From Candidatus Neomicrothrix sp. UBA6944 (lineage in GTDB: Bacteria; Actinomycetota; Acidimicrobiia; Acidimicrobiales; Poriferisodalaceae), in assembly GCA_002448715.1 (NCBI GenBank), contig DJZU01000095.1:22179-86178 (forward strand): a stretch of 64,000 nt of DNA. The letters are read 5' to 3'. A program made the translations under genes and the position numbers. The notes beneath the pieces are model-generated. The model saw only the letters and a program-made list of their open reading frames with translations, made no database searches and was not told the origin of the DNA. Below, in pieces: positions 1 to 64,000 of the stretch; positions within the stretch are counted from its first letter, which is position 1, and each line of letters begins with the position of its first letter.

Positions 1-1
1 T

Positions 2-1072
2 GCTGCCCGCGCATACCTTCACCCCGTTCTCAACCGCCTTAATTTGACCGTCCAGACTCGGGCCCACGTCGAACGTCTGATCATGACTCAAGGAAAGGTG
101 GTTGGCGTTGAGACACATGAACGCGCAATCTTGGGTTCGCGGGGTAAATCAAAGAAATATTTTGCCCAAACGGTGATCTGCTGTGCCGGGGCGATCAACA
201 CGCCTCACCTACTTCAACTGAGCGGGATAGGCCCCACTAGCGTGCTCGAACCGGCGGGCATAACAGTTCGCCATGATTTACCCGGTGTGGGTGAAAATCT
301 CCAAGATCATCTAGAGGTCTACGTCCAGCACGCTGCCGTGAAACCAATTACGCAGCAACCAAACCTGTCGCGGTGGCGTCGCCCGTGGATTGGCTTGCAG
401 TGGTTGATGCGGCGTGGGCCCGCGGCAACGAATCATTTTGAAGCGGGCGGTTTCATTCGCTCGTCGACGCAGGTCGCTTACCCAAACGTGATGATTCACT
501 TTCTCCCGCTAGCGGTTCGATATGACGGCACGGTTGCAGCTGCGCCTCACGGATTTCAGCTTCATGTTGGGCCTATGAACGCTCGCTCGCGGGGCTCGGT
601 GCGCCTCAGGTCCGCTGACACCTTCACAAAGCCCCAGATCAGCTTCAATTATTTGGACAACGAGGCAGATAGGCGGGACTGGGTCGATGCTGTCAAAACA
701 GCCCGGAATATTTTGGAGCAGCCAGCTTTGGCGAAAATCAGTGAGGGAGAGTTATCGCCAGGACCTGAGGTTAAGTCCGACGAACAGATTCTCGAATGGG
801 TACGCAGCGATTGTGAAACTGCCTTGCATCCGTGCGGTACCTCCAAGATGGGTGTTGACAATTTATCCGTGGTGGATCCCCTAACGATGGGCGTACACGG
901 CGTTCCGGGATTAAAGGTGGTCGATGCGTCCGTGATACCTACAATCACCAATGGCAACATATATGCGCCCACGATGATGATTGCAGAGAAGGCCGCCGAT
1001 CTTATTTTAGGTAACACGCCGCTGGAGCCCGAGGCTCCGCCTTATTTTCTTGCCAGCGACGACGAGACTTAA
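2..1072 (+). CDS. betA: GMC-family FAD oxidoreductase, choline dehydrogenase-like (C-terminal ~356 aa; 5' end outside window)
   Basis: The frame is open from base 2 (AARAYLHPVLNRLNLTVQT...), so the Met listed at 44 is internal. GMC C-terminal signatures are present: HPCGTSKMG and VVDASVIPTITNGNIYAPTMMIAEKAADLI. Confidence 0.85.
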   Translation, partial: AARAYLHPVLNRLNLTVQTRAHVERLIMTQGKVVGVETHERAILGSRGKSKKYFAQTVICCAGAINTPHLLQLSGIGPTSVLEPAGITVRHDLPGVGENLQDHLEVYVQHAAVKPITQQPNLSRWRRPWIGLQWLMRRGPAATNHFEAGGFIRSSTQVAYPNVMIHFLPLAVRYDGTVAAAPHGFQLHVGPMNARSRGSVRLRSADTFTKPQISFNYLDNEADRRDWVDAVKTARNILEQPALAKISEGELSPGPEVKSDEQILEWVRSDCETALHPCGTSKMGVDNLSVVDPLTMGVHGVPGLKVVDASVIPTITNGNIYAPTMMIAEKAADLILGNTPLEPEAPPYFLASDDET

Positions 1073-2298
1073 GACCGGTCGCGGCTAAACATCTCCGACA
1101 CCATTCGCGACGCCCGCAAAGGGAAAGGTATGAACGGGGTTTGTTTCTCAAGGGCGGGGGCACTGTGGAAGATGACCCGATACAGCAGATAGAGCGTCAT
1201 GGTGGCGAAGGTAATCAGTGGGAAATAGAAATATGCCTTGATGTCGATCCCCAGCAACAGACCTGCAATTAGCGGTCCAAGAAACGACCCAAGCCCGTGA
1301 ACACGGATTAAAAGGGCTGCCGCCGCTGTACGTTCTTGCTGCTGAAGCCAATCGTTTGTGTAGGCCACCGACATCGAATACAGAGGAAGTGCCAGGCCGC
1401 CAAGGAGAAAGAGGCATAACAGGGAAGTGAGATTTCGCCCGTCAAGTTGACTTACAACGAGACAACTCGCTGTAGCACCCAAGGCACAGATCATCATCAC
1501 TCCGCGTCGAGGGACTCGATCGGAGAGTCGACCTAGCGGAATTTGGAGTACGACTGAGCCGGCAAGCGGCGCGCCGACAAAGTTGGCTATTTGCACAGGG
1601 GTCCATCCTTGGGTTGAGCCATAGACCGGTCCAAGCCCAACTAGCGTCCCTAGAGTCATACCTGATAGCCCACAGATCACCAGTCCGGTAGGCACTACCG
1701 AATGAAGCCGGCTAAATGTTATTGGCTCAGGGATCCCGGTCGGAGCTGCTGCTCTCTTCGATAGAGCGACGGGCACGAGAGACATCGAAACCAAAATGGA
1801 TGCAACGGCGAAGAGTGTGAACTCTGTGACGGTGGCTAATCCAATGGAGTATTGGCCGAGCATGGTGGCAGCAACTGCGATCACCATGTAGGAGCTCAGA
1901 AGCCCGCCCCGGTTGGAGTTATCGGCAAAGTCGTTCAACCAGGATTCGGCAACAACGTAGAGGGCTGCCACACACACTCCAAAAGTTAGACGGCAGATGC
2001 CCCAACCCCAAGGAGATATCCAGATGCCCTGGAGCAACACAATTGTCGATGCCAGGGACGCCAATCCAGCAAACGTTCTGATGTGGCCTACTGAATCGAG
2101 TGATTTCCCCACATAGCGTGTACCGAGAACGAAGCCCGCGTAGTAAGCCGTCATCACGAGGGCTGTCGTGGTGGGGCCGAAACCCTCGATCTCAGCCCGT
2201 AACCCCAGCAGAGGCCTCTGCAGACCTACTCCTGCCTGGAGAAGCGCAATTCCGAGAAACAAAGACCATGCGGTGCTTCCTGGTCTCATGCCATTCAT
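1069..2298 (-). CDS. MFS transporter
   Basis: 409 aa with about 12 hydrophobic helices. It carries an MFS loop motif, PLGRLSDRVPRRG. It is convergent with betA and overlaps it by 4 nt. Confidence 0.8.
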   Translation of the reverse strand: MNGMRPGSTAWSLFLGIALLQAGVGLQRPLLGLRAEIEGFGPTTTALVMTAYYAGFVLGTRYVGKSLDSVGHIRTFAGLASLASTIVLLQGIWISPWGWGICRLTFGVCVAALYVVAESWLNDFADNSNRGGLLSSYMVIAVAATMLGQYSIGLATVTEFTLFAVASILVSMSLVPVALSKRAAAPTGIPEPITFSRLHSVVPTGLVICGLSGMTLGTLVGLGPVYGSTQGWTPVQIANFVGAPLAGSVVLQIPLGRLSDRVPRRGVMMICALGATASCLVVSQLDGRNLTSLLCLFLLGGLALPLYSMSVAYTNDWLQQQERTAAAALLIRVHGLGSFLGPLIAGLLLGIDIKAYFYFPLITFATMTLYLLYRVIFHSAPALEKQTPFIPFPLRASRMVSEMFSRDRS

Positions 2299-2366
2299 AG
2301 GGAACTTAAAACCTCAGTGTCTGGGCGTGGTGTGCAAGTATGACCAATTAAGCGCCAGGCGCAAAG

Positions 2367-3242
2367 CTATTTTGCAGACTGCTCTGAGTCAGAAGAGGGC
2401 GCTCGATATACCGGTGCTTGGACGTACTGCCAACCAAAACGCCCTTTGACGCATAAGTGCCCTGAAGTTACTGAATGATCCGCTGGGGATGTGACCTTTA
2501 CGATCTGGTTGTCTTGGGTGTGAAGCTCGAGAGTGCACCCAACGCCGCAATATGAGCAGATTGTTTCGGTGACGGACTGCTCTTCTGGTCGCCAGTTCGC
2601 AGCTTCGCGCATGTCGAACTCGGTCTTAAATTGAAGAGCATTGGTGGGACAGACTCCAATGCAGTTTCCGCAGTACACACAGGCCGATTCGGGTAGCGGC
2701 ACATCGTGTTCCGTCGAGATCTTCGCGTCGAAACCACGGCCCGCTACGGCGATAGCGAAGGTGAACTGAGCGTCATCACCGCACGCTTCGACACACTTGT
2801 AGCAGAGAACGCATCGCTCGTAGGCGCGAACGAATAAGTCGTCTTCTACTTTCGGCGGTGTAGTGGTTTTAACTGGATCCGTGTAGCGATCGCTGTCAGC
2901 ACCGTAATCACTGATTAATTCCTGAAGGTTGTCACTCTGGCTGAGGTCATTTGCGCTGTCGAGGAGCTCTAGAACCATGCGTCGATTTTCTCGAACCCGA
3001 TCTGTGTTGGTCTTAACGGCGGCGCCATCTTCACACGTACGCGAGCAGGCGGGAATCAGCGTTCTAGCTCCTTCGGCTTCGACAACGCACAGACGGCATA
3101 CGTTTACTGGAGTGAGATTCTCAGCCCAGCAAAGTGTTGGAATTTCGATGTTCATGGACTGTGCGGCCTCAAGAATAGTGGTGCCTTCAGGAACAGTTAT
3201 TAGTTGGTCATCAATGTGTAATGAGACTGATTTGTTGCTCAC
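2367..3242 (-). CDS. Formate dehydrogenase Fe-S module (NuoG/FdsA N-terminal-like: 2Fe-2S, two 4Fe-4S ferredoxin motifs, molybdopterin-type Fe4S4 domain), encoded as a separate protein
   Basis: Motifs seen: CRLCVVEAEG, CVLCYKCVEAC, CVYCGNCIGVCP, CSYCGVGC...GHLCVKGRFGWQYVQ. The protein ends exactly where the molybdopterin domain normally begins. Its GTG start overlaps the upstream stop (GTGA). Confidence 0.85.
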   Translation of the reverse strand: MSNKSVSLHIDDQLITVPEGTTILEAAQSMNIEIPTLCWAENLTPVNVCRLCVVEAEGARTLIPACSRTCEDGAAVKTNTDRVRENRRMVLELLDSANDLSQSDNLQELISDYGADSDRYTDPVKTTTPPKVEDDLFVRAYERCVLCYKCVEACGDDAQFTFAIAVAGRGFDAKISTEHDVPLPESACVYCGNCIGVCPTNALQFKTEFDMREAANWRPEEQSVTETICSYCGVGCTLELHTQDNQIVKVTSPADHSVTSGHLCVKGRFGWQYVQAPVYRAPSSDSEQSAK

Positions 3243-4975
3243 GTCTGTACCCCTACTAGCCCCTCTGTGAACGCCGATTGGACGGCTGAGGCTGCGGTGT
3301 GGCCAAGTCCGCAGATAGAAGAGTCGCCCATGACCATAGAAAGATCAGAAAGCAGGACTCTCTCTGATTCGTTCGGTTGAGTACCTCTGATTTGGAGCAA
3401 CACTTCATGTTGACGCGTTGTGCCGATTCTGCAGGGGACACATTGCCCACAGGACTCGTCGCGGAAGAACTTCGCTAAACGCACTAACACCGACCAAAGG
3501 TCGACGTCTTTGGAAAACACGGTGACTGCGCCTGAGCCCAGGGTTGCGCCGCGCTCAGCGGTACCCTCGAAGGACAAGGGCAGATCGAGATTCGGGGGTG
3601 CTAGGAAGCGGCCCGCTGCTCCCCCAAGCAAGACCGCCTGGACGTCCTCGATCTGGACCCCTGCGACCTCAAGCAATTCATGTAGTGGAAGCCCGAATGC
3701 CGCTTCGTACAAGCCCGGATTGCCAACGTCGCCCGAGACGCAAAACAGCTTCGTCCCCGGCGAGTTGGGTGTACCGACAGAACGAAACACGTCGACGCCG
3801 TAGGTGGCAATGTCCAGCACATTGATGAGAGTTTCGGGGTTATTAACAATTGTCGGGCATCCGAAAAGGCCGCTCTCTGTCGGAAACGGGGGTTTGCTCC
3901 GCGGTTCGCCGCGAAATCCTTCAATCGAGTTAAACAGTGCAGTTTCCTCGCCACATATGTATGCACCGGCACCCTGGCGTAGCTCTATATCGAATGTAAA
4001 GGCACCATCGTGGACGTTGGCGCCAAGAAGTCCAGCTTGGTAGGCCTGTTCAATCGCAGATCGAAGCCGTTTTGTAGCTGTTGAGTATTCACCTCTTATG
4101 TAAATCCACCCCTTGGTGCAACCTGTAGCAAACCCAGCGATTGTCATAGCCTCGATCAGAGCGAACGGATCGTTCTCGATAATCATTCGATCTTTAAAGG
4201 TCCCCGGTTCGCTTTCATCGGCATTAGCGACGACATATTTTTGACGATGATCGTGGTTGGCTACGGTGCGCCATTTTCGCCCTGTCGGAAAGGCAGCACC
4301 TCCGCGTCCGGTAAGACCTGATTCTGTGACGAGACGAATAATCTCTTCTTGCCCAACCTCTATTGCCGTTTTGAGCGCCTGATAGCCACCGTGTTCGCGA
4401 TAAGACCTCAGGCTTTGGGGATCAACCAAGCCGAATCGGCGGAGCAGCCGGTTCGCTAACGTAGCGTTGAACTTTTGTTCAGTTTCCCCAGTAGACGCCA
4501 TGTCAACTGGATCTGAGCTTCTCGCTTGAATGAATAGAGCCGGAGCGTTCTCGCATTGACCAAGACATGGACCCTCGTGGACGTTTTTCCCTTCCGCTCG
4601 CAATTGTTGGGCGTAGCCTGACGCATCAGCCAGCGCACAACTCGCATCAACACACACATGATGTCGTGGGCCTGGCATGTCAGGCTCTTCTAGCTCGAAG
4701 AGGTCATAGAAAGAGGCAACGCCGAACGCCTCTGCCGGCGGAACCTGCAGGCTCTCGGCAAGGTAGTTCAAGCCACCTGGAGATATCCAGCCCCTTGACG
4801 CGTTGAGGTCGTGCAGTCCCGGGAGTAAAAGGTGTCGGGCATCGCCAGCGCGTCTGATTCCTCCGAGGACCACCCGTTCGCTCTGTCTGACGACCGGTGG
4901 CTGTTCGACGAGCGCGTCTACCAATGCGCGCTCGTGATCATCGGGTTCTGCATCGCTGAACTTGAGATCAGGCAC
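3239..4975 (-). CDS. Fused NuoE-like (2Fe-2S) / NuoF-like (FMN, NAD, 4Fe-4S) diaphorase subunit of NAD-dependent formate dehydrogenase
   Basis: N-terminal part has VCVDASC...CLGQC (NuoE-type). It also has GRGGAAFPTGRKW (NuoF NADH/FMN site) and ESCGQCVPCR (4Fe-4S). The GTG start overlaps the upstream gene by 8 nt. Confidence 0.9.
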   Translation of the reverse strand: MPDLKFSDAEPDDHERALVDALVEQPPVVRQSERVVLGGIRRAGDARHLLLPGLHDLNASRGWISPGGLNYLAESLQVPPAEAFGVASFYDLFELEEPDMPGPRHHVCVDASCALADASGYAQQLRAEGKNVHEGPCLGQCENAPALFIQARSSDPVDMASTGETEQKFNATLANRLLRRFGLVDPQSLRSYREHGGYQALKTAIEVGQEEIIRLVTESGLTGRGGAAFPTGRKWRTVANHDHRQKYVVANADESEPGTFKDRMIIENDPFALIEAMTIAGFATGCTKGWIYIRGEYSTATKRLRSAIEQAYQAGLLGANVHDGAFTFDIELRQGAGAYICGEETALFNSIEGFRGEPRSKPPFPTESGLFGCPTIVNNPETLINVLDIATYGVDVFRSVGTPNSPGTKLFCVSGDVGNPGLYEAAFGLPLHELLEVAGVQIEDVQAVLLGGAAGRFLAPPNLDLPLSFEGTAERGATLGSGAVTVFSKDVDLWSVLVRLAKFFRDESCGQCVPCRIGTTRQHEVLLQIRGTQPNESERVLLSDLSMVMGDSSICGLGHTAASAVQSAFTEGLVGVQT

Positions 4976-6896
4976 GGTTGTTGCCCACCAACTTATCTAT
5001 CCGGATGGCGGCTGCTTTGAACTCGGCGGTGCCGCTTAAGGGATCCCATTGGTCGTTTGTTAGGAGGTTCAGGTCCACGAGTTCAGGGAAGTGAAACGTA
5101 GTAAAAGCGAGACCTTGGGCTTGGTCACTCTTGATGGAGACCGTCATCTCGACGCTGCCGCGGGGCGATGACACCGTCACACGCTCACCCTCGACCAGGC
5201 TTAACTCCTTGGCATCCAGATGGCTAATCTCCAGATCCACACCGGAACGGATCGGAGAGCTATAGCCCCGGGTCTGTACGCCTGTGTTGTAAGAGTCAAG
5301 GACTCGACCCGTCGTCAGCCGCAGCGGGTAGTCAGACGTCACCTTTTCTTTAGGGCCCTCGTGATTTGTCAAAGAGAATGGTGCCGGGTCATGGCCACCA
5401 AGATCTTCTTCCCAGAGCCAACCGTGGAGGTACTGCGTCCCTGGATGATTGATATCGGGACAGGGCCATTGCAGTCCTTCTCCTTGCTCCAATCTTGTGT
5501 ACGTCATTCCTTTGTGCATAGGTGAAAGTGAACGAAGTTCATCCCAAAGGTGTTCAGGGCTAGTCGTTGGCCAGGGCACACCGAAACGTTGGGCGAGGAG
5601 CCCGATGATTTCGTGGTCGTGACGAGTCCCTGATGGAGGTTCCAGAGCGGCTCTGACCCGTTGAACCCGACGCTCGCTGGAAGTTACGGTGCCGTCACAT
5701 TCTGCCCAGCCAACGGAGGCGGGTAACACCACATCGGCTAGCTCGGCTGTGCGAGTCATGAAAATATCTTGCACTACGAGAAGATCCAGGTTTCTCAGTA
5801 AATCTCTCGTGTGTCGCACATCAGCTTCCGAATCAGCGGGATTCTCGCCGATGATGTAAAGCCCCGTCAGCTCCCTCTTTGCCATCGCTTCGAACATCAA
5901 CGTTAAGTGCAAACCAGGTCTTGGATTCAAGGGGACTCCGTAGGCAGTTTCAAATTTGCGCAGCGCCGTCGGATCGTCAATGTCTTGGAAGCCGGGAAGC
6001 TTGTTCGGCAGGGCGCCCATGTCGCCCCCGCCTTGTACGTTATTTTGCCCCCTGAGCGGAACGAGCCCCGAGCCCCAGCGACCCACATGGCCGGTTAAAA
6101 GAGCAAGGTTGCAAAGCGAGAGTACGTTCTCTACGCCGTTATGGTGTTCTGTGATGCCCAGGGTCCAAAGAATCTGGGCTGTCGTGGCTGTTGCGTAGCG
6201 GTGTGCTAGGTCTTTGATGGTCCCAGCGTCCACTCCGGTGGCGCTGGCCGCGAAATCAAGCGTGTAGGGCTCCACATGCTCGACAAATGCCTCAAATCCA
6301 ATCGTCGAGTGCTCGATGAACCGGGTGTCGTGAAGGTCCGCCGCGATGATTTCGCGCGCTAAAGCGTTTGCTAGAGCAATGTCTGAACCGACATTAATGC
6401 CGAGCCACGTCTCAGCAAATTTTGCAGAATCAGTGCGGCGAGGATCAACGGCGTACATCGATCCACCATTGCGAATTCCCTTCAGCACATGATGAAAATA
6501 GATGGGGTGAGCAGCGCGAGCGTTCGATCCCCAGAGCAGGACAAAGTCTGCCTCTTCTACTTCCTTATATGAAGAGGTGCCGCCGCCGGCTCCGAACACT
6601 GTCGCCAGACCGACGACGCTGGGAGCGTGTCAAGTTCGATTACAGGAGTCGATGTTGTTTGAACCAATTGCGGTTCGCATAAATTTCTGCGCCGCATAGT
6701 TCATTTCATTGGTGCTTTTGGAGCAGCTGAATAGGCCCACTGCTTCGGGACCCTTGTTGGTCATTATCGCAGTGAAGCCTTGGACCACAGTGTCGAGCGC
6801 CTCATCCCAACCGACAGGCTCAAGCGATCCATTTCTTCTCACCAAAGGTGTGTTGAGCCTGGCTAGGGGTTCGGTCTGAACAGCACGTCTCTTCAT
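4968..6896 (-). CDS. fdhA: Formate dehydrogenase catalytic (molybdo/tungsto-pterin) subunit with in-frame UGA (candidate selenocysteine, codon 89); the ORF track splits it into 6630..7043 and 4968..6599
   Basis: Read-through gives ...GSNNIDSCNRT-U-HAPSVVGLATVFGAGGG.... The conserved Arg motif LRGQNNVQGGGDMG lies downstream. The N-terminus RLNTPLVRRNGSLEPVGWDEAL is the usual start of the molybdopterin domain. The start is taken at the ATG at 6896 (MKRRAVQTE...). The longer 7043 start would run into the divergent promoter. Confidence 0.85.
6589..6632 (-). promoter_or_regulatory. Candidate bacterial SECIS element downstream of the fdhA UGA (6630..6632)
   Basis: mRNA reads UGA CAC GCU CCC AGC GUC GUC GGU CUG GCG ACA GUG UUC GGA GCC. 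The stem GUCGUC/GGCGAC (one U.G pair) closes a GGUCU loop and starts 12 nt after UGA. There is outer pairing GCUCC...GGAGC. It resembles the E. coli fdhF mini-helix, whose GGUC loop I recall from memory. Confidence 0.65.
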
Positions 6897-7019
6897 TGGA
6901 ACTCCTGGGACGGAACGTCTACTCCAGTCTAGAAGCGCAAATGTGCGTGGTGGGTTTCTGCAACGGGCAAAACAACGCTCCTCACGAGGATCTTTCCGAG
7001 TTTGGGCTCGAGCGACTAC

Positions 7020-7033
7020 GTGGAACGTTCCAC
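7020..7033. promoter_or_regulatory. Perfect 14-bp palindrome GTGGAACGTTCCAC in the fdh/iclR divergent intergenic region (candidate operator)
   Basis: The self-complementary sequence is read directly. It lies 29-42 nt upstream of the iclR ATG (7062) and 124 nt upstream of the fdhA ATG. Confidence 0.45.
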
Positions 7034-7061
7034 AATGTGGCACACTCGCGTAGAGGTGAAT

Positions 7062-7805
7062 ATGCCGGCAGTTCAGTCAGTCCAAAGGGCGTTCGCTATC
7101 TTGCGAGCGCTAGCGGGATCACCGATGGGCGTTACTCAGCTCTCCCAATCGGTGGGTCTTCCTAAGAGTACGGTGGCTCGCCTCTTAGCGGCGCTAGAAG
7201 AAGAGCAAGCAGTCGTACAGGAGGAGGTCGGTGGAAAGTACGCGATTGGGGACGGATTGCTTGACGTAGTGGGCAATCTCTCCTCTGGACGGAATATTGT
7301 GTCGTTAGCGCGTCCCTTCTTAAGCGCATTAGCCTTCGAGATAGACGAGACAGCGGGAATAGCTGTCCGCGACGGTCATAACGTTCATTACCTTGGCCAT
7401 GTCGGGCCCGACACACAAGTGCAAGTCCGAGACTGGACGGGTGAGTATGCCCCCCTGCATTTAGTGCCGTCGGGGTTGGTCGCGCTCGCTCACTTACCGA
7501 GTGAGGAGTTGGACGAATATTTACAGGGTGGCCTACTGGGTACCACCGCTAAGAGTGTGATTAACGTCGACGACGTGCGTACACGCGTCAAGCAGGTGAA
7601 AAGTGTGGGTTACGCCTGGGGTTTCGAAGAGTTCGCCGCTGGAATTAATTCGGTGGCAGCACCTATCTATGGGCAAGACAATGATGTGGTCGCGCTTCTT
7701 CACATTCACGGTCCCGCTTATCGCTTTCCTGATCCCGACCGCACCCACGACTTAGGAGTTCGGTTAGTCGAAACGTGCGGTGAGTTAAGCAAAAGGCTTA
7801 TCTAG
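7062..7805 (+). CDS. IclR-family transcriptional regulator
   Basis: MPAVQSVQRAFAILRALAGSPMGVTQLSQSVGLPKSTVARLLAALEEE is a typical IclR wHTH. The C-terminal part looks like an effector domain. The RBS AGAGGTGA precedes the ATG at 7062, so the 7002 start listed in the track is rejected. Confidence 0.9.
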   Translation: MPAVQSVQRAFAILRALAGSPMGVTQLSQSVGLPKSTVARLLAALEEEQAVVQEEVGGKYAIGDGLLDVVGNLSSGRNIVSLARPFLSALAFEIDETAGIAVRDGHNVHYLGHVGPDTQVQVRDWTGEYAPLHLVPSGLVALAHLPSEELDEYLQGGLLGTTAKSVINVDDVRTRVKQVKSVGYAWGFEEFAAGINSVAAPIYGQDNDVVALLHIHGPAYRFPDPDRTHDLGVRLVETCGELSKRLI

Positions 7806-8791
7806 GTCGAAGTGCTATTGCCCCGGCGACGTTCAATTTCGGCGATTATCGCTGGCACAACCTCGTGAAGGTCGGCAATCACCGCATAGCCGGCTTTGGT
7901 AACCATGTTGGCCTCGGGGTCTGTGTTTATAGCCAGAATGTTCTTTGATGCCATCGCACCGACCCAGTGTTGGATTGCTCCGGAGATTCCGCAGGCAATG
8001 TAGATGTCAGGAGCTATTCGTGTCCCGGTCTGACCGACTTGGTCAGCGTGACTCCTCCATCCGTTGTTAGTAACAGCACGCGAGCAACCAACCTTGCCCG
8101 ATAGGAGCCCCGCTAGTGCTTCTAGCGAGGCAAACCCCTCAGCGGACCCCACTCCCCGGCCACCTGAAACAACTACTGCAGCAGTAGAAAGGGTGGTGCC
8201 TTCACTTAGAGTTACGCGATCTTGTACTAGCGAACGACATAGAACCGGGTCGAGATTCATTTCAATCGACTCAATTTGAGTTGCCGATGCGGCGGCAAGT
8301 GGCTCTGCTTCCACCGAATGATGCGCATAGGAAATAAAGAGTGACGAGGTGTCCAGGGTGACATCTTCTAATAGTGAGCCGCCCCATTGCATTCGGGTTA
8401 ACTCCCAAGCACCACTGAACTCGGCGTTAATGCAGTTCGCGACAAAAGGAATCTGAGCCCTCGCACTCGCCTGGGCAAGGATTTCGTTACCGCGGTCCGT
8501 CCCCGTAGCCATCACGACTCGGGCCTCTGTGAGAGAAAATAGTTCCGCCATGGCCTGGCCCCATAATTCGGGACCATAGTCAACGATTTGAGGGTCTAGG
8601 ACACTCACTGCTTTGGGAATGCCATGTTCCTCACACAAAGAGACAAATTCGGTGGTCGCCTCACCAATCACAACCGCGATAACAGGTTCATTTAGGTGGT
8701 CGCTAAGCCGGCGGGCCGCGGTGAGAGCCTCGCCTGCTGAGGGCGCGAGCTGCCCTTGATCATGTTCGACTACGACATAAACGCCTGCCAT
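7802..8791 (-). CDS. etfA: Electron transfer flavoprotein alpha subunit
   Basis: 329 aa. The C-terminal FAD-binding region reads VVVSGGRGVG...PDIYIACGISGAIQHWVGM. Confidence 0.9.
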   Translation of the reverse strand: MAGVYVVVEHDQGQLAPSAGEALTAARRLSDHLNEPVIAVVIGEATTEFVSLCEEHGIPKAVSVLDPQIVDYGPELWGQAMAELFSLTEARVVMATGTDRGNEILAQASARAQIPFVANCINAEFSGAWELTRMQWGGSLLEDVTLDTSSLFISYAHHSVEAEPLAAASATQIESIEMNLDPVLCRSLVQDRVTLSEGTTLSTAAVVVSGGRGVGSAEGFASLEALAGLLSGKVGCSRAVTNNGWRSHADQVGQTGTRIAPDIYIACGISGAIQHWVGAMASKNILAINTDPEANMVTKAGYAVIADLHEVVPAIIAEIERRRGNSTST

Positions 8792-9558
8792 TAGAGAACT
8801 CCGAGTTCTTCGAGAAGGTCCACAATCTTGGGGGCGGCGTCGCTGCTCGTGCCAAGAATCTCTGTTTCGATTACCGTCTCTTCGGGTTGATGAAGTCGTC
8901 TGCGCTGTTGGGCTCCCGGGGCGACCTGCGTCTCCCGTGCCGAGATTTCAGCTTTTTTAGAGGCCAGACGGCCTTTCATCGTTGGATATCGAGGCAGGTT
9001 GATCCCCTCCTTAACGCCGAGCACGGCAGGGATCTCAAGGGAATAGACCTCGTAACCTCCGTCCACTTCGCGACGCGCTGTAACACCCTGCACCCCAACT
9101 TCGATACCTTTGATTCCATTGACCGCTGGCCGACCCAAAGCGACCGCTACTCTGATTCCGACCTGATGACCTCCAGAGTCCGCCGATTCGTTTCCAAAAA
9201 GAATCAAATCAAATTGGCCTTGATCTGCCTCGAGCTCGGCGATGCTTTCGATGATGGCATCGGCTGTCTGTTGTGGGTCCCAATCAATTCCAGTGTCGTT
9301 GGACACTAGGACGAAGGCAGTGGCTCCGACACTCGCTGCATAGCGCAGTTGTTCTTCAGCCTCGGAAGGCCCCACCGTGAGGACCGTAACTCCACCGCCG
9401 TGTTGTTCGACGATCTGAGCTGCCTCCTCGACAGCACATTCCTCATGGGGACTAGTCGTAAAACCCAAATGGTTCGTATCCACGTTGAGCGAGTCCGGCG
9501 TAACGTTGATTCTTGACCCAGGCGCTGGAACGCGCTTTACGCACACAAGTATCCGCAT
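8791..9558 (-). CDS. etfB: Electron transfer flavoprotein beta subunit
   Basis: MRILVCVKRVP... is a typical EtfB N-terminus. 255 aa, and it overlaps etfA by 1 nt. Confidence 0.9.
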   Translation of the reverse strand: MRILVCVKRVPAPGSRINVTPDSLNVDTNHLGFTTSPHEECAVEEAAQIVEQHGGGVTVLTVGPSEAEEQLRYAASVGATAFVLVSNDTGIDWDPQQTADAIIESIAELEADQGQFDLILFGNESADSGGHQVGIRVAVALGRPAVNGIKGIEVGVQGVTARREVDGGYEVYSLEIPAVLGVKEGINLPRYPTMKGRLASKKAEISARETQVAPGAQQRRRLHQPEETVIETEILGTSSDAAPKIVDLLEELGVL

Positions 9559-9590
9559 TTATTTTCCTCGCCCCCTACTGTCTGCTGTCC

Positions 9591-12122
9591 TCAAGCCTTC
9601 ATCCGACCGTTGTCAGGGTCAAACACTGCCAGATTCGCCCCGGTCGCCTCCACTGTTACCGGATACAGCTCGTTTTGATACATAACCTGGAGCTTCGTTC
9701 CCCGATCACAAGCTTCGATGGGGAGATACGCCATCAGTAGATATTTACCGACCGAAGGTGCGTTTCCGGCCGTAGTTACTCGGCTCACTCGGCCTTTGGC
9801 ATCAACGAGACGTTCACCGGAGAGTGACAGGACTGGTTCGTTCCCGGCTCCCATAGGGAACCGCAAGTAGCCGGCCTCGCAATTAAGATCGTCTATGGAC
9901 AAGACGCAGAGTTGCGCACACAGGTCTGAATCTCGTGCCTTTAAGTATTCCGCCTTGCCGATGAAGTCTGCGGCCTTGACCTTTGGTCGAGCTAACCCTG
10001 CCTCGACGGGGTTGTATTCGTTTTCAAGTTCTGCGCCCATCAGTCGGTAACCCTTCTCCAGCCGGCCACTCGTCCCGTATACGGCTGCCCCCACCGGGCG
10101 AAGGTCACATGCGCCTCCGACTTCCATGATGGCGTCCCAGAGTGCCTGGCCGTGCTGCATCGCAGCGTAGATCTCGAATCCGCTATCACCGACGTAGGAG
10201 ACTCTAAACATTTCCGTCGGAAGGCCGGCCAACAGAACCTGCTGACAGGAACCGTAGGGAAATGCTGCTTGGTTGAGGTCTGTTTCAGTAATAGTGGCAA
10301 GTACTTCGACCGCCTTAGGCCCCCAAAGACCCAACGTGCAGATGGCATTTGTCCGATTTTCAAATTGGACGGACCCATCTCCGGGAAGATTATGGCGGAA
10401 CCAATACTCATCTCGGCCACCGTCGAAGGCGCCAGTGATAATACGAAAGCGACTCTCGGTAAGCCTCAGGATCGTTAGATCGGACCGGAAACCGCCTGAT
10501 GGGTTGAGCACTGGGGTGTAAATCGACCCGCCCACAGCCACGTCACATTTATTTACCACCATGTGTTCGATGTAGGGAAGAACTCCCGGACCTGAGACCT
10601 CAAAAATCTGAAAGGCCGAAAGGTCAACAATGCCAACGTGATCTCGCAGGTGGAGATGTTCTGCGTCCGAGATCGGGGACCACCACCGGCTATCCCACTC
10701 GTGCTGTCGCCCCTGTATCCCATAGGCATCTACTAAGTCTTGATTCGACTCATACCAGTGTGGGCGTTCCCAGCCTCCTGCCTCAAAATAGAACGCGTCA
10801 AGAGCGTCTGTTCGGGACTTGACTGGCCCAACGGTGACATCGCGTCGGCTGGCCCATTGCTCGCGTGGGTGCACAATCCCGTAGGTCTTGTTGAAATGCT
10901 CGTCGCATCGGGCCTCGATGTGGTGAACGTTCCGCTGGTGGGGGTAGAAGCGAGCGATATCGGCTCCGTGGGGATCAGTGAAATGTGGGTACCCGTCAGT
11001 CATCCACTCAGCAACAAGACGTCCGACGCCGGGTCCTTCTTTGATCCAGACTGCTGCAGCGGACCACAGGTTTTCCACCTCGACGGTGGGCCCGAGGACG
11101 GGATTCGCATCGGGCGTAAGAGAAAGAAGTCCATTGATGGCGTATTTGATCTCACCATCACCAAGAAACTCCATTAGCTCTATTGCTTCTTCCATCTGTT
11201 GGTCGAAGTCATCCGCAGTGAAGGGCATTTCGGTGGGACTCAACGCAGCTTCCTCATTTGAAGGGATCTCGTCTACCCGGTGAAGAATTGGCCGATGTGC
11301 GTAGGAGCCGACCTCCATGGACCCTGCGGTTTGGCGTTCGTAACAGAAGGTGTCCATGTCGCGCACTATTGGATAGGCCAACTCTTGCTGTGTTTCAACC
11401 AGTACGTCGAATGGCCCGACGTCGGCCATCTGATGAACCGCAGGTGTCAACGGGATCGTAGCTCCTGCCATCTCAGCAAGGCGCGGGCTCCAGACACCGC
11501 ATGCGATGACCACCGTTTCGCATTCGATCCTCCCCTTGTCGGTGAGAACAGCAGTGATCTTCGGCTTGTTGGTTCCGTGGGCCGTCTCGATGTCAATAAC
11601 TTCCGTATTGGCAAAGACCTCTAAATGGCCGGCTTCTTGGGCCTTTTTGCGCATTTGAGTGCCCGTTTCTAACGAGTCGACGGCGCTTACGCTCGGGGTG
11701 TAGAAGCCGCCCAAAATTACGTCTTCCGAAATAAAGGGCACCAGGTCCTTGACCTCCGCAGGGCTGAGTAAGGTCGACGGAATTCCCCAACATTTAGCCG
11801 AGGTCATTCGGCGTTTGAACTCTTCCATCCGTTCTTCTGAGCGCGCTACTTCGATTCCTCCACAGGTGTTTTGGAGGCCGAGCTTTTCGTACTGCCGTTG
11901 GCTCTCCAGTGTCAGATCGACTATTTCCTTTGAGTGATCGCACGGGAAAATGAAGTTGGATGCGTGTCCCGTGGAGCCGCCCGGATTCGGCAAGGGACCT
12001 TTGTCGAGAAGCACGATGTCTTCCCACCCCATATCACTGAGGTGCCCGACCAAGCAGTTGCCCACTATCCCGGCGCCGATTACAACACAGCGGGCTCTCG
12101 ATGGAAATTCGCTCACTCTCAA
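9591..12122 (-). CDS. Dimethylglycine/sarcosine dehydrogenase family protein (FAD oxidoreductase fused to a GcvT-like THF-binding aminomethyltransferase domain)
   Basis: 843 aa. It has an N-terminal Rossmann fold, VVIGAGIVGNCLVGHL...LLDKG. The C-terminal half is GcvT-like (FEVSGPG..., SYVGDSGFEIY). It lies directly upstream of etfBA on the same strand. Confidence 0.8.
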   Translation of the reverse strand: MRVSEFPSRARCVVIGAGIVGNCLVGHLSDMGWEDIVLLDKGPLPNPGGSTGHASNFIFPCDHSKEIVDLTLESQRQYEKLGLQNTCGGIEVARSEERMEEFKRRMTSAKCWGIPSTLLSPAEVKDLVPFISEDVILGGFYTPSVSAVDSLETGTQMRKKAQEAGHLEVFANTEVIDIETAHGTNKPKITAVLTDKGRIECETVVIACGVWSPRLAEMAGATIPLTPAVHQMADVGPFDVLVETQQELAYPIVRDMDTFCYERQTAGSMEVGSYAHRPILHRVDEIPSNEEAALSPTEMPFTADDFDQQMEEAIELMEFLGDGEIKYAINGLLSLTPDANPVLGPTVEVENLWSAAAVWIKEGPGVGRLVAEWMTDGYPHFTDPHGADIARFYPHQRNVHHIEARCDEHFNKTYGIVHPREQWASRRDVTVGPVKSRTDALDAFYFEAGGWERPHWYESNQDLVDAYGIQGRQHEWDSRWWSPISDAEHLHLRDHVGIVDLSAFQIFEVSGPGVLPYIEHMVVNKCDVAVGGSIYTPVLNPSGGFRSDLTILRLTESRFRIITGAFDGGRDEYWFRHNLPGDGSVQFENRTNAICTLGLWGPKAVEVLATITETDLNQAAFPYGSCQQVLLAGLPTEMFRVSYVGDSGFEIYAAMQHGQALWDAIMEVGGACDLRPVGAAVYGTSGRLEKGYRLMGAELENEYNPVEAGLARPKVKAADFIGKAEYLKARDSDLCAQLCVLSIDDLNCEAGYLRFPMGAGNEPVLSLSGERLVDAKGRVSRVTTAGNAPSVGKYLLMAYLPIEACDRGTKLQVMYQNELYPVTVEATGANLAVFDPDNGRMKA

Positions 12123-12350
12123 TCCTTTAGTTACGCAAAAGCAGTAGTCGGAGGCTAGCTCTTACGGGCATCCCTTAGGCAACAAGAAGCTCTCTGCCCG
12201 CGCTTTAGACCAAGGACCTGCCTGAACCGCGAATTCTGTATGATGGAACAATTCCGTACAGTGAAACAGTATTGGGCCCAGGGTCACACTGTTCAAGGAA
12301 CGTTTCTGGTCCCGTCCTCAGGCGTGACAGTTATGGGAGAGGTGAGCTCC

Positions 12351-14048
12351 ATGTCGATACCAAGCGATCTGGAAATCGCTAGCCAAGCACAGTTGCGGCC
12401 TTTGAGTGACGTCGCGTCCTCAATGGGGATTCCGCTGGACAATCTGGAGCTATACGGAACCGGGTCCGCGAAGATTCAACTAGAAGCAATTGAAGAGCTT
12501 TCCCAGCGGCCAACTGCGAAATACGTGGTGGTGTCTGCTATTACTCCGACGCCGCTTGGAGAGGGAAAGACCACTACGACGGTCGGGCTAGGGCAGGCTT
12601 TTAGCCACATCGGTAAATCCGCGACGATAGCGATCCGTCAACCGTCTATGGGACCCACCTTTGGGATAAAGGGCGGAGCGGCCGGTGGCGGCTACAGCCA
12701 GGTTGTACCGATGGAACTGTTCAATCTTCACTTAACCGGCGACATGCACGCTGTGACTGCCGCCCACAACATGTGCGCTGCCGTGTTGGATGCGCATCTT
12801 TTCCACGGCAATCAACTCGGTCTTGACCTCCACAACATCACTTGGCGACGCGTCCTTGATGTCAATGACCGGGCTTTGCGAAACGTGACTCTCGGGCTTG
12901 GCGGTCGCCTTGACGGCATCCCTCGCGAGAGCGGATTTGATATCACCGCAGCCTCGGAAGTAATGGCGGCGTTGGCGCTTGCGACATCGCTACAAGATCT
13001 TCGCCAAAAGATGGGCAACATCGTCGTCGGCTACACCAAGGACAACACGCCTGTAACCGCAGAAGATCTCGGTGTCGCTGGCGCCATGACAGTCATCCTA
13101 AAAGAGGCCGTTAAACCGAACCTTATGCAGACCCTTGAAGGCACGCCGGCGTTAGTACACACGGGACCCTTTGGAAACATAGCGACTGGTAACTCTTCCA
13201 TCGTTGCTGATCAGATCGGCATCAAGTCTGGTGACTTCCTCTTGACCGAAGCTGGTTTCGGCGCTGATATGGGCGCTGAACGATTTTTCAACATCAAATG
13301 CCGCTACTCAGGGTTAAATCCAGATGCCGCTGTTCTTGTTGCCACTGTGAGGGGACTCAAAGCCCATTCCGGTAAACACAAGATTGTGGCTGGGCGACCA
13401 TTGCCTGGGGCCCTCCTGCAGGAGAATCCAGATGAGGTTCACGCCGGCGGTGACAATTTACGTAAACAATTGGAGAATATGCAGATCCATGGAGTTACTC
13501 CAGTAGTCGCAATCAACACCTTCCCAGATGACAAAGAGAAGGATCTTCAAGCGATAGTCGAGATCGCCGAGGAATACGGGGCTCGCTCTGCAAGATGTAC
13601 GCACTTTGCAGATGGCGGCATTGGTGCGACGACCCTCGCTGAAGCCGTCGACGAGGCAGCCTCGGAACCGAGTTCATTTGCTCCGCTCTATGAGGACGCC
13701 CTCCCGTTACGCGACAAAATAACGACAGTTGCCCAGCGCATCTATGGCGCGCAAGGCGTGTCGTTCAGTTCCAAAGCCAACAAACAGCTCGATAACTATG
13801 AGGCAAATGGGTTCGGCAATCTGCCGGTCTGTGTCGCCAAAACGCATCTCTCGATTTCTTCGGACCCGAAGCTTCTCGGTGCGCCCACCGGATGGACTCT
13901 TCCAGTGCGCGAAGTACGGGCATCAGTCGGCGCGGGTTTTGTGTACCCAATTTGTGGTGACATGAGGACCATGCCTGGATTGGGAAAAAGTCCCGCGGCC
14001 CACCAAATTGATATCGACGGCGACGGAAATGTCGTCGGTTTAAGCTGA
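12351..14048 (+). CDS. fhs: Formate--tetrahydrofolate ligase
   Basis: The FTHFS P-loop PTPLGEGKTTTTVGL is present. With an ATG at 12351, preceded by RBS GGGAGAGGTGAG, the length of 565 aa fits the family. The 12240 start in the track adds a non-homologous 37 aa. Confidence 0.93.
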   Translation: MSIPSDLEIASQAQLRPLSDVASSMGIPLDNLELYGTGSAKIQLEAIEELSQRPTAKYVVVSAITPTPLGEGKTTTTVGLGQAFSHIGKSATIAIRQPSMGPTFGIKGGAAGGGYSQVVPMELFNLHLTGDMHAVTAAHNMCAAVLDAHLFHGNQLGLDLHNITWRRVLDVNDRALRNVTLGLGGRLDGIPRESGFDITAASEVMAALALATSLQDLRQKMGNIVVGYTKDNTPVTAEDLGVAGAMTVILKEAVKPNLMQTLEGTPALVHTGPFGNIATGNSSIVADQIGIKSGDFLLTEAGFGADMGAERFFNIKCRYSGLNPDAAVLVATVRGLKAHSGKHKIVAGRPLPGALLQENPDEVHAGGDNLRKQLENMQIHGVTPVVAINTFPDDKEKDLQAIVEIAEEYGARSARCTHFADGGIGATTLAEAVDEAASEPSSFAPLYEDALPLRDKITTVAQRIYGAQGVSFSSKANKQLDNYEANGFGNLPVCVAKTHLSISSDPKLLGAPTGWTLPVREVRASVGAGFVYPICGDMRTMPGLGKSPAAHQIDIDGDGNVVGLS

Positions 14049-14057
14049 GGGAGTGCG

Positions 14058-14927
14058 GTGTCGGTCTTCCCGAGCAAGGAACTGCCAGGCGACAAGGCCC
14101 ACCGCCGTGAGCTACTGGATCGAGCCCGCTTTGAGGTGATCCCTTTAAAGAATCTTACGAACCAGCTCCCCTTTCTGCCGCCCGGCACGGAGGTATCGGT
14201 CACCGCGTCTCCCGCAAAGACACTTGAGGACACTTGGTCGCTGAGCCGTGATTTGTTCGAAATGGGGATGAAACCGATTCCCCATTTGGCGGCCCGAATG
14301 ATCACGAGTCGAAATCAGCTTCGGATGTTGATTGAGCAGTTACCCGATATCGGGGCCTCAGAAATATTTCTGGTTGCCGGCGACGCGCCGGAGCCGTTCG
14401 GGCCGTTTACCGATTCCCTGCAAGCGCTCGAAACCATTCTCGAGTTAAACCATGGACTGACCCATATTGGGGTCAGTGCATATCCCGATGGCCACTCCCT
14501 CATTGATTCACGGGTGCTTTCGGAGAGCCTCCACAAAAAGGAGGCGTTTCTGCAAGCCAGCGACATCGAAGGGCATGCAGCGACCCAAATGTGCTTCGAT
14601 CCAAGCACCATTCGTAGCTGGCTTTCCGAAGAGCGCAAGGGCGGGCTGGCTTTACCAGTGCATTTGGGCATCCCAGGAGTCGTTGAGCGCACGAAGTTGC
14701 TGTCAGTCGGCGCAAAGCTAGGGGTCGGAGCCTCGCTACGTTTCCTCAAGAAAAATCGTGCAACCCTGACGCGGATGTTCGCTCCAGGTGGATATAACCC
14801 CGACAAGCTCCTGGGGCCGCTAAATCCTGATCTCAAACAACTCGGAGTCGAAGGGCTACACGTTTTCACGTTTAATCAGGTGCAAAGCACGGTCGCTTGG
14901 CGCGCGCAGGCACTTGCCCGAAGTTGA
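14058..14927 (+). CDS. metF: Methylenetetrahydrofolate reductase
   Basis: 289 aa with MetF-like TIM-barrel sequence (EVSVTASP..., FLVAGD..., HLGIPGV). The GTG start is preceded by GGGAG. Confidence 0.75.
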   Translation: MSVFPSKELPGDKAHRRELLDRARFEVIPLKNLTNQLPFLPPGTEVSVTASPAKTLEDTWSLSRDLFEMGMKPIPHLAARMITSRNQLRMLIEQLPDIGASEIFLVAGDAPEPFGPFTDSLQALETILELNHGLTHIGVSAYPDGHSLIDSRVLSESLHKKEAFLQASDIEGHAATQMCFDPSTIRSWLSEERKGGLALPVHLGIPGVVERTKLLSVGAKLGVGASLRFLKKNRATLTRMFAPGGYNPDKLLGPLNPDLKQLGVEGLHVFTFNQVQSTVAWRAQALARS

Positions 14928-14945
14928 ATTTCTAACAGATGGGGG

Positions 14946-16160
14946 TTACTCGGCCCCCAACACGTCTATGCGTAGAACGTGCTCAAGGTTTTGTAAGGAG
15001 TTTATGGTCGAAGCCGTCGGTGTTTGGGACACTCGGATCGTAGCCATGGCCGCTGTCGGCCCATCGCCCTGAAAGATCTCGTTACGCATCTGTTGAACAT
15101 TTATGCCGGCACTACGGAGACAAGACAGAACGCCTGCCAGGACACCAACCTCGTCGCGGTGGCGAACCGCTATTGCGCACTCCCCTAGCGGTCGGCTGGC
15201 GATATTGACGCAATTTTGCGGAAGGCCGAGTTCGTATTCTCTAATGGTGTCTAAGACACCGTTGGCGATCGCTTCCCGCGCCTGGCTGGTTGAGGCGCCA
15301 ATATGATGAGTTCCCACAAAGTTTGGGTGGCCACTAAAAGGCGACCTCCAATCTGTGGTACCAGCTTTGGGTTCCGACACATATACGTCCAAACCAACGC
15401 GAATTTCACGTTCGTTCATAGCTTTTAGAAGGTCCTGTTCGTTGACAAGACCCCCACGAGAAGTGTTGATCAACATGGCGCCCGGATGCATGTCGCTGAG
15501 AAAGTCGCCGTTGACTAGATTCTGCGTGTCCGCAGTTAGAGGAAGGTGAAGAGTAACAATATCGGCAGCGCCGAGTAGCTCTTCCCGAGTCTGGTGCATC
15601 TGAACTTCCAAATCCTCAATTTTTTGTTCAGTTGTGGCGTCCCGATGCGTGCTTGCGAGGGCATGAAGGGAAAGTCCGAATCCTTTTGCTCGAGTGGCTA
15701 CCTCTAGCCCTATGTTTCCGAGACCAAATATCGCCAACGCTTGACCCTTCAGGCCGCGCGCCTGCGAGTACCGCTCCTTGTTCCAAACGCCGGTACCGAA
15801 ATCAGCATTGGCTGCTGGGATCTGGCGATCGATCGCGATGATCAACCCCATAGTCAATTCGGCGACAGCTACGGCGTTTTGTCCGGGCACGTTACACACG
15901 TAGATTCCGGCCGCGCTTGCCGCGTCGACGTCAATAGTGTCGGTACCTGCTCCTGCTCGAATGATCAGCCCGAGTTGCGGTGCCGCTGAGATCACATCGG
16001 CGTTGACAACGGAGCTTCTAACAACGATAACGTCAGCGCGTTCGACGTTACTGACAAGGTTTTCACGCTCTACCGATGAGAGGGACGTGCAGCTATGGCC
16101 CAGTGCCTCAAGCTCTGCAACGAAGCCGTCTTCGGCCGAATCCACAAGGACTATCTGCAC
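14946..16160 (-). CDS. D-isomer-specific 2-hydroxyacid dehydrogenase, phosphoglycerate dehydrogenase-like, with a C-terminal ACT-like domain
   Basis: NAD Rossmann motif GLGNIGLEVA is present. The catalytic region reads NTSRGGLV...HIGAST. The C-terminal ~75 aa resembles an ACT domain. Confidence 0.75.
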   Translation of the reverse strand: MQIVLVDSAEDGFVAELEALGHSCTSLSSVERENLVSNVERADVIVVRSSVVNADVISAAPQLGLIIRAGAGTDTIDVDAASAAGIYVCNVPGQNAVAVAELTMGLIIAIDRQIPAANADFGTGVWNKERYSQARGLKGQALAIFGLGNIGLEVATRAKGFGLSLHALASTHRDATTEQKIEDLEVQMHQTREELLGAADIVTLHLPLTADTQNLVNGDFLSDMHPGAMLINTSRGGLVNEQDLLKAMNEREIRVGLDVYVSEPKAGTTDWRSPFSGHPNFVGTHHIGASTSQAREAIANGVLDTIREYELGLPQNCVNIASRPLGECAIAVRHRDEVGVLAGVLSCLRSAGINVQQMRNEIFQGDGPTAAMATIRVSQTPTASTINSLQNLEHVLRIDVLGAE

Positions 16161-16218
16161 AGCAACCCTATGGGGCTAGTTACTGACTCTGTGCAGTCGC
16201 GCAAAGCGGCGTGGTATG

Positions 16219-16539
16219 TCATGTCACTAACTCACGGACGTCACCCACCACTAGGAGCAGAAGGAGTACAACAACCGAAACGTTGATGACGGTCATTGGC
16301 CATTTCCATTTACGATCACCGCTCCAAAATCGGTGGATGCTTAGAAGGTTCGCTCCTATAGCCACGAGACCAAGAGTAAGGCCAAGCCATGGCCCGACAC
16401 CAGTCCCCACACCTGCCAAAGGAGCTAGGAAAGGCAGAATCACGTAGGTGAGTCCGCAGCGAATTCCAGAGATGACCATGGATACGCTGAAGGTTCTGGT
16501 TTCAGCCTCTGACATTGAGGCCACAACTGCTTTGCTCAT
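16219..16539 (-). CDS. Small integral membrane protein, unknown function
   Basis: 106 aa with three hydrophobic segments. It overlaps the upstream lipid-kinase gene by 4 nt. Confidence 0.5.
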   Translation of the reverse strand: MSKAVVASMSEAETRTFSVSMVISGIRCGLTYVILPFLAPLAGVGTGVGPWLGLTLGLVAIGANLLSIHRFWSGDRKWKWPMTVINVSVVVLLLLLVVGDVRELVT

Positions 16540-17501
16540 TTGTCGGTATCTCTAGCCTCACTCGCGGGCACATGACCAACTGATGCGCCTGCTACCCGCA
16601 GTCCTCCAGACACAACCGTAACTGTTTGTGGTAAAGAACCCACATCCTCTCCATCGGCTCGGAGGCTGCAAGTTTGGGAGGAGTCTGCATCGATGATCTG
16701 GACCTCAAACTCAGTACCGGAGATGATCTCAACCGCTGGGTGGTTGATGTGAGCGCCCTTGAAGGTCTTGGGAAGCATGCGAAGCAGCGTGAGTGCGGAA
16801 GTGTTACGGATTATGACTAAGTCAGCTGTCCCGCTTGAGGCGTGGGCATCGGGTGCTATCTGCATTCCTCCTCCAAATGCTCGGGTATTGGCAATTGCAA
16901 TCATGAGACACGTGCCAGCGATGGTGGCGTCGTCAACAGTTATCTGAAACTCGTACCGTTGAAGGCGGAGAAGTTTCGTCAAGGTAGCCACGGTGTACTT
17001 GAGTGGGCCGCGTGGCCATTTCATAGCGTCCGCTCTGATGTTGACGGCCGCCGAAAAGCCGGCCGTAGCAATTGAAGCGCCGTACCGGGTCTTGCCAGCT
17101 TCGGATTCAAATTTCAGTATGTCGCAGGGCTGAGCTGCGGTCATGGCGGCTTGTGTTGCCTCTTCGGTGTTAGTTGGCAGGTTCAGTCCCAACGCAAAGT
17201 CATTCCCGGTTCCTGCAGGCACGATTCCAAGAGTGGCCTGGGTTTCGGCGCAACCTTGAGCGACATAGTGAATAAATCCGTCGCCACCTACAGCGACTAT
17301 CCGCTTCTGTGTCGATACCGCTTCACGGACCAGGGAATCAGTGGATGCTACGTCAGGCGGCATTACATGTTGTACCCGATATCCGGCCCGTTCCAGATAG
17401 GTCTGAACCTCGTACCCTGCCGCTTCTGCTCGCCCTCGATTCGCTACAGCGTTAGTCATAAGAAGAACATCCAAATCGCATTCTGGGCGCAGTTGGCTCA
17501 T
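16536..17501 (-). CDS. Diacylglycerol kinase-family lipid kinase (YegS/DAGK catalytic domain)
   Basis: VAVGGDGFIH and PAGTGNDFA motifs are present. Confidence 0.8.
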   Translation of the reverse strand: MSQLRPECDLDVLLMTNAVANRGRAEAAGYEVQTYLERAGYRVQHVMPPDVASTDSLVREAVSTQKRIVAVGGDGFIHYVAQGCAETQATLGIVPAGTGNDFALGLNLPTNTEEATQAAMTAAQPCDILKFESEAGKTRYGASIATAGFSAAVNIRADAMKWPRGPLKYTVATLTKLLRLQRYEFQITVDDATIAGTCLMIAIANTRAFGGGMQIAPDAHASSGTADLVIIRNTSALTLLRMLPKTFKGAHINHPAVEIISGTEFEVQIIDADSSQTCSLRADGEDVGSLPQTVTVVSGGLRVAGASVGHVPASEARDTDK

Positions 17502-17588
17502 CTGAAGACTTTCGGTTGCTACGGTGACCTAAACGTTTTGACAACGGTCGCGTTTGATTAGGTATCTTCTAGCTCATAAGGGGTTGAA

Positions 17589-18779
17589 ATGTCGGGAGCC
17601 TTAGACGGTATACGGGTTTTAGATTTGTCAACTTTGGTGCAGGGGCCCCAAGCCGCCGCCATGTTGCATGATCTCGGCGCCGAAGTATTGAAGATAGAAC
17701 TACCAGAGATCGGTGATATGGGCCGCCATGTGGGTGTTATCGCCGATCTCGGTACATCCGTCTTTTGGGAAGCCTGTAACCGCGGAAAGCGATCAGTAAC
17801 TCTGGATCTGCGGACCGATGCTGGGCGAGAAGCATTCCTGAAGCTGGCGGAGTCGTCCGATGTTGTGCTGTCAAATTTCCAACCTGGCACCCTTGATGGC
17901 TGGGGCCTTGGGTACGAAGACCTCGCGGCAGTTAATCCTCGGATTATTTGGGCAGCGGGAAGCTTCCTCGGGCCTACGGGACCAGATGCTCTTCGAGAAG
18001 GAGCCGACATAGTCGGAGAGGCCGCTGGCGGCGTGATAGCAGGTATCGGCAATGACGGGGAGCCCGCAACGACTGTGGCATCGCTCCTTGCGGACCACTG
18101 TGGATCGCAGAACTTACAAACCGGCATTATCGCTGCTCTATACGCCCGGGAACGAACGGGTAGAGGCCAACGGGTGGATGTAAGTCTCCTTGGCGGTCAA
18201 ATTTGGATGCAGGCGCCCGAATACACGCACTATTTCCTCACCGGTGAGTTGGCCGGCCGATCCAATGGCGGCCACCCGCTTGTGCATGCTCTTTACGGGG
18301 TGTTTCCGACCGCGGATGGTGCCCTTGCAATGGCGGGATGCCCTGAGCATTTATGGGAAGGTATGTGCAGGGCGATCGAACGGCCAGACTGGGTGGAGCA
18401 CCCCACTTACAACTCTTATTTCGTGACCAAAGACATCGCAAGAGAAATGCGGAAGGATTTTATTGAAATCTTCAGCCAAAGGACCACCAACGAATGGGTG
18501 GAACGCCTGACTGCCGAGGCGCAGCGGTTTTCACCAGTGCGTTCCCACGACCAAGTTGCAGCCGATCCCCAATCGTTCGCTAACGGCTACATCGTGGAGG
18601 TTGATCATCCGCAATTCGGAAGCGTCAATTTGGTCGGTTGCCCGATTCAAATGTCCGACACTCCGACCCGATACGGCATCGAAGCGCCTCAATTAGGACA
18701 AGACACGGAAATGGTGTTAGTCGAGGCTGGCTACGACTGGGATGAACTGGAGTCACTCAGAGAACGAGGTGCTTGGTAG
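17589..18779 (+). CDS. Family III CoA-transferase (CaiB/BaiF/Frc type)
   Basis: GIRVLDLSTLVQGPQAA N-terminus. 396 aa. Confidence 0.85.
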   Translation: MSGALDGIRVLDLSTLVQGPQAAAMLHDLGAEVLKIELPEIGDMGRHVGVIADLGTSVFWEACNRGKRSVTLDLRTDAGREAFLKLAESSDVVLSNFQPGTLDGWGLGYEDLAAVNPRIIWAAGSFLGPTGPDALREGADIVGEAAGGVIAGIGNDGEPATTVASLLADHCGSQNLQTGIIAALYARERTGRGQRVDVSLLGGQIWMQAPEYTHYFLTGELAGRSNGGHPLVHALYGVFPTADGALAMAGCPEHLWEGMCRAIERPDWVEHPTYNSYFVTKDIAREMRKDFIEIFSQRTTNEWVERLTAEAQRFSPVRSHDQVAADPQSFANGYIVEVDHPQFGSVNLVGCPIQMSDTPTRYGIEAPQLGQDTEMVLVEAGYDWDELESLRERGAW

Positions 18780-18793
18780 CACTTGGGTTCTGG

Positions 18794-19630
18794 CTAGCGA
18801 CAGGTGTTTTCCATTACACCGATTCCCTCAACGGTGGTTCGAATGACGTCTCCGGGCTTAAGAAAGCGTTTGTCTGGCATTCCCACACCGGCGGGAGTGC
18901 CCGTAAAAATGGTGTCACCGGGCTCCAACGTCATAATTTCCGAGAGATAGCTAACTAGGAACGGGACGTCGAAGATCAAACTGCTCGTCTGCGCGTCCTG
19001 CCGGCGATCGCCATTAATGTCGCACGTTATGTGAAGGTCATTCGGGTCCGCGAAGCTGTCCGGAGAGAGGAGCATTGGGCCAGTCGGCCCATAGCTATCT
19101 CGAGACTTTCCCAGCCCAAAGTGAGCTGGCCTGGCTGCCAATTGCAGTGCTCGATCAGAGATATCCTGCCCAACGGTCAAACCCGCAACGTATGACCACG
19201 CTTGGTCAGCTGTGATATCGCGCGTGGTTCGACCTATCACAACAACAAGCTCAGCTTCGTAGTCATTACTGTCACCGCGCAACAAGACATCGTCGAACGG
19301 GCCAGAGATACAAGATGGGTACTTGGTAAAGACAACCGGCACCGATGGAAGGTCCATCTTTGATTCTTCAGCGTGGTCCTTGTAGTTCAGCCCTACACCA
19401 AAGCTGTTCCGCGGCCTGGGTGCAGGTGCATCCACAGTGGCCTCGGAGATGACACCGTCACTTTCGTGCGATTCCAACGACGCGGCGATTGCGTGAAATT
19501 CATCATTCCTGCCTAGGGCCTCCATCGGATCAGCACTTATGGAACCCTCCGAAATTCGTTCAAGATCAAAATAGGCATCGTTTTCGACGAGACATGCTCG
19601 CCCGTCAACATTTGCAAAGCTAAATGGCAC
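18794..19630 (-). CDS. Fumarylacetoacetate hydrolase family protein
   Basis: The C-terminal region reads LEPGDTIFTGTPAGVG...LKPGD. 278 aa. Confidence 0.85.
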   Translation of the reverse strand: MPFSFANVDGRACLVENDAYFDLERISEGSISADPMEALGRNDEFHAIAASLESHESDGVISEATVDAPAPRPRNSFGVGLNYKDHAEESKMDLPSVPVVFTKYPSCISGPFDDVLLRGDSNDYEAELVVVIGRTTRDITADQAWSYVAGLTVGQDISDRALQLAARPAHFGLGKSRDSYGPTGPMLLSPDSFADPNDLHITCDINGDRRQDAQTSSLIFDVPFLVSYLSEIMTLEPGDTIFTGTPAGVGMPDKRFLKPGDVIRTTVEGIGVMENTCR

Positions 19631-19710
19631 GGCACAACCTTCTCTTGGGCTACACCTACATAACCTAGGCCCAATGGGCGCGGACCTGATGCCTTCCGCT
19701 TATGAATCAC

Positions 19711-21006
19711 CTAGACAAGCGTGGCATCGTGGACGACAAGCGCACCGTTGCAAATTGTGTGCCTGACACGTCCATGAACCTCTTTTTGGGGCCAAGGCGT
19801 GTTGGTGCTCTTACTTTGCAAGCCGTCCGCTTCAATCACCCACCGTTCCCTTGGATCAAACACAACGATATTTGCCGGTTTGCCAACGGATAGCGAAGTG
19901 CCATGCGTTGCGATTCCCGCTATAGCGGCAGGTGCGACCGAGAGAAGGGTGATAAATCGCTGCGGGGTCATAAGCCCCCGGGCGACGAACTCATCCCAGA
20001 CGACCGATGCCATTGTCTCGACACCCAACATCCCAGGAGGCGCTTCAGCTAAACCCACCGACTTACTCAAGGGCGAATGGGGTGCGTGGTCCGTCGCTAT
20101 CGCGTCGATCGTGCCATCGAACAAGGCTGTCCTCAGACCCCGTACATCATTGATAGTCCGCAGCGGTGGATTCATTTTGCCAGATGTACCCAACCTCTCT
20201 ACATCCTCCTCCGTGAGGATCAGGTGTTGTGGGGTTACCTCCGCTGTGACACGAAGGCCCGCTGTCTTTGCATCGCGGACCAAGCTGCTAGCGGATGCAG
20301 TCGATATATGAAGTACGTGGTACCGACCGCCGGTTTCTCTCGCGAGATCAATGTCGCGCTCAACGATCACCGTCTCAGCTTCAGGAGGTCGCCCTTTGAG
20401 CCCTAATCGCTCTGCCACCTCGCCTTCGTTAATGATGCCTCCCTCGACCATCTCGGAATGCTCTGCATGTTGGCTTATCACGACATCTGGGAACAAGGAA
20501 CTGGCCTCCAGGGCCCCCCTCATCAAATCGGCGCTGTCAACGACGGTGCCGTCGTCCGTGAAGACGCGCACGCCAGCTTCGTAGAGTGAAGCAAAATCGA
20601 CAAGACGCTCTCCGGCGCGGTCCACGGTAACTGCAGCAGACGTATAAACATCGCAAGGTGTTTGGCGACCGAGCGCAAGCACCTCTGCTACAAGGACCGG
20701 ATTGTCGATTGTAGGGACCGTGTTAGGCATCATGAGGCACGCAGTAACACCGCCCAAGGCCGCACCTGCTGCACCTGATGAGATATCTTCGCTCTCTTCG
20801 CCACCGGGAGTTCTGAAATGGACCTGGATGTCCACGAAACCAGGCATCACTAAGGCATCAGAGGCATCGACTTCTAAACCGCGGCCAGCGAAGGCCCCGT
20901 GCTCGTCAATGTCTGTGATTCTCCCATCGCTTATAAGCAGATCGGCAGGTCGCTCGCCCAAAAGATCCAACAACGAACCACCACTGACAACTAACTCTTC
21001 GGACAT
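19711..21006 (-). CDS. Dihydroorotase-type cyclic amidohydrolase
   Basis: PGFVDIQVHFRTPG...GGVTACLMMPNT and ATDHAPH motifs are present. It is not in a pyr operon context, so the substrate is uncertain. Confidence 0.7.
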   Translation of the reverse strand: MSEELVVSGGSLLDLLGERPADLLISDGRITDIDEHGAFAGRGLEVDASDALVMPGFVDIQVHFRTPGGEESEDISSGAAGAALGGVTACLMMPNTVPTIDNPVLVAEVLALGRQTPCDVYTSAAVTVDRAGERLVDFASLYEAGVRVFTDDGTVVDSADLMRGALEASSLFPDVVISQHAEHSEMVEGGIINEGEVAERLGLKGRPPEAETVIVERDIDLARETGGRYHVLHISTASASSLVRDAKTAGLRVTAEVTPQHLILTEEDVERLGTSGKMNPPLRTINDVRGLRTALFDGTIDAIATDHAPHSPLSKSVGLAEAPPGMLGVETMASVVWDEFVARGLMTPQRFITLLSVAPAAIAGIATHGTSLSVGKPANIVVFDPRERWVIEADGLQSKSTNTPWPQKEVHGRVRHTICNGALVVHDATLV

Positions 21007-21072
21007 GCTCTAACCATAAACGGAGAAACGCAGATTCGGACAGATCATCGACGACCGAGATAACCTTTACCC

Positions 21073-21960
21073 GTGGCACTAGCTTCTGCGAATCTCAATT
21101 TACCTACAGACAGTGACCTGAACCGCTACGAGCAGCGTGGGTACCTACATTTTGAAGGCTTTATTGATGATGAAACCCTATCGGGCCTCCAACAAGCGGC
21201 CGCCGAATTCATAGAACTTAGCCGAGGTCTTCAAACGTCGAACCGGATGCTTGATCTCGAACCGTCTCATACAGCTACGAATCCCAGGATTCGCCGCCTT
21301 AACTCACCGGTCGAGAACCATGAAGCCTTTCGCAAGTTTGCACTTGAGGGACCGGCAGCTGAATTGGCGTGTGCGGTGCTGGGCGGGCCAGTTCGCTACC
21401 ACCATTCCAAACTCAATTTCAAATGGTCTGACGGGGGCGAGGAAATTAAGTGGCATCAAGACATCCAGTTTTGGCCCCACACCGACTTCACTCCTTTAAC
21501 CATTGGTGTCTATTTGGCTGATGTAGACGACGTCATGGGCCCGATGGGAGTGCTCCCAGGCAGTCATAAGGGCCGACTCTATGACCAGTACCTTGAGTCT
21601 GGCGAATGGGGTGGGGCGATGAACCCCGACGACGTCGCAAAAATCAATTTTAGCGATATGGAGTGGCTTACAGGCCCCTCCGGATCGGTAACTGTCCATA
21701 ACTGCTGCATGATCCATGGTTCAGTTCCCAACAACTCACCAAATCCTCGGCCGCTTCTTCTTCAAACTTACTCAGCGGCCAACTCGTACCCAATTGCGCA
21801 TATCGGTGCAAATGGCGTCACGGGACAACTGAGCGGGACCGTAATTGGCGGCGCTTCAGATCAACGTGTCATTGTGGGCGGTCGGCAAATTGTCGGTGCA
21901 CCTGATTGGTCTCGCGCAGGTGCACCAACCATCTTCGGATCACAACAAGAAGAAGAGTGA
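21073..21960 (+). CDS. Phytanoyl-CoA dioxygenase (PhyH) family Fe(II)/2-oxoglutarate oxygenase
   Basis: KWHQDIQFWPH supplies the His-x-Asp motif and MIHGSVPN the distal His. 295 aa. Confidence 0.7.
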   Translation: MALASANLNLPTDSDLNRYEQRGYLHFEGFIDDETLSGLQQAAAEFIELSRGLQTSNRMLDLEPSHTATNPRIRRLNSPVENHEAFRKFALEGPAAELACAVLGGPVRYHHSKLNFKWSDGGEEIKWHQDIQFWPHTDFTPLTIGVYLADVDDVMGPMGVLPGSHKGRLYDQYLESGEWGGAMNPDDVAKINFSDMEWLTGPSGSVTVHNCCMIHGSVPNNSPNPRPLLLQTYSAANSYPIAHIGANGVTGQLSGTVIGGASDQRVIVGGRQIVGAPDWSRAGAPTIFGSQQEEE

Positions 21961-21967
21961 AACATCG

Positions 21968-23389
21968 ATGCCTCAACCAGATTTTTTTGAGGCTCTAGAC
22001 CGAGTCGTAGCCCGAGAAATAGCTAAGTGCCAAGGGCTTGTGGCCGTCGAGCGCCTGTCGGGGGGCGCGAGCATGGAGACCTACCGAGTGGTGGTCCGAA
22101 CGGACGCCGGAGATCTGCAACTTTGCATGAGGCGCGGTGCTGGCGGTGTTGATCGCGATAACACCAGTGCTGTTGGCCTCGCGGCAGAATCGTTGCTGAT
22201 GCGAACTGCACGCGCTCATGGGGTCGTTGAGCCTGAGGTCTATTACGACCTCAAGGAGGAAGACGGCGTTGGGGTGGGTTTCCTCATGGAGTGGCTTGAG
22301 GGGGAAACATTAGGCTCGCGTATCGTCCGCTCCCCCGAACTCGAAAAAGTACGTCCCTTCTTGGCGGAGCAATGTGGACGCGAATTGGCAAAAATTCATG
22401 CCATTGACCTGGATCAAACAGGCCTGAGAAATCGCCTACCGACCCTGTCTCCAGGTCAGTACTTAGAGCAAACCTGGGATCGTTACAAAGAATGGGACAC
22501 GGCACAGCCGATGATTGATTTCACTGGCGCGTGGCTGAGGGAGCATCTCCCCAAGCAACACGATGAAGCATTGGTGCATAACGACTTTCGTAACGGAAAC
22601 CTGATGATTGATGGAGACGAAGGACTCATTGCGGTTCTTGACTGGGAGACATCCCATATCGGCGACCCGATACGCGATCTGGGCTGGATTTGCACGAACT
22701 CTTGGCGTTTCGGTCAGCGCGATTTGGAAGTAGGCGGGTTTGGCGCTGTTGATGAACTGATATTCGGCTACGAGGACGAGAGCGGCAAGTCCATCGATCG
22801 TGACACCCTCAAGTTTTGGGAGGTATTCGGCAGCTTTTGGTGGGCCATCGGTTGCCTTGGTATGACTGACCAATACCGCAATGGACCCGATGCAACCGTT
22901 GAACGGCCAGGTATAGGGAGACGGTCTTCGGAGTGCCAAGTTGATTGCATTAACTTGCTCATTCCGGGACCTGTAGATCTGATCGCACCGGCCGCCCCGA
23001 GCCGCCCATCAGACATGCCGCGCGTTGACGAGCTGCTAGCCAGCGTTAGGGACTTTCTTCACGGTGACGTGATGTCGTCCACCACAGGCCGAACTAACTT
23101 TCTGGCTCGGGTTGCAGGCAACAGTCTCGACATCGTGGATCGCGAACTTGCTATTGGACCAGAGTTGCGTCGGCGAGAGGAAGACCGCTTGACTAAGTTG
23201 CTGCAGCGCTCGGGATGCCTTGACGATCTTCGCTGGTGGCTAGTTGAGGCTTTACGCGATGGATCGATGCCACTCGACAACGATGACCTTCAGCAATATT
23301 TGCGCGAGTCGGTGGTTAATCAGGTCTCGATCGACCAACCCAAATATTCGGGCTTCCGTTTCGCGGCAAAGACCGCCGAACAGCGCTAG
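21968..23389 (+). CDS. Aminoglycoside-phosphotransferase-like kinase (APH fold) with a ~125-aa C-terminal helical extension
   Basis: Catalytic loop HNDFRNGNLM and VLDWE are present. The start is taken at the ATG at 21968 (MPQPDFFEAL). The 21845 start in the track overlaps the PhyH gene in another frame. Confidence 0.8.
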   Translation: MPQPDFFEALDRVVAREIAKCQGLVAVERLSGGASMETYRVVVRTDAGDLQLCMRRGAGGVDRDNTSAVGLAAESLLMRTARAHGVVEPEVYYDLKEEDGVGVGFLMEWLEGETLGSRIVRSPELEKVRPFLAEQCGRELAKIHAIDLDQTGLRNRLPTLSPGQYLEQTWDRYKEWDTAQPMIDFTGAWLREHLPKQHDEALVHNDFRNGNLMIDGDEGLIAVLDWETSHIGDPIRDLGWICTNSWRFGQRDLEVGGFGAVDELIFGYEDESGKSIDRDTLKFWEVFGSFWWAIGCLGMTDQYRNGPDATVERPGIGRRSSECQVDCINLLIPGPVDLIAPAAPSRPSDMPRVDELLASVRDFLHGDVMSSTTGRTNFLARVAGNSLDIVDRELAIGPELRRREEDRLTKLLQRSGCLDDLRWWLVEALRDGSMPLDNDDLQQYLRESVVNQVSIDQPKYSGFRFAAKTAEQR

Positions 23390-23398
23390 CGTTTTGCC

Positions 23399-23860
23399 AT
23401 GACTGTTCACGACATGCACCTAGAGATCTCAACAAACATCAAGGCTTCGCCACACGACGTCTATTCGCTAGTCAGCGACTTAGCTCGAATGGGTGAGTGG
23501 AGCACGGAAAATATCGGTGGCGAATGGGTGAGTGGGAACCCCGGCCAGGTAGGTTCACGTTTTTTGGGGAACAACCGAATCAAAACTTTCGAGTGGTCAG
23601 TGCCCGTTGAGATTACGATAGCCAATCCTGGGGAGTGTTTTGAGTTCGTCGCCGCACCCGATGATGGGCCCTTTGTTCGCTGGACCTTTCGTATGGCCGA
23701 AGTACAGTCAGGTACCGAGCTAACCGAGATCTGGGACGTAATGGCGTTGCCGCCTTCGCTAGCAAAGTTCGACGCGGAAGGTCTAGCGGCCCGCAAGGTT
23801 GCAGTTCAAGGAACGATTGAAGCAACCCTCGAAGGAATAAGGGTAAGCGCAGAGCAATGA
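23399..23860 (+). CDS. SRPBCC (START/polyketide-cyclase-like) family protein
   Basis: 153 aa with the typical size and pattern (...WSTENIGGEW..., ...WTFRM...). Its stop overlaps the next gene (ATGA). Confidence 0.55.
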   Translation: MTVHDMHLEISTNIKASPHDVYSLVSDLARMGEWSTENIGGEWVSGNPGQVGSRFLGNNRIKTFEWSVPVEITIANPGECFEFVAAPDDGPFVRWTFRMAEVQSGTELTEIWDVMALPPSLAKFDAEGLAARKVAVQGTIEATLEGIRVSAEQ

Positions 23861-25116
23861 CCGGCAAAGGCGCTAGCGCGGTAGCCGAAGCCCAAGACTG
23901 GCTTCAAACTCACCCCCCGCAGGGCAACAGAAAGGCCTGGCTTGAATCGCTTGTAGATTCTGGCTGGGCAGCACCAAGCTGGCCCGCCGAATGGTACGGG
24001 AGGGGCTTATCAGCAGAAGATGCCCGGTCTACAGACGCCGTGTTTCGCGCCGCGGAATTCAACAACGAGTCCCCCGAGGAGAGCAGCTCAGCCGATTCCG
24101 TTTTGGGTCGGGGCCTCCAAGGATGGGGCCAAGACGTAGTGAACTTATGGGCCGCGACCATCGCGTCTCACGCGAGCGATGAACTCAAATCAGAGGTTCT
24201 CCGGGGGCTCATGCTCGGGGAGATATCGATGTGTCTCTTGTACAGCGAGCCTGGAGCAGGGTCCGACCTCGCAAGCGTAAGGACTAGTGCTGTACGCGAC
24301 GGTGATGAGTGGATTATCAACGGTCAGAAGGTCTGGACGTCGGGCGGGCGCCACGCGGACTACGCATTTCTCATAGCTCGAACAGACCTCGATCAACCCA
24401 AACATCGTGGCTTGTCGTTTTTTCTTATCCCCATGAAGCAGGAGGGCGTCGAAGTCCGCCCTCTTCGCCAGGCAACCGGCGACTCCCGATTCAATGAAGT
24501 ATTCCTTACTGATGCACGGGTATCAAAGGCAAATATGCTTGGCGAACTTAACGCGGGTTGGTGGGTTTTGACGTCGGCCTTGGCTTACGAACGATCCGCG
24601 ATGGGTGCAACCCAAGAGCGAACTTCCTCGCAAGCCCAGGACCAAAATCGATCGGCTGCGAGCGAGGCCCCTGCACCTGTACCCGACCTATCGTTACAAG
24701 CCCTTGCTCAAGAACGTGGCAAGAACACAGACCAGCGCCTTCGACAGAACCTCATGATCCTCCACTCGTGGCGAGTGCTCAATGAGTGGAACAACCGTCG
24801 CGCCAAGGCTGCGATAGAACAAGGAACGATGACGCCTGTCGTGTCCCTCGGGAAGCTGGCTATGTCACGGATGCTGCACTATGCCGGACGCCTTCAGGCT
24901 GAAATCCTCGGGCCGGAAGCCACTCTCGGTGCGTCAGCATCCCCTGCCGCTGGTGATGCTACGTATTCAATGTTGAACGCCTACTTCACATCCATAGGCG
25001 GGGGCACAGACCAGATACAACGCAATATCATTGGTGAAAGAATCCTGGGGCTCCCCAAGGAGCCCGAAGTCGATAAGGCTCTCTCATTTCGAGAGGTGAT
25101 TAACGGACAGCGCTAG
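23857..25116 (+). CDS. Acyl-CoA dehydrogenase family protein
   Basis: YSEPGAGSDLAS, INGQKVWTSGG and a C-terminal GGGTDQIQRNIIGERILGLPKE are present. Confidence 0.85.
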   Translation: MTGKGASAVAEAQDWLQTHPPQGNRKAWLESLVDSGWAAPSWPAEWYGRGLSAEDARSTDAVFRAAEFNNESPEESSSADSVLGRGLQGWGQDVVNLWAATIASHASDELKSEVLRGLMLGEISMCLLYSEPGAGSDLASVRTSAVRDGDEWIINGQKVWTSGGRHADYAFLIARTDLDQPKHRGLSFFLIPMKQEGVEVRPLRQATGDSRFNEVFLTDARVSKANMLGELNAGWWVLTSALAYERSAMGATQERTSSQAQDQNRSAASEAPAPVPDLSLQALAQERGKNTDQRLRQNLMILHSWRVLNEWNNRRAKAAIEQGTMTPVVSLGKLAMSRMLHYAGRLQAEILGPEATLGASASPAAGDATYSMLNAYFTSIGGGTDQIQRNIIGERILGLPKEPEVDKALSFREVINGQR

Positions 25117-25182
25117 GACCGGATTGGAGAACTTTTCTGATTCAACTCCCTGGCTTGCCTTGAGTCCGATACGGTTCGCTAC

Positions 25183-25998
25183 GTGCCCGACAAGTATTTC
25201 GAAATCGGCGATACAGCGATATTGGTGCATCACCGGGGAGTCACGACACTTCCCGGATGCCCTCCACTGCTAACCGACGGACAGGCCGTGCTGTTCCTCC
25301 ACGATGCCGGTGCCAATGGGAACTCGTTCAGCGTAGTGATGGACCACTTGGAAGGGTCCCATTCTCCCATAAGCCTAGACTTTCCGGGACACGGTCGAAG
25401 CGGCTCCCTTGACAGTCTGACCTCGATATCTGCCTTCGCCGAATACGCTGAAAGCCTCATACTCAGCTGGGACGCGGGCGCTTTGTTGGTCGTGGGTGAA
25501 GGGCTCGGCGCAGCGGTCGGTCTGGAACTTTCTCGGCGCTCGCACCTCGACATATCGGGCCTCATATGCGTTGGCGCGGTGGGGGTGGCGGTGAAACTGG
25601 GCGATGAAATCGCCGAACTCGAATCGATCACTGCGGGGAAGGCGCGTCGTAATTTCGATACCAGCGGCTACGGCCCAGAGCCAGATGAATCAGTTCTCAA
25701 AGAGGCATTCTCCCAGTGGGTAAAGACCGATCCACGCGCGACTCTTGGAGCCCGTAAAGCACAGCACAAGTGGAACGAAAGCATTGACCTCGAGGGAGTT
25801 TCTACGCCAACGGTTGTCGTGATCGGAGAACACGCTAGTAGCACGTCACGTGAAGCAAGCCTGCAGCTTGCCCAATCGCTTCCAAATGCGACCGTGGAAA
25901 CTCTTGCCGCTGCAGGCAATCATGGGCCCATAGAGCAACCGAAGGCGTTCGCTTCTTTAATTAACCGAACCGTGGAGGAGGTGGGGCACTCATCATGA
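25183..25998 (+). CDS. Alpha/beta-hydrolase-fold protein with a non-canonical nucleophile elbow
   Basis: FLHDAGANG and DFPGHGRSG are present, as is the C-terminal His region GNHGPIEQP. The elbow reads VVGEGLGAAVG, with Gly where Ser is expected. Confidence 0.7.
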   Translation: MPDKYFEIGDTAILVHHRGVTTLPGCPPLLTDGQAVLFLHDAGANGNSFSVVMDHLEGSHSPISLDFPGHGRSGSLDSLTSISAFAEYAESLILSWDAGALLVVGEGLGAAVGLELSRRSHLDISGLICVGAVGVAVKLGDEIAELESITAGKARRNFDTSGYGPEPDESVLKEAFSQWVKTDPRATLGARKAQHKWNESIDLEGVSTPTVVVIGEHASSTSREASLQLAQSLPNATVETLAAAGNHGPIEQPKAFASLINRTVEEVGHSS

Positions 25999-27167
25999 GC
26001 GAAATCCCATTTCCGGAAACGGCGGCGATCGCTGGCGTCTACGAACACCCCAGTCGCTTCTCACCCAACAAAACCGAGTTCCAGATCATGGCGGAATGCG
26101 CCAAGGGCGCCCTTGAGGACGCAGGTGTGACACGCTCGGAGGTCGACGGACTATTTGGCGCCTCTATGTCTATGGGTCTTATGGGAATTGTCGACTTGGC
26201 CGAATATCTTGATCTACGCCCAGACTATTTGGATGGCACCAATATTGGGGGCTCGTCCTTTGTCGCCCACGTAACCCATGCCGCAGCAGCAATTCACGCT
26301 GGCCTCTGCAATGTCGCCTTAGTTCTTTATGGCTCAACAGCTGCATCAAATGCAATGGCGATCGGCACAGGCGGGTCTGGCGGTTCGCGTAATCCCGACA
26401 CTGCATTCTCCAGTCCGTACGGCATGACGACTGTCGGCAGTTATGCCATGTACGCAAATCTGCATATGAGCACCTATGGAACAACTAGCGAACAACTTGC
26501 TGAAATTGCCATAACAATGAGGAGGCACGCTGGTCTGAATCCACACGCCAAAATGCGCTCCCCAATCACTGTCGACGATGTTTTGGGAAGTCGCATGATC
26601 TCCCGACCACTGCATCTGCTGGACTGTTGCATCATCAGCGACGGCGGCGGCGCTGTGGTTGTTACGTCTCTGGAACGGGCTAAAGATCTTCCAAAACCTC
26701 CGGTTCGTATTCTTGGGTGTGGCGAAGCGGCGCAACATCAAGGAGTGGGCCGGACCGACCTCCTGACCATCGCGGCCAAACAGTCCGGTGATACAGCGTT
26801 CAATATGGCAGGGGTTGAACGTTCCGACATCGACCTGGCAATGATCTACGACTCATTCACCATCACAGTTCTCGCCACCCTGGAAAACCTCGGGTTTTGT
26901 GAGCGGGGCGCGGGAGGGGACTTCGTCTCAGGGGGAGGAATCAGCCTTGACGGCGTACTCCCCGTGAACCCAGATGGTGGTGGCCTTTCCTCCAACCATC
27001 CTGGGATGCGCGGTATTTTCTTAGTTATTGAAGCTGTTAAACAACTCCGTCAAGAATGTGGCGATCGTCAGGTAAAAAGTCCGGAACTAGCGCTCGCTCA
27101 CGGTACAGGCGGCACTATTGGCGACAAGCACAGCGGTGCGACCTTGATCCTCGGAGTCGGTAAATGA
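25995..27167 (+). CDS. Thiolase-fold protein (SCP-x / lipid-transfer-protein type)
   Basis: 390 aa with NPDGGGLSSNHPGMRG near the C-terminus. It is paired with a DUF35 gene by a 4-nt overlap. Confidence 0.8.
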   Translation: MSEIPFPETAAIAGVYEHPSRFSPNKTEFQIMAECAKGALEDAGVTRSEVDGLFGASMSMGLMGIVDLAEYLDLRPDYLDGTNIGGSSFVAHVTHAAAAIHAGLCNVALVLYGSTAASNAMAIGTGGSGGSRNPDTAFSSPYGMTTVGSYAMYANLHMSTYGTTSEQLAEIAITMRRHAGLNPHAKMRSPITVDDVLGSRMISRPLHLLDCCIISDGGGAVVVTSLERAKDLPKPPVRILGCGEAAQHQGVGRTDLLTIAAKQSGDTAFNMAGVERSDIDLAMIYDSFTITVLATLENLGFCERGAGGDFVSGGGISLDGVLPVNPDGGGLSSNHPGMRGIFLVIEAVKQLRQECGDRQVKSPELALAHGTGGTIGDKHSGATLILGVGK

Positions 27168-27586
27168 ACGAGATAAAGCATCCACTGCCCTACGCGAGTT
27201 GGGAAACACGCGGCTATTGGGAGGGCGCTGGGCGCGGCGAACTTGTTCTTCAGCGGTGCCTGCAGTGTGGCCTTGTTCAACACCGACCCCGCGGCATCTG
27301 TGTGCACTGCCTAGAAAGCGGCGGTTTGGAGCACTTTGTTGCTAGCGGCAACGGCGAGGTATACACCTTCACCGTGACCGAACAAAACCAAGCTCGGGGT
27401 TTTGCGGAAGCATGCCCATACGTGATGGCCTACGTCACTCTTGACGAGGGGCCCCGAATTTTGACAGTAATTACAGACTGCGCAGCAGACGATGTCGCTG
27501 TCGGAATCAGAGTCAAAGCTCACTTCGTTGACCAAGAACGCGATGACGGCGAACCGTTCGCTGTACCGGTATTTCGTCTCGATTGA
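27164..27586 (+). CDS. Zn-ribbon/OB-fold protein (DUF35 family), thiolase partner
   Basis: A CxxC...CxxC ribbon (CLQCGLVQHRPRGICVHC) is followed by an OB-fold. 140 aa. Confidence 0.8.
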   Translation: MNEIKHPLPYASWETRGYWEGAGRGELVLQRCLQCGLVQHRPRGICVHCLESGGLEHFVASGNGEVYTFTVTEQNQARGFAEACPYVMAYVTLDEGPRILTVITDCAADDVAVGIRVKAHFVDQERDDGEPFAVPVFRLD

Positions 27587-27596
27587 CCTAAACAAG

Positions 27597-28241
27597 ATGC
27601 GTCTAGATCTACACACCCACTCAATAAAGTCTGATGACGGACGAGCAAAAGTTGAAAATTACTGCAAGTGGATTCAAAAGAAGCAGCTAGCTCTTGACGG
27701 ATTCGTACTTACAGAGCACAGGCAATTTGATGCCGACTCTGACTATCGCCACTTGGAAGACGAGTATGGCCTTGTCATTATGAAAGCTAGTGAAGTAGAA
27801 ACTGACTTTGGACACGTGCTCGTCTTCGGAGTTAACGACGACCTGTTAGCCGCAATGGATTTCACTGACATTCGGTTACCCATTGAGACGGTCCTTGATG
27901 AGAGTCGCAAGGCCGGCGCATTTGCAGCACCCTGTCACCCCGGCCGTAAACGAGTTGGCTTATTTGCTCACTACGAAGATCGCGGGATCGTAGAAGGTGT
28001 TGACACCGTTGAGGTTCTCAACGGAGGGTCAATACCAGGTGAGGACGAACTATCAATAGAAATGGCGGAACGCCTCGGTTATCGGGGATTTGGAGGGAGT
28101 GATAGTCACGTGGTGAGCCGCATTGGATTCTGCGCCACCGATTTCCCAAACCAACAAATTACCGATATGGGAACCCTGGTCGATGCTCTATACGGTGGTA
28201 ACTTCAGCGCCATTTCGATGCGCCCTAGGAGCGGCGATTAG
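27597..28241 (+). CDS. PHP-domain metal-dependent phosphoesterase
   Basis: MRLDLHTHSIKSDDG N-terminus, plus later CHPG and GGSDSH motifs. The start at ATG 27597 is preferred over 27492. Confidence 0.75.
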   Translation: MRLDLHTHSIKSDDGRAKVENYCKWIQKKQLALDGFVLTEHRQFDADSDYRHLEDEYGLVIMKASEVETDFGHVLVFGVNDDLLAAMDFTDIRLPIETVLDESRKAGAFAAPCHPGRKRVGLFAHYEDRGIVEGVDTVEVLNGGSIPGEDELSIEMAERLGYRGFGGSDSHVVSRIGFCATDFPNQQITDMGTLVDALYGGNFSAISMRPRSGD

Positions 28242-29311
28242 GCGACATGAGCCACCGTCCGCCTCACGAGGTCAGACAACCGCAGTTCGGCTACCCCACT
28301 CAAGCTGGTCTGCACGCGACCACCCCAAGGCCCCGTCCACTCCTCCGGTACTTCTCTACCTGTCAGGCCCCAAAGTCCGCCCACCGTTGCGCCGTTACAG
28401 TCGGTGTCCCAACCGGCAGAGACAGTGTCCCCTATGGCGATACTGAAATTCTCAGCCCCTCGAGCCAAGCCCCACGCGACCAGAGCCAGGTTGTTTACCG
28501 TATGCACTGGTGACAATCCCTCGTAAGCGGCGTGGATGCGAGTCGCATTTGGACTTGATGCTTCCGCGAGGCCAAGGGCTATGGCTTGCGAACACTCAGA
28601 CCCGGCTGGGAGAAAGTCGGCCGCGCTCTCAAGCGCCTCCTTAATCTCCATGCCGCCGCCTATCAAGGCTCCAACAACTGCTATCGCGACCGCACCATAA
28701 ACACCTTCTCCTCGGTGACTCAAAGATGCATCTCGTTCGGCCATGTTCGCAGCGCGCTCTGGGTCCCCTGGGTTCACCCACCCGTAAAGATCTGTACGGA
28801 TTTGGGCTCCAATCCAATCGTTGAAGGGATTGTCGCTGCACTCCCCCAGCTCCATTTTAGGCTCGGCACCATATGGAAAACGCATACCAGCGAACGCTAG
28901 AAGCTTTGCGTAAGCCTCACGTTCAGCTGTAAAGACCATCGCCCCTGGCAAATAACGAAGCCAGATCCGCCCAACATCCGCGGTGGTGAAGTCAGGACCG
29001 TATTCTTCGAGGAGAAGAAGTGAAATCACCGTGTAGTTGATGTCATCGTCCGGTATGGCCGCCGACATCATGTCTCGACATGCAGCGGGGTGTTCTACGT
29101 GGTCATCGACGTCAGGCGCAAACGGTATGTACTCTCGCACCGGCCAAGCCTTGACCCGATCGAGGTAATTCTCGAGGTTCGCTGGACCCTTTCGCATCGA
29201 CATCTGTTCGATTGGCTTGCCCAGCATGCAGCCAGTAACCCTGCCGGCCCAGGCCTGTGCGATACGTTGCTCATGATCGTTGACTAGTGGGACACCCATG
29301 GGGTTAATCAT
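28238..29311 (-). CDS. ADP-ribosylglycohydrolase family protein
   Basis: GWDTDCNGATVGGLWG is a C-terminal metal-site motif, and the N-terminus reads GRVTGCMLGKPIE. The start is taken at ATG 29311. The longer 29536 start overlaps the divergent MaoC gene. Confidence 0.8.
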   Translation of the reverse strand: MINPMGVPLVNDHEQRIAQAWAGRVTGCMLGKPIEQMSMRKGPANLENYLDRVKAWPVREYIPFAPDVDDHVEHPAACRDMMSAAIPDDDINYTVISLLLLEEYGPDFTTADVGRIWLRYLPGAMVFTAEREAYAKLLAFAGMRFPYGAEPKMELGECSDNPFNDWIGAQIRTDLYGWVNPGDPERAANMAERDASLSHRGEGVYGAVAIAVVGALIGGGMEIKEALESAADFLPAGSECSQAIALGLAEASSPNATRIHAAYEGLSPVHTVNNLALVAWGLARGAENFSIAIGDTVSAGWDTDCNGATVGGLWGLTGREVPEEWTGPWGGRVQTSLSGVAELRLSDLVRRTVAHVA

Positions 29312-29361
29312 TACCTGATTCAACGAAATTTGTCGTTGAGTGTTACCTTTCGGCTGGGTAC

Positions 29362-29853
29362 ATGCCCTACGGACCTGAAGCGGAGATGACTCAACCGATG
29401 GATGACGAGAACTCGAAAGCCGACCTAGCAACAGTGCGCGAACAATGGGTTGGTATCGAATTTGACTGGACAACATTTGAGATGTCGGCACCGAGCATGG
29501 TGGCTTGGGCTGAAGCGTGCGGAGAGACGGATCCACGTTTCACTGATCCAAATCATCACGATTTTCAAGCGCACCCGGGATTTACAACCCATTGCATGTC
29601 GGGGAGGGTGTTTCCCAAGGAGTTCCCTCAAATTGGAGGCGGATTCGGTATTGACGGTGGCAAACGTGTAGAGGTCCATGCCCCGATTCGTTCGGGTGAA
29701 ACGTTAACGGCGACCACCACCATCGCCGATATCTTCGAGAAGACTGGCCGAAGCGGAACGATGATCTTCATAGTGCAGCGGATGGAGTTTCGTAATGAGG
29801 CCGACGATCTAGTCTCCACAGTTGACTGGAAAATGATCAAAAAGGCTGAATGA
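29362..29853 (+). CDS. Hotdog-fold MaoC-like hydratase subunit (N-terminal-type)
   Basis: 163 aa. It overlaps the second MaoC gene (ATGA). Confidence 0.7.
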   Translation: MPYGPEAEMTQPMDDENSKADLATVREQWVGIEFDWTTFEMSAPSMVAWAEACGETDPRFTDPNHHDFQAHPGFTTHCMSGRVFPKEFPQIGGGFGIDGGKRVEVHAPIRSGETLTATTTIADIFEKTGRSGTMIFIVQRMEFRNEADDLVSTVDWKMIKKAE

Positions 29854-30272
29854 GTGTGACGCAGATAGCGAAATTTGAAGACCTAGAAATCGGAGACGAC
29901 CTGCCTGAAGAGTCGCCGGACGTTTCTATGCCAAAGGTCATGGCGTTTTGTCAGGCCGCGAAACACGTCTTTGAGCGCTTCGTTGACCATGAAGCTGCTC
30001 GAAAAGAAGGATTTCCCGCAGCGATCGTTCCTGGGATTATGAGTCAGGGTTTCCTGGCGTCGATGATTCACCGCTGGGCACCAGGATGCAAGATTTTGGA
30101 AATCGACACCGTCTTTCGAGGTTCACTTCTCGTCGATTCCAAGATCACTATGACCGGAGCAGTTACAGACACCGATGAGGAAGCACTAATAGTAGAACTC
30201 GATCTGGCAATCATCGCCGAAGACGGACGCACCGGGGTAATCGGCACAGCACGAGTGCAATTCGAACGATAA
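29850..30272 (+). CDS. MaoC-domain (R)-specific enoyl-CoA hydratase subunit
   Basis: 140 aa. VDHEAARKEGFPAAIVPGIM is a typical MaoC active-site region. Confidence 0.8.
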   Translation: MSVTQIAKFEDLEIGDDLPEESPDVSMPKVMAFCQAAKHVFERFVDHEAARKEGFPAAIVPGIMSQGFLASMIHRWAPGCKILEIDTVFRGSLLVDSKITMTGAVTDTDEEALIVELDLAIIAEDGRTGVIGTARVQFER

Positions 30273-30291
30273 GAGAGGAAGAGTTAGAGCA

Positions 30292-30945
30292 ATGGCCCTC
30301 GATTTAAGCGCTGAGGAGGTATTGACCACAACCCGTTCGGTGAGGCGACGTCTCAATTTAGAGAAAGAAGTCAGCCAAGAGGTGCTCAAGGACTGCTTGG
30401 ATATCGCTCTCCAAGCTCCAACTGGTTCCTTAAGGCAAGACTGGCATTTCGTGGTTTCCACCGACAGAGAGCAATGTCGGGAGGTAGGCACTATTTATAA
30501 AGAAGTCTGGACGGCCATGGTTACGGAGGAGTATCTCGATGCCTCTGCTTCGAAGCAAGGAGAGGAGGGTGATCGAGCATCGTGGCTCAACATGATGGGC
30601 TCAGCTCGTCACCTAGCGGAGACCTTTCCCGACGTGCCAGCGATATTCGTTCCGTGTATTACCGGCAGACTTGAAGGAACCGATGCCATGACGCAGGCCG
30701 TTAAGTGGGGTTCAGTGATCCAGGCAGCATGGAGTTTTATGCTTGCCGCCCGAAACCGTGGGCTCGGGACTTGCTGGACGACCGTGCATCTTCAACGAGA
30801 GAAGGAAGTAGCCGACATTCTCGGAATTCCCTTTGCGAGTATCCAACAAGTTGCTCTGAGCCCAGTTGCCTACACATTAGGAACGGACTTCAAGGCCGGT
30901 CGGAGAAAGCCTTCCGCAGATTTCGTCCACTTCAACGGTTGGTGA
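30292..30945 (+). CDS. Nitroreductase family protein
   Basis: TTRSVRRRL...APTGSLRQDWHFVV N-terminal motif. 217 aa. Confidence 0.8.
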   Translation: MALDLSAEEVLTTTRSVRRRLNLEKEVSQEVLKDCLDIALQAPTGSLRQDWHFVVSTDREQCREVGTIYKEVWTAMVTEEYLDASASKQGEEGDRASWLNMMGSARHLAETFPDVPAIFVPCITGRLEGTDAMTQAVKWGSVIQAAWSFMLAARNRGLGTCWTTVHLQREKEVADILGIPFASIQQVALSPVAYTLGTDFKAGRRKPSADFVHFNGW

Positions 30946-30946
30946 G

Positions 30947-32158
30947 ATGGATCTCTCTAGTAAAGATGCGGACGAAATGCGGCAGTGGGTGAAGGAGCAC
31001 TGGGACCCTTCGGGCGATCTTGTGTCTTGGCGGACACAGTTGGCTGAAAGCGGCTGGGGTGCACCTTCTTGGCCGGAGCAGTGGTTCGGTCGCGGCCTTA
31101 CTGCGGGGAGCGACAAGGTAAGTCGCCAGATCCTCTACGACTCGGGCGCGGTCGGTATGGCCTCCGGTGTGAGCATGTATCTGGTTGCGCCGACCTTGTT
31201 GGAGTGGGCGACAGAGCCGCAACTCCAACGCTTTCTCCTTCCCATTCTGACGGGGAGCCACAAATGGTGTCAGCTATTTAGCGAACCTGGAGCCGGTTCT
31301 GATTTAGCGAGCCTCGCGACACGAGCGGAGCGAGACGGGGACGAATGGGTGATCTCTGGACAAAAGGTCTGGAATTCGGGTGCTCAAAAAGCTGACTACG
31401 GCATTTTGCTTGCGCGCACTGACTTCACCGCCACGAAACACCAGGGAATATCGTTCTTTCTCCTCCCAATGAAGCAGGCTGCCGTCGAAGTGCGTCCCCT
31501 TCACCAGATGAATGGCCACTCCTCTTTTAACGAAGTGTTTTTTGACGAAGCGCGCCTTCCGCATGAAAACCTGATTGCATCGCAGGGAGATGGATGGAGA
31601 GTAGCGCTCACCACTCTCGCTCACGAACGCAGTGCTGTGGCTACGCCCCGCCCAAAGTTCCCTTTGAGCACTAGCCCTTTAGTCATGGCAGCGAAGACGG
31701 AAGCCGACGAGTACTTCGCCACCTATAGCTGGTATCCGCAACGTGCTGGCCGACCGCGCCTAGTGGAGCCGCAGGCGCGGCTTCTCGGTAAATCACAGAT
31801 TCCCCGTGTGCGCCAGCTCGTCGCGGAAGTAGAAACGCTGCAACGAACTTCCCGGTGGACTACACAACGTGCTGGCGCAGCCCGATCGGCTGGGCGAGCA
31901 CCAGGCCCAGAAGGATCTGTTGCGAAGCTAAACATGAGCATGACAGCCATGAAGAGTGCCGCTGCACATGCCGCGATTTTGGAAACGACCGGGGTCCTAA
32001 GCGGGAGTAGCGTTTCGCCCCATGAGGTCCTCGCTGAGGTCCTAATCTCAACACCTGCTCAATCGATCGCGGGCGGTACCGACGAAATTCAGAAGAACAT
32101 CCTCGCTGAAAGGGTGCTAGGTCTACCCAAAGAACCTCGCCCTGGGGACAAAGAATAA
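30947..32158 (+). CDS. Acyl-CoA dehydrogenase family protein (paralog of 23857..25116)
   Basis: FSEPGAGSDLAS, ISGQKVWNSGA and AGGTDEIQKNILAERVLGLPKE are present. It shares the N-terminal SGWGAPSWPEQWFGRGL motif with its paralog. Confidence 0.85.
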   Translation: MDLSSKDADEMRQWVKEHWDPSGDLVSWRTQLAESGWGAPSWPEQWFGRGLTAGSDKVSRQILYDSGAVGMASGVSMYLVAPTLLEWATEPQLQRFLLPILTGSHKWCQLFSEPGAGSDLASLATRAERDGDEWVISGQKVWNSGAQKADYGILLARTDFTATKHQGISFFLLPMKQAAVEVRPLHQMNGHSSFNEVFFDEARLPHENLIASQGDGWRVALTTLAHERSAVATPRPKFPLSTSPLVMAAKTEADEYFATYSWYPQRAGRPRLVEPQARLLGKSQIPRVRQLVAEVETLQRTSRWTTQRAGAARSAGRAPGPEGSVAKLNMSMTAMKSAAAHAAILETTGVLSGSSVSPHEVLAEVLISTPAQSIAGGTDEIQKNILAERVLGLPKEPRPGDKE

Positions 32159-32201
32159 GATAAGAGCACGCCAGATTAAATCGAGGACTGACAGGACCGC
32201 T

Positions 32202-32648
32202 ATGGCTTCGCAATCGCTCTCATCCAACGTGAACTGGATCCAGTTCCCGGGTTTCGCCGGTTTGTATTACAACGTTTTAGACGTTGATCCGGAGGATCAC
32301 TTTGTTCAACTTCTCATGAAGTTTGAACCCGGAGTTCAGTGCGTCCCACATCGCCATATCGGTCCCGTCCAGACATTAGTCCTGGAAGGGGAGCACCTGA
32401 TTTTTGAAGTGGACGACCCCGCAAAACTCATCGATCGCCGCGCCGCCGGTACCTATTCCTCCCACAACGGCGACGAAGCCCACATTGAGGGAGGCGGCGA
32501 TGATGGAGCCGTTGTTTTGCTGTCTATGGAAGCAAAGAACGGCCAAATCTGGGAGACGTACGACACCGAGCTGAAAGTCGAGCGGGTATCTGTACCTGAC
32601 GATTTCAGACGCGGTCTACGAAAACAGTCAGCTAAGGATTCAATATAG
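32202..32648 (+). CDS. Cupin-domain protein
   Basis: 148 aa. CVPHRHIGPVQTLVLEGE is a cupin metal motif region. Confidence 0.6.
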   Translation: MASQSLSSNVNWIQFPGFAGLYYNVLDVDPEDHFVQLLMKFEPGVQCVPHRHIGPVQTLVLEGEHLIFEVDDPAKLIDRRAAGTYSSHNGDEAHIEGGGDDGAVVLLSMEAKNGQIWETYDTELKVERVSVPDDFRRGLRKQSAKDSI

Positions 32649-33536
32649 ATGACGACTGCTGATCGAGTTTTGGTGCGACGCTTCGCGCGGGCTGCCGAAC
32701 CGCTTCATTCTTGCAGCTACTACGCAGACGAAATCACTCAGTTCGACCGGGTCGGCTACAGCGGCTGGTGGCACGCATACTTTGCCTATCGATCCGCGCC
32801 ACTGGGCCCGGCCTCATCCGCGGAAGTAACAGAGGTGTTCTACAACTTCGCTCCCAGAATGGTGGCGCGAGCGGTACCTGGCTGTTGGGACATTCTTAAC
32901 CCCCGGCAGACAAGAACTATGCATCTTGAACTCGTTGAGGCAGCACTCTCCCGAATCTTCAATGAATACAATTTCATCGCACCTTTAGATCCACTCGTGG
33001 ATTCTTTGAGAACCGGACTCACCGGACTCAACTCAGAAGATAGACCTCTCTTCGGTGCATGGGCAGACGAATCATGGCCTCAGAGCTCCTTATTAGGGTT
33101 GTGGCATGCGAGCACACTATTAAGGGAGTACCGCTTCGACGCACACAATCTGGCACTGCGAAACGCCGGTATTTCAGGATTAGGGAGCCATCTGCTTATG
33201 GCTGCAGATGGAAGAGGAACCCCTCAAGTAATCCAAAAGATCCGAGGCTGGACACAACAGGAATGGGACAGTGAAGCCTCTCTACTACATGAGCGAGGGT
33301 GGCTGGACTCAACGATGGGTTATACCGAGCTTGGACGCACCGAACGCAAGCTAATAGAAAGTGAAACAGACAACGGGTGTCTGGAACTTTGCTCGGCATT
33401 GGATAAATCAACGCTGACAAACGCACTCAGCGTCCTCGAAGCGATCGCACAATATCTGATCGAATTCGACGTGGTGCCGGGCCGCTGGCCGCCAGCGCAT
33501 TTAGGTAAGTTAGATCCCTCCACGAACCAAGATTGA
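32649..33536 (+). CDS. Conserved hypothetical protein (resembles actinobacterial proteins of unknown function)
   Basis: 295-aa ORF with good coding appearance. Its ATG directly abuts the cupin TAG stop. I recognise no catalytic motif. Confidence 0.5.
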   Translation: MTTADRVLVRRFARAAEPLHSCSYYADEITQFDRVGYSGWWHAYFAYRSAPLGPASSAEVTEVFYNFAPRMVARAVPGCWDILNPRQTRTMHLELVEAALSRIFNEYNFIAPLDPLVDSLRTGLTGLNSEDRPLFGAWADESWPQSSLLGLWHASTLLREYRFDAHNLALRNAGISGLGSHLLMAADGRGTPQVIQKIRGWTQQEWDSEASLLHERGWLDSTMGYTELGRTERKLIESETDNGCLELCSALDKSTLTNALSVLEAIAQYLIEFDVVPGRWPPAHLGKLDPSTNQD

Positions 33537-33568
33537 CGGTAAATTAGGTTCAGTTTTCGAGACGAGCG

Positions 33569-35287
33569 GTGACCGACTTGACCCAAAATTCACTCACCCC
33601 AAGTGAGGCAGGAGATCCAGAGCGCTCCGATTTCGTGCGGGAACTAGTGTCAGAGGATCTTGACAACGGCCGCTTCAGTCGAGGCATCCAAACAAGATTT
33701 CCCCCTGAACCCAACGGTTATCTACACATTGGCCATGCAAAGGCGATCGTCCTCAACTTCTCGATCGCGCGTGAGAACGGCGGCGTATGCGTGTTGCGAT
33801 TCGACGATACCAACCCCGCCACCGAAGACCAGCGTTACGTGGATGCAATCGTCGAAGATATCGAATGGCTGGGTTACACCCCAAATTCGATTAATTACTC
33901 TTCGGATTACTTCCCGCAGCTTTACGAATGGGCCGAGATGCTGATCTCAAAAGGCCTCGCCTACGTCGATGATCAATCCGCTGAAGAAATAGCAGAACAA
34001 CGCGGAGGATTTGGGCGACCGGGCATTGAAAGCCCTTATAGAGACAGAAAACCCGGCGAAAATCTCAAATTGTTTCGGGAAATGAAGGACGGGGTACACC
34101 CCGAAGGATCATGTGTTCTTCGCGCAAAGATCGACATGCAGCACGAAAATATGCAGCTCAGGGACCCGGTGATGTACAGGATTCGAGACCAACATCACTA
34201 TCGGACCCGAGACACATGGAAGATTTACCCAAGCTACGACTGGGCACATGGTCAGGGTGACGCCCTCGAGGGGGTCACCCATTCGCTGTGCAGTCTTGAA
34301 TTTTCCGACAACCGGGCACTATACGAGTGGTACTTACGGCAACTTCCGTTGGAGGGCGAAGCGCCATACCAGACGGAGTTTGCCCGGCTAGAACTCACTT
34401 ACACCGTTACATCCAAACGACGATTGAAAGAGCTTGTCGATGACGGACACGTCGCTGGGTGGGACGACCCTCGCCTCCCAACGTTGCGAGCTCTTAGGCG
34501 CCGCGGATACCCGGCGAGCGCAATCCGTGAATTCTGCGCGTTTGTTGGTGTATCTCGAACTAATTCACGCCACGACATCGAACTGCTTGAGTCATTCGTG
34601 CGCACTGAACTCAACCGGACGGCTCAACGCCGAATGGCCGTCTTGCGTCCTCTGAAACTAGTCATAACCAACTGGCCCGACGATGAGAACGGCAAACCAG
34701 TGGTCGAACACCGGACTCTGGCCAACAATCCCGAAAACCATGACGACGGAACGCGGAAAGTACCGTTTAGCCGCGACTTGTGGATAGAACAGGACGACTT
34801 TCGCATGGAGCCGCCACCTAAATACTTCAGGCTCTCGCCGGGTACCGAAGTGCGACTTCGAGGCGGCTATCTAGTGACCTGCACTGAAGCCATATGCGAC
34901 GAAGCAGGAAACCCTCTTGAAGTTCACTGCACATACGACCCTGCGACCGCAGGAGGCTCAGCGCCAGATGGACGCAAAGTCAAATCGACGATCCATTGGG
35001 TGGACGCAAGCAACGCGGTAGATGGCTCAGTAGCGCTTTATGAGCGTCTATTTAAAGAAAAGGTTCCCGGCGAAACAACAGGCGACCCACTAGATGATCT
35101 TGACCCAAATTCGCTCGAGATACTTCAGGGATGCAAGTTCGAACAATCATTATCGGGTGTGGCCCCCAGCGAAGTTGTTCAGTTCGAGCGTCTTGGCTAC
35201 TTCGCCGCGGACTCCGAGGCACATGGCCATTTTCATCGTACAGTCGGACTACGCGACGAGTGGGCCCGACTCCAGAAACAAAAGTAA
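33569..35287 (+). CDS. glnS: Glutamine--tRNA ligase
   Basis: HIGH motif PEPNGYLHIGHAKA and KMSKS-type VTSKRRL are present. YDWAHG and the C-terminal anticodon-binding beta-barrels fit GlnRS. 572 aa. Confidence 0.9.
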   Translation: MTDLTQNSLTPSEAGDPERSDFVRELVSEDLDNGRFSRGIQTRFPPEPNGYLHIGHAKAIVLNFSIARENGGVCVLRFDDTNPATEDQRYVDAIVEDIEWLGYTPNSINYSSDYFPQLYEWAEMLISKGLAYVDDQSAEEIAEQRGGFGRPGIESPYRDRKPGENLKLFREMKDGVHPEGSCVLRAKIDMQHENMQLRDPVMYRIRDQHHYRTRDTWKIYPSYDWAHGQGDALEGVTHSLCSLEFSDNRALYEWYLRQLPLEGEAPYQTEFARLELTYTVTSKRRLKELVDDGHVAGWDDPRLPTLRALRRRGYPASAIREFCAFVGVSRTNSRHDIELLESFVRTELNRTAQRRMAVLRPLKLVITNWPDDENGKPVVEHRTLANNPENHDDGTRKVPFSRDLWIEQDDFRMEPPPKYFRLSPGTEVRLRGGYLVTCTEAICDEAGNPLEVHCTYDPATAGGSAPDGRKVKSTIHWVDASNAVDGSVALYERLFKEKVPGETTGDPLDDLDPNSLEILQGCKFEQSLSGVAPSEVVQFERLGYFAADSEAHGHFHRTVGLRDEWARLQKQK

Positions 35288-35297
35288 GGGGAGCATT

Positions 35298-36053
35298 GTG
35301 GCCACTGACAGCCATGAAAACGTGGCGATCATTACTGGTGGTGGAACCGGTGTGGGGGCCGCCACGGCATCCGCACTGAATAAGCGCGGTTGGTTGATTG
35401 TCCTGTGTGGGAGACGAACGGAGCCACTGGAAGAGGTTTCGCAAAGTATCGGCGAGGGAGTTCAACCTGTTGTGGCGGACGTGTCGGATCCACACGACGT
35501 CGAACACTTATTTGGTTCCGCCGTCGAGGCCTACGGGCGAGTTGATCTTCTGTTCAACAACGCTGGGATTGGTGCGCCTCCGGTTCCCATCGAGGAACAA
35601 TCTGTAGAGCAATGGCGCTCTGTCGTTGACATCAACCTGACTGGGTCTTGGTTGTGTGCACGTGCGGCCTTTAAGCAGATGAAGGCCCAGACGCCGCACG
35701 GCGGCAGGATAATCAATAACGGGTCAGTGTCAGCTCAGACTCCTCGCCCATTCTCCACGCCGTACACCGCCACTAAGCACGCCGTCACAGGGTTAACCAA
35801 AGCTCTTTCTCTGGAGGGCCGTGATTTAGGCATAACCGTCGGACAGATCGATATAGGCAACGCTGCGACACCACTCACAGCGCGGATGAGTTCGGGCGTA
35901 CTACAAGCCAATGGAGAAACTACTGCCGAGGCAACTATGAAAGTCGAAGACGTAGGAGAAGCCGTTGCCCTCATGGCCGAGCTGCCTGCAGATGCCAATA
36001 TTTTGCAAATGACGATAATGGCGAACGGGATGCCTCTGGTTGGTCGGGGCTAG
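35298..36053 (+). CDS. Short-chain dehydrogenase/reductase
   Basis: ITGGGTGVGAA and YTATKHA (YxxxK) are present. GTG at 35298 is chosen because the 35094 start in the track overlaps glnS. Confidence 0.88.
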   Translation: MATDSHENVAIITGGGTGVGAATASALNKRGWLIVLCGRRTEPLEEVSQSIGEGVQPVVADVSDPHDVEHLFGSAVEAYGRVDLLFNNAGIGAPPVPIEEQSVEQWRSVVDINLTGSWLCARAAFKQMKAQTPHGGRIINNGSVSAQTPRPFSTPYTATKHAVTGLTKALSLEGRDLGITVGQIDIGNAATPLTARMSSGVLQANGETTAEATMKVEDVGEAVALMAELPADANILQMTIMANGMPLVGRG

Positions 36054-36065
36054 AGTGCCCGGCGC

Positions 36066-36350
36066 TCACCCTTCGATTATGTATAGCGACCCTGTGCTGG
36101 CCTCTTGACGTAAGGGGCGAGCAGCCGAGTATTCGACACTGTTGTACCAAGCCTTCGCCGCTTCCATTGAGGGAAAACGAATAATGACGTTTCGCGTCGG
36201 CGGCTCTTTGCCTTCCATGGTGATCCAGTCTCCGCCTCTAACCAGATAGGATCCCCCGTGCCGCTCTACCGAGTCTGCGGCAAGAGGCTTGTACTGCTCG
36301 TATAGGTGTGCGTCAGCAACCTCCCCTTGGAACACTACATATGCAGTCAT
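36066..36350 (-). CDS. DUF1330-family protein
   Basis: MTAYVVFQGEV...YLVRGG...FPSMEAAKAWYNSVEY is the typical DUF1330 pattern. The start is the ATG at 36350. Confidence 0.6.
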   Translation of the reverse strand: MTAYVVFQGEVADAHLYEQYKPLAADSVERHGGSYLVRGGDWITMEGKEPPTRNVIIRFPSMEAAKAWYNSVEYSAARPLRQEASTGSLYIIEG

Positions 36351-36372
36351 GTGAACCTCCTCGGTCAACGGC

Positions 36373-37182
36373 TTAGCGGTCGAGGGAACCAGTGATCGAC
36401 GATATTGCAAAAGATTGGGTCGCTACCGCCAATAAGGTTCCAGTTCGAGAGAAAATTTCTACGCTTCCATGCCCGATGCTGTTTTCAATAGCAGCTGATC
36501 GAATACAGAGAAGCACCCAGCTGCTTTGTTCCTGGCTTAGTAGTCGCACTGAGTGGTCCAGACTCGAGCCGCGAAAGCCCTTGTCAAGGCTTACCCTCAT
36601 ACCGCTGGGCAGTAGGTCGGCGAGAGCAATCAATCCTTGTGTTGAGGACGCCAGAGTGTCATCAAGTCGAGCCCAGTAGTAGACGTCCTTCTCCCCAGGC
36701 TTTTGCCAAGCTAAACGAATGTCGGCAAAGTCATTGAACGATCTACCACTCTCCGAAGTAGCGCCACGGCTACTGCACTGCTCCGGTTCAGGCACCTCGG
36801 GTGGAGTCGACCACTGTCGGTCGACCTCAAGATCGTGACCGCCTAAAGCAGCTGCAGCACGAAACACTGTGAGCTCGCCATGGCGGCAGGTGACTGCCGC
36901 TTGTGTGATTCTGTTCCCTACTGCGAGTTCCCTTACTTCAATATCAACTTCAGCACCAACCGACGCTCTGGCCAGAAACTGCCCGGATATATATGCCAGT
37001 CGTCGTCCTGTAGTTCTCTCGAGAGCACCCGCGGCAGCAGCGAGACCGCAACCGCCATGGAGCGTGCCGGTAGCGCCAGCGACTTCATCAGTTACCTTGA
37101 GCTTCCAGGCGCCCGGCTCGACCCCTTGATCCAAGGGAGCAATTTGGTTCACTTCGGCGCCTTCTTGCGCAGTCGAACTCAC
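36373..37182 (-). CDS. Acyl-CoA thioesterase (double hotdog, TesB-like)
   Basis: 269 aa with two hotdog-like halves (GTLHGGCGLAAA... and ...SLDHSVR). The assignment is by eye only. Confidence 0.5.
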   Translation of the reverse strand: MSSTAQEGAEVNQIAPLDQGVEPGAWKLKVTDEVAGATGTLHGGCGLAAAAGALERTTGRRLAYISGQFLARASVGAEVDIEVRELAVGNRITQAAVTCRHGELTVFRAAAALGGHDLEVDRQWSTPPEVPEPEQCSSRGATSESGRSFNDFADIRLAWQKPGEKDVYYWARLDDTLASSTQGLIALADLLPSGMRVSLDKGFRGSSLDHSVRLLSQEQSSWVLLCIRSAAIENSIGHGSVEIFSRTGTLLAVATQSFAISSITGSLDR

Positions 37183-37240
37183 TAGATGCCGGGGTGGGTT
37201 TCAAGTCTCACAGTTAGTAGTGCGATAAACATCTCGACAC

Positions 37241-37810
37241 TTACTTCACCCACGGACCGCTTTGTCCACTTTCGTAGTGGTCAGGTCGTATACCGAATGC
37301 TTCAATCATCCGTTGCCAACCGCTCCCGACCGCAAGAAGCGCCCCAAGGCGAAGAATCTCAACTTCCGAAAAATGTTCACGTAAACGTGCGTGAAGTTCG
37401 GCGGGTATTGGGCCCTTAGGGGAACCCGATAGGTGCTCACTGAACTGCACAGCGGCCTTCCAAGCTTCAGGTAAGTCAGAATTTTCATAATCTGAGAGCT
37501 GAGCGACTACCTCATCTGTGAGACCAGAGCGCACCAACGATGCGCTTTTAACCATGCTTCAATGGAAACATTCGTTCACATTTGCCATTCGAATTCGACA
37601 GAGTTCAATCATTTGGCGATCAAGCCCTGACTCGCCGCCGTACATAAGGCCGACCCAACCAAGGAACATTTCTAAGGTCAGGTCATCATTAGCCAGCGTA
37701 CGAAAGAGGTTGTCGTCTTTGTAGGCCTTCGCATACCAGGTCTCAAGCCGCGCTCGCTGGTCGTCGCTTAAATTGTCAAGTTTGGGTAGGTGCCCTAGTT
37801 GATTAGCCAA
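37241..37810 (-). CDS. Carboxymuconolactone decarboxylase (CMD)/AhpD-like protein with in-frame UGA (candidate selenocysteine, C-F-H-U); the ORF track splits it into 37559..37810 and 37241..37555
   Basis: Read-through gives ...LCRIRMANVNECFH-U-SMVKSASLV..., 189 aa. The UGA (37559..37561) falls where the family has the second Cys of CxxC. Both halves look like one CMD domain, and neither half alone is a plausible protein. Confidence 0.75.
37528..37561 (-). promoter_or_regulatory. Candidate SECIS hairpin downstream of the CMD-like UGA
   Basis: mRNA reads UGA AGC AUG GUU AAA AGCGCA UCGUUGG UGCGCU. A perfect 6-bp stem (37546..37541 with 37533..37528) carries a 7-nt G-containing loop and starts 12 nt after UGA. 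Confidence 0.6.
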
Positions 37811-37960
37811 TTCTGTCTCCGAAGGCGCAATAGCTACTTATCCGGCCTCGCAGTTCGCCCAGAAGCGTCCCCGATCACCCGCCTAACTGCATCTTAGAAC
37901 GTACTGGGCAGGCACGTGATGCGCGAGCGCTCTAATCTTGCGACAACGTCTCCTTAAGGA

Positions 37961-39055
37961 ATGCAGATGAAAGCCGCAGTTTTATGTGAACAGCCTGGCG
38001 AATTGGTGATTGAAGATCTCAATATTGACTCGCCCGGGCCCCAAGAGGTCTTGATTCAGACCGTCGGCGCCGGCCTATGTCACTCAGATTTGCACTTTAT
38101 GGAGGGGCTCTTTCGAACGAAGGTTCCGGCTGTCATGGGACATGAATCCGCTGGAATCGTCCAGGCGGTGGGCACAGACGTTAGGTACGTCGAGCCTGGT
38201 GATCATGTAGTTGCTTGCTTGTCCATATTCTGCGGTCAGTGCAGGCAATGCCTCTCAGGTAATCCGCATCGCTGCAGCAACGGACGGGCCACATCCCGTA
38301 ACCGAGACGACTCCCCCAGGCTGCAACGCTCAGATGGCACACCCGTCGACCAGATGGCGCGTCTGGGCGGCTTCGCTGAGGAGATGCTGGTCCACCAAAA
38401 CGGCGTCGTTAAAGTAACCCCGGATATTCCATTAGAAAAAGCATGTCTTATAGGTTGCGGCGTTACTACCGGATTTGGCGCCGCAGTGAGGACTGCCGCA
38501 GTTCCGGTTGGCGCCACGGTCTGTGTTATCGGATGTGGCGGCATTGGATTATCCGCGATTCAAGGTGCTCGAGTAGCCGGAGCCGGTCGCATTATCGCCG
38601 TAGACATGAGCGGGCCGAAGCTCGAAACAGCCCGTTTAATGGGGGCGACGGACACGATAAACGCTGGGGAAGTTGAGGATGTGGTCGGCGCTGTGCGCGA
38701 CCTCACTAAAGGTGGCGTCGAATACAGCTTCGAAGCAATTGGATTGAAGGCCACAGCAGAGCAAGCCTTCGAGATGCTTGATGTTGGAGGGACCGCAACT
38801 GTGATTGGCATGGTCCCTTCAAGCACCAAACTGGAAATCAGAGGAATAGAACTGTTAAGTGAGAAAAAGCTTCAAGGGTCAATGATGGGATCCAATCAGT
38901 TTCGAACTGATATCCCCCAAATGATCGACCTCTATTTGGGTGGTCGCTTACTTCTTGACGAAATGGTGTCAGCCACCATCCCGTTAGAGGAAGTTAACGA
39001 AGGGTACGCCTGGATGAAGGAGGGCACGGTCGCTCGAACAGTGGTTACGTTCTAA
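37961..39055 (+). CDS. Zinc-dependent alcohol dehydrogenase (class III / formaldehyde-dehydrogenase-like)
   Basis: GLCHSDLH, GHESAGIV, the structural Zn Cys cluster CGQCRQC...C, and the Rossmann motif GCGGIGLS are present. Confidence 0.88.
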   Translation: MQMKAAVLCEQPGELVIEDLNIDSPGPQEVLIQTVGAGLCHSDLHFMEGLFRTKVPAVMGHESAGIVQAVGTDVRYVEPGDHVVACLSIFCGQCRQCLSGNPHRCSNGRATSRNRDDSPRLQRSDGTPVDQMARLGGFAEEMLVHQNGVVKVTPDIPLEKACLIGCGVTTGFGAAVRTAAVPVGATVCVIGCGGIGLSAIQGARVAGAGRIIAVDMSGPKLETARLMGATDTINAGEVEDVVGAVRDLTKGGVEYSFEAIGLKATAEQAFEMLDVGGTATVIGMVPSSTKLEIRGIELLSEKKLQGSMMGSNQFRTDIPQMIDLYLGGRLLLDEMVSATIPLEEVNEGYAWMKEGTVARTVVTF

Positions 39056-39068
39056 AACAGAAGCACGC

Positions 39069-40157
39069 TTACGCTTCGCCGATTAGAGCAGCGATATCAC
39101 CCTCTGCCAGACCAGCTCGTGAGGCACTTGACCGGAGCTGATCCATCGTTACCGGATCTACGTCGAAACCCTCAACACGCTCCGTGCGAGCAATTTGCTC
39201 TGGCTGACCGGGCACCAGAATCTGATCGCAATCGCTGCGTAGTCGTGAGTCCAATACAAACTCCCTGAAAAGCTCAATTTCGTCAAAGAACCTTTCGGCT
39301 TCGCCAGTCGCGGCCGGATTGATGATGATTGAAAGCATGCTGTTAATGATGCGTCCGTCACGAGCGTTCTTCGGGTGGGCGGTTTCACCACCGAGCAATG
39401 CTGCGCTGAGCAGTTCGCACATGATTGCTAACCCCGACCCTTTGTGATCTCCAAAAGCCACTAATGCTCCACCTCGCTTTCCAGTCGGATCGGTGTACCA
39501 AAACGCATTTGGGTCGTCAGTCAAATTGCCGTCTACATCGATAATGGTGTTAGGCGGGACCTTGACGCCCTTATTTGCTGCGACTCGTGCTTTTCCCCCA
39601 GCAATGATACTCGTAGCCATATCCAGCAAAAATCCGGGCCGGCCATCCCTGCCTGGCACTGCCGCGCAGAACGGATTCGTGCCAAATCGGGCTTCAGCAC
39701 CACCATATGCAGCAACAAGTGGCGGGTGACCAATCACGTTGACTAAATGAAGCGAAGCGTAACCGCCAGCCGCACACTGTTCCGCCCAGTGGCCGATTCG
39801 GCCAATGTGGTAGCTATTACGAAGTCCCACCACAGCTACACCATGTTCTGCGGCGCGCTCCATTCCCATCGACATAGCCTCATAACCATTGACTTGCCCG
39901 TAACCAGCGTTGCCATCCAATGTCAACAGGGCACCACTGTCGACCACCACTGTTGGGTGACTGTTTACGGTAAGACGACCATTTACTACACCATCAACGT
40001 ACGACGGCAACATACCGACTCCATGGGAGTCATGACCCGCGAGATTGGCCTCGACGAGTTGATCAGCAACCAACTCCGCTTCTCGAGCTTCGCTTCCTAG
40101 GGCTTGGCAAGTTTGGACAATGAAGTTACGGATTTGGTCTGGGTGAAGCGTCGGCAC
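39069..40157 (-). CDS. Ldh_2 family (malate/L-lactate/ureidoglycolate-type) oxidoreductase
   Basis: AGHDSHGV motif and 362 aa length. Confidence 0.72.
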   Translation of the reverse strand: MPTLHPDQIRNFIVQTCQALGSEAREAELVADQLVEANLAGHDSHGVGMLPSYVDGVVNGRLTVNSHPTVVVDSGALLTLDGNAGYGQVNGYEAMSMGMERAAEHGVAVVGLRNSYHIGRIGHWAEQCAAGGYASLHLVNVIGHPPLVAAYGGAEARFGTNPFCAAVPGRDGRPGFLLDMATSIIAGGKARVAANKGVKVPPNTIIDVDGNLTDDPNAFWYTDPTGKRGGALVAFGDHKGSGLAIMCELLSAALLGGETAHPKNARDGRIINSMLSIIINPAATGEAERFFDEIELFREFVLDSRLRSDCDQILVPGQPEQIARTERVEGFDVDPVTMDQLRSSASRAGLAEGDIAALIGEA

Positions 40158-40180
40158 ACTAAGACATTAGTAGGTGACAG

Positions 40181-41077
40181 TTAGGGCAGGATCTCCGTAG
40201 CTTCCAAATAGCCGGGCTCAAGAATCTCTACCGTTTGGTTTGCCTTACGAATTTCTTCGACGATGGGGCCAGTGTTGACCGGAATCGAAAATCCGGGAAG
40301 CCAATCATCGTGATGCCCAAACACCACTTTTTGGGGATTAAGGAGCTCTACTTGCTGGGCAACGAATTCCGCCAGAGAGCCTTGTATCGGTTCACCATCG
40401 ATGTTTCCGCGTCCAGCCGCAGCCAGGATCGCGACATCTGGGCGAATTCGACCCAGAATGCCGTCGTATCGGCCCGAAGTGTCTTGAAACAGAACCGACC
40501 CATCGGGACTTTCGATTAGGTACAGCAAGGCGCCGCCGTCACCGCGATCGCTATGGCCCGGTGCGGAGTCTTCGAGATGTGTTTGCACAGCGGTGGTGGT
40601 CTCGGACATCAGATAGGACATTAAGTCAGCCATCCGCGCTTGCTGTTCTTGCCAACTCACGCCGAGATCCCCTATGCACACAACGTCCGGTTCGTCCATC
40701 TGAGCGTGGGACCACACACAGGAGTGTTGACTCGGGTAAACCGAGACCGTTACCTCGGGAGACAACTGAATTGTTTCCCCTCCAGCAACACAAATCATGC
40801 GGTCCAGCGGAACACCCGCCTGCTCCATCACACGGACCGACTCATAGGACGCAACGAGCGTCGCGTCTGTGTTAGCGATGATACGTTCGGCACCCCACAA
40901 ATGGTCAAAGTGACTATGCCCGACCAGTATGTAATCCGCCTCTGTGATGTCTGATGCCGTAAGCCCCGTTCCTTGCGCTCCGACGGGTCTGTCTACATAG
41001 GCATCCAAAAAAATTGTTAATCCCGCCGTACGAAGTGAGAATGTTGCGCAGCCATACCAATCCAAAGTTGTAGCCAT
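40181..41077 (-). CDS. MBL-fold metallo-hydrolase
   Basis: HxHxDH motif VGHSHFDHLWG. Confidence 0.82.
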   Translation of the reverse strand: MATTLDWYGCATFSLRTAGLTIFLDAYVDRPVGAQGTGLTASDITEADYILVGHSHFDHLWGAERIIANTDATLVASYESVRVMEQAGVPLDRMICVAGGETIQLSPEVTVSVYPSQHSCVWSHAQMDEPDVVCIGDLGVSWQEQQARMADLMSYLMSETTTAVQTHLEDSAPGHSDRGDGGALLYLIESPDGSVLFQDTSGRYDGILGRIRPDVAILAAAGRGNIDGEPIQGSLAEFVAQQVELLNPQKVVFGHHDDWLPGFSIPVNTGPIVEEIRKANQTVEILEPGYLEATEILP

Positions 41078-41108
41078 GTGTGCAACCTAGACCAATTGTT
41101 TCGCGGGA

Positions 41109-41882
41109 GTGAACGAGACGATGCCCTCAACACATAAGAGATGGAAGCCTACTTTGCGTCGCTTTGGGGTTACCTTCTTGCTGTGTTGCTGTCTTCTAAT
41201 GGGCGGGTGTCGACATTCCGAGAAGGATTTTAAGATATTTGTTGCTTCCTCAATGACTGAATTCGTTGACATCTTGCTTCCAGAGTTGACCGATCGATAT
41301 CCGGGACTTCAGGTGCAGATCAACATCGCTGGCAGCGGCACTTTGGTGAACCAAATCGTTGAGGGCGCTGATGCCGATGTCGTCTTATTGGCCGGAGCCA
41401 ACCACATGGCGCGACTTCAGGCTGAGAACGCGTTTCTTCCCCCAGTGCCCATCGCCCGCAACAGCCTTACGGTTGTCGTCAGTTCAAACCTTGCCGAAAG
41501 CGTGACAACTATTTCAGATCTGCGAGATGCTGGGTTACAGGGCGCTGTGTGTGTGCCAGGCGCGCCCTGTGGCGAGTTGGCGGTTGCATTTGCCAGAGCA
41601 GTTAATCTTGATTTGTCCAATGCAACTAGGGAGCCGAACGTCAAGGCAGTGCTATCTAAGGTGGTTAGAGGAGAGGTCGACTACGGGTTCGTTTATCGTT
41701 CCGATGCACTAATGGCCGCCAACGAGGTGAAGGCAATTGAGGCTGAGGGGTTAGATTCGTTCACCACGTCATACTCCCTTGCGTTGAAAAATTCCGACGA
41801 GGTCTCCGTTTCATTCCTTGAGGTTGTCACCCAATCGAAAGTGTCAAGGGTCCTAGAGGAACTCGGGTTTCTAAGTCGATGA
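41109..41882 (+). CDS. modA: Molybdate ABC transporter substrate-binding lipoprotein
   Basis: Lipobox LLMGGC and ModA-like motifs (FVASS..., AGSGTLVNQI) are present. It is followed by modBC with overlapping stops and starts. Confidence 0.8.
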   Translation: MNETMPSTHKRWKPTLRRFGVTFLLCCCLLMGGCRHSEKDFKIFVASSMTEFVDILLPELTDRYPGLQVQINIAGSGTLVNQIVEGADADVVLLAGANHMARLQAENAFLPPVPIARNSLTVVVSSNLAESVTTISDLRDAGLQGAVCVPGAPCGELAVAFARAVNLDLSNATREPNVKAVLSKVVRGEVDYGFVYRSDALMAANEVKAIEAEGLDSFTTSYSLALKNSDEVSVSFLEVVTQSKVSRVLEELGFLSR

Positions 41883-42661
41883 GGAGTCAACTGCCCTTGC
41901 GTATTCGCGTAGTTGCACTTTTGGTGGTGGCGCTCGTCGCAGCGCCTGTTATTTCACTTTTGTGGCGGGTTCCTTGGTCGCGAATGAGCTCTCTACTGAC
42001 GGAAGAAGTAGTTACAGATGCCATCTCGTTATCGCTAATCTCAAGTGTCCTGGCGGCAGTCGTCGCATTGACACTGGGCGTACCGGTGGCACTGCTTCTT
42101 TCTCGAATGGAAGGTGTACTTGCGTCAATCACGAGAGCGTTGATGATGCTTCCAATGGTGCTTCCTCCGGTTGTCGGTGGCGCCGCACTCTTATTTGCCT
42201 TTGGGCGAAGAGGAACGCTCGGAGCGGCCCTTGAAGAAGTTAGCGGACTGGTGCTTCCATATTCACTTGCTGGTGTTGTCCTGGCTAACGCGTTCGTCGC
42301 CTTGCCTTTCGTGGTGTTGACGATTGAAGGATCCCTTCGCACTTTGGATCCGCGCTTCGAACTCGCGGCAGCATCTCTCGGCGCGAATCAATTTCACACG
42401 ACAGTAAAAGTTGTCCTTCCAATGGTGAGGAGTTCCCTAATAGCCGCTGGTTTTCTTGCTTGGGCTCGCGCCCTTGGCGAGTTTGGAGCGACAATTACCT
42501 TCGCTGGCAATGTTCCTGGCAAGACCCAAACCCTACCCCTGGCGGTTTTCGTGGCAATGGAAACCGACCAGGAGGCAGCACTGGTGATGAGCGTGGTCTT
42601 AATTTTGGTCTCGCTGGTAGTTCTGCTTACCATGCGCGATAGGTGGTGGCCTTCGCGATGA
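41879..42661 (+). CDS. modB: Molybdate ABC transporter permease
   Basis: Polytopic protein with EAA-type loop ELAAASLGANQFHTTVKVVLP. Confidence 0.85.
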   Translation: MRSQLPLRIRVVALLVVALVAAPVISLLWRVPWSRMSSLLTEEVVTDAISLSLISSVLAAVVALTLGVPVALLLSRMEGVLASITRALMMLPMVLPPVVGGAALLFAFGRRGTLGAALEEVSGLVLPYSLAGVVLANAFVALPFVVLTIEGSLRTLDPRFELAAASLGANQFHTTVKVVLPMVRSSLIAAGFLAWARALGEFGATITFAGNVPGKTQTLPLAVFVAMETDQEAALVMSVVLILVSLVVLLTMRDRWWPSR

Positions 42662-43719
42662 ATGAAATCAACCGGCCTCTTCTGGACGCCCACGTTGTCG
42701 TCGAACGCGGCGATCTCCTACTTGACGTGGCACTACGGGTCGCTCCGGGCGAGACCATTGCACTAATGGGCCCCAATGGAGCGGGCAAGACAAGCCTTCT
42801 GTATTCATTGTTCGGTTGGTTACCGCTTCGATCAGGATGGATCCTCCTCGACGGCCAAACGCTTGACGCACCAGGGGAAGATCGCTCAGTGCCACCGCAT
42901 CTTAGGAACCTAGGGATGGTGTTCGACGATGGACTCCTCTTCCCCCACATGACCGTAGGACAAAATCTGGCTTTTGGATCTGACACTAAACTCGTCGACC
43001 CCGATTTGGTTGAACTTCTTGAATTAGCGCCTCTAGTCGCGAAGCAGATCCACCATCTGTCAGCCGGCCAGCGCCAGAGGGTCGCCTTAGCTCGAACTCT
43101 TTTAGCTAAACCCAAGATGGTGCTACTAGATGAGCCTCTTTCCTCACTTGACCCCAGTGCGCGAGGTCAGGCTAGGGACCTCATCAAATCAGCGTTTGAT
43201 TCTCAACTTTCAGGCGCATTATTGGTCACCCATGATCCTGCGGACGCGTTCACACTGGCCGATCGGGTCATGGTATTAGAGAATGGCAAAGTCTCCCAGT
43301 TTGATTCTCTAACGGCGCTCAGCACGCAGCCATCAACGCCTTGGATAGCGAGTTTGATTGGCTGGAACTTTTTCACAGGCTCCGCGAGAGACAGCATTGT
43401 TGTCCTACCTGACGGAATCGAAATCGCTACGTCACACTCTGGACTAAGCGGCGAAATGACAGTGGCGATCAACCCAGGGTCGGTGTCGCTGTTTCTCGAG
43501 TCACCAGGCGGTAGTCCACGCAACAACTGGCGCTGCGAAGTATCCAATGTTCAGTTTGTAGGACAGGTGGCGCGGGTAACACTCTCAGGGGTCATGCAAA
43601 TCCACGCCGACATCACAAAGGCTGCCGCAGCAGAGTTAGGACTTCATCAAGGGCTTGAGCTCTGGGCGTCCGTAAAGGCCACCGAGGTACTCGTTCAAGG
43701 ATCCAGTCGCCCAAGCTGA
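42658..43719 (+). CDS. modC: Molybdate ABC transporter ATP-binding protein with a C-terminal TOBE/Mop-like domain
   Basis: Walker A GPNGAGKTS, signature LSAGQRQRVALAR and Walker B LLDEPLSSLD are present. ATG 42658 overlaps the modB stop (ATGA). Confidence 0.85.
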   Translation: MNEINRPLLDAHVVVERGDLLLDVALRVAPGETIALMGPNGAGKTSLLYSLFGWLPLRSGWILLDGQTLDAPGEDRSVPPHLRNLGMVFDDGLLFPHMTVGQNLAFGSDTKLVDPDLVELLELAPLVAKQIHHLSAGQRQRVALARTLLAKPKMVLLDEPLSSLDPSARGQARDLIKSAFDSQLSGALLVTHDPADAFTLADRVMVLENGKVSQFDSLTALSTQPSTPWIASLIGWNFFTGSARDSIVVLPDGIEIATSHSGLSGEMTVAINPGSVSLFLESPGGSPRNNWRCEVSNVQFVGQVARVTLSGVMQIHADITKAAAAELGLHQGLELWASVKATEVLVQGSSRPS

Positions 43720-43751
43720 CTTTCGCGCCGTCGACCCTAGTTACCCGACTG

Positions 43752-44564
43752 ATGAATCCAGGTTTTACTACGGTCTCAGGCATGAAGATTGATGAGCTAT
43801 TTGACGTTGATGGAAAAATCGCCATCGTTAGTGGTGGAAGTCGAGGCATTGGTTACATGATCAGTGAGGGGCTTGTTCGCAACGGAGTTACGGTCTACAT
43901 CACTTCTCGGAAAGAAAATGATTGCATCGAAGCGGCCTCACAGTTAAGTGACTATGGCTCTTGCACCGCAATTCCCGCCGACCTGAGTGACGAGGAAAGT
44001 TTGGCCAAATTTGTTGCGGAATTCCGGACCCACGAAAGTCACCTTGACCTGCTCGTGAATAACGCTGGCGCAGCCTGGGGGGCACCTTTGGGAGATTTTC
44101 CGGCAAGTGGTTTCGACAAAGTCCTCAACGTCAACGTCAAAGCACCCTTCATGTTGACGCAAGCTCTACTTCCAGAGTTGAGTGCTTCAGCATCACCAGA
44201 AATGCCTTCACGTGTGATCATGATCGGATCTATCGATGGTGTACGCGTTCCTTTTGGCGACAATTACTCATATTCAGCATCGAAAGCCGGCTTGCACATG
44301 ATGACCCGACACCTGGCTCATCACTTGACCAAAGAACACATAAACGTCAACACCATTGCCCCCGGACCCTTTGAGTCAAAGATGATGAGTTACGTGCTCG
44401 ACGACCCCACGAGACGGGCCGGCGTAATAGCGTCGACTCCACTCGGTCGAATCGGGACGCCAGAAGACATCGTTGGCGCCACTATTTTTCTGGCCAGCCG
44501 AGCGGGCTCTTGGCTTACCGGCATCACTCTCCCAGTTGACGGCGGAATCTCGACGCATGGCTGA
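43752..44564 (+). CDS. Short-chain dehydrogenase/reductase
   Basis: VSGGSRGIG, NNAG and YSASKAG are present. Confidence 0.88.
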   Translation: MNPGFTTVSGMKIDELFDVDGKIAIVSGGSRGIGYMISEGLVRNGVTVYITSRKENDCIEAASQLSDYGSCTAIPADLSDEESLAKFVAEFRTHESHLDLLVNNAGAAWGAPLGDFPASGFDKVLNVNVKAPFMLTQALLPELSASASPEMPSRVIMIGSIDGVRVPFGDNYSYSASKAGLHMMTRHLAHHLTKEHINVNTIAPGPFESKMMSYVLDDPTRRAGVIASTPLGRIGTPEDIVGATIFLASRAGSWLTGITLPVDGGISTHG

Positions 44565-45108
44565 CACTCGTAAAGTCGCGTTTTTAGTGGGGAGCCTGCG
44601 ATCGGCTTCCCTCAATAGAGCCGCAGCGCTTCATGCCCACGGGTTTTTTCGCGATGACACCGCCGTGACAACCCCCGATCTTGCTGAAATTCCAGCGTTC
44701 AACCAGGACCTCGAAGCAAGCGGCACTCCCGCTGTAGTCACCGACTTGAAGAACGAGGTGGCACGAAGCGACATGGTCGTCATCTTTAGTCCTGAATACA
44801 ACTACGGAATTCCAGGCCTTCTCAAAAACGCTATTGACTGGCTGTCTCGGCCATTTCAAGCCGGAAGTCTCATAGGCCGGGCTGTAGGCATAGTGTGTGT
44901 TTCCCCAAGTTCTCGCGGCGGTGAGAACGTTCGCGAGCAGCTGCTTCGCACCTGTCAAATATTGACCGATCGAACATACGGAACCACGTTAGGTATCGGT
45001 GGAGTTACAGAGTTAAACGATGGCGTACTTCCTGAAGATGCCACCCGTGCGCTTGACAAGTGGATGAAATCGTTCACCCTCTACGCGACAAGCCAGACAT
45101 CACTCTAA
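44557..45108 (+). CDS. NADPH-dependent FMN reductase family protein
   Basis: MADTRKVAFLVGSLRSASLN N-terminus and SPEYNYGIPGLLKNAIDW are present. The ATG overlaps the SDR stop. Confidence 0.78.
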   Translation: MADTRKVAFLVGSLRSASLNRAAALHAHGFFRDDTAVTTPDLAEIPAFNQDLEASGTPAVVTDLKNEVARSDMVVIFSPEYNYGIPGLLKNAIDWLSRPFQAGSLIGRAVGIVCVSPSSRGGENVREQLLRTCQILTDRTYGTTLGIGGVTELNDGVLPEDATRALDKWMKSFTLYATSQTSL

Positions 45109-45135
45109 GAGTCGCCCCGTAGGCGCCTTTCGTTC

Positions 45136-46260
45136 CTATTTCTTGATAGTCGTCCATTCCGTCCGTTGGCTGTCATCGAAACTGGATGAGTACCTGTCTG
45201 TCAGCCCTGAATCTACCTGGAACGCGATCTCTGACACCTTCACCATGGCGTCCTTCCATACCGATATGAGCTGTTCTTCGCCTTCATAGTCGAATAGATC
45301 CGACAGCGAACGTTCCGCCGAGCCTCCAGCTTCTAAGGGGTGTTCGACCAGGTGCTTCGCTGTCACTGACAACGCTTCGATAGGGTCGATTAAGTCGCGA
45401 TAGCCGAGGTCAAACATTGCCTTCTCGCACGAGGTCACTCGATGATGGGGCGTGCCTCGAACAGTCAAACGTTGCGCAAGGGTCGCATACTCCCAGGGGA
45501 GGCTGACTATTTCGAATTCGTGATCAAGTGCATCCGCGATTATCTCAACCCATTGCAGCAGCGTCGGAGTCCATTCGTCTGAGGCGTTGTAGACCTCGCC
45601 AGATGCGACTTCTGGGCTGTCTACGACAGTCAGTAATAGGTGGGCCGCGTTGATGGCGTAAGCGCGGGATTGAAGCGTCATTCCACCATCTGGAAGAATC
45701 AGATACTTTCTCTTGTCCATAACTCGACGCACGATCGACCATTCCAAACTCGCTACCTGCCCAGGCCCGTAAATCCACGGGTAGCGAAGGTGCGAGGCTG
45801 TCGGGTGGAAATCGAATACCGCCACTTCAGTTCGGGCAATATTGGCTACTTTACGATTAACCGCGAAACCAGGCTCCTCGTTGATCACGAGGCGCGACCA
45901 CTCGCGCGTAGGCACGCGCATCCCAGCAGGCCAAAGCGCATCAGCGTCGCCCCAACCCGTATAGGCCGGAACCCCACCGACGCTGATGAAACGATCCACT
46001 CGGCCTTGAAGGAGCTCCGCAAGTTCTCGAAGGCGCCCATACATAACAATGGCGAGATCAAACTTTCGTTCGCCCAACGCACTGGCGGTCTCATCTACGT
46101 CAAACGGATTGGTATGGATGTGCTCCACCGAATCCGGAATTTGGTCGGACTCATGTGCACCTGTATGCAGAATCGCAACCTCGTAGCCACGATCAAGAAG
46201 GCCATTGACAATGTGAGGACCGGTTGGACCGGTTCCCCCTACGACCAAAGCAGTAGCCAT
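45136..46260 (-). CDS. NAD-dependent epimerase/dehydratase family protein
   Basis: N-terminal VVGGTGPTGPHIV Rossmann motif. 374 aa. Confidence 0.65.
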   Translation of the reverse strand: MATALVVGGTGPTGPHIVNGLLDRGYEVAILHTGAHESDQIPDSVEHIHTNPFDVDETASALGERKFDLAIVMYGRLRELAELLQGRVDRFISVGGVPAYTGWGDADALWPAGMRVPTREWSRLVINEEPGFAVNRKVANIARTEVAVFDFHPTASHLRYPWIYGPGQVASLEWSIVRRVMDKRKYLILPDGGMTLQSRAYAINAAHLLLTVVDSPEVASGEVYNASDEWTPTLLQWVEIIADALDHEFEIVSLPWEYATLAQRLTVRGTPHHRVTSCEKAMFDLGYRDLIDPIEALSVTAKHLVEHPLEAGGSAERSLSDLFDYEGEEQLISVWKDAMVKVSEIAFQVDSGLTDRYSSSFDDSQRTEWTTIKK

Positions 46261-46437
46261 TTCAATACCTCCAGAACATTCGCCACTTGAGCATAGATCT
46301 CATCGTCACGAGACTCTTCGGATTACGAGTAGGCAACAATGTGAGCACCCGATCCTCAATCGCGAGGCTCCAGCCCAGTCGCGGAATTACCGTGCGATGA
46401 GTTCGATTACCACCTCGGAAGGGTCTACGATCAAATC

Positions 46438-47121
46438 ATGGCACCTGAGAGCTCGACCCTAAAGAAAGGGTCTCGTGTTGTAGTCATCACTGATCTGCCT
46501 GGCGTTTCTGCCGGCACCACTGGCAGAGTCGGTCGATCAATCGGTGTCAAAACAACCCGCTACCGGGTCAAGTTTGACAATGGCGTTGATGTCTTGTCCG
46601 TTGCTGAAGGAAAACTCGTCTCAACAGCGGCCTGGGAATTCCTTAAACAAGGTCAAATCGGTGACGGTCCCAAGATAAGCCAAGGAGCGGTTCCCGCCGC
46701 GGTTCCCGTCGGAGCCGCCCCGGCTCAGGCTCCACCACCTGCGACACCTCAACCGGCTCAAACACCACCTGAGACAACTCCCCCTGACCCACCCACCGCA
46801 AAAGAGCCCGAAGCTCAGGCTGCTACTGACTCCGGAGACACAAGCGAGGATCCTCGCCTCGCCGCTCTGACTGCCAAATCGCGAGGCGCTCGCAAGGCGG
46901 CAGGTATTGACGTCGACGCCGAAGACAGTGCTGCACCTGACACTCAAACGGATGCGCAAGCAGATGCGTCGGAAGACGAGGTCGACGAGCCGGAGACCGT
47001 GACCGCTAACGCTTCAGAGGTGGAGTCAGACTCGGGGCCCTCACTGCCTGATCTGCCAGACGGCTACTATCCATCCGATAACCGAATTGCTGACCTACTC
47101 GCTTCTGTCAAACAGGGTTAG
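46438..47121 (+). CDS. Hypothetical protein: small N-terminal beta-rich domain plus a Pro/Ala/Thr-rich and acidic disordered tail
   Basis: 227-aa ORF. Residues ~85-215 are low complexity (APAQAPPPATPQPAQTPPETTPPDPP..., DAEDSAAPDTQTDAQADASEDEVDEPE). Confidence 0.5.
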   Translation: MAPESSTLKKGSRVVVITDLPGVSAGTTGRVGRSIGVKTTRYRVKFDNGVDVLSVAEGKLVSTAAWEFLKQGQIGDGPKISQGAVPAAVPVGAAPAQAPPPATPQPAQTPPETTPPDPPTAKEPEAQAATDSGDTSEDPRLAALTAKSRGARKAAGIDVDAEDSAAPDTQTDAQADASEDEVDEPETVTANASEVESDSGPSLPDLPDGYYPSDNRIADLLASVKQG

Positions 47122-49322
47122 TTAGCCTGCGCTCGTGGAATTGGAAAGGGCGTTGGATCCAGGAACCGTTCCAATACGTTGCCCGTGATACGTGCGACGT
47201 CGTTTTCATATCCATTGCGGGCTAGTGCCCCAAACCACGAAATCGAACCCACACTAAACACAGCGCCGCCGCCCGGGGTTTCATAAAACACCATGTCCGC
47301 CCTCACAAACGGGTCTGGGATCGGAAAAGCCACTGTGCCTTCAAATTCCTCCTTAGTGCGGAGCATGTCTGACCCAAATTCGGTAGCCGAAGCCAAGATC
47401 ACGGCATGGCCTGGTGATCCGAGACGTTGATCGTAGCGATCAACCTCTTGGCCAGCTGCTCCGCCCCCCAAGCCCGATGTCCCTATCTGCTCGTCGTCAA
47501 CACCCTCTAGGATCCACGCGGCGCGAGAAGCCTTCGCCTCTGGGCTTCTTTGATAGAAAGTCGCTTTCTCAAACCCTTGTGCAGCGAATCCGATGCCGAC
47601 GAGCTCATTCGGCGCCCTACCGTTTCTTCGCCACAGGCCTCCATACTCAGCGCCCCAAGCGTGGTAGTTCTCACCGTCACCAGTCTGCCAATTGCGAACC
47701 CCATCCTCGGCGCGCCTCAGTTCGATCGCGCCCGGCCAATGTTCGCTAAACGCGACTCTCCAATAAAAACCGTTGCCTCCTAAGTACATCAGGCGGCCCC
47801 CTTGCCTTTGCCACTCATCAAGGGCGTCAAGCATTGCCGTGGACCAGTATTCAGGGTGACTGCCAGTAACGATGACTCGGTACGGGGCTAAGGCGGCATA
47901 GCCGTCGGTATGAAGATCTTCGTCAGCGACGATGTCGTGGCCTACCTCGGCATGCAGCAAAAAAGCATTGATATCGGTATCAGGCGTAAAATTCCAACCA
48001 TCAGCACCCGGGCGTACCTGGAGAACCGGTCTGCGTCTGGAGCTGAACATTACGCCACTACCGTCGGGATGCTTTTCGTAATGACTCAGCCCGAGATCGC
48101 CGTGATCAACTAGGTATTGATGTTCTGGGCGGAGGTTTGTCCTAGCGCCGACAAAATCAGCGCCTTCAATTAGCATGCGGTGGTTTGCATACGCCATGTA
48201 AGTCGCTGACGGCACTAGTAAGGCGACTTCTGAGTGATGTGCGTTAACTGCTGGGCGCACAAAGAACGGTACGCGATCAACTCCTAGCTCCGATCGAAAT
48301 CGAAAGCAGTAGATACCGCTCGGCAATTCCGGCGGGAGGTCTATGCGGTGATTTGGTTGCCATCCGGCGTCATATAAATCGTCATGGTGGAAATGAATTG
48401 CATTCCACTCATTGGGCCCATCGCTCCATCTCTGATGGTCACCTGTCCACTGTGGGCCCGTCACTCCCCTCGTCGGCAACTGCAGCAAATGGAGGTTCGA
48501 CTCTCCGATCGCGGCGGGCACGATCGCCTCCTCCATAGCAACTTCCAACCGCCATTCGTTGACAACCGGCCCAACTCTTAGCTTGGGGTCTGCTACGCGC
48601 CCATCCCATCGCTCGCCGTTCAATCCGGCCGCTAAACGCAAAACCGGATCCTTGAATGTCAGTTCAGGTACATCCAATGTCGAAGCTTCTTCTCCTTGTT
48701 GGAGTAAGTCGCGAGCCGGTGACGCCGATCCAGGGGAACTGACGCTGACCGTAGCCACTCCACCTTCGCCGTCAATATCGATCGTCAGGAGGTACCAGCG
48801 TCTGCGCTCCAGCGGAGTCTTACGCAACGGATGCTCGACACCGCCAAATCGCCCCAAAAGTGAGGTTCCAGCGTTATAGACCTCGATGTCTGACCCTTCG
48901 CTCTCCAGCGAGATAATCACAGCATCACGTTTGAGCAACGTAGGTTGAAACCAAAGGCTTAGTGTTAAGAAAGACTCTGGTTTGCCGGTGAGTACAAGCG
49001 CTTCAGCATATGACCCTGGCACTATCGGTTGATTGATTAGGTCAATCGAAATGGTAGGAACTATCTCGCACTCGTCTTCCGAGAACCCCGGGCCGCTTCG
49101 CGTTGGATCGCCGCAGTTGAGCTTGACTACATCGAGATCCCCTGTGGTCGCCTGCAGGCTTGAACCAAACCACTCGATGGTTTCACCTGCGCGTAGGGAC
49201 CACGGCTCGCAATAACCTGTTATGAGCTTGGGGGCTGGTTCGTGGTCACTAACAGGCATTTGATGCAATTCAAAAAGCTGGTTCAGTAACTCGCGGGTCA
49301 CTTCGCTCGGTTGGCTTTCCAA
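47118..49322 (-). CDS. N,N-dimethylformamidase large-subunit-like protein
   Basis: ~734 aa. The N-terminal jelly-roll/LamG-like region and the C-terminal region (GGAAGQEVDRYD, GGGAVFSVGSISWFGAL) resemble the DMFase beta-subunit family as I recall it. The start is uncertain: TTG at 49322 or ATG at 49259. Confidence 0.5.
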   Translation of the reverse strand: MESQPSEVTRELLNQLFELHQMPVSDHEPAPKLITGYCEPWSLRAGETIEWFGSSLQATTGDLDVVKLNCGDPTRSGPGFSEDECEIVPTISIDLINQPIVPGSYAEALVLTGKPESFLTLSLWFQPTLLKRDAVIISLESEGSDIEVYNAGTSLLGRFGGVEHPLRKTPLERRRWYLLTIDIDGEGGVATVSVSSPGSASPARDLLQQGEEASTLDVPELTFKDPVLRLAAGLNGERWDGRVADPKLRVGPVVNEWRLEVAMEEAIVPAAIGESNLHLLQLPTRGVTGPQWTGDHQRWSDGPNEWNAIHFHHDDLYDAGWQPNHRIDLPPELPSGIYCFRFRSELGVDRVPFFVRPAVNAHHSEVALLVPSATYMAYANHRMLIEGADFVGARTNLRPEHQYLVDHGDLGLSHYEKHPDGSGVMFSSRRRPVLQVRPGADGWNFTPDTDINAFLLHAEVGHDIVADEDLHTDGYAALAPYRVIVTGSHPEYWSTAMLDALDEWQRQGGRLMYLGGNGFYWRVAFSEHWPGAIELRRAEDGVRNWQTGDGENYHAWGAEYGGLWRRNGRAPNELVGIGFAAQGFEKATFYQRSPEAKASRAAWILEGVDDEQIGTSGLGGGAAGQEVDRYDQRLGSPGHAVILASATEFGSDMLRTKEEFEGTVAFPIPDPFVRADMVFYETPGGGAVFSVGSISWFGALARNGYENDVARITGNVLERFLDPTPFPIPRAQAN

Positions 49323-49711
49323 TCCTCGTATGACTCGATTGGCATTTCGTCAGCCTGCCAACCGCCGAACCCGGTTTCAATATGACTGATGCGTTCCATT
49401 CCCATATCTTTAAGTGTCTTTGCAGATAGAGCTGACCTCATTCCACCGGCACAGCACAAGATGAACTCTCGATCTTCTCCAAACACTTCTTTGGTGTAAG
49501 GCGAGTCTGGCGACACCCAAAATTCCAGCATGCCGCGGGGTGCGTGCATCGCCCCTGGAATAGCGCCATCTCGCTGCATTTCACGGACATCTCGAATGTC
49601 AACGATCAGGGCGCCTTCGTCGCCAGCTCGACGAGATGCCTCTTCGGGAGAAATATTGTCAATTTCGGCTTTTGCCGCCTCGACCATTTTCTTTACTGAT
49701 TCGATCGCCAT
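49298..49711 (-). CDS. Rhodanese-domain sulfurtransferase
   Basis: Active-site loop CCAGGMRS is present. ATG 49711 is preceded by GGGAGAGG. Confidence 0.8.
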   Translation of the reverse strand: MAIESVKKMVEAAKAEIDNISPEEASRRAGDEGALIVDIRDVREMQRDGAIPGAMHAPRGMLEFWVSPDSPYTKEVFGEDREFILCCAGGMRSALSAKTLKDMGMERISHIETGFGGWQADEMPIESYEDWKANRAK

Positions 49712-49775
49712 TTTTGCCTCTCCCAAACAGTTTTGAATCGACGAAATGTTCGTCGGTTAGATAATCATTACCGAT

Positions 49776-51002
49776 CTAGCTCTGAGTGTCACTTCGTGAA
49801 CTTTCAGCCAGCAGAATCGCGTTCTCTTCCAGCGTTTGGATTTTGTCATCTGAAAGTGACAGCACTTCTCGCAATACCTCGTCGTTGTGTTGGCCAAGGA
49901 GGGGCGCTGGCGGTTCTTGGTCCGGTGGGTCATACGCACCAAATCGAATTGGAAGGCCCGTAACTTCTATGGATCCGAAGTGTGGGTCCTCCACCTTGCG
50001 GACCATGCCGCGCTCTGTGAAGTGAGGATGCCGCATTGCTTCTTCAGGACTCAAGACAGGCGCTGCCGGTAGGCGCCATTGTTCTAGGTACTGGAGGAGT
50101 TCCTGGTCAGACCCAAACTCCTGCATCCAGTTCTCCACCAAGGCGAGTAACGCCTTGGCATTTTCTACCCTGGAGTCAGATGTAGCGAAGCGCTCGTCTG
50201 TCGCTAAGTTCTCCCGGCCCATGGCTTCACACAACCTCGGCCACTGCGGTTCTAAGACCTGCAATACGATCCAACCATCGGGACCTTTGTAGGTACCTGA
50301 TGGAACTACGATACTGAACTGCCTACCTGATCGTTGTTGGCTCCACTCTCCCTTCGTGGCGCTGTGGCCCTGAACAGCAATGGAGTGCATCGCAAATAGC
50401 GGATCGACCAAGGTGACCTCGACATATTGGCCCTCGCCAGTACGTTCTCTATGGAACAAGGCGTGACCGATAGCCCCAAAGAGCGTTAAGCCAGCAGCGC
50501 AATCCGATATGGGAGATCCAGTGAATTGCGGCGCGCCGTCTGCTTCTCCAGTCAGATGCATCATTCCCGACAGCGCCTGGCCCATCAGGTCGAAGCCCTG
50601 CAGATGTGAAAGTGGGCCCGATTTACCAAATGCCGAGATGGAGGCCATGATCAGTTCGGGGTTGAGCTTTTTAAGAGTTTCCCAATCAAGCGCTCTCCGC
50701 TCGAGAACTCCAGGACCAAAATTTTCGACGACTAAGTCGCAATTAATGGCGAGTTCCCTAGCGACTTGGCAACCTTCCTCGGTACTTAGATCTAAACACA
50801 GCGATCGTTTTCCTCTGTTCTGCTGGGTGTAGTACGAAGAGGACCCCGTACCAGACACGAACGGCAAGGTGCGGCTCGGGTCACCGTGCGGCCCGTACTC
50901 GACCTTTATAACGTCGGCGCCCAATTCCGCCAACATCCGAGTAGCGCTGGGTCCGGACAGATACTGCGTAAAGTCAAGGACTCGGACATTCTCGAGAAGC
51001 AT
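49776..51002 (-). CDS. Family III CoA-transferase (second copy)
   Basis: VRVLDFTQYLSGPSAT N-terminus. 408 aa. Confidence 0.85.
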   Translation of the reverse strand: MLLENVRVLDFTQYLSGPSATRMLAELGADVIKVEYGPHGDPSRTLPFVSGTGSSSYYTQQNRGKRSLCLDLSTEEGCQVARELAINCDLVVENFGPGVLERRALDWETLKKLNPELIMASISAFGKSGPLSHLQGFDLMGQALSGMMHLTGEADGAPQFTGSPISDCAAGLTLFGAIGHALFHRERTGEGQYVEVTLVDPLFAMHSIAVQGHSATKGEWSQQRSGRQFSIVVPSGTYKGPDGWIVLQVLEPQWPRLCEAMGRENLATDERFATSDSRVENAKALLALVENWMQEFGSDQELLQYLEQWRLPAAPVLSPEEAMRHPHFTERGMVRKVEDPHFGSIEVTGLPIRFGAYDPPDQEPPAPLLGQHNDEVLREVLSLSDDKIQTLEENAILLAESSRSDTQS

Positions 51003-51078
51003 CTAAAGACCTTATGTCGGTGACCCAGATTCCGCACCCGTGTTGGCTCAGGGCTATTAGGAATGTCAGAATTTGAGG

Positions 51079-53073
51079 ATGGCGGATCTTGTGCTTGGCA
51101 TCGATGCTGGAGGGACGTTCACCGACGCGCTCCTTTACTGCAAAGAAGAGAACTCGGTTCTAGCGCGAGCTAAAACGCCTACCACCCACGACAATCTCAG
51201 CCTGTGCCTCGCTGCGGCTTTAGAAACTGTCATGGGAAAGGTGGCTGTCGCCCCATCCCAGATCTCCGTCGTGTCAGTTTCCACAACGTTGGCTACCAAC
51301 GCCTTAGTAGAGGATGGCGGACGAGCCGCGGGCCTCGTAACAATCGGCTTCAAGGAGGATGCCCTTAGTCGTGCGGGGCTTTCGCGCATCAGCGAGCGCT
51401 CACCCCACCTGAAGCTGGCTGGCGGACATTCTTCGCATGGGAGTGCCCTCCAGGATCTCGATCTCAGGCCGTTGGACGAGTGGCTAACCGAACACGACTC
51501 CAGACTCGAGGCATACGCGGTGGCTGGTTCCTTTAGCGTGCGGAACCCCGAACACGAACAACTCGCAGGTAGCTTCATTCAAAGTCGGACAGGCAAGCCA
51601 GTGACTGTCAGCCATGAGCTTTCCTCGAACTTAAACGCCCCCAAGCGCGCGACTACTGCTCTACTCAATGCCAGACTGGTGCCAATCGTCAACGAATTGG
51701 TAACCGGCGTTGAAGGCTCAATGCTGCGAGCTGGTTTGACCTCCCGGTTAATGGTGATGCGTGGTGACGGCTCGTTGGTTTCTTCTGACTTTGTTCGGGA
51801 CCGACCAATCGAGACAATTCTCTCAGGTCCTGCGGCAAGTGCTATTGGCGCGGCAGCACTCGCCGGAATCGACGACGGAGTGGTGGTAGATATAGGTGGG
51901 ACTACAACCGATGTAGTCATAATTAACGAGGGACGACCTGTCGCTGCGCCTTCGGGCGCAGTCGTAGGAGGCCACGAGACCATGGTGAGCGCTGTTCGAG
52001 CCCACACGTTTGGCATTGGTGGAGACAGCCGCATTCAGCACAACCCGCTCAGTGACGATGACTTCACAATCGGACCTTCGCGAGCAACCCCGTTGGTTGT
52101 GGCTGCAATTGAGCGGCCGTCAATTCTTAGCGCGCTCTCTCAACAACTTGAACGAGGCCGCGCCCAGGAAACCGACGGTGTATTTCTATGGCTTCGGGAG
52201 ATCGCCGGGTCGGATCGAGGCGCCTCTCGAGCCGAGAGAGATGTTCTGGCTGAATTGGCGAACTTTTCTGAGGGCGCGAGCCTCGAATCAGTCGCCCGGA
52301 CACAACTAGCGCACAACGCCATCAACAGGCTCATTAGTTCCGGCGCTGTCGGGGTTAGCGCTTTCACGCCAACGGACGCAGCGCACATACTCGAGATTGA
52401 CAACCGATATTCGGTCGATGCGGCAGTAGTTGGCGGGATTTTACTGGCGCGGCAACTCGACAGATTCGGAGTGCCTCTTGCAGTGAGTGAAGCAGACATG
52501 GCTGGTTTGGTGATCCAGCGGGTTAGAGAACGAACAGCAGAAGCGGTACTTATAGCCGCAGCGGACCACGATGCCCTTTCAGCCACAGAGCTCTCTTTGG
52601 TGTTGAAGGCGCAACGCAGTCGTGTCAGCGCCACTGATCGCTCCCCCCTTCTCAGGATGGAGCTCGGCGTGGCCGGTTCCGTTGCGCTGGTAGGCGCCCC
52701 AGCTCATTGTCTTGGGCCTGCCAACACCGAGGAGTGGAGAATTCATTCTGCGATACCCGACCATTTCGAGATCGCTAATGCTTTTGGGTCAGCTATCGGC
52801 GATATTCGCCTTGCGCATCAGATCACTGTAAGCGCTCCGCGCCGCGGTCTTTACCGGGTCCACATTGACGAACCCATCACTTTTTATGATCTGAAAGCAG
52901 CACAACAGTTCGCTGAGGAGAAGGCCGAGGCCCACTTGCGCAATGAAATGCGTTTCGCTGGCGGCCAGTCCTGCAACATCACACACAATTGGGATCTCGA
53001 GCAAGCAATAGTCGAAGAGCGGGAACTCTTTGTAGAAGCAACCCTCAAAAGCAGGGCTTTAGGTTCCCCGTAA
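51079..53073 (+). CDS. Hydantoinase/oxoprolinase (HyuA-type, ASKHA-fold) family protein
   Basis: LGIDAGGTFTD and VVDIGGTTTDV phosphate-binding motifs are present. No HyuB partner gene is adjacent. Confidence 0.7.
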   Translation: MADLVLGIDAGGTFTDALLYCKEENSVLARAKTPTTHDNLSLCLAAALETVMGKVAVAPSQISVVSVSTTLATNALVEDGGRAAGLVTIGFKEDALSRAGLSRISERSPHLKLAGGHSSHGSALQDLDLRPLDEWLTEHDSRLEAYAVAGSFSVRNPEHEQLAGSFIQSRTGKPVTVSHELSSNLNAPKRATTALLNARLVPIVNELVTGVEGSMLRAGLTSRLMVMRGDGSLVSSDFVRDRPIETILSGPAASAIGAAALAGIDDGVVVDIGGTTTDVVIINEGRPVAAPSGAVVGGHETMVSAVRAHTFGIGGDSRIQHNPLSDDDFTIGPSRATPLVVAAIERPSILSALSQQLERGRAQETDGVFLWLREIAGSDRGASRAERDVLAELANFSEGASLESVARTQLAHNAINRLISSGAVGVSAFTPTDAAHILEIDNRYSVDAAVVGGILLARQLDRFGVPLAVSEADMAGLVIQRVRERTAEAVLIAAADHDALSATELSLVLKAQRSRVSATDRSPLLRMELGVAGSVALVGAPAHCLGPANTEEWRIHSAIPDHFEIANAFGSAIGDIRLAHQITVSAPRRGLYRVHIDEPITFYDLKAAQQFAEEKAEAHLRNEMRFAGGQSCNITHNWDLEQAIVEERELFVEATLKSRALGSP

Positions 53074-53080
53074 GCGAACT

Positions 53081-54577
53081 CTACTTAGCTGCTGCGATTG
53101 CCGCATTGCGTCCAAGAGTTTGGCACTGCGGATCGGATTGGAGAATTTGGCTGCGATCTGGGGTCGGTGTGGCACAGAGCGCTGACTCCCCGAAATGACC
53201 CTCAAGGGACTTAGCGATCCCAAGAAGATTCAAATCTTCATACATGGGCCCAACGCATTGGACCCCAAACGGAAGGCCATTGCGATCTAACCCGGCGGGC
53301 AACGCGGTCACGGGGTGCCCTACTACCGTTAGGCAACTTGTCAGGCCCAACCATGCCATGTAGTTCTCAACGGGGGAATCGTCAATCTCTCTGGGATGCA
53401 ACGACACCCACGGAAACGGTGGAACGCTGACCGTGGGACAGAGTACGACGTCGACTTCATCGAATACACGATCAACGGTTTCGAATAGTTCTTTTTGGCG
53501 TCGGCGCGCTTGAGCAATCGCAAGTACTGACGTCGACAAGGCCGTCTCATAGCTGCGGAACACATTCGGATTAAACGTGTCATCAAAGGACTCGATCTCA
53601 CGGTGATATTGGGTCGCGAAGATGTCAGACCGTAGCTGCCAATCAACGTCGATCGCATCGGTTAGGTCCAGCGGTACTTGACGTATCCTGGCTCCGCGCC
53701 CTTCTAGGTATTCGATGCGTTGTGCGAAAGCCTTCCGCACGTCATCTGAAACTGGCAATCCGCCAAAATCGTCCGTAAAACCGATGTCAAGGCTATTCAG
53801 GGCAGGCGTATCGATCGCGAGGAACTGACTTGCGTCCAAGGGGAAGCTCATCGGATCCTGTCGACTGGAGCGGTCCCGCATTGCGATCGCTGCGAGTAAC
53901 AAACCCACATCGTCCACGCTTCGAGCCATGGGCCCTTGAAGGCTGTAGTTGGTTTGGGTGATGGTGCGGGCTTCGTTGGGCACTGTGCCCGGTGTGGCTC
54001 GATGACCTACGACACCACAAAAACTTGCGGGAATTCTGAGGCTCCCGCCGTGGTCAGAACCCGTCGCCAGTGGCGCCATATGGGCGGCTACTGCTACAGC
54101 TGATCCTCCAGAAGAGCCGCCACATGTCAACGAGGGTGCGTAGGGGTTTCCGGTTGCACCAAAGATTCGATTGATTGTATTTGCGCCAATGCTCATCTCC
54201 GGGATGTTCGTTTTGCCAATGACGATGCCACCGGCTGCCTTGACTCGAGCGACGATGCCCGAGTCTTCGGTCGGGACATGGTCTTTATAAAACTCTGTGC
54301 CGTAGGTGGTGACTAAACCTTGAGTGGCCTGAAGGTCTTTGATCGCTACCGGTAGCCCGTGAAGCACACCCGTGGCGGCACCTGCTTGGATTTGTGCTTC
54401 TGCAGCTCGGGCCTTATCAAGGGCATCTTCATCACATCGTCCCACCACTGCGTTCAGCGTGGGATTCAACTCGTCGATTCGTTCTAGGCAGGATTGCGTT
54501 AACTCCACAGGCGATAGCTCGCCATTGAGAATTGCCGTCCGAGCCTCGTGAGCACCGAGGTCGCAGGGCTGATTCAC
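53081..54577 (-). CDS. Amidase (amidase-signature family)
   Basis: GGSSGGSAVAVA signature and the upstream KD...T region are present. 498 aa. Confidence 0.9.
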   Translation of the reverse strand: MNQPCDLGAHEARTAILNGELSPVELTQSCLERIDELNPTLNAVVGRCDEDALDKARAAEAQIQAGAATGVLHGLPVAIKDLQATQGLVTTYGTEFYKDHVPTEDSGIVARVKAAGGIVIGKTNIPEMSIGANTINRIFGATGNPYAPSLTCGGSSGGSAVAVAAHMAPLATGSDHGGSLRIPASFCGVVGHRATPGTVPNEARTITQTNYSLQGPMARSVDDVGLLLAAIAMRDRSSRQDPMSFPLDASQFLAIDTPALNSLDIGFTDDFGGLPVSDDVRKAFAQRIEYLEGRGARIRQVPLDLTDAIDVDWQLRSDIFATQYHREIESFDDTFNPNVFRSYETALSTSVLAIAQARRRQKELFETVDRVFDEVDVVLCPTVSVPPFPWVSLHPREIDDSPVENYMAWLGLTSCLTVVGHPVTALPAGLDRNGLPFGVQCVGPMYEDLNLLGIAKSLEGHFGESALCATPTPDRSQILQSDPQCQTLGRNAAIAAAK

Positions 54578-55476
54578 GCTTCAGACCTTATGACGTCAAT
54601 GCCACTTGGATCGATGCGTCTCCCGTGAACTTCCATATTGTTGCTGTGTCCCACGTGGTGCAGAGAGAACGCTGCTTGCAAGGCGCTGTACATTCCTGTC
54701 GCGTCGACGGCTTGATTCACGCTCTGTTTTGCCAGGGTCAACCCGAAGCTGGGTCGTTTAGCTATATGCGATGCCAATTTGAGCGTTTCGGCCTCAAGGT
54801 CTGATCTCGGTACCACTTTGTTGACCATCCCACGCTCCATCAGCTCACGAGCATTCAAGGATCGGCCGGTGAAAAGCATTTCTTTCGCCAAACGAGCACC
54901 TGCCTCGAATGGGTGTGCGAAGTACTCAACGCCGTTGACGTTGAACGCAACCACCGGATCGCTAAAACTGGCGTCGTCTGAAGCCACTATCAGGTCCATT
55001 GGCCAGACCAGCATGAGCCCTCCGGCTATCACCTTGCCTTGTACCTGAGCGATGGTCGGTTTGGCAAGATTTCGCCAACGCCAGCACAGCCCCAAATACA
55101 TTTCTGCCTCTCGAGCCATGTAACCCTCTGTTCCGGCAGCATCGAAATGACATTGAGTTCCAACGGTCGGAAAGTCATCCATATCAACTTCCCCAGCCGA
55201 AAGATCATGACCTGAGGAAAAGTGCTTTCCGTCTGCTGCGAGAACAATGACTCGGATGGTGTCGTCAGCAGCCGCTACATCGAACGCTGCATTGAGTTCT
55301 GACAACATCAAATAGTCCTGGGCGTTGGCGGCCTCAGGCCGGGCGAGGGTGATTCTGGCTACTCCCTCTGCAGGCGTTTCATATCGAATTCGTTCGTAAG
55401 TCAAGGTTCGCTCCAACTGGTCTGCACCGATGGTAGGTCCAAGCTGCCTCATTAGCTGCCTCATGACTTGTTTCAC
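54574..55476 (-). CDS. Enoyl-CoA hydratase/isomerase (crotonase) family protein
   Basis: Crotonase pattern (FSSGHDL, GGLMLVWPMDL). The exact start is uncertain (GTG 55476 or ATG 55464/55452). Confidence 0.82.
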   Translation of the reverse strand: MKQVMRQLMRQLGPTIGADQLERTLTYERIRYETPAEGVARITLARPEAANAQDYLMLSELNAAFDVAAADDTIRVIVLAADGKHFSSGHDLSAGEVDMDDFPTVGTQCHFDAAGTEGYMAREAEMYLGLCWRWRNLAKPTIAQVQGKVIAGGLMLVWPMDLIVASDDASFSDPVVAFNVNGVEYFAHPFEAGARLAKEMLFTGRSLNARELMERGMVNKVVPRSDLEAETLKLASHIAKRPSFGLTLAKQSVNQAVDATGMYSALQAAFSLHHVGHSNNMEVHGRRIDPSGIDVIRSEA

Positions 55477-55535
55477 CTCTCTTCGCGCGTCACCACCACG
55501 AAACAGCTAATTTGTGATATCGAGGAGGTTGATCT

Positions 55536-57131
55536 GTGACTGCCGTTGAAACGAGAGATGTGCTGGTCGTCGGCGCCGGCTTTGGGGGCCTCTATTCCCT
55601 GTACGTTCTGAGGGAAGCGGGTTTTCATGTGACTGCCGTCGAGCGCGGAACGGGTGTCGGTGGGACTTGGTATTGGAATCGTTATCCCGGTGCGCGATGC
55701 GATGTTGAAAGTCTTCAATATTCATATTCTTTTGACGATGACCTGCAACAAGAGTGGGAATGGACCGAAAGATACGCCGGTCAGCCTGAGATCCTGAAGT
55801 ATGCCCAACACGTGTCAACTAGATTCAATTTGACCGAGCTGATTGACTTCAACACCAACGTAGAGTCGATGAGTTACGACGCTGACGAACAACAGTGGAC
55901 TGTAAGCACCAACTCCCTCACCTACCAAGCGCAGTTCGTGATCGCTGCTACGGGTTGCTTATCAAGTACAAATCTGCCCGAGTTTCCTGGATTGGAGCTG
56001 TTTCAGGGCGATACCTACCACACCGGACGTTGGCCCCACCAAAAAGTTGACTTCAGTGGTCAACGGGTCGGCATCATCGGTACAGGCTCATCTGCTGTTC
56101 AAGCGATTCCCGTTATCGCCGCCGAAGCTGCCGAACTCACCGTGTTCCAAAGAACTCCCAACTATTCGATTCCCGCCCATAACAAACCGCTGGATCCCTC
56201 AGAACAGAGTGACGTGAAGAGCCGGTACGAGGAGCTGAGAAGTGCTGCTCGAGCCGAGCGATCCGGAATTCTTTCCATATTTCCACCAAACGAGGATCTA
56301 GCCAGGGAAGCTACAGATGCCGAATTCAAAGCTCGAATGAACGAACGCTGGGATTACGGCGGATTTGGTTTCTATCGGTCTTACATAGACATCGTGGTCG
56401 ACCCTCAATCAAATGAACGAGTAGCTGACTATGTGCGCTGGCATATCGCATCGAAAGTCGACGACCCCGCGACCGCCGCTCTTTTATCCCCATCCAATAC
56501 GATTGCTTGTAAGCGTCCCTGTTTGGACACGGAGTACTACGAGACCTTCAATTCCCAACACGTGCACCTAGTCGACATCTCCGAAACCGAGATACAAGCC
56601 ATTACTCCAACCGGATTACGCGTAAACGACCAGGAGTTTGAGTTCGACTCCCTGGTCTTTGCGACAGGGTTCGATGCCATGACTGGCGCTCTACTTGGCA
56701 TGAACATCACCGGGATCGATGGTTACACCCTTGACGAGGCGTGGGCTGAAGGGCCACGAACCTACCTCGGGCTCAGCGTTCCAAAGTTCCCAAACCTTTT
56801 TACCGTGACCGGTCCGGGAAGCCCTTCCGTGCTGACCAACATGATCATGGCTATCGAGCAGCACGTCGAATGGATTCGAGATTGCTTAGTCTCAATGAGA
56901 GAAGACCAGATCGCCACCATTGAAGCCTCATCCGACGCGGCTGACTCGTGGGTGCAACACGTCAACGCGATAGCAGATCAAACCCTCTACCCGAGCTGTA
57001 ACTCCTGGTACCTGGGTGCGAATATTCCGGGCAAGACCAGGGTTTTCATGCCACTGATCGGCTTCCCTGCCTACGCGGAGCGCTGTGAACAGGTCGCTGC
57101 GAACAGCTACGAGGGGTTCGCGCTTGCCTGA
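55536..57131 (+). CDS. Baeyer-Villiger (type I flavin-containing) monooxygenase
   Basis: GAGFGGL, the BVMO fingerprint FQGDTYHTGRWP and a second Rossmann motif GIIGTGSSAVQ are present. Confidence 0.9.
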   Translation: MTAVETRDVLVVGAGFGGLYSLYVLREAGFHVTAVERGTGVGGTWYWNRYPGARCDVESLQYSYSFDDDLQQEWEWTERYAGQPEILKYAQHVSTRFNLTELIDFNTNVESMSYDADEQQWTVSTNSLTYQAQFVIAATGCLSSTNLPEFPGLELFQGDTYHTGRWPHQKVDFSGQRVGIIGTGSSAVQAIPVIAAEAAELTVFQRTPNYSIPAHNKPLDPSEQSDVKSRYEELRSAARAERSGILSIFPPNEDLAREATDAEFKARMNERWDYGGFGFYRSYIDIVVDPQSNERVADYVRWHIASKVDDPATAALLSPSNTIACKRPCLDTEYYETFNSQHVHLVDISETEIQAITPTGLRVNDQEFEFDSLVFATGFDAMTGALLGMNITGIDGYTLDEAWAEGPRTYLGLSVPKFPNLFTVTGPGSPSVLTNMIMAIEQHVEWIRDCLVSMREDQIATIEASSDAADSWVQHVNAIADQTLYPSCNSWYLGANIPGKTRVFMPLIGFPAYAERCEQVAANSYEGFALA

Positions 57132-57147
57132 CAACCATCATTGTCAG

Positions 57148-57690
57148 ATGCTCTCCGTGACGTTGGGCGACCTCACTACCATGAAGGTGGATGCGATAGT
57201 CAATGCCGCAAATACTCAGTTGGCTGGCGGCGGCGGCGTCGATGGAGCAATCCACTTAGCAGCCGGGCCGACTGTCCTTGAAGAGTGTCGGGCGATTGTG
57301 GAATCACAAGGGCCATGTCTCACCGGCGACGCTGTCATTACAGCCGCAGGTAATCTTTGGGCATCATGGGTGATTCACACCGTGGGCCCAATTTGGGGCA
57401 ACCACGATCCAATCGACAGCAGCACACTTCTTGCTAGTTGCTACAGCTCATCCCTTGATGTTGCATCAACAGTAGGGGCTAAAAGTGTTGCTTTTGCCTC
57501 AATCAGCACCGGGGTGTACGGCTTTCCGCGAGAGCTCGCTGCGCCCATCGCGGTGAGCTCTGTGCTTGAGTGGCTGCAAGGCAATGCTGCCACCGCCTCG
57601 ATTAACGCTGTGACACTGGTGTGCTTCGATCAGGGCAACCACGCGTTAGTTCAGGATTCGCTAAACCGTCTTTGCCGACACAGCAACTAG
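57148..57690 (+). CDS. Macro-domain protein (O-acetyl-ADP-ribose deacetylase / ADP-ribose-binding)
   Basis: VDAIVNAANTQLAGGGGVDGAIH and SISTGVYGFP are present. Confidence 0.88.
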   Translation: MLSVTLGDLTTMKVDAIVNAANTQLAGGGGVDGAIHLAAGPTVLEECRAIVESQGPCLTGDAVITAAGNLWASWVIHTVGPIWGNHDPIDSSTLLASCYSSSLDVASTVGAKSVAFASISTGVYGFPRELAAPIAVSSVLEWLQGNAATASINAVTLVCFDQGNHALVQDSLNRLCRHSN

Positions 57691-57815
57691 GAGCACTCAT
57701 TCGCCTCACTTTGCTGGAATGTCAACCCTGAGCGCCTACCACTGTTATGTTGGCCCTGCCCGATGGCACATCCATTCGCGTCTGGGCAACCCGACAGAAA
57801 GGCCACGGGACCCCA

Positions 57816-59036
57816 ATGCCGGACGAAAATTCAATAATTCAACTCGAAGAGGTCTTCAAGATCTTCGGGCCACAACCTCGTGGCCGCGCTTTCGATCTCG
57901 CCAAGGCCGGTGTTCACAAAAACGATGTCCAGAAACAGTCAGGCCACGTCGTTGGGCTCAGCGATGTTTCTTTTTCGGTGAAGAAGGGCGAAATTTTCGT
58001 CGTAATGGGTCTCTCCGGCTCGGGAAAGTCAACGGCAATCCGAACCGTCAACAAACTCCACGACGTCACCCATGGGCAGGTCATCGTAGACGGAGTCGAC
58101 GTCCAACAACTTGAGGGCAAGGAACTTCAGGCCTTCAGGCGAGAAAAAATGGGCATGGTGTTTCAACACTTTGCTCTCTTTCCTCACCGAAACGTGATCG
58201 ACAACGTGGCCTACGGCCTCAAAGTCCAAAAAGTTGACCGGAAGGAAAGAGAAGCAGCAGCTTTAAACGCCCTAAGGCTCGTCGGGCTCGAACCGTATGC
58301 AGATAACGCGACGAGCGAACTGTCAGGCGGCATGCAACAACGCGTCGGCCTCGCCCGAGCCTTAGCCTCAGATCCCGACATCTTGCTCATGGACGAAGCT
58401 TTTAGCGCTCTCGATCCGCTAATCAGGCGCCAAATGCAAGACGAACTCATGACCATTCAAGACGAGGTTCACAAAACAATCCTCTTCATCACTCATGACT
58501 TAAATGAGGCACTCCGAATAGGCGACCGAGTCTGCATCATGAAAGATGGCGTCGTAGTGCAGGTCGGCACACCTGAAGAAATCCTCACCCAACCAGCCAC
58601 CGGCTACGTCGCTGAATTCGTCCAAGACGTAGACCAGGGAAGAGTCATCAAAGTCGAAGAAATTATGGTGCCACCCGATCCCCTCCGGATCGATACGGAG
58701 TTCGACCAAGTGGTTAGCTCATTGGCCGACGTCAGAGAGCGGCTGGTTGTAGACGCGTCAGGGAAATGCATCGGCCTAGTCACCCGAGGGGACGTGGAAC
58801 GGGTCGCTACACAGGGAGTTCCAACCCTCGCAAGTGCGCTCAGAACCGATGTCCCCATCGCCGCTCCATCACAAACGCTCAACGAGCTTTATGCAGATGC
58901 TGGCCGCGGGCTACCCATTGCTTGCTGCGATGCGGACGGTCAGCTCGTCGGTCGCATGGACCCAACTGCGGTACTTGAAGAACTTGGACGCGTTGAGGCC
59001 CTAGCCGACGCATTCGAACGAGAGGTGTACATGTGA
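57816..59036 (+). CDS. proV: Glycine betaine/proline-type ABC transporter ATP-binding protein with tandem CBS domains
   Basis: Walker A GLSGSGKST, LSGGMQQRVGLARAL and ILLMDEAFSALD are present. The C-terminal ~120 aa are CBS-like. Confidence 0.9.
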   Translation: MPDENSIIQLEEVFKIFGPQPRGRAFDLAKAGVHKNDVQKQSGHVVGLSDVSFSVKKGEIFVVMGLSGSGKSTAIRTVNKLHDVTHGQVIVDGVDVQQLEGKELQAFRREKMGMVFQHFALFPHRNVIDNVAYGLKVQKVDRKEREAAALNALRLVGLEPYADNATSELSGGMQQRVGLARALASDPDILLMDEAFSALDPLIRRQMQDELMTIQDEVHKTILFITHDLNEALRIGDRVCIMKDGVVVQVGTPEEILTQPATGYVAEFVQDVDQGRVIKVEEIMVPPDPLRIDTEFDQVVSSLADVRERLVVDASGKCIGLVTRGDVERVATQGVPTLASALRTDVPIAAPSQTLNELYADAGRGLPIACCDADGQLVGRMDPTAVLEELGRVEALADAFEREVYM

Positions 59037-61321
59037 TGAATCTCTACGCAGAATCCACCGGCCACTTTGTCGATCGCGCAGTCGGAAAAGTGACTGATCT
59101 TGAAACAGGTGATCGAGTTGCCGACGCCGTCGCTTCTGCAGTCGAATTCGTCGCCCTAATTGGCGTTTTCGCCATTCCTCTTCTGTTTCTTCTTGGATCG
59201 GCAAGAAGAAGACAAATATCGGCTGCTGTTGGGGGTGCTGTAGCCCTTCTGGGGGTTCTTTGGTACAGAAGCATCGGCGATTGGGATCAGCGTAAAAATA
59301 CAGTGCTGGACAAGTGGCAGATACCCGTTGGCGATTGGGTTGAGCAAATTACTGTCTGGGTGGACCTCAATATGAAAGAAACGTTGGCGGTCATAAAATG
59401 GCCGTTCCAGACGATGCTTGAGGTCGTAGTGGACGACTGGCTTCTCGGACTCTCCTGGATGACCGTTTGCCTGGCAACCTTGGTTGCTGGCTGGGCCTTT
59501 CGCGGGCTCCAAGTTGGAGTTGGGTCGTTCCTGGGTCTCACCATTTGTGGGCTTCTAGGAGACGAGTATTGGAAGGAAACCGCTAGGACTATTGGCTTCA
59601 TAGCCGTCGCCGTGATCCTATGCGTCATCATCGGCATCCCAGTTGGAGTCGCCTGCGGGCGCATGGACGGTGTGTGGAGAGTAGTACGACCCCTCCTAGA
59701 CGCTATGCAAGTCGTGCACTCCTTCGTGTACATGTTGCCGTTTGTCTTTTTCTTTGGGGTTGGTTTCGTTTCAGCAACGATGGTAACGATGGTCTTCGCT
59801 CTACCTCCTCTTATTCGATTAACCAACTTAGGAATCAGACAAGTGCCCGAGGATGTAGTGGAAGCTGCACGCGCCTACGGAGCATCTGAACGAAGAGTCT
59901 TGACAGACGTTCAACTACCCCTCGCTCGCGCTGCCCTGATGACTGGCATCAACCAAACCTTGCTGCTCGCCATATCCATGCTTGGCATAGCAGCGATCAT
60001 GGGCGCGGGAGGCTTGGGTCGCCTTTTGTATAGATCCATAGCCAACCAAGACATCGCCCTCGCCGGTTCCGGTGGCCTTGCATTCTTTATCGTTGCAGTC
60101 GTACTCGATCGCCTCACCCAACCGGATGACTCTGACAAAGCTGGTCTCTTTAGCCGGATTACGGCCGCGTGGAAGAACACGCGCACTCCAGAAGCTCTGC
60201 TACCCGACAACAAAGATGATGGAAGCGCTCAAGAACCTGTAGACCAAGAAACAGAAGAAGCTAAATACGAACCACTTGGCGCCAAAGAGCGCCTCGCTAT
60301 GCTCTGCGCAGGTGCTGGTGCCCTCATCGCTGCAATAGCGCTGTTGCTACCTTGGAACAGCGGAACAGGACATGTGTCCGCGTATGGTCGTTTCACCGAT
60401 AATGAGCTCGCCGGGCAGAGCTTTAACGGTTTGGCGGCATCGGGTGGCTCATGGTTCGGAATCATCATCTTGCTGTGCGTTCTAGCGGTCGGCGGGGCTC
60501 TGTACTCGACAGCGTGGTTCGCAGGCCAGCGAAATAGGTGGCTTGGCCCAGACGGTGCGACAATCTTTAGCCTCGCCGCCGCAGTTACGGCCCTATCTGC
60601 CACACTAGCCAACGCTCCAGACAGCGCTTCAGGCTTTCAACGCTCGTCAGGCGTCTACCTAGCACTGGTCGGATGCCTCATCATGGCAGCAGGTTCAATA
60701 ACCTGGGTATGGAACGCCCCCATGGGAGCGCGACGACCGCTGTCCTCGGGCTTTAACTGGGGTCGCATGTTTGGGGCGTCCTTTGCTCTGGTATTAATAG
60801 TGATGGCTGGTTACTCCGGATGGACCTTCGACACCCGAGCTGACTCGGTAATAGGACCAGAGCTCCAGATAGAACTCGACGCGCTTGCTGAGCAAAGCAA
60901 AATCGCCGAAGAGGCCGGTGATCTGGCCAAGGCCGGATCTCTCGCTGCAGAGTTCACTGCCCTAATCTCTTACGCGCAAAGGACCGGGGACGTTATCTAT
61001 GACGGCTACACAGACGAGGGAGCTGGACTTGGTTGGCTTGCTCTCTTCTTAGGACTGTTAGCACTCCTCGTGGCTATACCGGCCTCCGGCTTTTTGTCGC
61101 AAGAGGAGCTGTTCCTATACAAGTGGTGTTCCGTTGTATGCGGCTTAGGCCTCGGGCTGCTGCTTATAAGCGTCGCTTGGATCGGGAGCATATCGAGGGT
61201 GGCGGAAACCAACCTCGTCTCGGGCGTCGGTGCCGTGTTTTTGCTGTTCGCGGGGGTTACGACCGCTGCGAGTGCCCGAGGCACCCTTTCGGAATTCGAC
61301 CGAAAACAGGTATACACATAA
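59033..61321 (+). CDS. proW: Glycine betaine-type ABC transporter permease fused to a ~390-aa polytopic C-terminal extension
   Basis: The ProW/OpuAB core spans about aa 130-370 (ALPPLIRLTNLGIRQVP, EAARAYGAS...). About 8 further hydrophobic helices and one amphipathic segment follow. Confidence 0.8.
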   Translation: MMNLYAESTGHFVDRAVGKVTDLETGDRVADAVASAVEFVALIGVFAIPLLFLLGSARRRQISAAVGGAVALLGVLWYRSIGDWDQRKNTVLDKWQIPVGDWVEQITVWVDLNMKETLAVIKWPFQTMLEVVVDDWLLGLSWMTVCLATLVAGWAFRGLQVGVGSFLGLTICGLLGDEYWKETARTIGFIAVAVILCVIIGIPVGVACGRMDGVWRVVRPLLDAMQVVHSFVYMLPFVFFFGVGFVSATMVTMVFALPPLIRLTNLGIRQVPEDVVEAARAYGASERRVLTDVQLPLARAALMTGINQTLLLAISMLGIAAIMGAGGLGRLLYRSIANQDIALAGSGGLAFFIVAVVLDRLTQPDDSDKAGLFSRITAAWKNTRTPEALLPDNKDDGSAQEPVDQETEEAKYEPLGAKERLAMLCAGAGALIAAIALLLPWNSGTGHVSAYGRFTDNELAGQSFNGLAASGGSWFGIIILLCVLAVGGALYSTAWFAGQRNRWLGPDGATIFSLAAAVTALSATLANAPDSASGFQRSSGVYLALVGCLIMAAGSITWVWNAPMGARRPLSSGFNWGRMFGASFALVLIVMAGYSGWTFDTRADSVIGPELQIELDALAEQSKIAEEAGDLAKAGSLAAEFTALISYAQRTGDVIYDGYTDEGAGLGWLALFLGLLALLVAIPASGFLSQEELFLYKWCSVVCGLGLGLLLISVAWIGSISRVAETNLVSGVGAVFLLFAGVTTAASARGTLSEFDRKQVYT

Positions 61322-61456
61322 CAGCTTCGCTACAAAAGGTTGGTGAGAGTGCCGCAATGTACGGTTCTTCGCTCTTTAGCGACTAACCTCCTTTTGGCGT
61401 GTCTGGGCACCACCCATAGACCGCAATAACAAGGGACTCTAGGGAGGGCCCCATTT

Positions 61457-62617
61457 ATGAACAAGAAATCAACTACGCGCTTGCTAGCAGTAGCTACAGC
61501 TGCGCTTCTGATACTTGCTGCTTGCGGCAGCGACGACGATTCGAGTTCCGGCAGTGCTTCAGAGGCAGAGGCATCCGCTTCAGCTTCTGAGGCCGCAATG
61601 AACATGACCCCCGGTGAGGGCGTCCCTGTTACTGCTGGTCGGGCTAACTGGAGCACCGGTTATGTACAGGCTGAAATCTACACAGCCCTACTCAGGGAAC
61701 TCGGCTACACAGTGTCCGAATCAGCCGATATGGAACTCGGACCACAGAACGCTTTCATGGCTATGGCTTCTGGAGACATGGACTTCTGGGCCAACTCGTG
61801 GATGCCAGGCCACCAAAGCTGGCTCAATGGCGAAATGACCGACGGATCACTAGTTGGCGATCACGTATCGGTCATTGGTGAAGAAATGGTTGCTGGCGGC
61901 CTTCAAGGCATGCTGATCACCAAAGGCTTCGCCGAGGAGTACCAAGTTTGGACACTTGAGGACCTCGACGGCAACGCTGACGCGATAGCTGCATATGACG
62001 CCACCGACGCCAACCCTGGCAACGGAATGGTCGATATCTTTGGCTGCCCAGAAGACTGGACCTGTGACAACATCATTAACTCACAGCTCGCAGGCGGCGG
62101 TTACAAGAACCTTCAGCAGGTAAAGGCTGGCTATGACGCAATGTGGGCACAAGCTGTCGACATGGTCAACGAAGGCCTCCCAGTTGTGGCGTACACATGG
62201 ACGCCATCGGCGTACATCACACAGATCCGTCCAGGTGACAACGCTTATTGGATCGGCATGGACTACGTCCTTGACGACTCCAACCCAAATCAGCAAGAGG
62301 GTGGTGAAGCTTGGGACCAGCGCCCAGGTACCGCAGCCATCGGCGCGGACATGTGCCCCGCTCAAAACGCTGACGGCCTTTGCAAAATCGGTTGGGTAGC
62401 AGCTGACATTAAAGCAGCCGCCAACAACGATTTCTTGGACGAAAACCCAGCAGCCAAGCAGCTTCTGACAGACATCAAGCTGTCGGTAATGGACGTATCA
62501 GTAGCCAACGTGGCCCAGGGTGAAGGCGCAGATCCTAAAGATCTTGCAGCTGACTGGATTGCAGCAAACCGCGGATTAGTAGACGGTTGGCTTGACGCCG
62601 CTCGCGCTGCTAGCTGA
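61457..62617 (+). CDS. proX: Glycine betaine-type ABC transporter substrate-binding lipoprotein
   Basis: Lipobox LILAACGS, RBS GGGAGGG, and periplasmic-binding-protein-like sequence with multiple Trp residues (WANSWMPGHQSW). Confidence 0.75.
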   Translation: MNKKSTTRLLAVATAALLILAACGSDDDSSSGSASEAEASASASEAAMNMTPGEGVPVTAGRANWSTGYVQAEIYTALLRELGYTVSESADMELGPQNAFMAMASGDMDFWANSWMPGHQSWLNGEMTDGSLVGDHVSVIGEEMVAGGLQGMLITKGFAEEYQVWTLEDLDGNADAIAAYDATDANPGNGMVDIFGCPEDWTCDNIINSQLAGGGYKNLQQVKAGYDAMWAQAVDMVNEGLPVVAYTWTPSAYITQIRPGDNAYWIGMDYVLDDSNPNQQEGGEAWDQRPGTAAIGADMCPAQNADGLCKIGWVAADIKAAANNDFLDENPAAKQLLTDIKLSVMDVSVANVAQGEGADPKDLAADWIAANRGLVDGWLDAARAAS

Positions 62618-62661
62618 TATTTAGATATATCCACCCCCCACGGGGATGGAAACACGCTTAG

Positions 62662-62689
62662 AGAGGGCGGGGCTGAAGCCCCGCCCTCT
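62662..62689 (+). terminator. Strong GC-rich hairpin between convergent proX and the LLM oxidoreductase gene
   Basis: AGAGGGCGGGGC-TGAA-GCCCCGCCCTCT is a perfect 12-bp stem with a 4-nt loop. There is no clear U-tract, so it may act bidirectionally or simply stabilise the mRNA. Confidence 0.6.
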
Positions 62690-62806
62690 GTGCGTTCCAC
62701 ATAACTATTTGGCCACGACTACGTTGCGCCAACATTCCTCCAATGCAACGCGACGAGACCCAACAAGACCCGCACCGCACGAACATCCAGCGTTACGGAT
62801 GAACGC

Positions 62807-63835
62807 TTAGGTGGCGATCACGTGTTCTACGAATGCTTCCAACGTCACATGAGCTTCTCTAGCTGAGACGTTACCGAAGGCAGGACAAATAGTGACGTGC
62901 CCCAGTGTGGATTCTTCTTCCAGGCGCAGAAAGTATTCCCTTACCTGCACTGGCGATCCAGCAATCAGAGACTCAGTCGCCACCGCCATCTCAACATCGC
63001 CCAAAAAACTCGGCACCATCGTCGGAGGCCAAAGATCATATTTTCTGAACAACTTTGTCAGGTTCGCATCAAAATGACCCCACGCCCGTTCCGCAACCTT
63101 CTTAGCCTCCTCACTGGTGGGTGCTATCACGACCCGGCGAAGTGTTGAAACCGTCGGAACGTAACCGCCCGCACCATCGCTCTTCTGCTCGTCGTGAAAT
63201 GCGGCAACCTTTTCGGGAAGTGTCGAGATCGGACCAGGGATGATGGTACTTACTCCCATTTCGGCAGCCGTTGTCGGATTACCAGGTCGCCACAACGGAG
63301 GGTGCGGTCTTTGGAAAGGATCAATTTCCAAAGGGTGATCACTCGCCGACCAAAACTGCCCGTCGAATGAGAAAAGACAGCCAAGTCCTTCGTCCGTAAC
63401 CAGTTCCATAGCACCCAGAACAAATGTCAATGCCTCGTCGGTGCGAGCTAGCGCCTCGTCGGGTGGGACACCCCACAGGAGTTGCTCTGGTGGACTTACA
63501 CCTTTCCCAAAACCAATATCTAAACGGCCCTGGCTGAGGTGGTCCAACATGCACAACTCTTCATATAAACGAAGGGGCTCATAAAAGGGCAACAAGTGCA
63601 CGAGCGAAGCAATACGCATCCGCTTAGTTACCTGAATCACTGCGCTCAGAAACACGTTGATGCTGGGCGCAATATCCAACGGAACGTTATGGTGCTCCGA
63701 CTTGAACCAATGACTGAATCCGCCCTCATCGGCCAGGCGCGCCAGGTCAAGATGCGATTGGTATTGAGACGCTATGTCGGCAGTTCCGTCGTTTTCGAGT
63801 TGATCGAAAATTCCAAAGTTTAAAGACGAAGTCAT
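62807..63835 (-). CDS. Luciferase-like (LLM class) flavin-dependent oxidoreductase
   Basis: 342 aa with an LLM-type N-terminus (FGIF...SEHH) and TIM-barrel pattern. Confidence 0.72.
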   Translation of the reverse strand: MTSSLNFGIFDQLENDGTADIASQYQSHLDLARLADEGGFSHWFKSEHHNVPLDIAPSINVFLSAVIQVTKRMRIASLVHLLPFYEPLRLYEELCMLDHLSQGRLDIGFGKGVSPPEQLLWGVPPDEALARTDEALTFVLGAMELVTDEGLGCLFSFDGQFWSASDHPLEIDPFQRPHPPLWRPGNPTTAAEMGVSTIIPGPISTLPEKVAAFHDEQKSDGAGGYVPTVSTLRRVVIAPTSEEAKKVAERAWGHFDANLTKLFRKYDLWPPTMVPSFLGDVEMAVATESLIAGSPVQVREYFLRLEEESTLGHVTICPAFGNVSAREAHVTLEAFVEHVIAT

Positions 63836-64000
63836 TCCAGAAGTTCCGGCAGAACCTGTGGTTGTGCTGAAGCCGTAACTCGAGCGAGACCTCCATCAAC
63901 TGCCAGGGTTTCACCTGTCACATATCGGGAAGCATCCGACGCAAAGAACATCACAACGTCGGCTATATCGTCACCAAAACCCCACCGTTTGAGAGCAATC
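63832..64000 (-). CDS. Short-chain dehydrogenase/reductase, C-terminal fragment (5' end outside window)
   Basis: The reverse strand reads ...GETLAVDGGLARVTAS..., a typical SDR C-terminus. Its TGA stop overlaps the LLM ATG (ATGA). Confidence 0.6.
   Translation of the reverse strand, partial: IALKRWGFGDDIADVVMFFASDASRYVTGETLAVDGGLARVTASAQPQVLPELLE

Follow-up and report, generated by a model that had tools for sequence, protein, structure and literature searches.

A probable selenocysteine codon and its SECIS mini-helix in the catalytic-subunit gene of an actinobacterial formate dehydrogenase

In the 64-kb stretch of DNA analysed here (the window), a single TGA on the minus strand interrupts an otherwise intact gene, fdhA, for the catalytic subunit of a Mo/W-dependent formate dehydrogenase (FDH). 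We conclude that this triplet, at 6632..6630, is very probably a selenocysteine (Sec) codon in the active site of the enzyme, and assign this reading a probability of about 0.93. An earlier note on the same DNA had proposed a probable selenocysteine at the UGA, and several kinds of comparison now support that proposal: Sec and Cys form a pair at this position among homologues, the RNA 3' of the codon covaries, the codon aligns with the active-site Sec of a known enzyme, and sel genes lie beside orthologous operons.

The fdhA gene and its active site

The features of the gene are as follows.

4968..6896, minus strand: fdhA, Mo/W-bis-PGD catalytic subunit of formate dehydrogenase; 642 residues on read-through, with Sec as residue 89
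6630..6632, minus strand: UGA codon 89, read as Sec, the predicted Mo/W ligand; aligned with X140 (Sec) of 1aa6 and with X in 9t1s
6627..6629, minus strand: His90 codon CAC, predicted catalytic His after Sec; aligned to His141 of FdhF
6051..6053, minus strand: Arg282 codon, predicted catalytic Arg inside LRGQNNVQG; aligned to Arg333 of FdhF
6902..6906, minus strand: AGGAG, a likely ribosome-binding site 5 nt before ATG 6896, from the sequence as read

Translation confirms the earlier claim that a lone TGA breaks one continuous frame. On either side of it, 88 codons from ATG 6896 and 553 codons ending at 4968 lie in register, no other frame disruption is seen in the translation of the 642-codon gene, and the read-through peptide is ...NIDSCNRT-U-HAPSVVGLATVFGAGGG.... 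If the UGA is read as Sec, the tryptic peptide across it would be T-U-HAPSVVGLATVFGAGGGTSSYK. Pfam searches of the two pieces return Molybdopterin (PF00384) and Molydop_binding (PF01568), and the read-through protein matches the Fdh-alpha model TIGR01591 over positions 52-672 with 613.7 bits (E = 3.4e-184), a score below the equivalog cut-off of 666.25 bits, with model positions 1-51 missing. Since those positions are present on a separate protein (see below), we regard the catalytic module as a member of this family and the polypeptide as a split variant of it. The nearest PDB relatives, 9t1s, 7qv7, 1aa6 and 6tg9, are all formate dehydrogenases. 

The active-site assignments of the earlier note also survive alignment to Sec-type and Cys-type sequences. 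Within the C-x-R-x-(U/C)-H-x-P-S signature, the TGA column is that of Sec140 of E. coli FdhF (FDH-H) and His90 aligns with H141; downstream, the Arg of the LRGQNNVQG motif aligns with R333; and among homologues the TGA column holds a Sec/Cys pair. A UHxP motif has been given for FdhA (PMC13188914). As anticipated for standard gene callers, automatic annotation of public contigs splits the gene into products of 88 aa and 543 aa, and the best 120 database homologues of FdhA are all C-terminal fragments of 450-558 aa.

Codon state across relatives

For comparison, 60-61 related loci from many phyla were typed at the TGA codon, and 49 TGA-type sequences were used for the hairpin. The codon is TGA in 48 of the typed loci and TGT or TGC in 12. 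TGA-type loci include Actinomycetota, Verrucomicrobia, Chloroflexi, Planctomycetota, Gemmatimonadetes and Acidobacteriota; the 12 TGT/TGC loci are from actinomycetes, among them Streptomyces, Nonomuraea, Nocardiopsis and Amycolatopsis, and in these Cys-type orthologues the frame runs uninterrupted through the position. A sense codon other than Cys, which the earlier note had named as an observation that would speak against its reading, occurs in none of the 60 related loci typed; homologues carry only TGA or Cys.

Both flanks of the TGA are under purifying selection, with 55-72% identity among the related loci. A fresh nonsense mutation would leave just such a picture, a lone in-frame stop with the rest of the gene intact, and so would an error in sequencing or assembly. 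However, the same pieces recur, identical, on 37 contigs of independent assemblies, the same codon is TGA in 48 other typed loci with selected flanks, and the frame is disrupted nowhere else. A pseudogene or an error is effectively refuted.

The ten codons from the TGA to the next possible start encode a peptide, H-A-P-S-V-(V/A)-G-L-(A/T)-(T/A), that is conserved among relatives, while the third positions of the Ala and Pro codons take all four bases and Ser alternates between AGY and UCN. Because the peptide is kept while synonymous sites vary, translation appears to continue beyond the TGA. If the TGA were instead a true stop, the enzyme would be assembled from two polypeptides, one of 88 aa and one of ~543 aa starting at GTG 6599. 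Gene callers give exactly these two ORFs, and one split is already accommodated in this family, where the Fe-S domain is encoded apart from the catalytic part. Yet the stretch of ten codons that separates the TGA from this first restart is in frame, ranks among the most conserved of the protein with synonymous changes only, and holds the catalytic His; Cys-type orthologues are unbroken there; the break falls exactly on the metal-ligand position of FdhF; and RNA-level constraint and covariation 3' of the TGA, described next, would serve no purpose if the gene were simply split. We consider an enzyme made from two such polypeptides very unlikely, and Sec insertion at a translated UGA remains our preferred reading.

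The predicted SECIS mini-helix

Two RNA helices were evaluated downstream of the UGA.

6601..6617, minus strand: predicted SECIS mini-helix; 5' arm 6617..6612 GUCGUC, loop 6611..6607 GGUCU, 3' arm 6606..6601 GGCGAC
6589..6626, minus strand: possible outer helix, GCUCC (6626..6622) with GGAGC (6593..6589), around the mini-helix; tentative

Sequence and fold agree with the GUCGUC/GGCGAC hairpin that had been described around a GGUCU loop: an uninterrupted 6-bp stem, including one U.G pair, begins 12 nt past the UGA, and the loop begins 18 nt past it. Alone, the mini-helix folds at -8.3/-8.5 kcal/mol (z = -2.46 versus shuffles). A bSECIS-type test and RNA folding had both been suggested by the earlier note. 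Published constraints for bacterial SECIS elements specify a loop of 3-9 nt, an upper stem of 4-16 bp, a G in the first two loop positions, a UGA-loop spacing of 16-37 nt and a minimum free energy (MFE) of -7.5 kcal/mol or lower (PMC13188914), and the mini-helix, with its 5-nt loop, 6-bp stem and 18-nt spacing, lies within all of them; a second source describes a stem of 6-8 bp and a conserved loop G ~20 nt past the UGA (PMC4605307). The rules by themselves are weak evidence, as 5.5% of random TGAs in the window pass them; among all 2187 TGA trinucleotides of the window, 3.8% precede an equally good rule-compliant hairpin.

Folding gave a divided answer. A 44-nt stretch folds as a two-helix structure at -17.0 kcal/mol and the mini-helix alone is more stable than its shuffles, but the longer contexts do no better than shuffles, with z-scores of -0.92 at 44 nt, -0.66 at 53 nt and +0.45 at 71 nt. 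The 53- and 71-nt MFE folds consist of an alternative pairing with a downstream GGN-rich run of Gly codons, which we reject as the functional structure because all of its pairs are kept in just 2 of 49 relatives. At gathering score, Rfam reports no SECIS family anywhere in the window, and permissive scans of 6450..6750 (E <= 10) and 37400..37700 return no SECIS, just chance snoRNA-like matches. Single-sequence folding barely beats chance, and the single-sequence evidence for the hairpin as a whole is only modestly above it; the comparative evidence makes the case decisive.

All six pairs of the mini-helix are kept in 49 of 49 TGA-type sequences, compared with three to five of six in Cys types, and the apical loop GGUCU is found in 48 of 49 TGA types versus 1 of 12 Cys types. 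Across the 47 distinct sequences of the covariation set, 100% of mini-helix cells are paired and two pairs show compensatory changes at synonymous sites: pair 18-30 changes from C-G to G-C in four sequences and to U-A in one, and pair 21-27 from C-G to G-C in one. None of 500 shuffles reached the observed covariation score. In TGA types, third-position entropy is 0.31 bit within the hairpin versus 1.75 bit outside it, whereas the corresponding values in Cys types are 1.00 and 0.99. As judged from these alignments, selection at the RNA level appears to act on the mini-helix in TGA-type genes only. Distant Sec-type FdhA sequences (40-45% identity) share the helix and its register, with more compensatory pairs. 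The hairpin variant of one related locus (L060), GUUGCC-GGUCU-GGCAAC, resembles what we take to be the Moorella thermoacetica SECIS RNA of SelB co-crystals, an RNA for which a text search of the literature gave no match.

The outer helix proposed in the earlier note stands less firmly than the mini-helix. It is present in the 44-nt MFE structure and 90% of its cells are paired over the 47 sequences, but 17 of 47 do not form its sole informative pair, 9-42, leaving the helix little comparative support, and it loses to other pairings in longer folding contexts.

Sec machinery and a second candidate gene

Within the 64-kb window, tblastn with E. coli SelA, SelB and SelD sequences as probes found no selA, selB or selD, and ARAGORN found no tRNA-Sec or, indeed, any tRNA. 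The organism's own Sec machinery is thus something that we infer, with a case that the second candidate UGA/SECIS gene described below appears to strengthen. Among relatives, Sec machinery lies next to the orthologous fdhA in loci L017, L022, L038, L050 and L052. A tRNA-Sec adjoins the gene in L017, L038 and L050; selA, selB and selD, all three Pfam-confirmed, lie beside it in L038; and L050 has selA and selD, both Pfam-confirmed, together with a selB-like stretch. A protein search with the L050 SelA returned only close relatives of the query among the matches listed; most are metagenome proteins, and the few that carry names are from Thermoleophilaceae or Gaiellaceae. A 93-nt 'tRNA-Val' called in L034 was considered as a missed tRNA-Sec and looks like GC-rich coding sequence.

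We also considered 29 candidate in-frame TGA joins in the window. All except those at 6632 and 37561 are same-frame neighbors or run antisense to, or out of frame with, real genes. The features of the second gene are as follows.

37241..37810, minus strand: AhpD/CMD-like candidate selenoprotein, 189 residues, TTG start; motif C-F-H-U, UGA at 37561..37559
37546..37528, minus strand: hairpin of the AhpD-like gene, AGCGCAUC-GUU-GGUGCGCU; -11.1 kcal/mol, z = -3.59

The predicted protein gives a borderline match to Pfam CMD (22.4 bits) that spans the motif. Cys lies opposite its TGA in the full-length homologues P0143, P0145, P0147 and P0148, nearer homologues are C-terminal fragments, and TGA and hairpin are both kept in L083, L085, L086 and L087. 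One database homologue shows W at the TGA position, probably the product of a caller that used another code.

These observations bear on whether the UGA might be recoded as something other than Sec, or not always as Sec. Cys could be inserted via the Sec pathway when selenium is scarce, Trp could be inserted by near-cognate read-through, or the machinery could have been lost and the gene be dead. The lack of Sec machinery within the 64-kb window and the single W among AhpD-like homologues fit such scenarios. By contrast, TGA is the main ordinary stop in the window (the commonest, in 23 of 56 genes), so general reassignment does not apply; the residue that homologues have there is Cys in every case and Trp in none; and two different genes of the window retain a UGA with a conserved hairpin. 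UGA/SECIS elements decay fast after loss of the Sec machinery. We judge recoding to another residue, or a dead gene, to be highly improbable, and Sec to be the probable residue inserted.

Operon architecture

Downstream of fdhA lie genes for two further predicted subunits.

3239..4975, minus strand: NuoE/NuoF-like fusion, 578 aa (2Fe-2S, FMN/NAD(H) site, 4Fe-4S), from Pfam and TIGR01959
2367..3242, minus strand: NuoG-N-terminal-like Fe-S subunit, 291 aa; Pfam Fer2_4, Fer4 and Molybdop_Fe4S4 (residues 223-275)

The fusion gene overlaps the fdhA stop by 8 nt, and its product matches Pfam 2Fe-2S_thioredx, Complex1_51K and NADH_4Fe-4S as well as TIGR01959 (nuoF_fam, 439 bits). Residues 227-276 of the NuoG-N-like protein match positions 1-50 of TIGR01591, the domain absent from the catalytic subunit. 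The module set of FdsABG/FDH1-type enzymes is thus encoded together, comprising the catalytic subunit, NuoF-like FMN/NAD(H) and NuoE-like 2Fe-2S modules and a NuoG-like Fe-S module, and about 50 related loci keep this gene order (catalytic part, NuoEF, Fe-S part). By eye, we recognised no FdsC/FdhD or FdsD accessory genes adjoining the operon. Our literature search on this split architecture and on Sec-containing FDH in Acidimicrobiia found nothing relevant.

Proposed mechanism and significance

We propose that the mini-helix, with its GGUCU loop, forms just outside the ribosomal mRNA entrance during translation. [quoted passage not shown] The product would be one 642-residue protein whose Sec89 would bind the metal of the bis-PGD cofactor, with His90 and Arg282 as the remaining residues of the site where formate is oxidised. 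Three adjacent genes would encode a soluble enzyme of three subunits linked to NAD(P), with coupling to NAD suggested by the FMN and NAD(H) site that the NuoE/NuoF fusion would bring; the NuoG-N-like protein would supply the Fe-S chain, including the 4Fe-4S domain that is usually fused to the catalytic subunit. Neighboring genes suggest that the formate oxidised by the enzyme could come from glycine betaine, dimethylglycine (DMG) and sarcosine as these are demethylated in tetrahydrofolate-linked reactions.

There are several implications. First, fdhA should be annotated as one 642-residue selenoprotein rather than as two fragments or a pseudogene, and hundreds of database entries of the clade need the same correction, because the best 120 homologues are all truncated fragments. 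Second, fdhA and the AhpD-like gene together make it very probable that selenocysteine, the 21st amino acid, is used in this marine lineage of Actinomycetota, whose oxidation of C1 compounds and methylated amines would then be tied to the supply of selenium. About selenocysteine biology in general nothing new is learned, as both the selenoprotein and its recoding element would be canonical. Finally, and far more tentatively, these loci could belong to an uncharacterised and very widespread clade of soluble FDHs with a split alpha subunit and a permuted order (Sec catalytic module, NuoE/F fusion, NuoG-N with the FS0 4Fe-4S), a clade that would be selenium-dependent in most lineages sampled (their labels fall into about ten groups at phylum level), among them an aerobic actinobacterial lineage of the surface ocean with an AhpD-like selenoprotein, and whose SECIS would fall outside current Rfam models. 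We regard this as possible but less than probable; if it is true, the last step in oxidising the methyl groups of glycine betaine, DMG and sarcosine in the oxic ocean would require selenium as a micronutrient.

Comparison with known systems

No known bacterial selenoprotein is more widespread than FDH, and the fdhF-type SECIS is canonical. The window enzyme shares with E. coli FdhF the catalytic fold and the aligned Sec, His and Arg positions (U140, H141 and R333). The earlier note had stated that the GGUC loop of E. coli fdhF is made from the same Gly-Leu codons, GGU CUG, at the same distance, and database records bear out this register. The fdhF string used here matches 5412 E. coli records at 99% identity or higher, with the best matches listed at 100%, the matched gene is annotated as fdhF, selenocysteine-containing, and GGU CUG falls at nt 22-27. 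In both genes, a mini-helix after the UGA is built from Val-(Val/Ala)-Gly-Leu-Ala codons with a loop starting G-G-U. As folded, however, the E. coli hairpin has a 4-nt GGUC loop and internal mismatches, whereas the window hairpin has an unbroken 6-bp stem and a 5-nt loop. The enzymes also differ in their partners: E. coli FdhF has a 4Fe-4S domain at its own N-terminus and passes electrons to hydrogenase 3, whereas the 4Fe-4S domain of the window enzyme is encoded by another gene and its predicted partners are NuoE/F/G-like.

FdsABG-type FDH (6tg9/6tga, which we take to be the Rhodobacter capsulatus enzyme) and two-subunit FDH1 (7vw6/7e5z, presumably from Methylobacterium extorquens) likewise combine a Mo/W-bis-PGD module with NuoE/F/G-like modules, and the 578-aa NuoE/NuoF fusion is presumably similar to the M. 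extorquens beta subunit. In contrast to the window clade, these enzymes have a Cys ligand and one alpha subunit of ~950-990 aa with the Fe-S domains fused N-terminally. In the window clade, alpha is split between the Fe4S4 and first molybdopterin domains, the predicted ligand is Sec in most lineages, and the genes run in the order catalytic part, NuoEF, Fe-S part.

Mycobacterial fdhA has an in-frame UGA with a SECIS immediately 3' and clusters with sel genes and selC (bioRxiv 10.64898/2026.03.03.709296). The window gene shares the UGA and its immediate 3' element, and the clustering with sel genes is matched in the orthologous loci L017, L038 and L050. Whereas fdhA is reported as the sole selenoprotein of mycobacteria (bioRxiv 10.64898/2026.03.03.709296), the window holds a second candidate, the AhpD-like gene, which has the CxxU motif, a borderline CMD match and a bSECIS-type hairpin in common with the AhpD-like/CMD-like CxxU selenoproteins of marine metagenomes (PMC13188914).

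Reading frame and codon conservation of fdhA

We consider it highly probable (roughly 0.93) that one in-frame UGA of the formate dehydrogenase (FDH) catalytic subunit gene encodes selenocysteine through the hairpin that follows it. The elements concerned are:

6896..4968, minus strand: fdhA, with its ATG at 6896, AGGAG just upstream and a TGA stop at 4970..4968
6632..6630, minus strand: in-frame TGA, the single interruption of the frame
6617..6601, minus strand: mini-helix, GUCGUC-GGUCU-GGCGAC

The TGA separates pieces of 88 and 553 codons that share one frame, and the read-through peptide proposed in the earlier note matches the translation exactly (...NIDSCNRT-U-HAPSVVGLATVFGAGGG..., with LRGQNNVQG downstream). 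Both pieces match the molybdopterin oxidoreductase family in Pfam, and TIGR01591 (formate dehydrogenase subunit alpha) matches the joined protein with 613.7 bits (E = 3e-184). The structures closest to this protein all belong to formate dehydrogenases: an F420-dependent FDH (9t1s), HDCR FdhF (7qv7), E. coli FDH-H (1aa6) and NAD-dependent FdsA (6tg9). A residue-by-residue alignment pairs the window TGA with X140, which is the E. coli FDH-H selenocysteine, the next residue with His141, and Arg282 with Arg333. Contigs identical to the window occur in TARA Oceans assemblies and represent a marine Actinomycetota MAG lineage.

The best 120 FdhA homologues listed (68-100% identity) are all C-terminal fragments of 450-558 aa, most of them 539-558 aa, with query coverage of 70-85%; gene callers therefore break the whole clade at one place. 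Annotation as two fragments had been predicted, and window-identical public contigs are indeed called as 88 aa plus 543 aa. We fetched 80 related loci from species-representative genomes, read the Sec codon directly, and carried forward a typed near-clade set of 60: 57 at 52-72% identity, two (L004 and L064) at 64-65% and one distant locus (L060) at 45%. TGA occupies the position in 48 of these, under labels that include Actinomycetota, Acidimicrobiia, Verrucomicrobia, Chloroflexia, Planctomycetota, Gemmatimonadetes, Acidobacteriota and Sulfobacillus, and TGT or TGC in 12 (Streptomyces, Nonomuraea, Nocardiopsis, Amycolatopsis and Sphaerisporangium). No other sense codon, the state that the earlier note had held would speak against selenocysteine, occurs there among the 60. 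The broken frame could in principle reflect a pseudogene or a sequencing error, but a TGA conserved in 48 other typed loci and recovered on dozens of independent contigs excludes both.

The ten codons between the TGA and the first possible restart keep the peptide H-A-P-S-V-(V/A)-G-L-(A/T)-(T/A), while all four bases occur at the third positions of their Ala and Pro codons and Ser alternates between AGY and UCN. Such a pattern shows that the stretch is translated and that selection acts on its protein sequence. A true split of fdhA into two polypeptides at the TGA is contradicted by these conserved, synonymously evolving codons, by the continuity of the Cys-type orthologues (those with TGT or TGC) and by the RNA-level constraint described below. 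The code has not been reassigned, since more genes in the window end at an ordinary TGA stop (23 of 56) than at either of the other stop codons.

A conserved hairpin after the UGA

The 44 nt after the UGA fold as the earlier note proposed (-17.0 kcal/mol), with an outer GCUCC/GGAGC helix, an inner GUCGUC/GGCGAC helix and a GGUCU loop. That fold does not extend to longer contexts, which favour a different pairing and do not exceed shuffles in stability. Of the TGA trinucleotides in the window, 3.8% are followed by an equally good hairpin obeying published bSECIS rules, and the evidence from the window sequence alone is thin. The alternative long pairing was rejected; only 2 of 49 sequences keep it in full.

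Comparison of sequences across species settles the matter in favour of the predicted hairpin. The inner six pairs are intact in all 49 TGA-type sequences, whereas three to five of the six pair in the 12 Cys-type sequences; the GGUCU loop is present in 48/49 versus 1/12. Mean third-codon-position entropy in TGA-type sequences is 0.31 bit in the hairpin versus 1.75 bit in the flanks, and in Cys-type sequences 1.00 versus 0.99 bit. The rare changes inside the mini-helix are compensatory: GUC...GCG becomes GUG...GCC in four species and GUU...GCA in one, and the closing pair changes from GUC/CUG to GUG/CUC in one species. Across 47 distinct sequences the inner helix is 100% paired; two of its pairs vary on both sides and two by wobble. 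The observed covariation score was not reached in any of 500 shuffles, and every slid register collapses. The outer helix, although it forms in the 44-nt fold, fares less well across these 47 sequences (90% paired), and we regard it as optional because its sole variable pair is unpaired in 17 of them.

The mini-helix recurs in identical register, with further compensatory variants, in Sec-type FdhA genes that are only 40-45% identical. E. coli fdhF shares both the mini-helix and its register: in line with the comparison in the earlier note, GGU CUG lies at nt 22-27, exactly as in the window (the fdhF sequence used was verified against 5412 genomes). The window hairpin conforms to all four constraints of the consensus bSECIS model (PMC13188914); it also fits the SECIS description in PMC4605307, which has a stem of 6-8 bp and, ~20 nt downstream of the UGA, a conserved G in the loop. 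None of the Rfam models recognises it.

Decoding machinery and further candidate selenoproteins

The 64-kb window contains no tRNA genes and no selA, selB or selD. In several soil lineages labelled Actinomycetota or Chloroflexia, tRNA-Sec and selA/selB/selD cluster with the orthologous FDH operon. Among the related loci fetched from other genomes, tRNA-Sec precedes the orthologous fdhA by ~350 nt in L017 (selC at 9517..9610) and is no more than a few kb away from it in L038 (6669..6767) and L050 (14795..14887). The operon is flanked by selA, selB and selD in L038 (4090..7906) and by selA, selD and a selB-like stretch in L050 (5167..8899); selD was found also in L052 and L022. Pfam confirmed SelA and AIR-synthase-type SelD in L038 and L050, and a SelB winged-helix protein in L038. 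The L050 selB, seen by tblastn only, changes frame between its two stretches, suggesting a frameshift or assembly error.

A second candidate selenoprotein gene lies within the window:

37810..37241, minus strand: AhpD/carboxymuconolactone-decarboxylase-like gene, 189 residues, motif C-F-H-U
37561..37559, minus strand: its in-frame TGA, the U of C-F-H-U
37546..37528, minus strand: its hairpin, 8 bp with a GUU loop, starting 12 nt after the UGA

The protein has a borderline Pfam match to the carboxymuconolactone decarboxylase/AhpD family that spans the motif. Full-length homologues carry Cys at the TGA position, and nearer homologues are truncated there; gene callers would report just a 104-aa C-terminal ORF. 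The hairpin (-11.1 kcal/mol, z = -3.6) and TGA are kept in four relatives, and listed selenoprotein families include CxxU AhpD-like and CMD-like proteins (PMC13188914). With two independent UGA/hairpin genes in 64 kb, the window organism very likely decodes selenocysteine. Recoding of the UGA to another residue, or recent loss of the Sec machinery, is unlikely given that two such genes are maintained.

In L083, an acidimicrobiial locus, a Redoxin/TlpA-like gene directly after the AhpD-like gene (10422..10958, plus strand) is split by an in-frame TGA within W-A-P-H-U-S-V-C (UxxC). The gene probably adds a third selenoprotein family to the lineage; the corresponding place in the window holds no counterpart.

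Split enzyme architecture and genomic neighbourhood

No N-terminal 4Fe-4S domain is present in the catalytic subunit, whose TIGR01591 score lies just below the curated cut-off because model positions 1-51 are absent. Two genes follow fdhA:

4975..3239, minus strand: NuoE/NuoF fusion
3242..2367, minus strand: NuoG-N-terminal-like Fe-S protein, whose last 50 residues are the missing domain (Molybdop_Fe4S4)

A domain normally at the head of the catalytic subunit is here the C-terminus of the Fe-S protein. Nearly all related loci, Sec- and Cys-type, have the genes in this order (catalytic part, NuoEF, Fe-S part). With ~50 loci of many phyla sharing it, the permuted arrangement characterises the family and is not peculiar to the window genome. 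By analogy with FdsABG and FDH1, we infer a soluble NAD(P)-linked formate dehydrogenase with a split alpha subunit. We found no description of this architecture in the literature searched.

The surroundings include:

44..1072, 7802..14927, 47118..49322 and 57747..62617: methyl-group/C1 oxidation neighbourhood
41109..43719, plus strand: molybdate/tungstate-type (modABC-like) ABC transporter, with SBP_bac_11 binding protein, permease and ATPase with TOBE domain
7002..7805, plus strand: IclR-family regulator, divergent from fdhA, 267-codon ORF

Among the neighbours are formate-tetrahydrofolate ligase, MTHFR and a dimethylformamidase-like protein, a dimethylglycine/sarcosine dehydrogenase-like protein (843 aa), ETF alpha and beta, a GMC (choline-type) oxidoreductase and a glycine betaine-type ABC transporter; an MttB-family methyltransferase lies just outside the window, on the longer public contig, which also encodes a corrinoid activation protein. 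These genes point to a role for the FDH in oxidising formate from methyl-group catabolism. The modABC-like transporter, syntenic with the AhpD-like gene in two related loci (L085 and L086), fits a Mo- or W-dependent enzyme. The IclR-family regulator may control the FDH operon; the 5' part of its ORF overlaps the upstream region of fdhA, and public calls are shorter (226 aa).

Comparison with known selenoproteins

The window fdhA is a Sec-type FdhA, previously mis-annotated and correctly recognised in the earlier note. Three features are somewhat new: a split, permuted subunit arrangement found in many phyla, selenocysteine use by an oxic-ocean actinobacterial lineage, and an fdhA SECIS outside Rfam coverage. 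More broadly, no bacterial selenoprotein is more widespread than FdhA, whose SECIS is the reference element (PMC13188914), and the Actinomycetota already offer a precedent in mycobacterial Sec-FdhA with adjacent selABCD (bioRxiv 10.64898/2026.03.03.709296).

Follow-up and report, generated by a model that had tools for sequence, protein, structure and literature searches.

Introduction

AhpD-like proteins with a CxxU motif were introduced in 2005 as a new selenoprotein family, recognized from 27 Sargasso Sea sequences and assigned to COG2128 (Zhang, Fomenko & Gladyshev; PMC1088965). In the GOS data of 2008, 37 samples yielded 299 sequences of ‘AhpD-like 1’, which put it fourth in abundance among the prokaryotic selenoprotein families (Zhang & Gladyshev; PMC2398784), and CxxU was given as the family motif (PMC2398784 Table 2). 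More recently, ‘AhpD-like protein, TIGR01926, CxxU’ has been listed as a selenoprotein family in a 2026 review (PMC13188914), TIGR01926 being the ‘peroxidase-related enzyme’ model, that is, the AhpD-like family (NCBIfam).

The stretch of DNA analysed here, hereafter the window, comprises 64,000 nucleotides from Candidatus Neomicrothrix sp. UBA6944, and its minus strand at 37241..37810 very probably carries one gene for an AhpD-like protein in which an in-frame UGA is read as selenocysteine (Sec) with the aid of a bacterial SECIS. Gene callers take this UGA as a stop, and as a result the gene is split, here and throughout public databases. To our knowledge, the AhpD-like selenoprotein family is without biochemical characterization.

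The GOS data already hold close relatives of this gene. In supplementary file 3 of the 2008 study (PMC2398784), the ‘#AhpD-like 1’ block includes two reads spelled with U: JCVI_READ_1091141208564 (MANVNECFHUSMVKSASLVRSGL...GPWDE), whose identity to the window protein is 87.6% over residues 75-187 of the latter, and JCVI_READ_1091138259703, for which the figure is 71%. Both reads are orthologs of the window gene, and the exact orthologous group has therefore been published before as a predicted selenoprotein. In the original prediction, marine metagenomes were named as the source of predicted AhpD-like/CMD selenoproteins. The window motif is not contained in the Sargasso Sea supplement (PMC1088965), which was searched for it.

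Gene structure and the split ORFs

Two minus-strand ORFs, of 83 and 104 aa, share one frame with a single TGA as the sole separator, and reading through it yields 189 aa; this arrangement, as first described, is confirmed by the sequence and by the ORF calls. The features of the gene are as follows.

37241..37810, minus strand: complete coding sequence of the predicted AhpD-like selenoprotein, 189 aa, based on the ORFs, the TIGR01926 match and the ortholog termini
37808..37810, minus strand: start codon TTG, with GGAG 7-10 nt upstream
37559..37810, minus strand: upstream ORF, 83 aa, with the TTG start
37604..37606, minus strand: codon of Glu69, the Glu of the AhpD-type E-x11-C-x-x-C/U signature, invariant in 28/28 aligned family members
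37568..37570, minus strand: codon of Cys81, the first residue of CxxU and predicted resolving Cys, TGT or TGC in 38/38 and nearly invariant in the wider family (28 aligned members)
37559..37561, minus strand: in-frame UGA, predicted Sec codon U84 in the motif C81-F-H-U84, TGA in 38/38 orthologs and Cys in relatives
37241..37555, minus strand: downstream ORF, 104 aa
37241..37243, minus strand: stop codon TAA

The N-terminus (M/V/L-ANxLGHLPK) and the C-terminus are common to the orthologs. The four gene-called records that were inspected, namely P0014, P0026 and two Tara contigs identical to the window, all divide the gene into ‘hypothetical protein’ entries of 83 and 104 aa, and, by length, nearly all database homologs share the mis-split.

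The six frames of the window contain 57 places where a TGA joins two same-frame stretches of 50 codons or more, and folding of the 71-nt segment scores no better than z = -1.32, which is unremarkable in a single sequence. Judged in this one sequence, neither the TGA junction nor the hairpin rises above chance, and the case therefore rests on comparative evidence.

Domain assignment

The 189-aa read-through product, with U replaced by C, matches TIGR01926 from model position 5 to 176 of 178 (residues 8-177, E = 1.7e-13), and neither the 83-aa nor the 104-aa half matches the family when searched separately. Though the match is full length, its score of 50.8 bits is below the curated cutoff of 81.8, which marks a divergent sub-branch characterized by C-[F/V]-H-U and K/R at +4. 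The product also weakly matches two NCBI models named ‘(seleno)protein’ AhpD relatives, and its score against Pfam CMD (PF02627), 22.6 bits (E = 1.1e-4), falls just short of the gathering score of 23 bits. Among PDB sequences, the matches to PA0269 (2o4d, 2ijc, 7xw1; E about 1e-11) and 2prr (residues 8-177) are continuous through the U column, and solved proteins of the CMD/AhpD fold give E = 5e-12 to 2e-6 against the read-through; such significant matches (E = 5e-12) support membership of the superfamily. The proposal of a single AhpD/CMD-type domain broken by the UGA is thus borne out by alignments that cross the codon. For the Cys homolog P0013, AlphaFold2 gave an entirely helical model, the confidence of which is low (pLDDT 56; alignment of 3 sequences).

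The E-x11-CxxC signature is present with the correct spacing (E69, C81, U84), and the canonical AhpD His (CxxCxxxH) is absent at +4 in the window protein and all 38 orthologs. The residue four after U was rightly read as Lys (K88) in the original prediction, but its contrast with the His of the family is no anomaly, as K or R occupies this position in 38/38 orthologs and also in those Cys relatives that are nearest, His being confined to more distant branches.

Conservation of the UGA and the cysteine relatives

A scan of one genome per species produced 37 orthologous loci, nearly all in MAGs of Acidimicrobiia. The MAGs are mostly marine, with seawater, sponges, lakes and soil as sources, and the set includes MedAcidi-G3, MED-G01 and three complete Poriferisodalaceae chromosomes. 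An in-frame stop occurs at the same column (C-[F/V]-H-*) in all 37 loci, at 47-94% amino acid identity, and the codon at the Sec column is TGA in 38/38 sequences, never TAA or TAG. Protein conservation extends over both sides of the UGA, with purifying selection upstream and downstream.

Cysteine stands at the Sec column in the full-length relatives P0013, P0017, P0031 and P0044, as well as in most of 22 more distant full-length relatives, and the codon is TGC in L062 (the DNA of P0017), the one Cys form checked. The UGA therefore takes the place of the latter of the two CxxC cysteines, as had been proposed, and when homologs of the read-through protein are aligned, either Cys or TGA is found at this column. 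Among 1.84 billion representative proteins, most close relatives stop at the last residue ahead of the Cys/Sec column or start only a little way past it, indicating that the Sec form predominates and is systematically mis-split in databases. The homologs that might pass for independent 83-aa proteins are these split Sec forms with TGA.

Several records deserve separate mention. The protein record P0001 (locus L063) shows W at the Sec column, and its DNA codon is TGA, which had been read with a different genetic code; the Trp of P0128 and the Gly of P0043 are probably artefacts of the same kind, and in alignments the three entries can pass for non-Cys homologs. Two Sec forms with an identical SECIS lie on contigs binned outside the Actinomycetota, to which all the other orthologs belong: L025 (DATLFG010000100.1) is binned as Candidatus Limnocylindria (Chloroflexota), and L028 (DATFUK010000571.1) as Methylomirabilota. 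Their placement could be due to mis-binning or to horizontal transfer.

The predicted SECIS hairpin

The predicted SECIS element is delimited as follows.

37528..37546, minus strand: predicted bacterial SECIS hairpin, based on the fold, frozen synonymous sites and absence from the Cys form
37529..37545, minus strand: conserved SECIS core GCGCAUC-GUU-GGUGCGC, 17 nt, with a 7-bp consensus stem
37536..37538, minus strand: apical GUU, with loop G/U at +24/+25 from the U of UGA

The sequence AGCGCA-UCGUUGG-UGCGCU begins 12 nt after the UGA, with the conserved core 13 nt downstream, and RNAfold adds a U.G and a C-G pair to the stem, leaving a GUU triloop. A bacterial SECIS has been described as a stem-loop immediately downstream with a small apical loop that contains G (PMC1088965); the element here has a 7-bp stem, a GUU loop and a loop G at +24.

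Evidence for selection on the RNA comes from the orthologs. Codons 89-94 (AGC GCA TCG TTG GTG CGC) are almost identical in nucleotides across 38 sequences, and the flanking codons of equally conserved residues vary freely at synonymous sites. Only two variants are seen within the hairpin, both of which keep the pairing: CGC to CGT changes G-C to G-U, and GTG to ATG changes U.G to U-A. Double compensatory changes are absent from the 38 sequences, the element being one that does not vary, and synonymous-site entropy was thus used in place of covariation. Normalised synonymous codon entropy is 0.03 in the hairpin versus 0.82 outside it (Mann-Whitney p = 4e-5), and only two of 74 other conserved columns are as low as the hairpin codons. 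Moreover, the residues encoded by the hairpin differ in Cys forms (SESLVR, SGSLMK, SEGVI), and the hairpin is absent from L062, the one Cys form examined. Frozen in the Sec forms and absent from L062, the hairpin points to a constraint on the RNA that is tied to the UGA. The suggested SECIS-like hairpin, with a G-containing apical loop 20-25 nt from the UGA, accordingly finds support in a loop G at about 24 nt and in RNA-level selection. The invariance of the element among orthologs whose proteins are 47-94% identical might even, though this is rather unlikely, be the mark of a SelB of unusual sequence specificity in the lineage.

Searches of Rfam, with the whole window at the gathering threshold and 37450..37620 at a permissive E-value, gave no SECIS-type match and two chance matches only. 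Little can be concluded from this null result, since Rfam coverage of bacterial SECIS elements is poor (preprint 10.64898/2026.04.03.716425).

Decoding of the UGA

The window contains another gene with an interrupted frame. FdhA (formate dehydrogenase alpha, molybdopterin subunit; 4968..7043, minus strand; TIGR01591, E = 3e-184) is mis-split into ORFs of 137 and 543 aa by a TGA at 6630..6632, which is the canonical Sec site (SCNRT-U-HAPSVVGL). It is probably the first of the candidates in the original prediction, where the AhpD-like gene is counted as the second. The FdhA hairpin GUCGUC-GGUCU-GGCGAC starts at +16 with its loop G-U at +23/24, nearly the geometry of the element in the AhpD-like gene (start +16/17), and its GGUCU loop resembles the E. 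coli fdhF loop. FdhA and the AhpD-like gene would make two selenoproteins in this region of a marine Acidimicrobiia genome.

Genes for Sec decoding were sought nearby. None of selA, selB, selC and selD was found in the 64-kb window, where Pfam, NCBIfam or precomputed annotation covered most long ORFs; the fetched flanks, those of related loci included, were likewise devoid of selA, selB, selD and tRNA-Sec, and ARAGORN, run on the window and on 39 related loci, detected not a single tRNA. As a consequence, the capacity of the host to decode Sec is something that we infer. In Actinomarina, also marine Acidimicrobiia, selA, selB, selC and selD are present in all 84 complete genomes (preprint 10.64898/2026.04.03.716425), and together with the canonical Sec-UGA of FdhA in the window this provides good indirect evidence for Sec decoding in the host.

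With the hairpin conserved and the machinery not found in the window, it is conceivable that the UGA is recoded to a standard amino acid (Trp, Cys or Arg, near-cognate) and that the hairpin stimulates programmed read-through. This is nevertheless quite improbable, given that the column is a redox-active Cys column in which only Cys or Sec would be functional, that the geometry of the hairpin resembles that of the canonical FdhA Sec-UGA in the same window, and that the Actinomarina genomes possess the complete sel set.

A true stop is less probable still, to the point of being very hard to credit. According to this explanation, the locus would comprise two small genes, or encode halves that associate non-covalently, the second translated by reinitiation at an AUG two codons downstream; every gene caller gave exactly the 83/104-aa split, and the window does have an ATG one codon after the TGA. 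However, the ATG with which the 104-aa ORF opens (codon 86) is replaced by a Leu codon (CTC, CTG, CTT or TTG) in 23 of 38 orthologs, 14 of them with CTC, and no other start codon conserved among the 38 could be found for the downstream ORF, which excludes reinitiation. In addition, a stop here would cut a single domain within its active-site motif CxxC, intact Cys versions exist, the codon is always TGA and never TAA or TAG, and a frozen hairpin would be left without a role.

A single base change (TGC or TGT to TGA) would suffice to turn a Cys-type CMD gene into a pseudogene, or to create the TGA as a sequencing or assembly error, but the chance of either is next to nil: the same TGA recurs in 38 independent assemblies and in the Sanger GOS reads, which excludes both, purifying selection is evident on both sides of the codon, and the exact fragment is found in 67 blocks of the metagenome collection. 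Genome-wide reassignment of UGA (genetic code 4 or 25), which the W of P0001 and the G of P0043 at the Sec column might suggest, has a negligible probability and is excluded by the fact that TGA, the commonest stop in the window, ends 23 of 56 well-supported genes, the HMM match of formate-THF ligase stopping at its last residue, and the codon behind P0001 is TGA, its called product stops making sense under table 11, and the window has 55% GC in a lineage of Acidimicrobiia.

Proposed mechanism

In the proposed mechanism, the UGA at 37559..37561 is decoded as Sec during translation. The comparison of orthologs shows that the UGA is conserved and that selection acts on an RNA element next to it; the downstream hairpin would serve as the bacterial SECIS and would recruit SelB.GTP.Sec-tRNA(Sec) to the ribosome, the binding of SelB to the hairpin being presumed.

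By analogy with AhpD and PA0269, the product is most likely a selenol/thiol oxidoreductase or peroxidase-related enzyme, with E69-x11-C81-F-H83-U84 as its predicted active site. Of the two CxxC cysteines in M. tuberculosis AhpD, the second (Cys133) acts as the nucleophile towards AhpC. Should the same chemistry apply, Sec84, at the second-Cys position, would attack a peroxide or the oxidised cysteine of a partner, Cys81 would resolve the intermediate as a Cys81-Sec84 selenenylsulfide, and Glu69 may serve in a proton relay.

Genomic neighbourhood

In the marine clade (L001-L024), a divergently transcribed class-III-like Zn-ADH lies about 150 nt upstream of the selenoprotein gene. In the window it occupies 37961..39055 on the plus strand, and with identities of 77-95% within the clade it exceeds the selenoprotein in conservation. 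The models that it matches best, though below their cutoffs, are those for NDMA-dependent ADH and S-(hydroxymethyl)mycothiol dehydrogenase (mycothiol-dependent formaldehyde dehydrogenase). Downstream on the strand of the selenoprotein gene, a 4HBT_3 thioesterase gene (36373..37182 in the window) and a DUF1330 gene usually follow in the same clade. This ADH/thioesterase/DUF1330 synteny is absent from the freshwater/soil clade (L025-L037), and hence these neighbours do not constitute a family-wide partner. Neither ahpC nor lipoamide-system genes were found among the genes adjoining the Sec locus.

It is rather unlikely, though worth stating, that the Sec AhpD-like protein of marine Acidimicrobiia is the redox part of a conserved module with the Zn-ADH and the 4HBT_3 thioesterase/DUF1330 genes and not a generic antioxidant. 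Such a module might handle thiol adducts or peroxides arising from the C1/methylated-amine oxidation encoded in the window.

The Cys branch has a neighbour of its own. At 4595..6621 of L062, the Cys form P0017 lies 32 nt downstream of a co-directional metallo-beta-lactamase/rhodanese fusion (persulfide-dioxygenase-like), which hints at a sulfur-redox role for that branch; no MBL-rhodanese gene was found beside any Sec form.

Other parts of the window are of metabolic interest. The FDH operon (2367..7043, minus strand) has an unusual arrangement: in the catalytic subunit the match to TIGR01591 does not begin until model position 52, and model positions 1-50 are instead matched by the C-terminal end of another protein, a NuoG-like Fe-S protein (2367..3242), the gene of which is two genes downstream of FdhA, after a fused NuoE/NuoF-like gene (3239..4975). 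This arrangement suggests an NAD-dependent formate dehydrogenase of the FdsA type that has been split or permuted. Two regions, 7802..16160 and 47118..62617, are rich in genes for C1 and methylated-amine metabolism, including the following.

7802..9558: EtfAB
9591..12122: FAD oxidase/GcvT fusion
12240..14048: formate-THF ligase
14058..14927: MTHFR-like gene
47118..49322: N,N-dimethylformamidase-like protein
57747..62617: glycine-betaine-type ABC transporter

These genes fit a methylated-compound oxidation island feeding the FDH.

Significance

The gene group is already known, and its recognition in the window is a sound but ordinary annotation correction. No new question is opened, as the family, the motif and the sequences have been in the literature since 2005-2008. 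The additions made here are modest: an assignment to Acidimicrobiia, the neighbourhood in the marine clade, a delimited and nucleotide-invariant SECIS, and documentation of the mis-annotation. A family abundant in the ocean, the fourth most common in GOS, is thereby supplied with a genomic context and a 17-nt SECIS core. The practical value lies in annotation, since the split recurs in many protein clusters, and in a few cases the caller has even put Trp or Gly for the UGA.

Comparison with known systems

The hairpin can be set against the E. coli fdhF-type SECIS, which is likewise a hairpin beginning about 11-13 nt after the UGA, with a small apical loop and G-U at about +23 to +25. The difference is in the detail of the loop: the GUU triloop here is closed by the C-G and U.G pairs, with no evident bulged U.

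At the protein level, the closest solved structures by sequence are PA0269 and its relatives and 2prr (‘AhpD core, uncharacterized peroxidase-related protein’), and INGCAYC of PA0269 is aligned to VNECFHU. These proteins are about 30% identical to the window protein, from which they differ in being Cys proteins without UGA or SECIS; PA0269 also lacks the N-terminal extension of roughly 55 residues. M. tuberculosis AhpD (E-x11-CxxCxxxH) has the same E-x11-C-x-x-C spacing, and Sec is found here at the position of its second Cys. Unlike M. tuberculosis AhpD, which has His at +4, the window protein has K88 there and an invariant His83 inside CxxU instead. The AhpD-like 1 family shares with the window gene the CxxU motif, the domain and the marine habitat, and differs from it in nothing essential.
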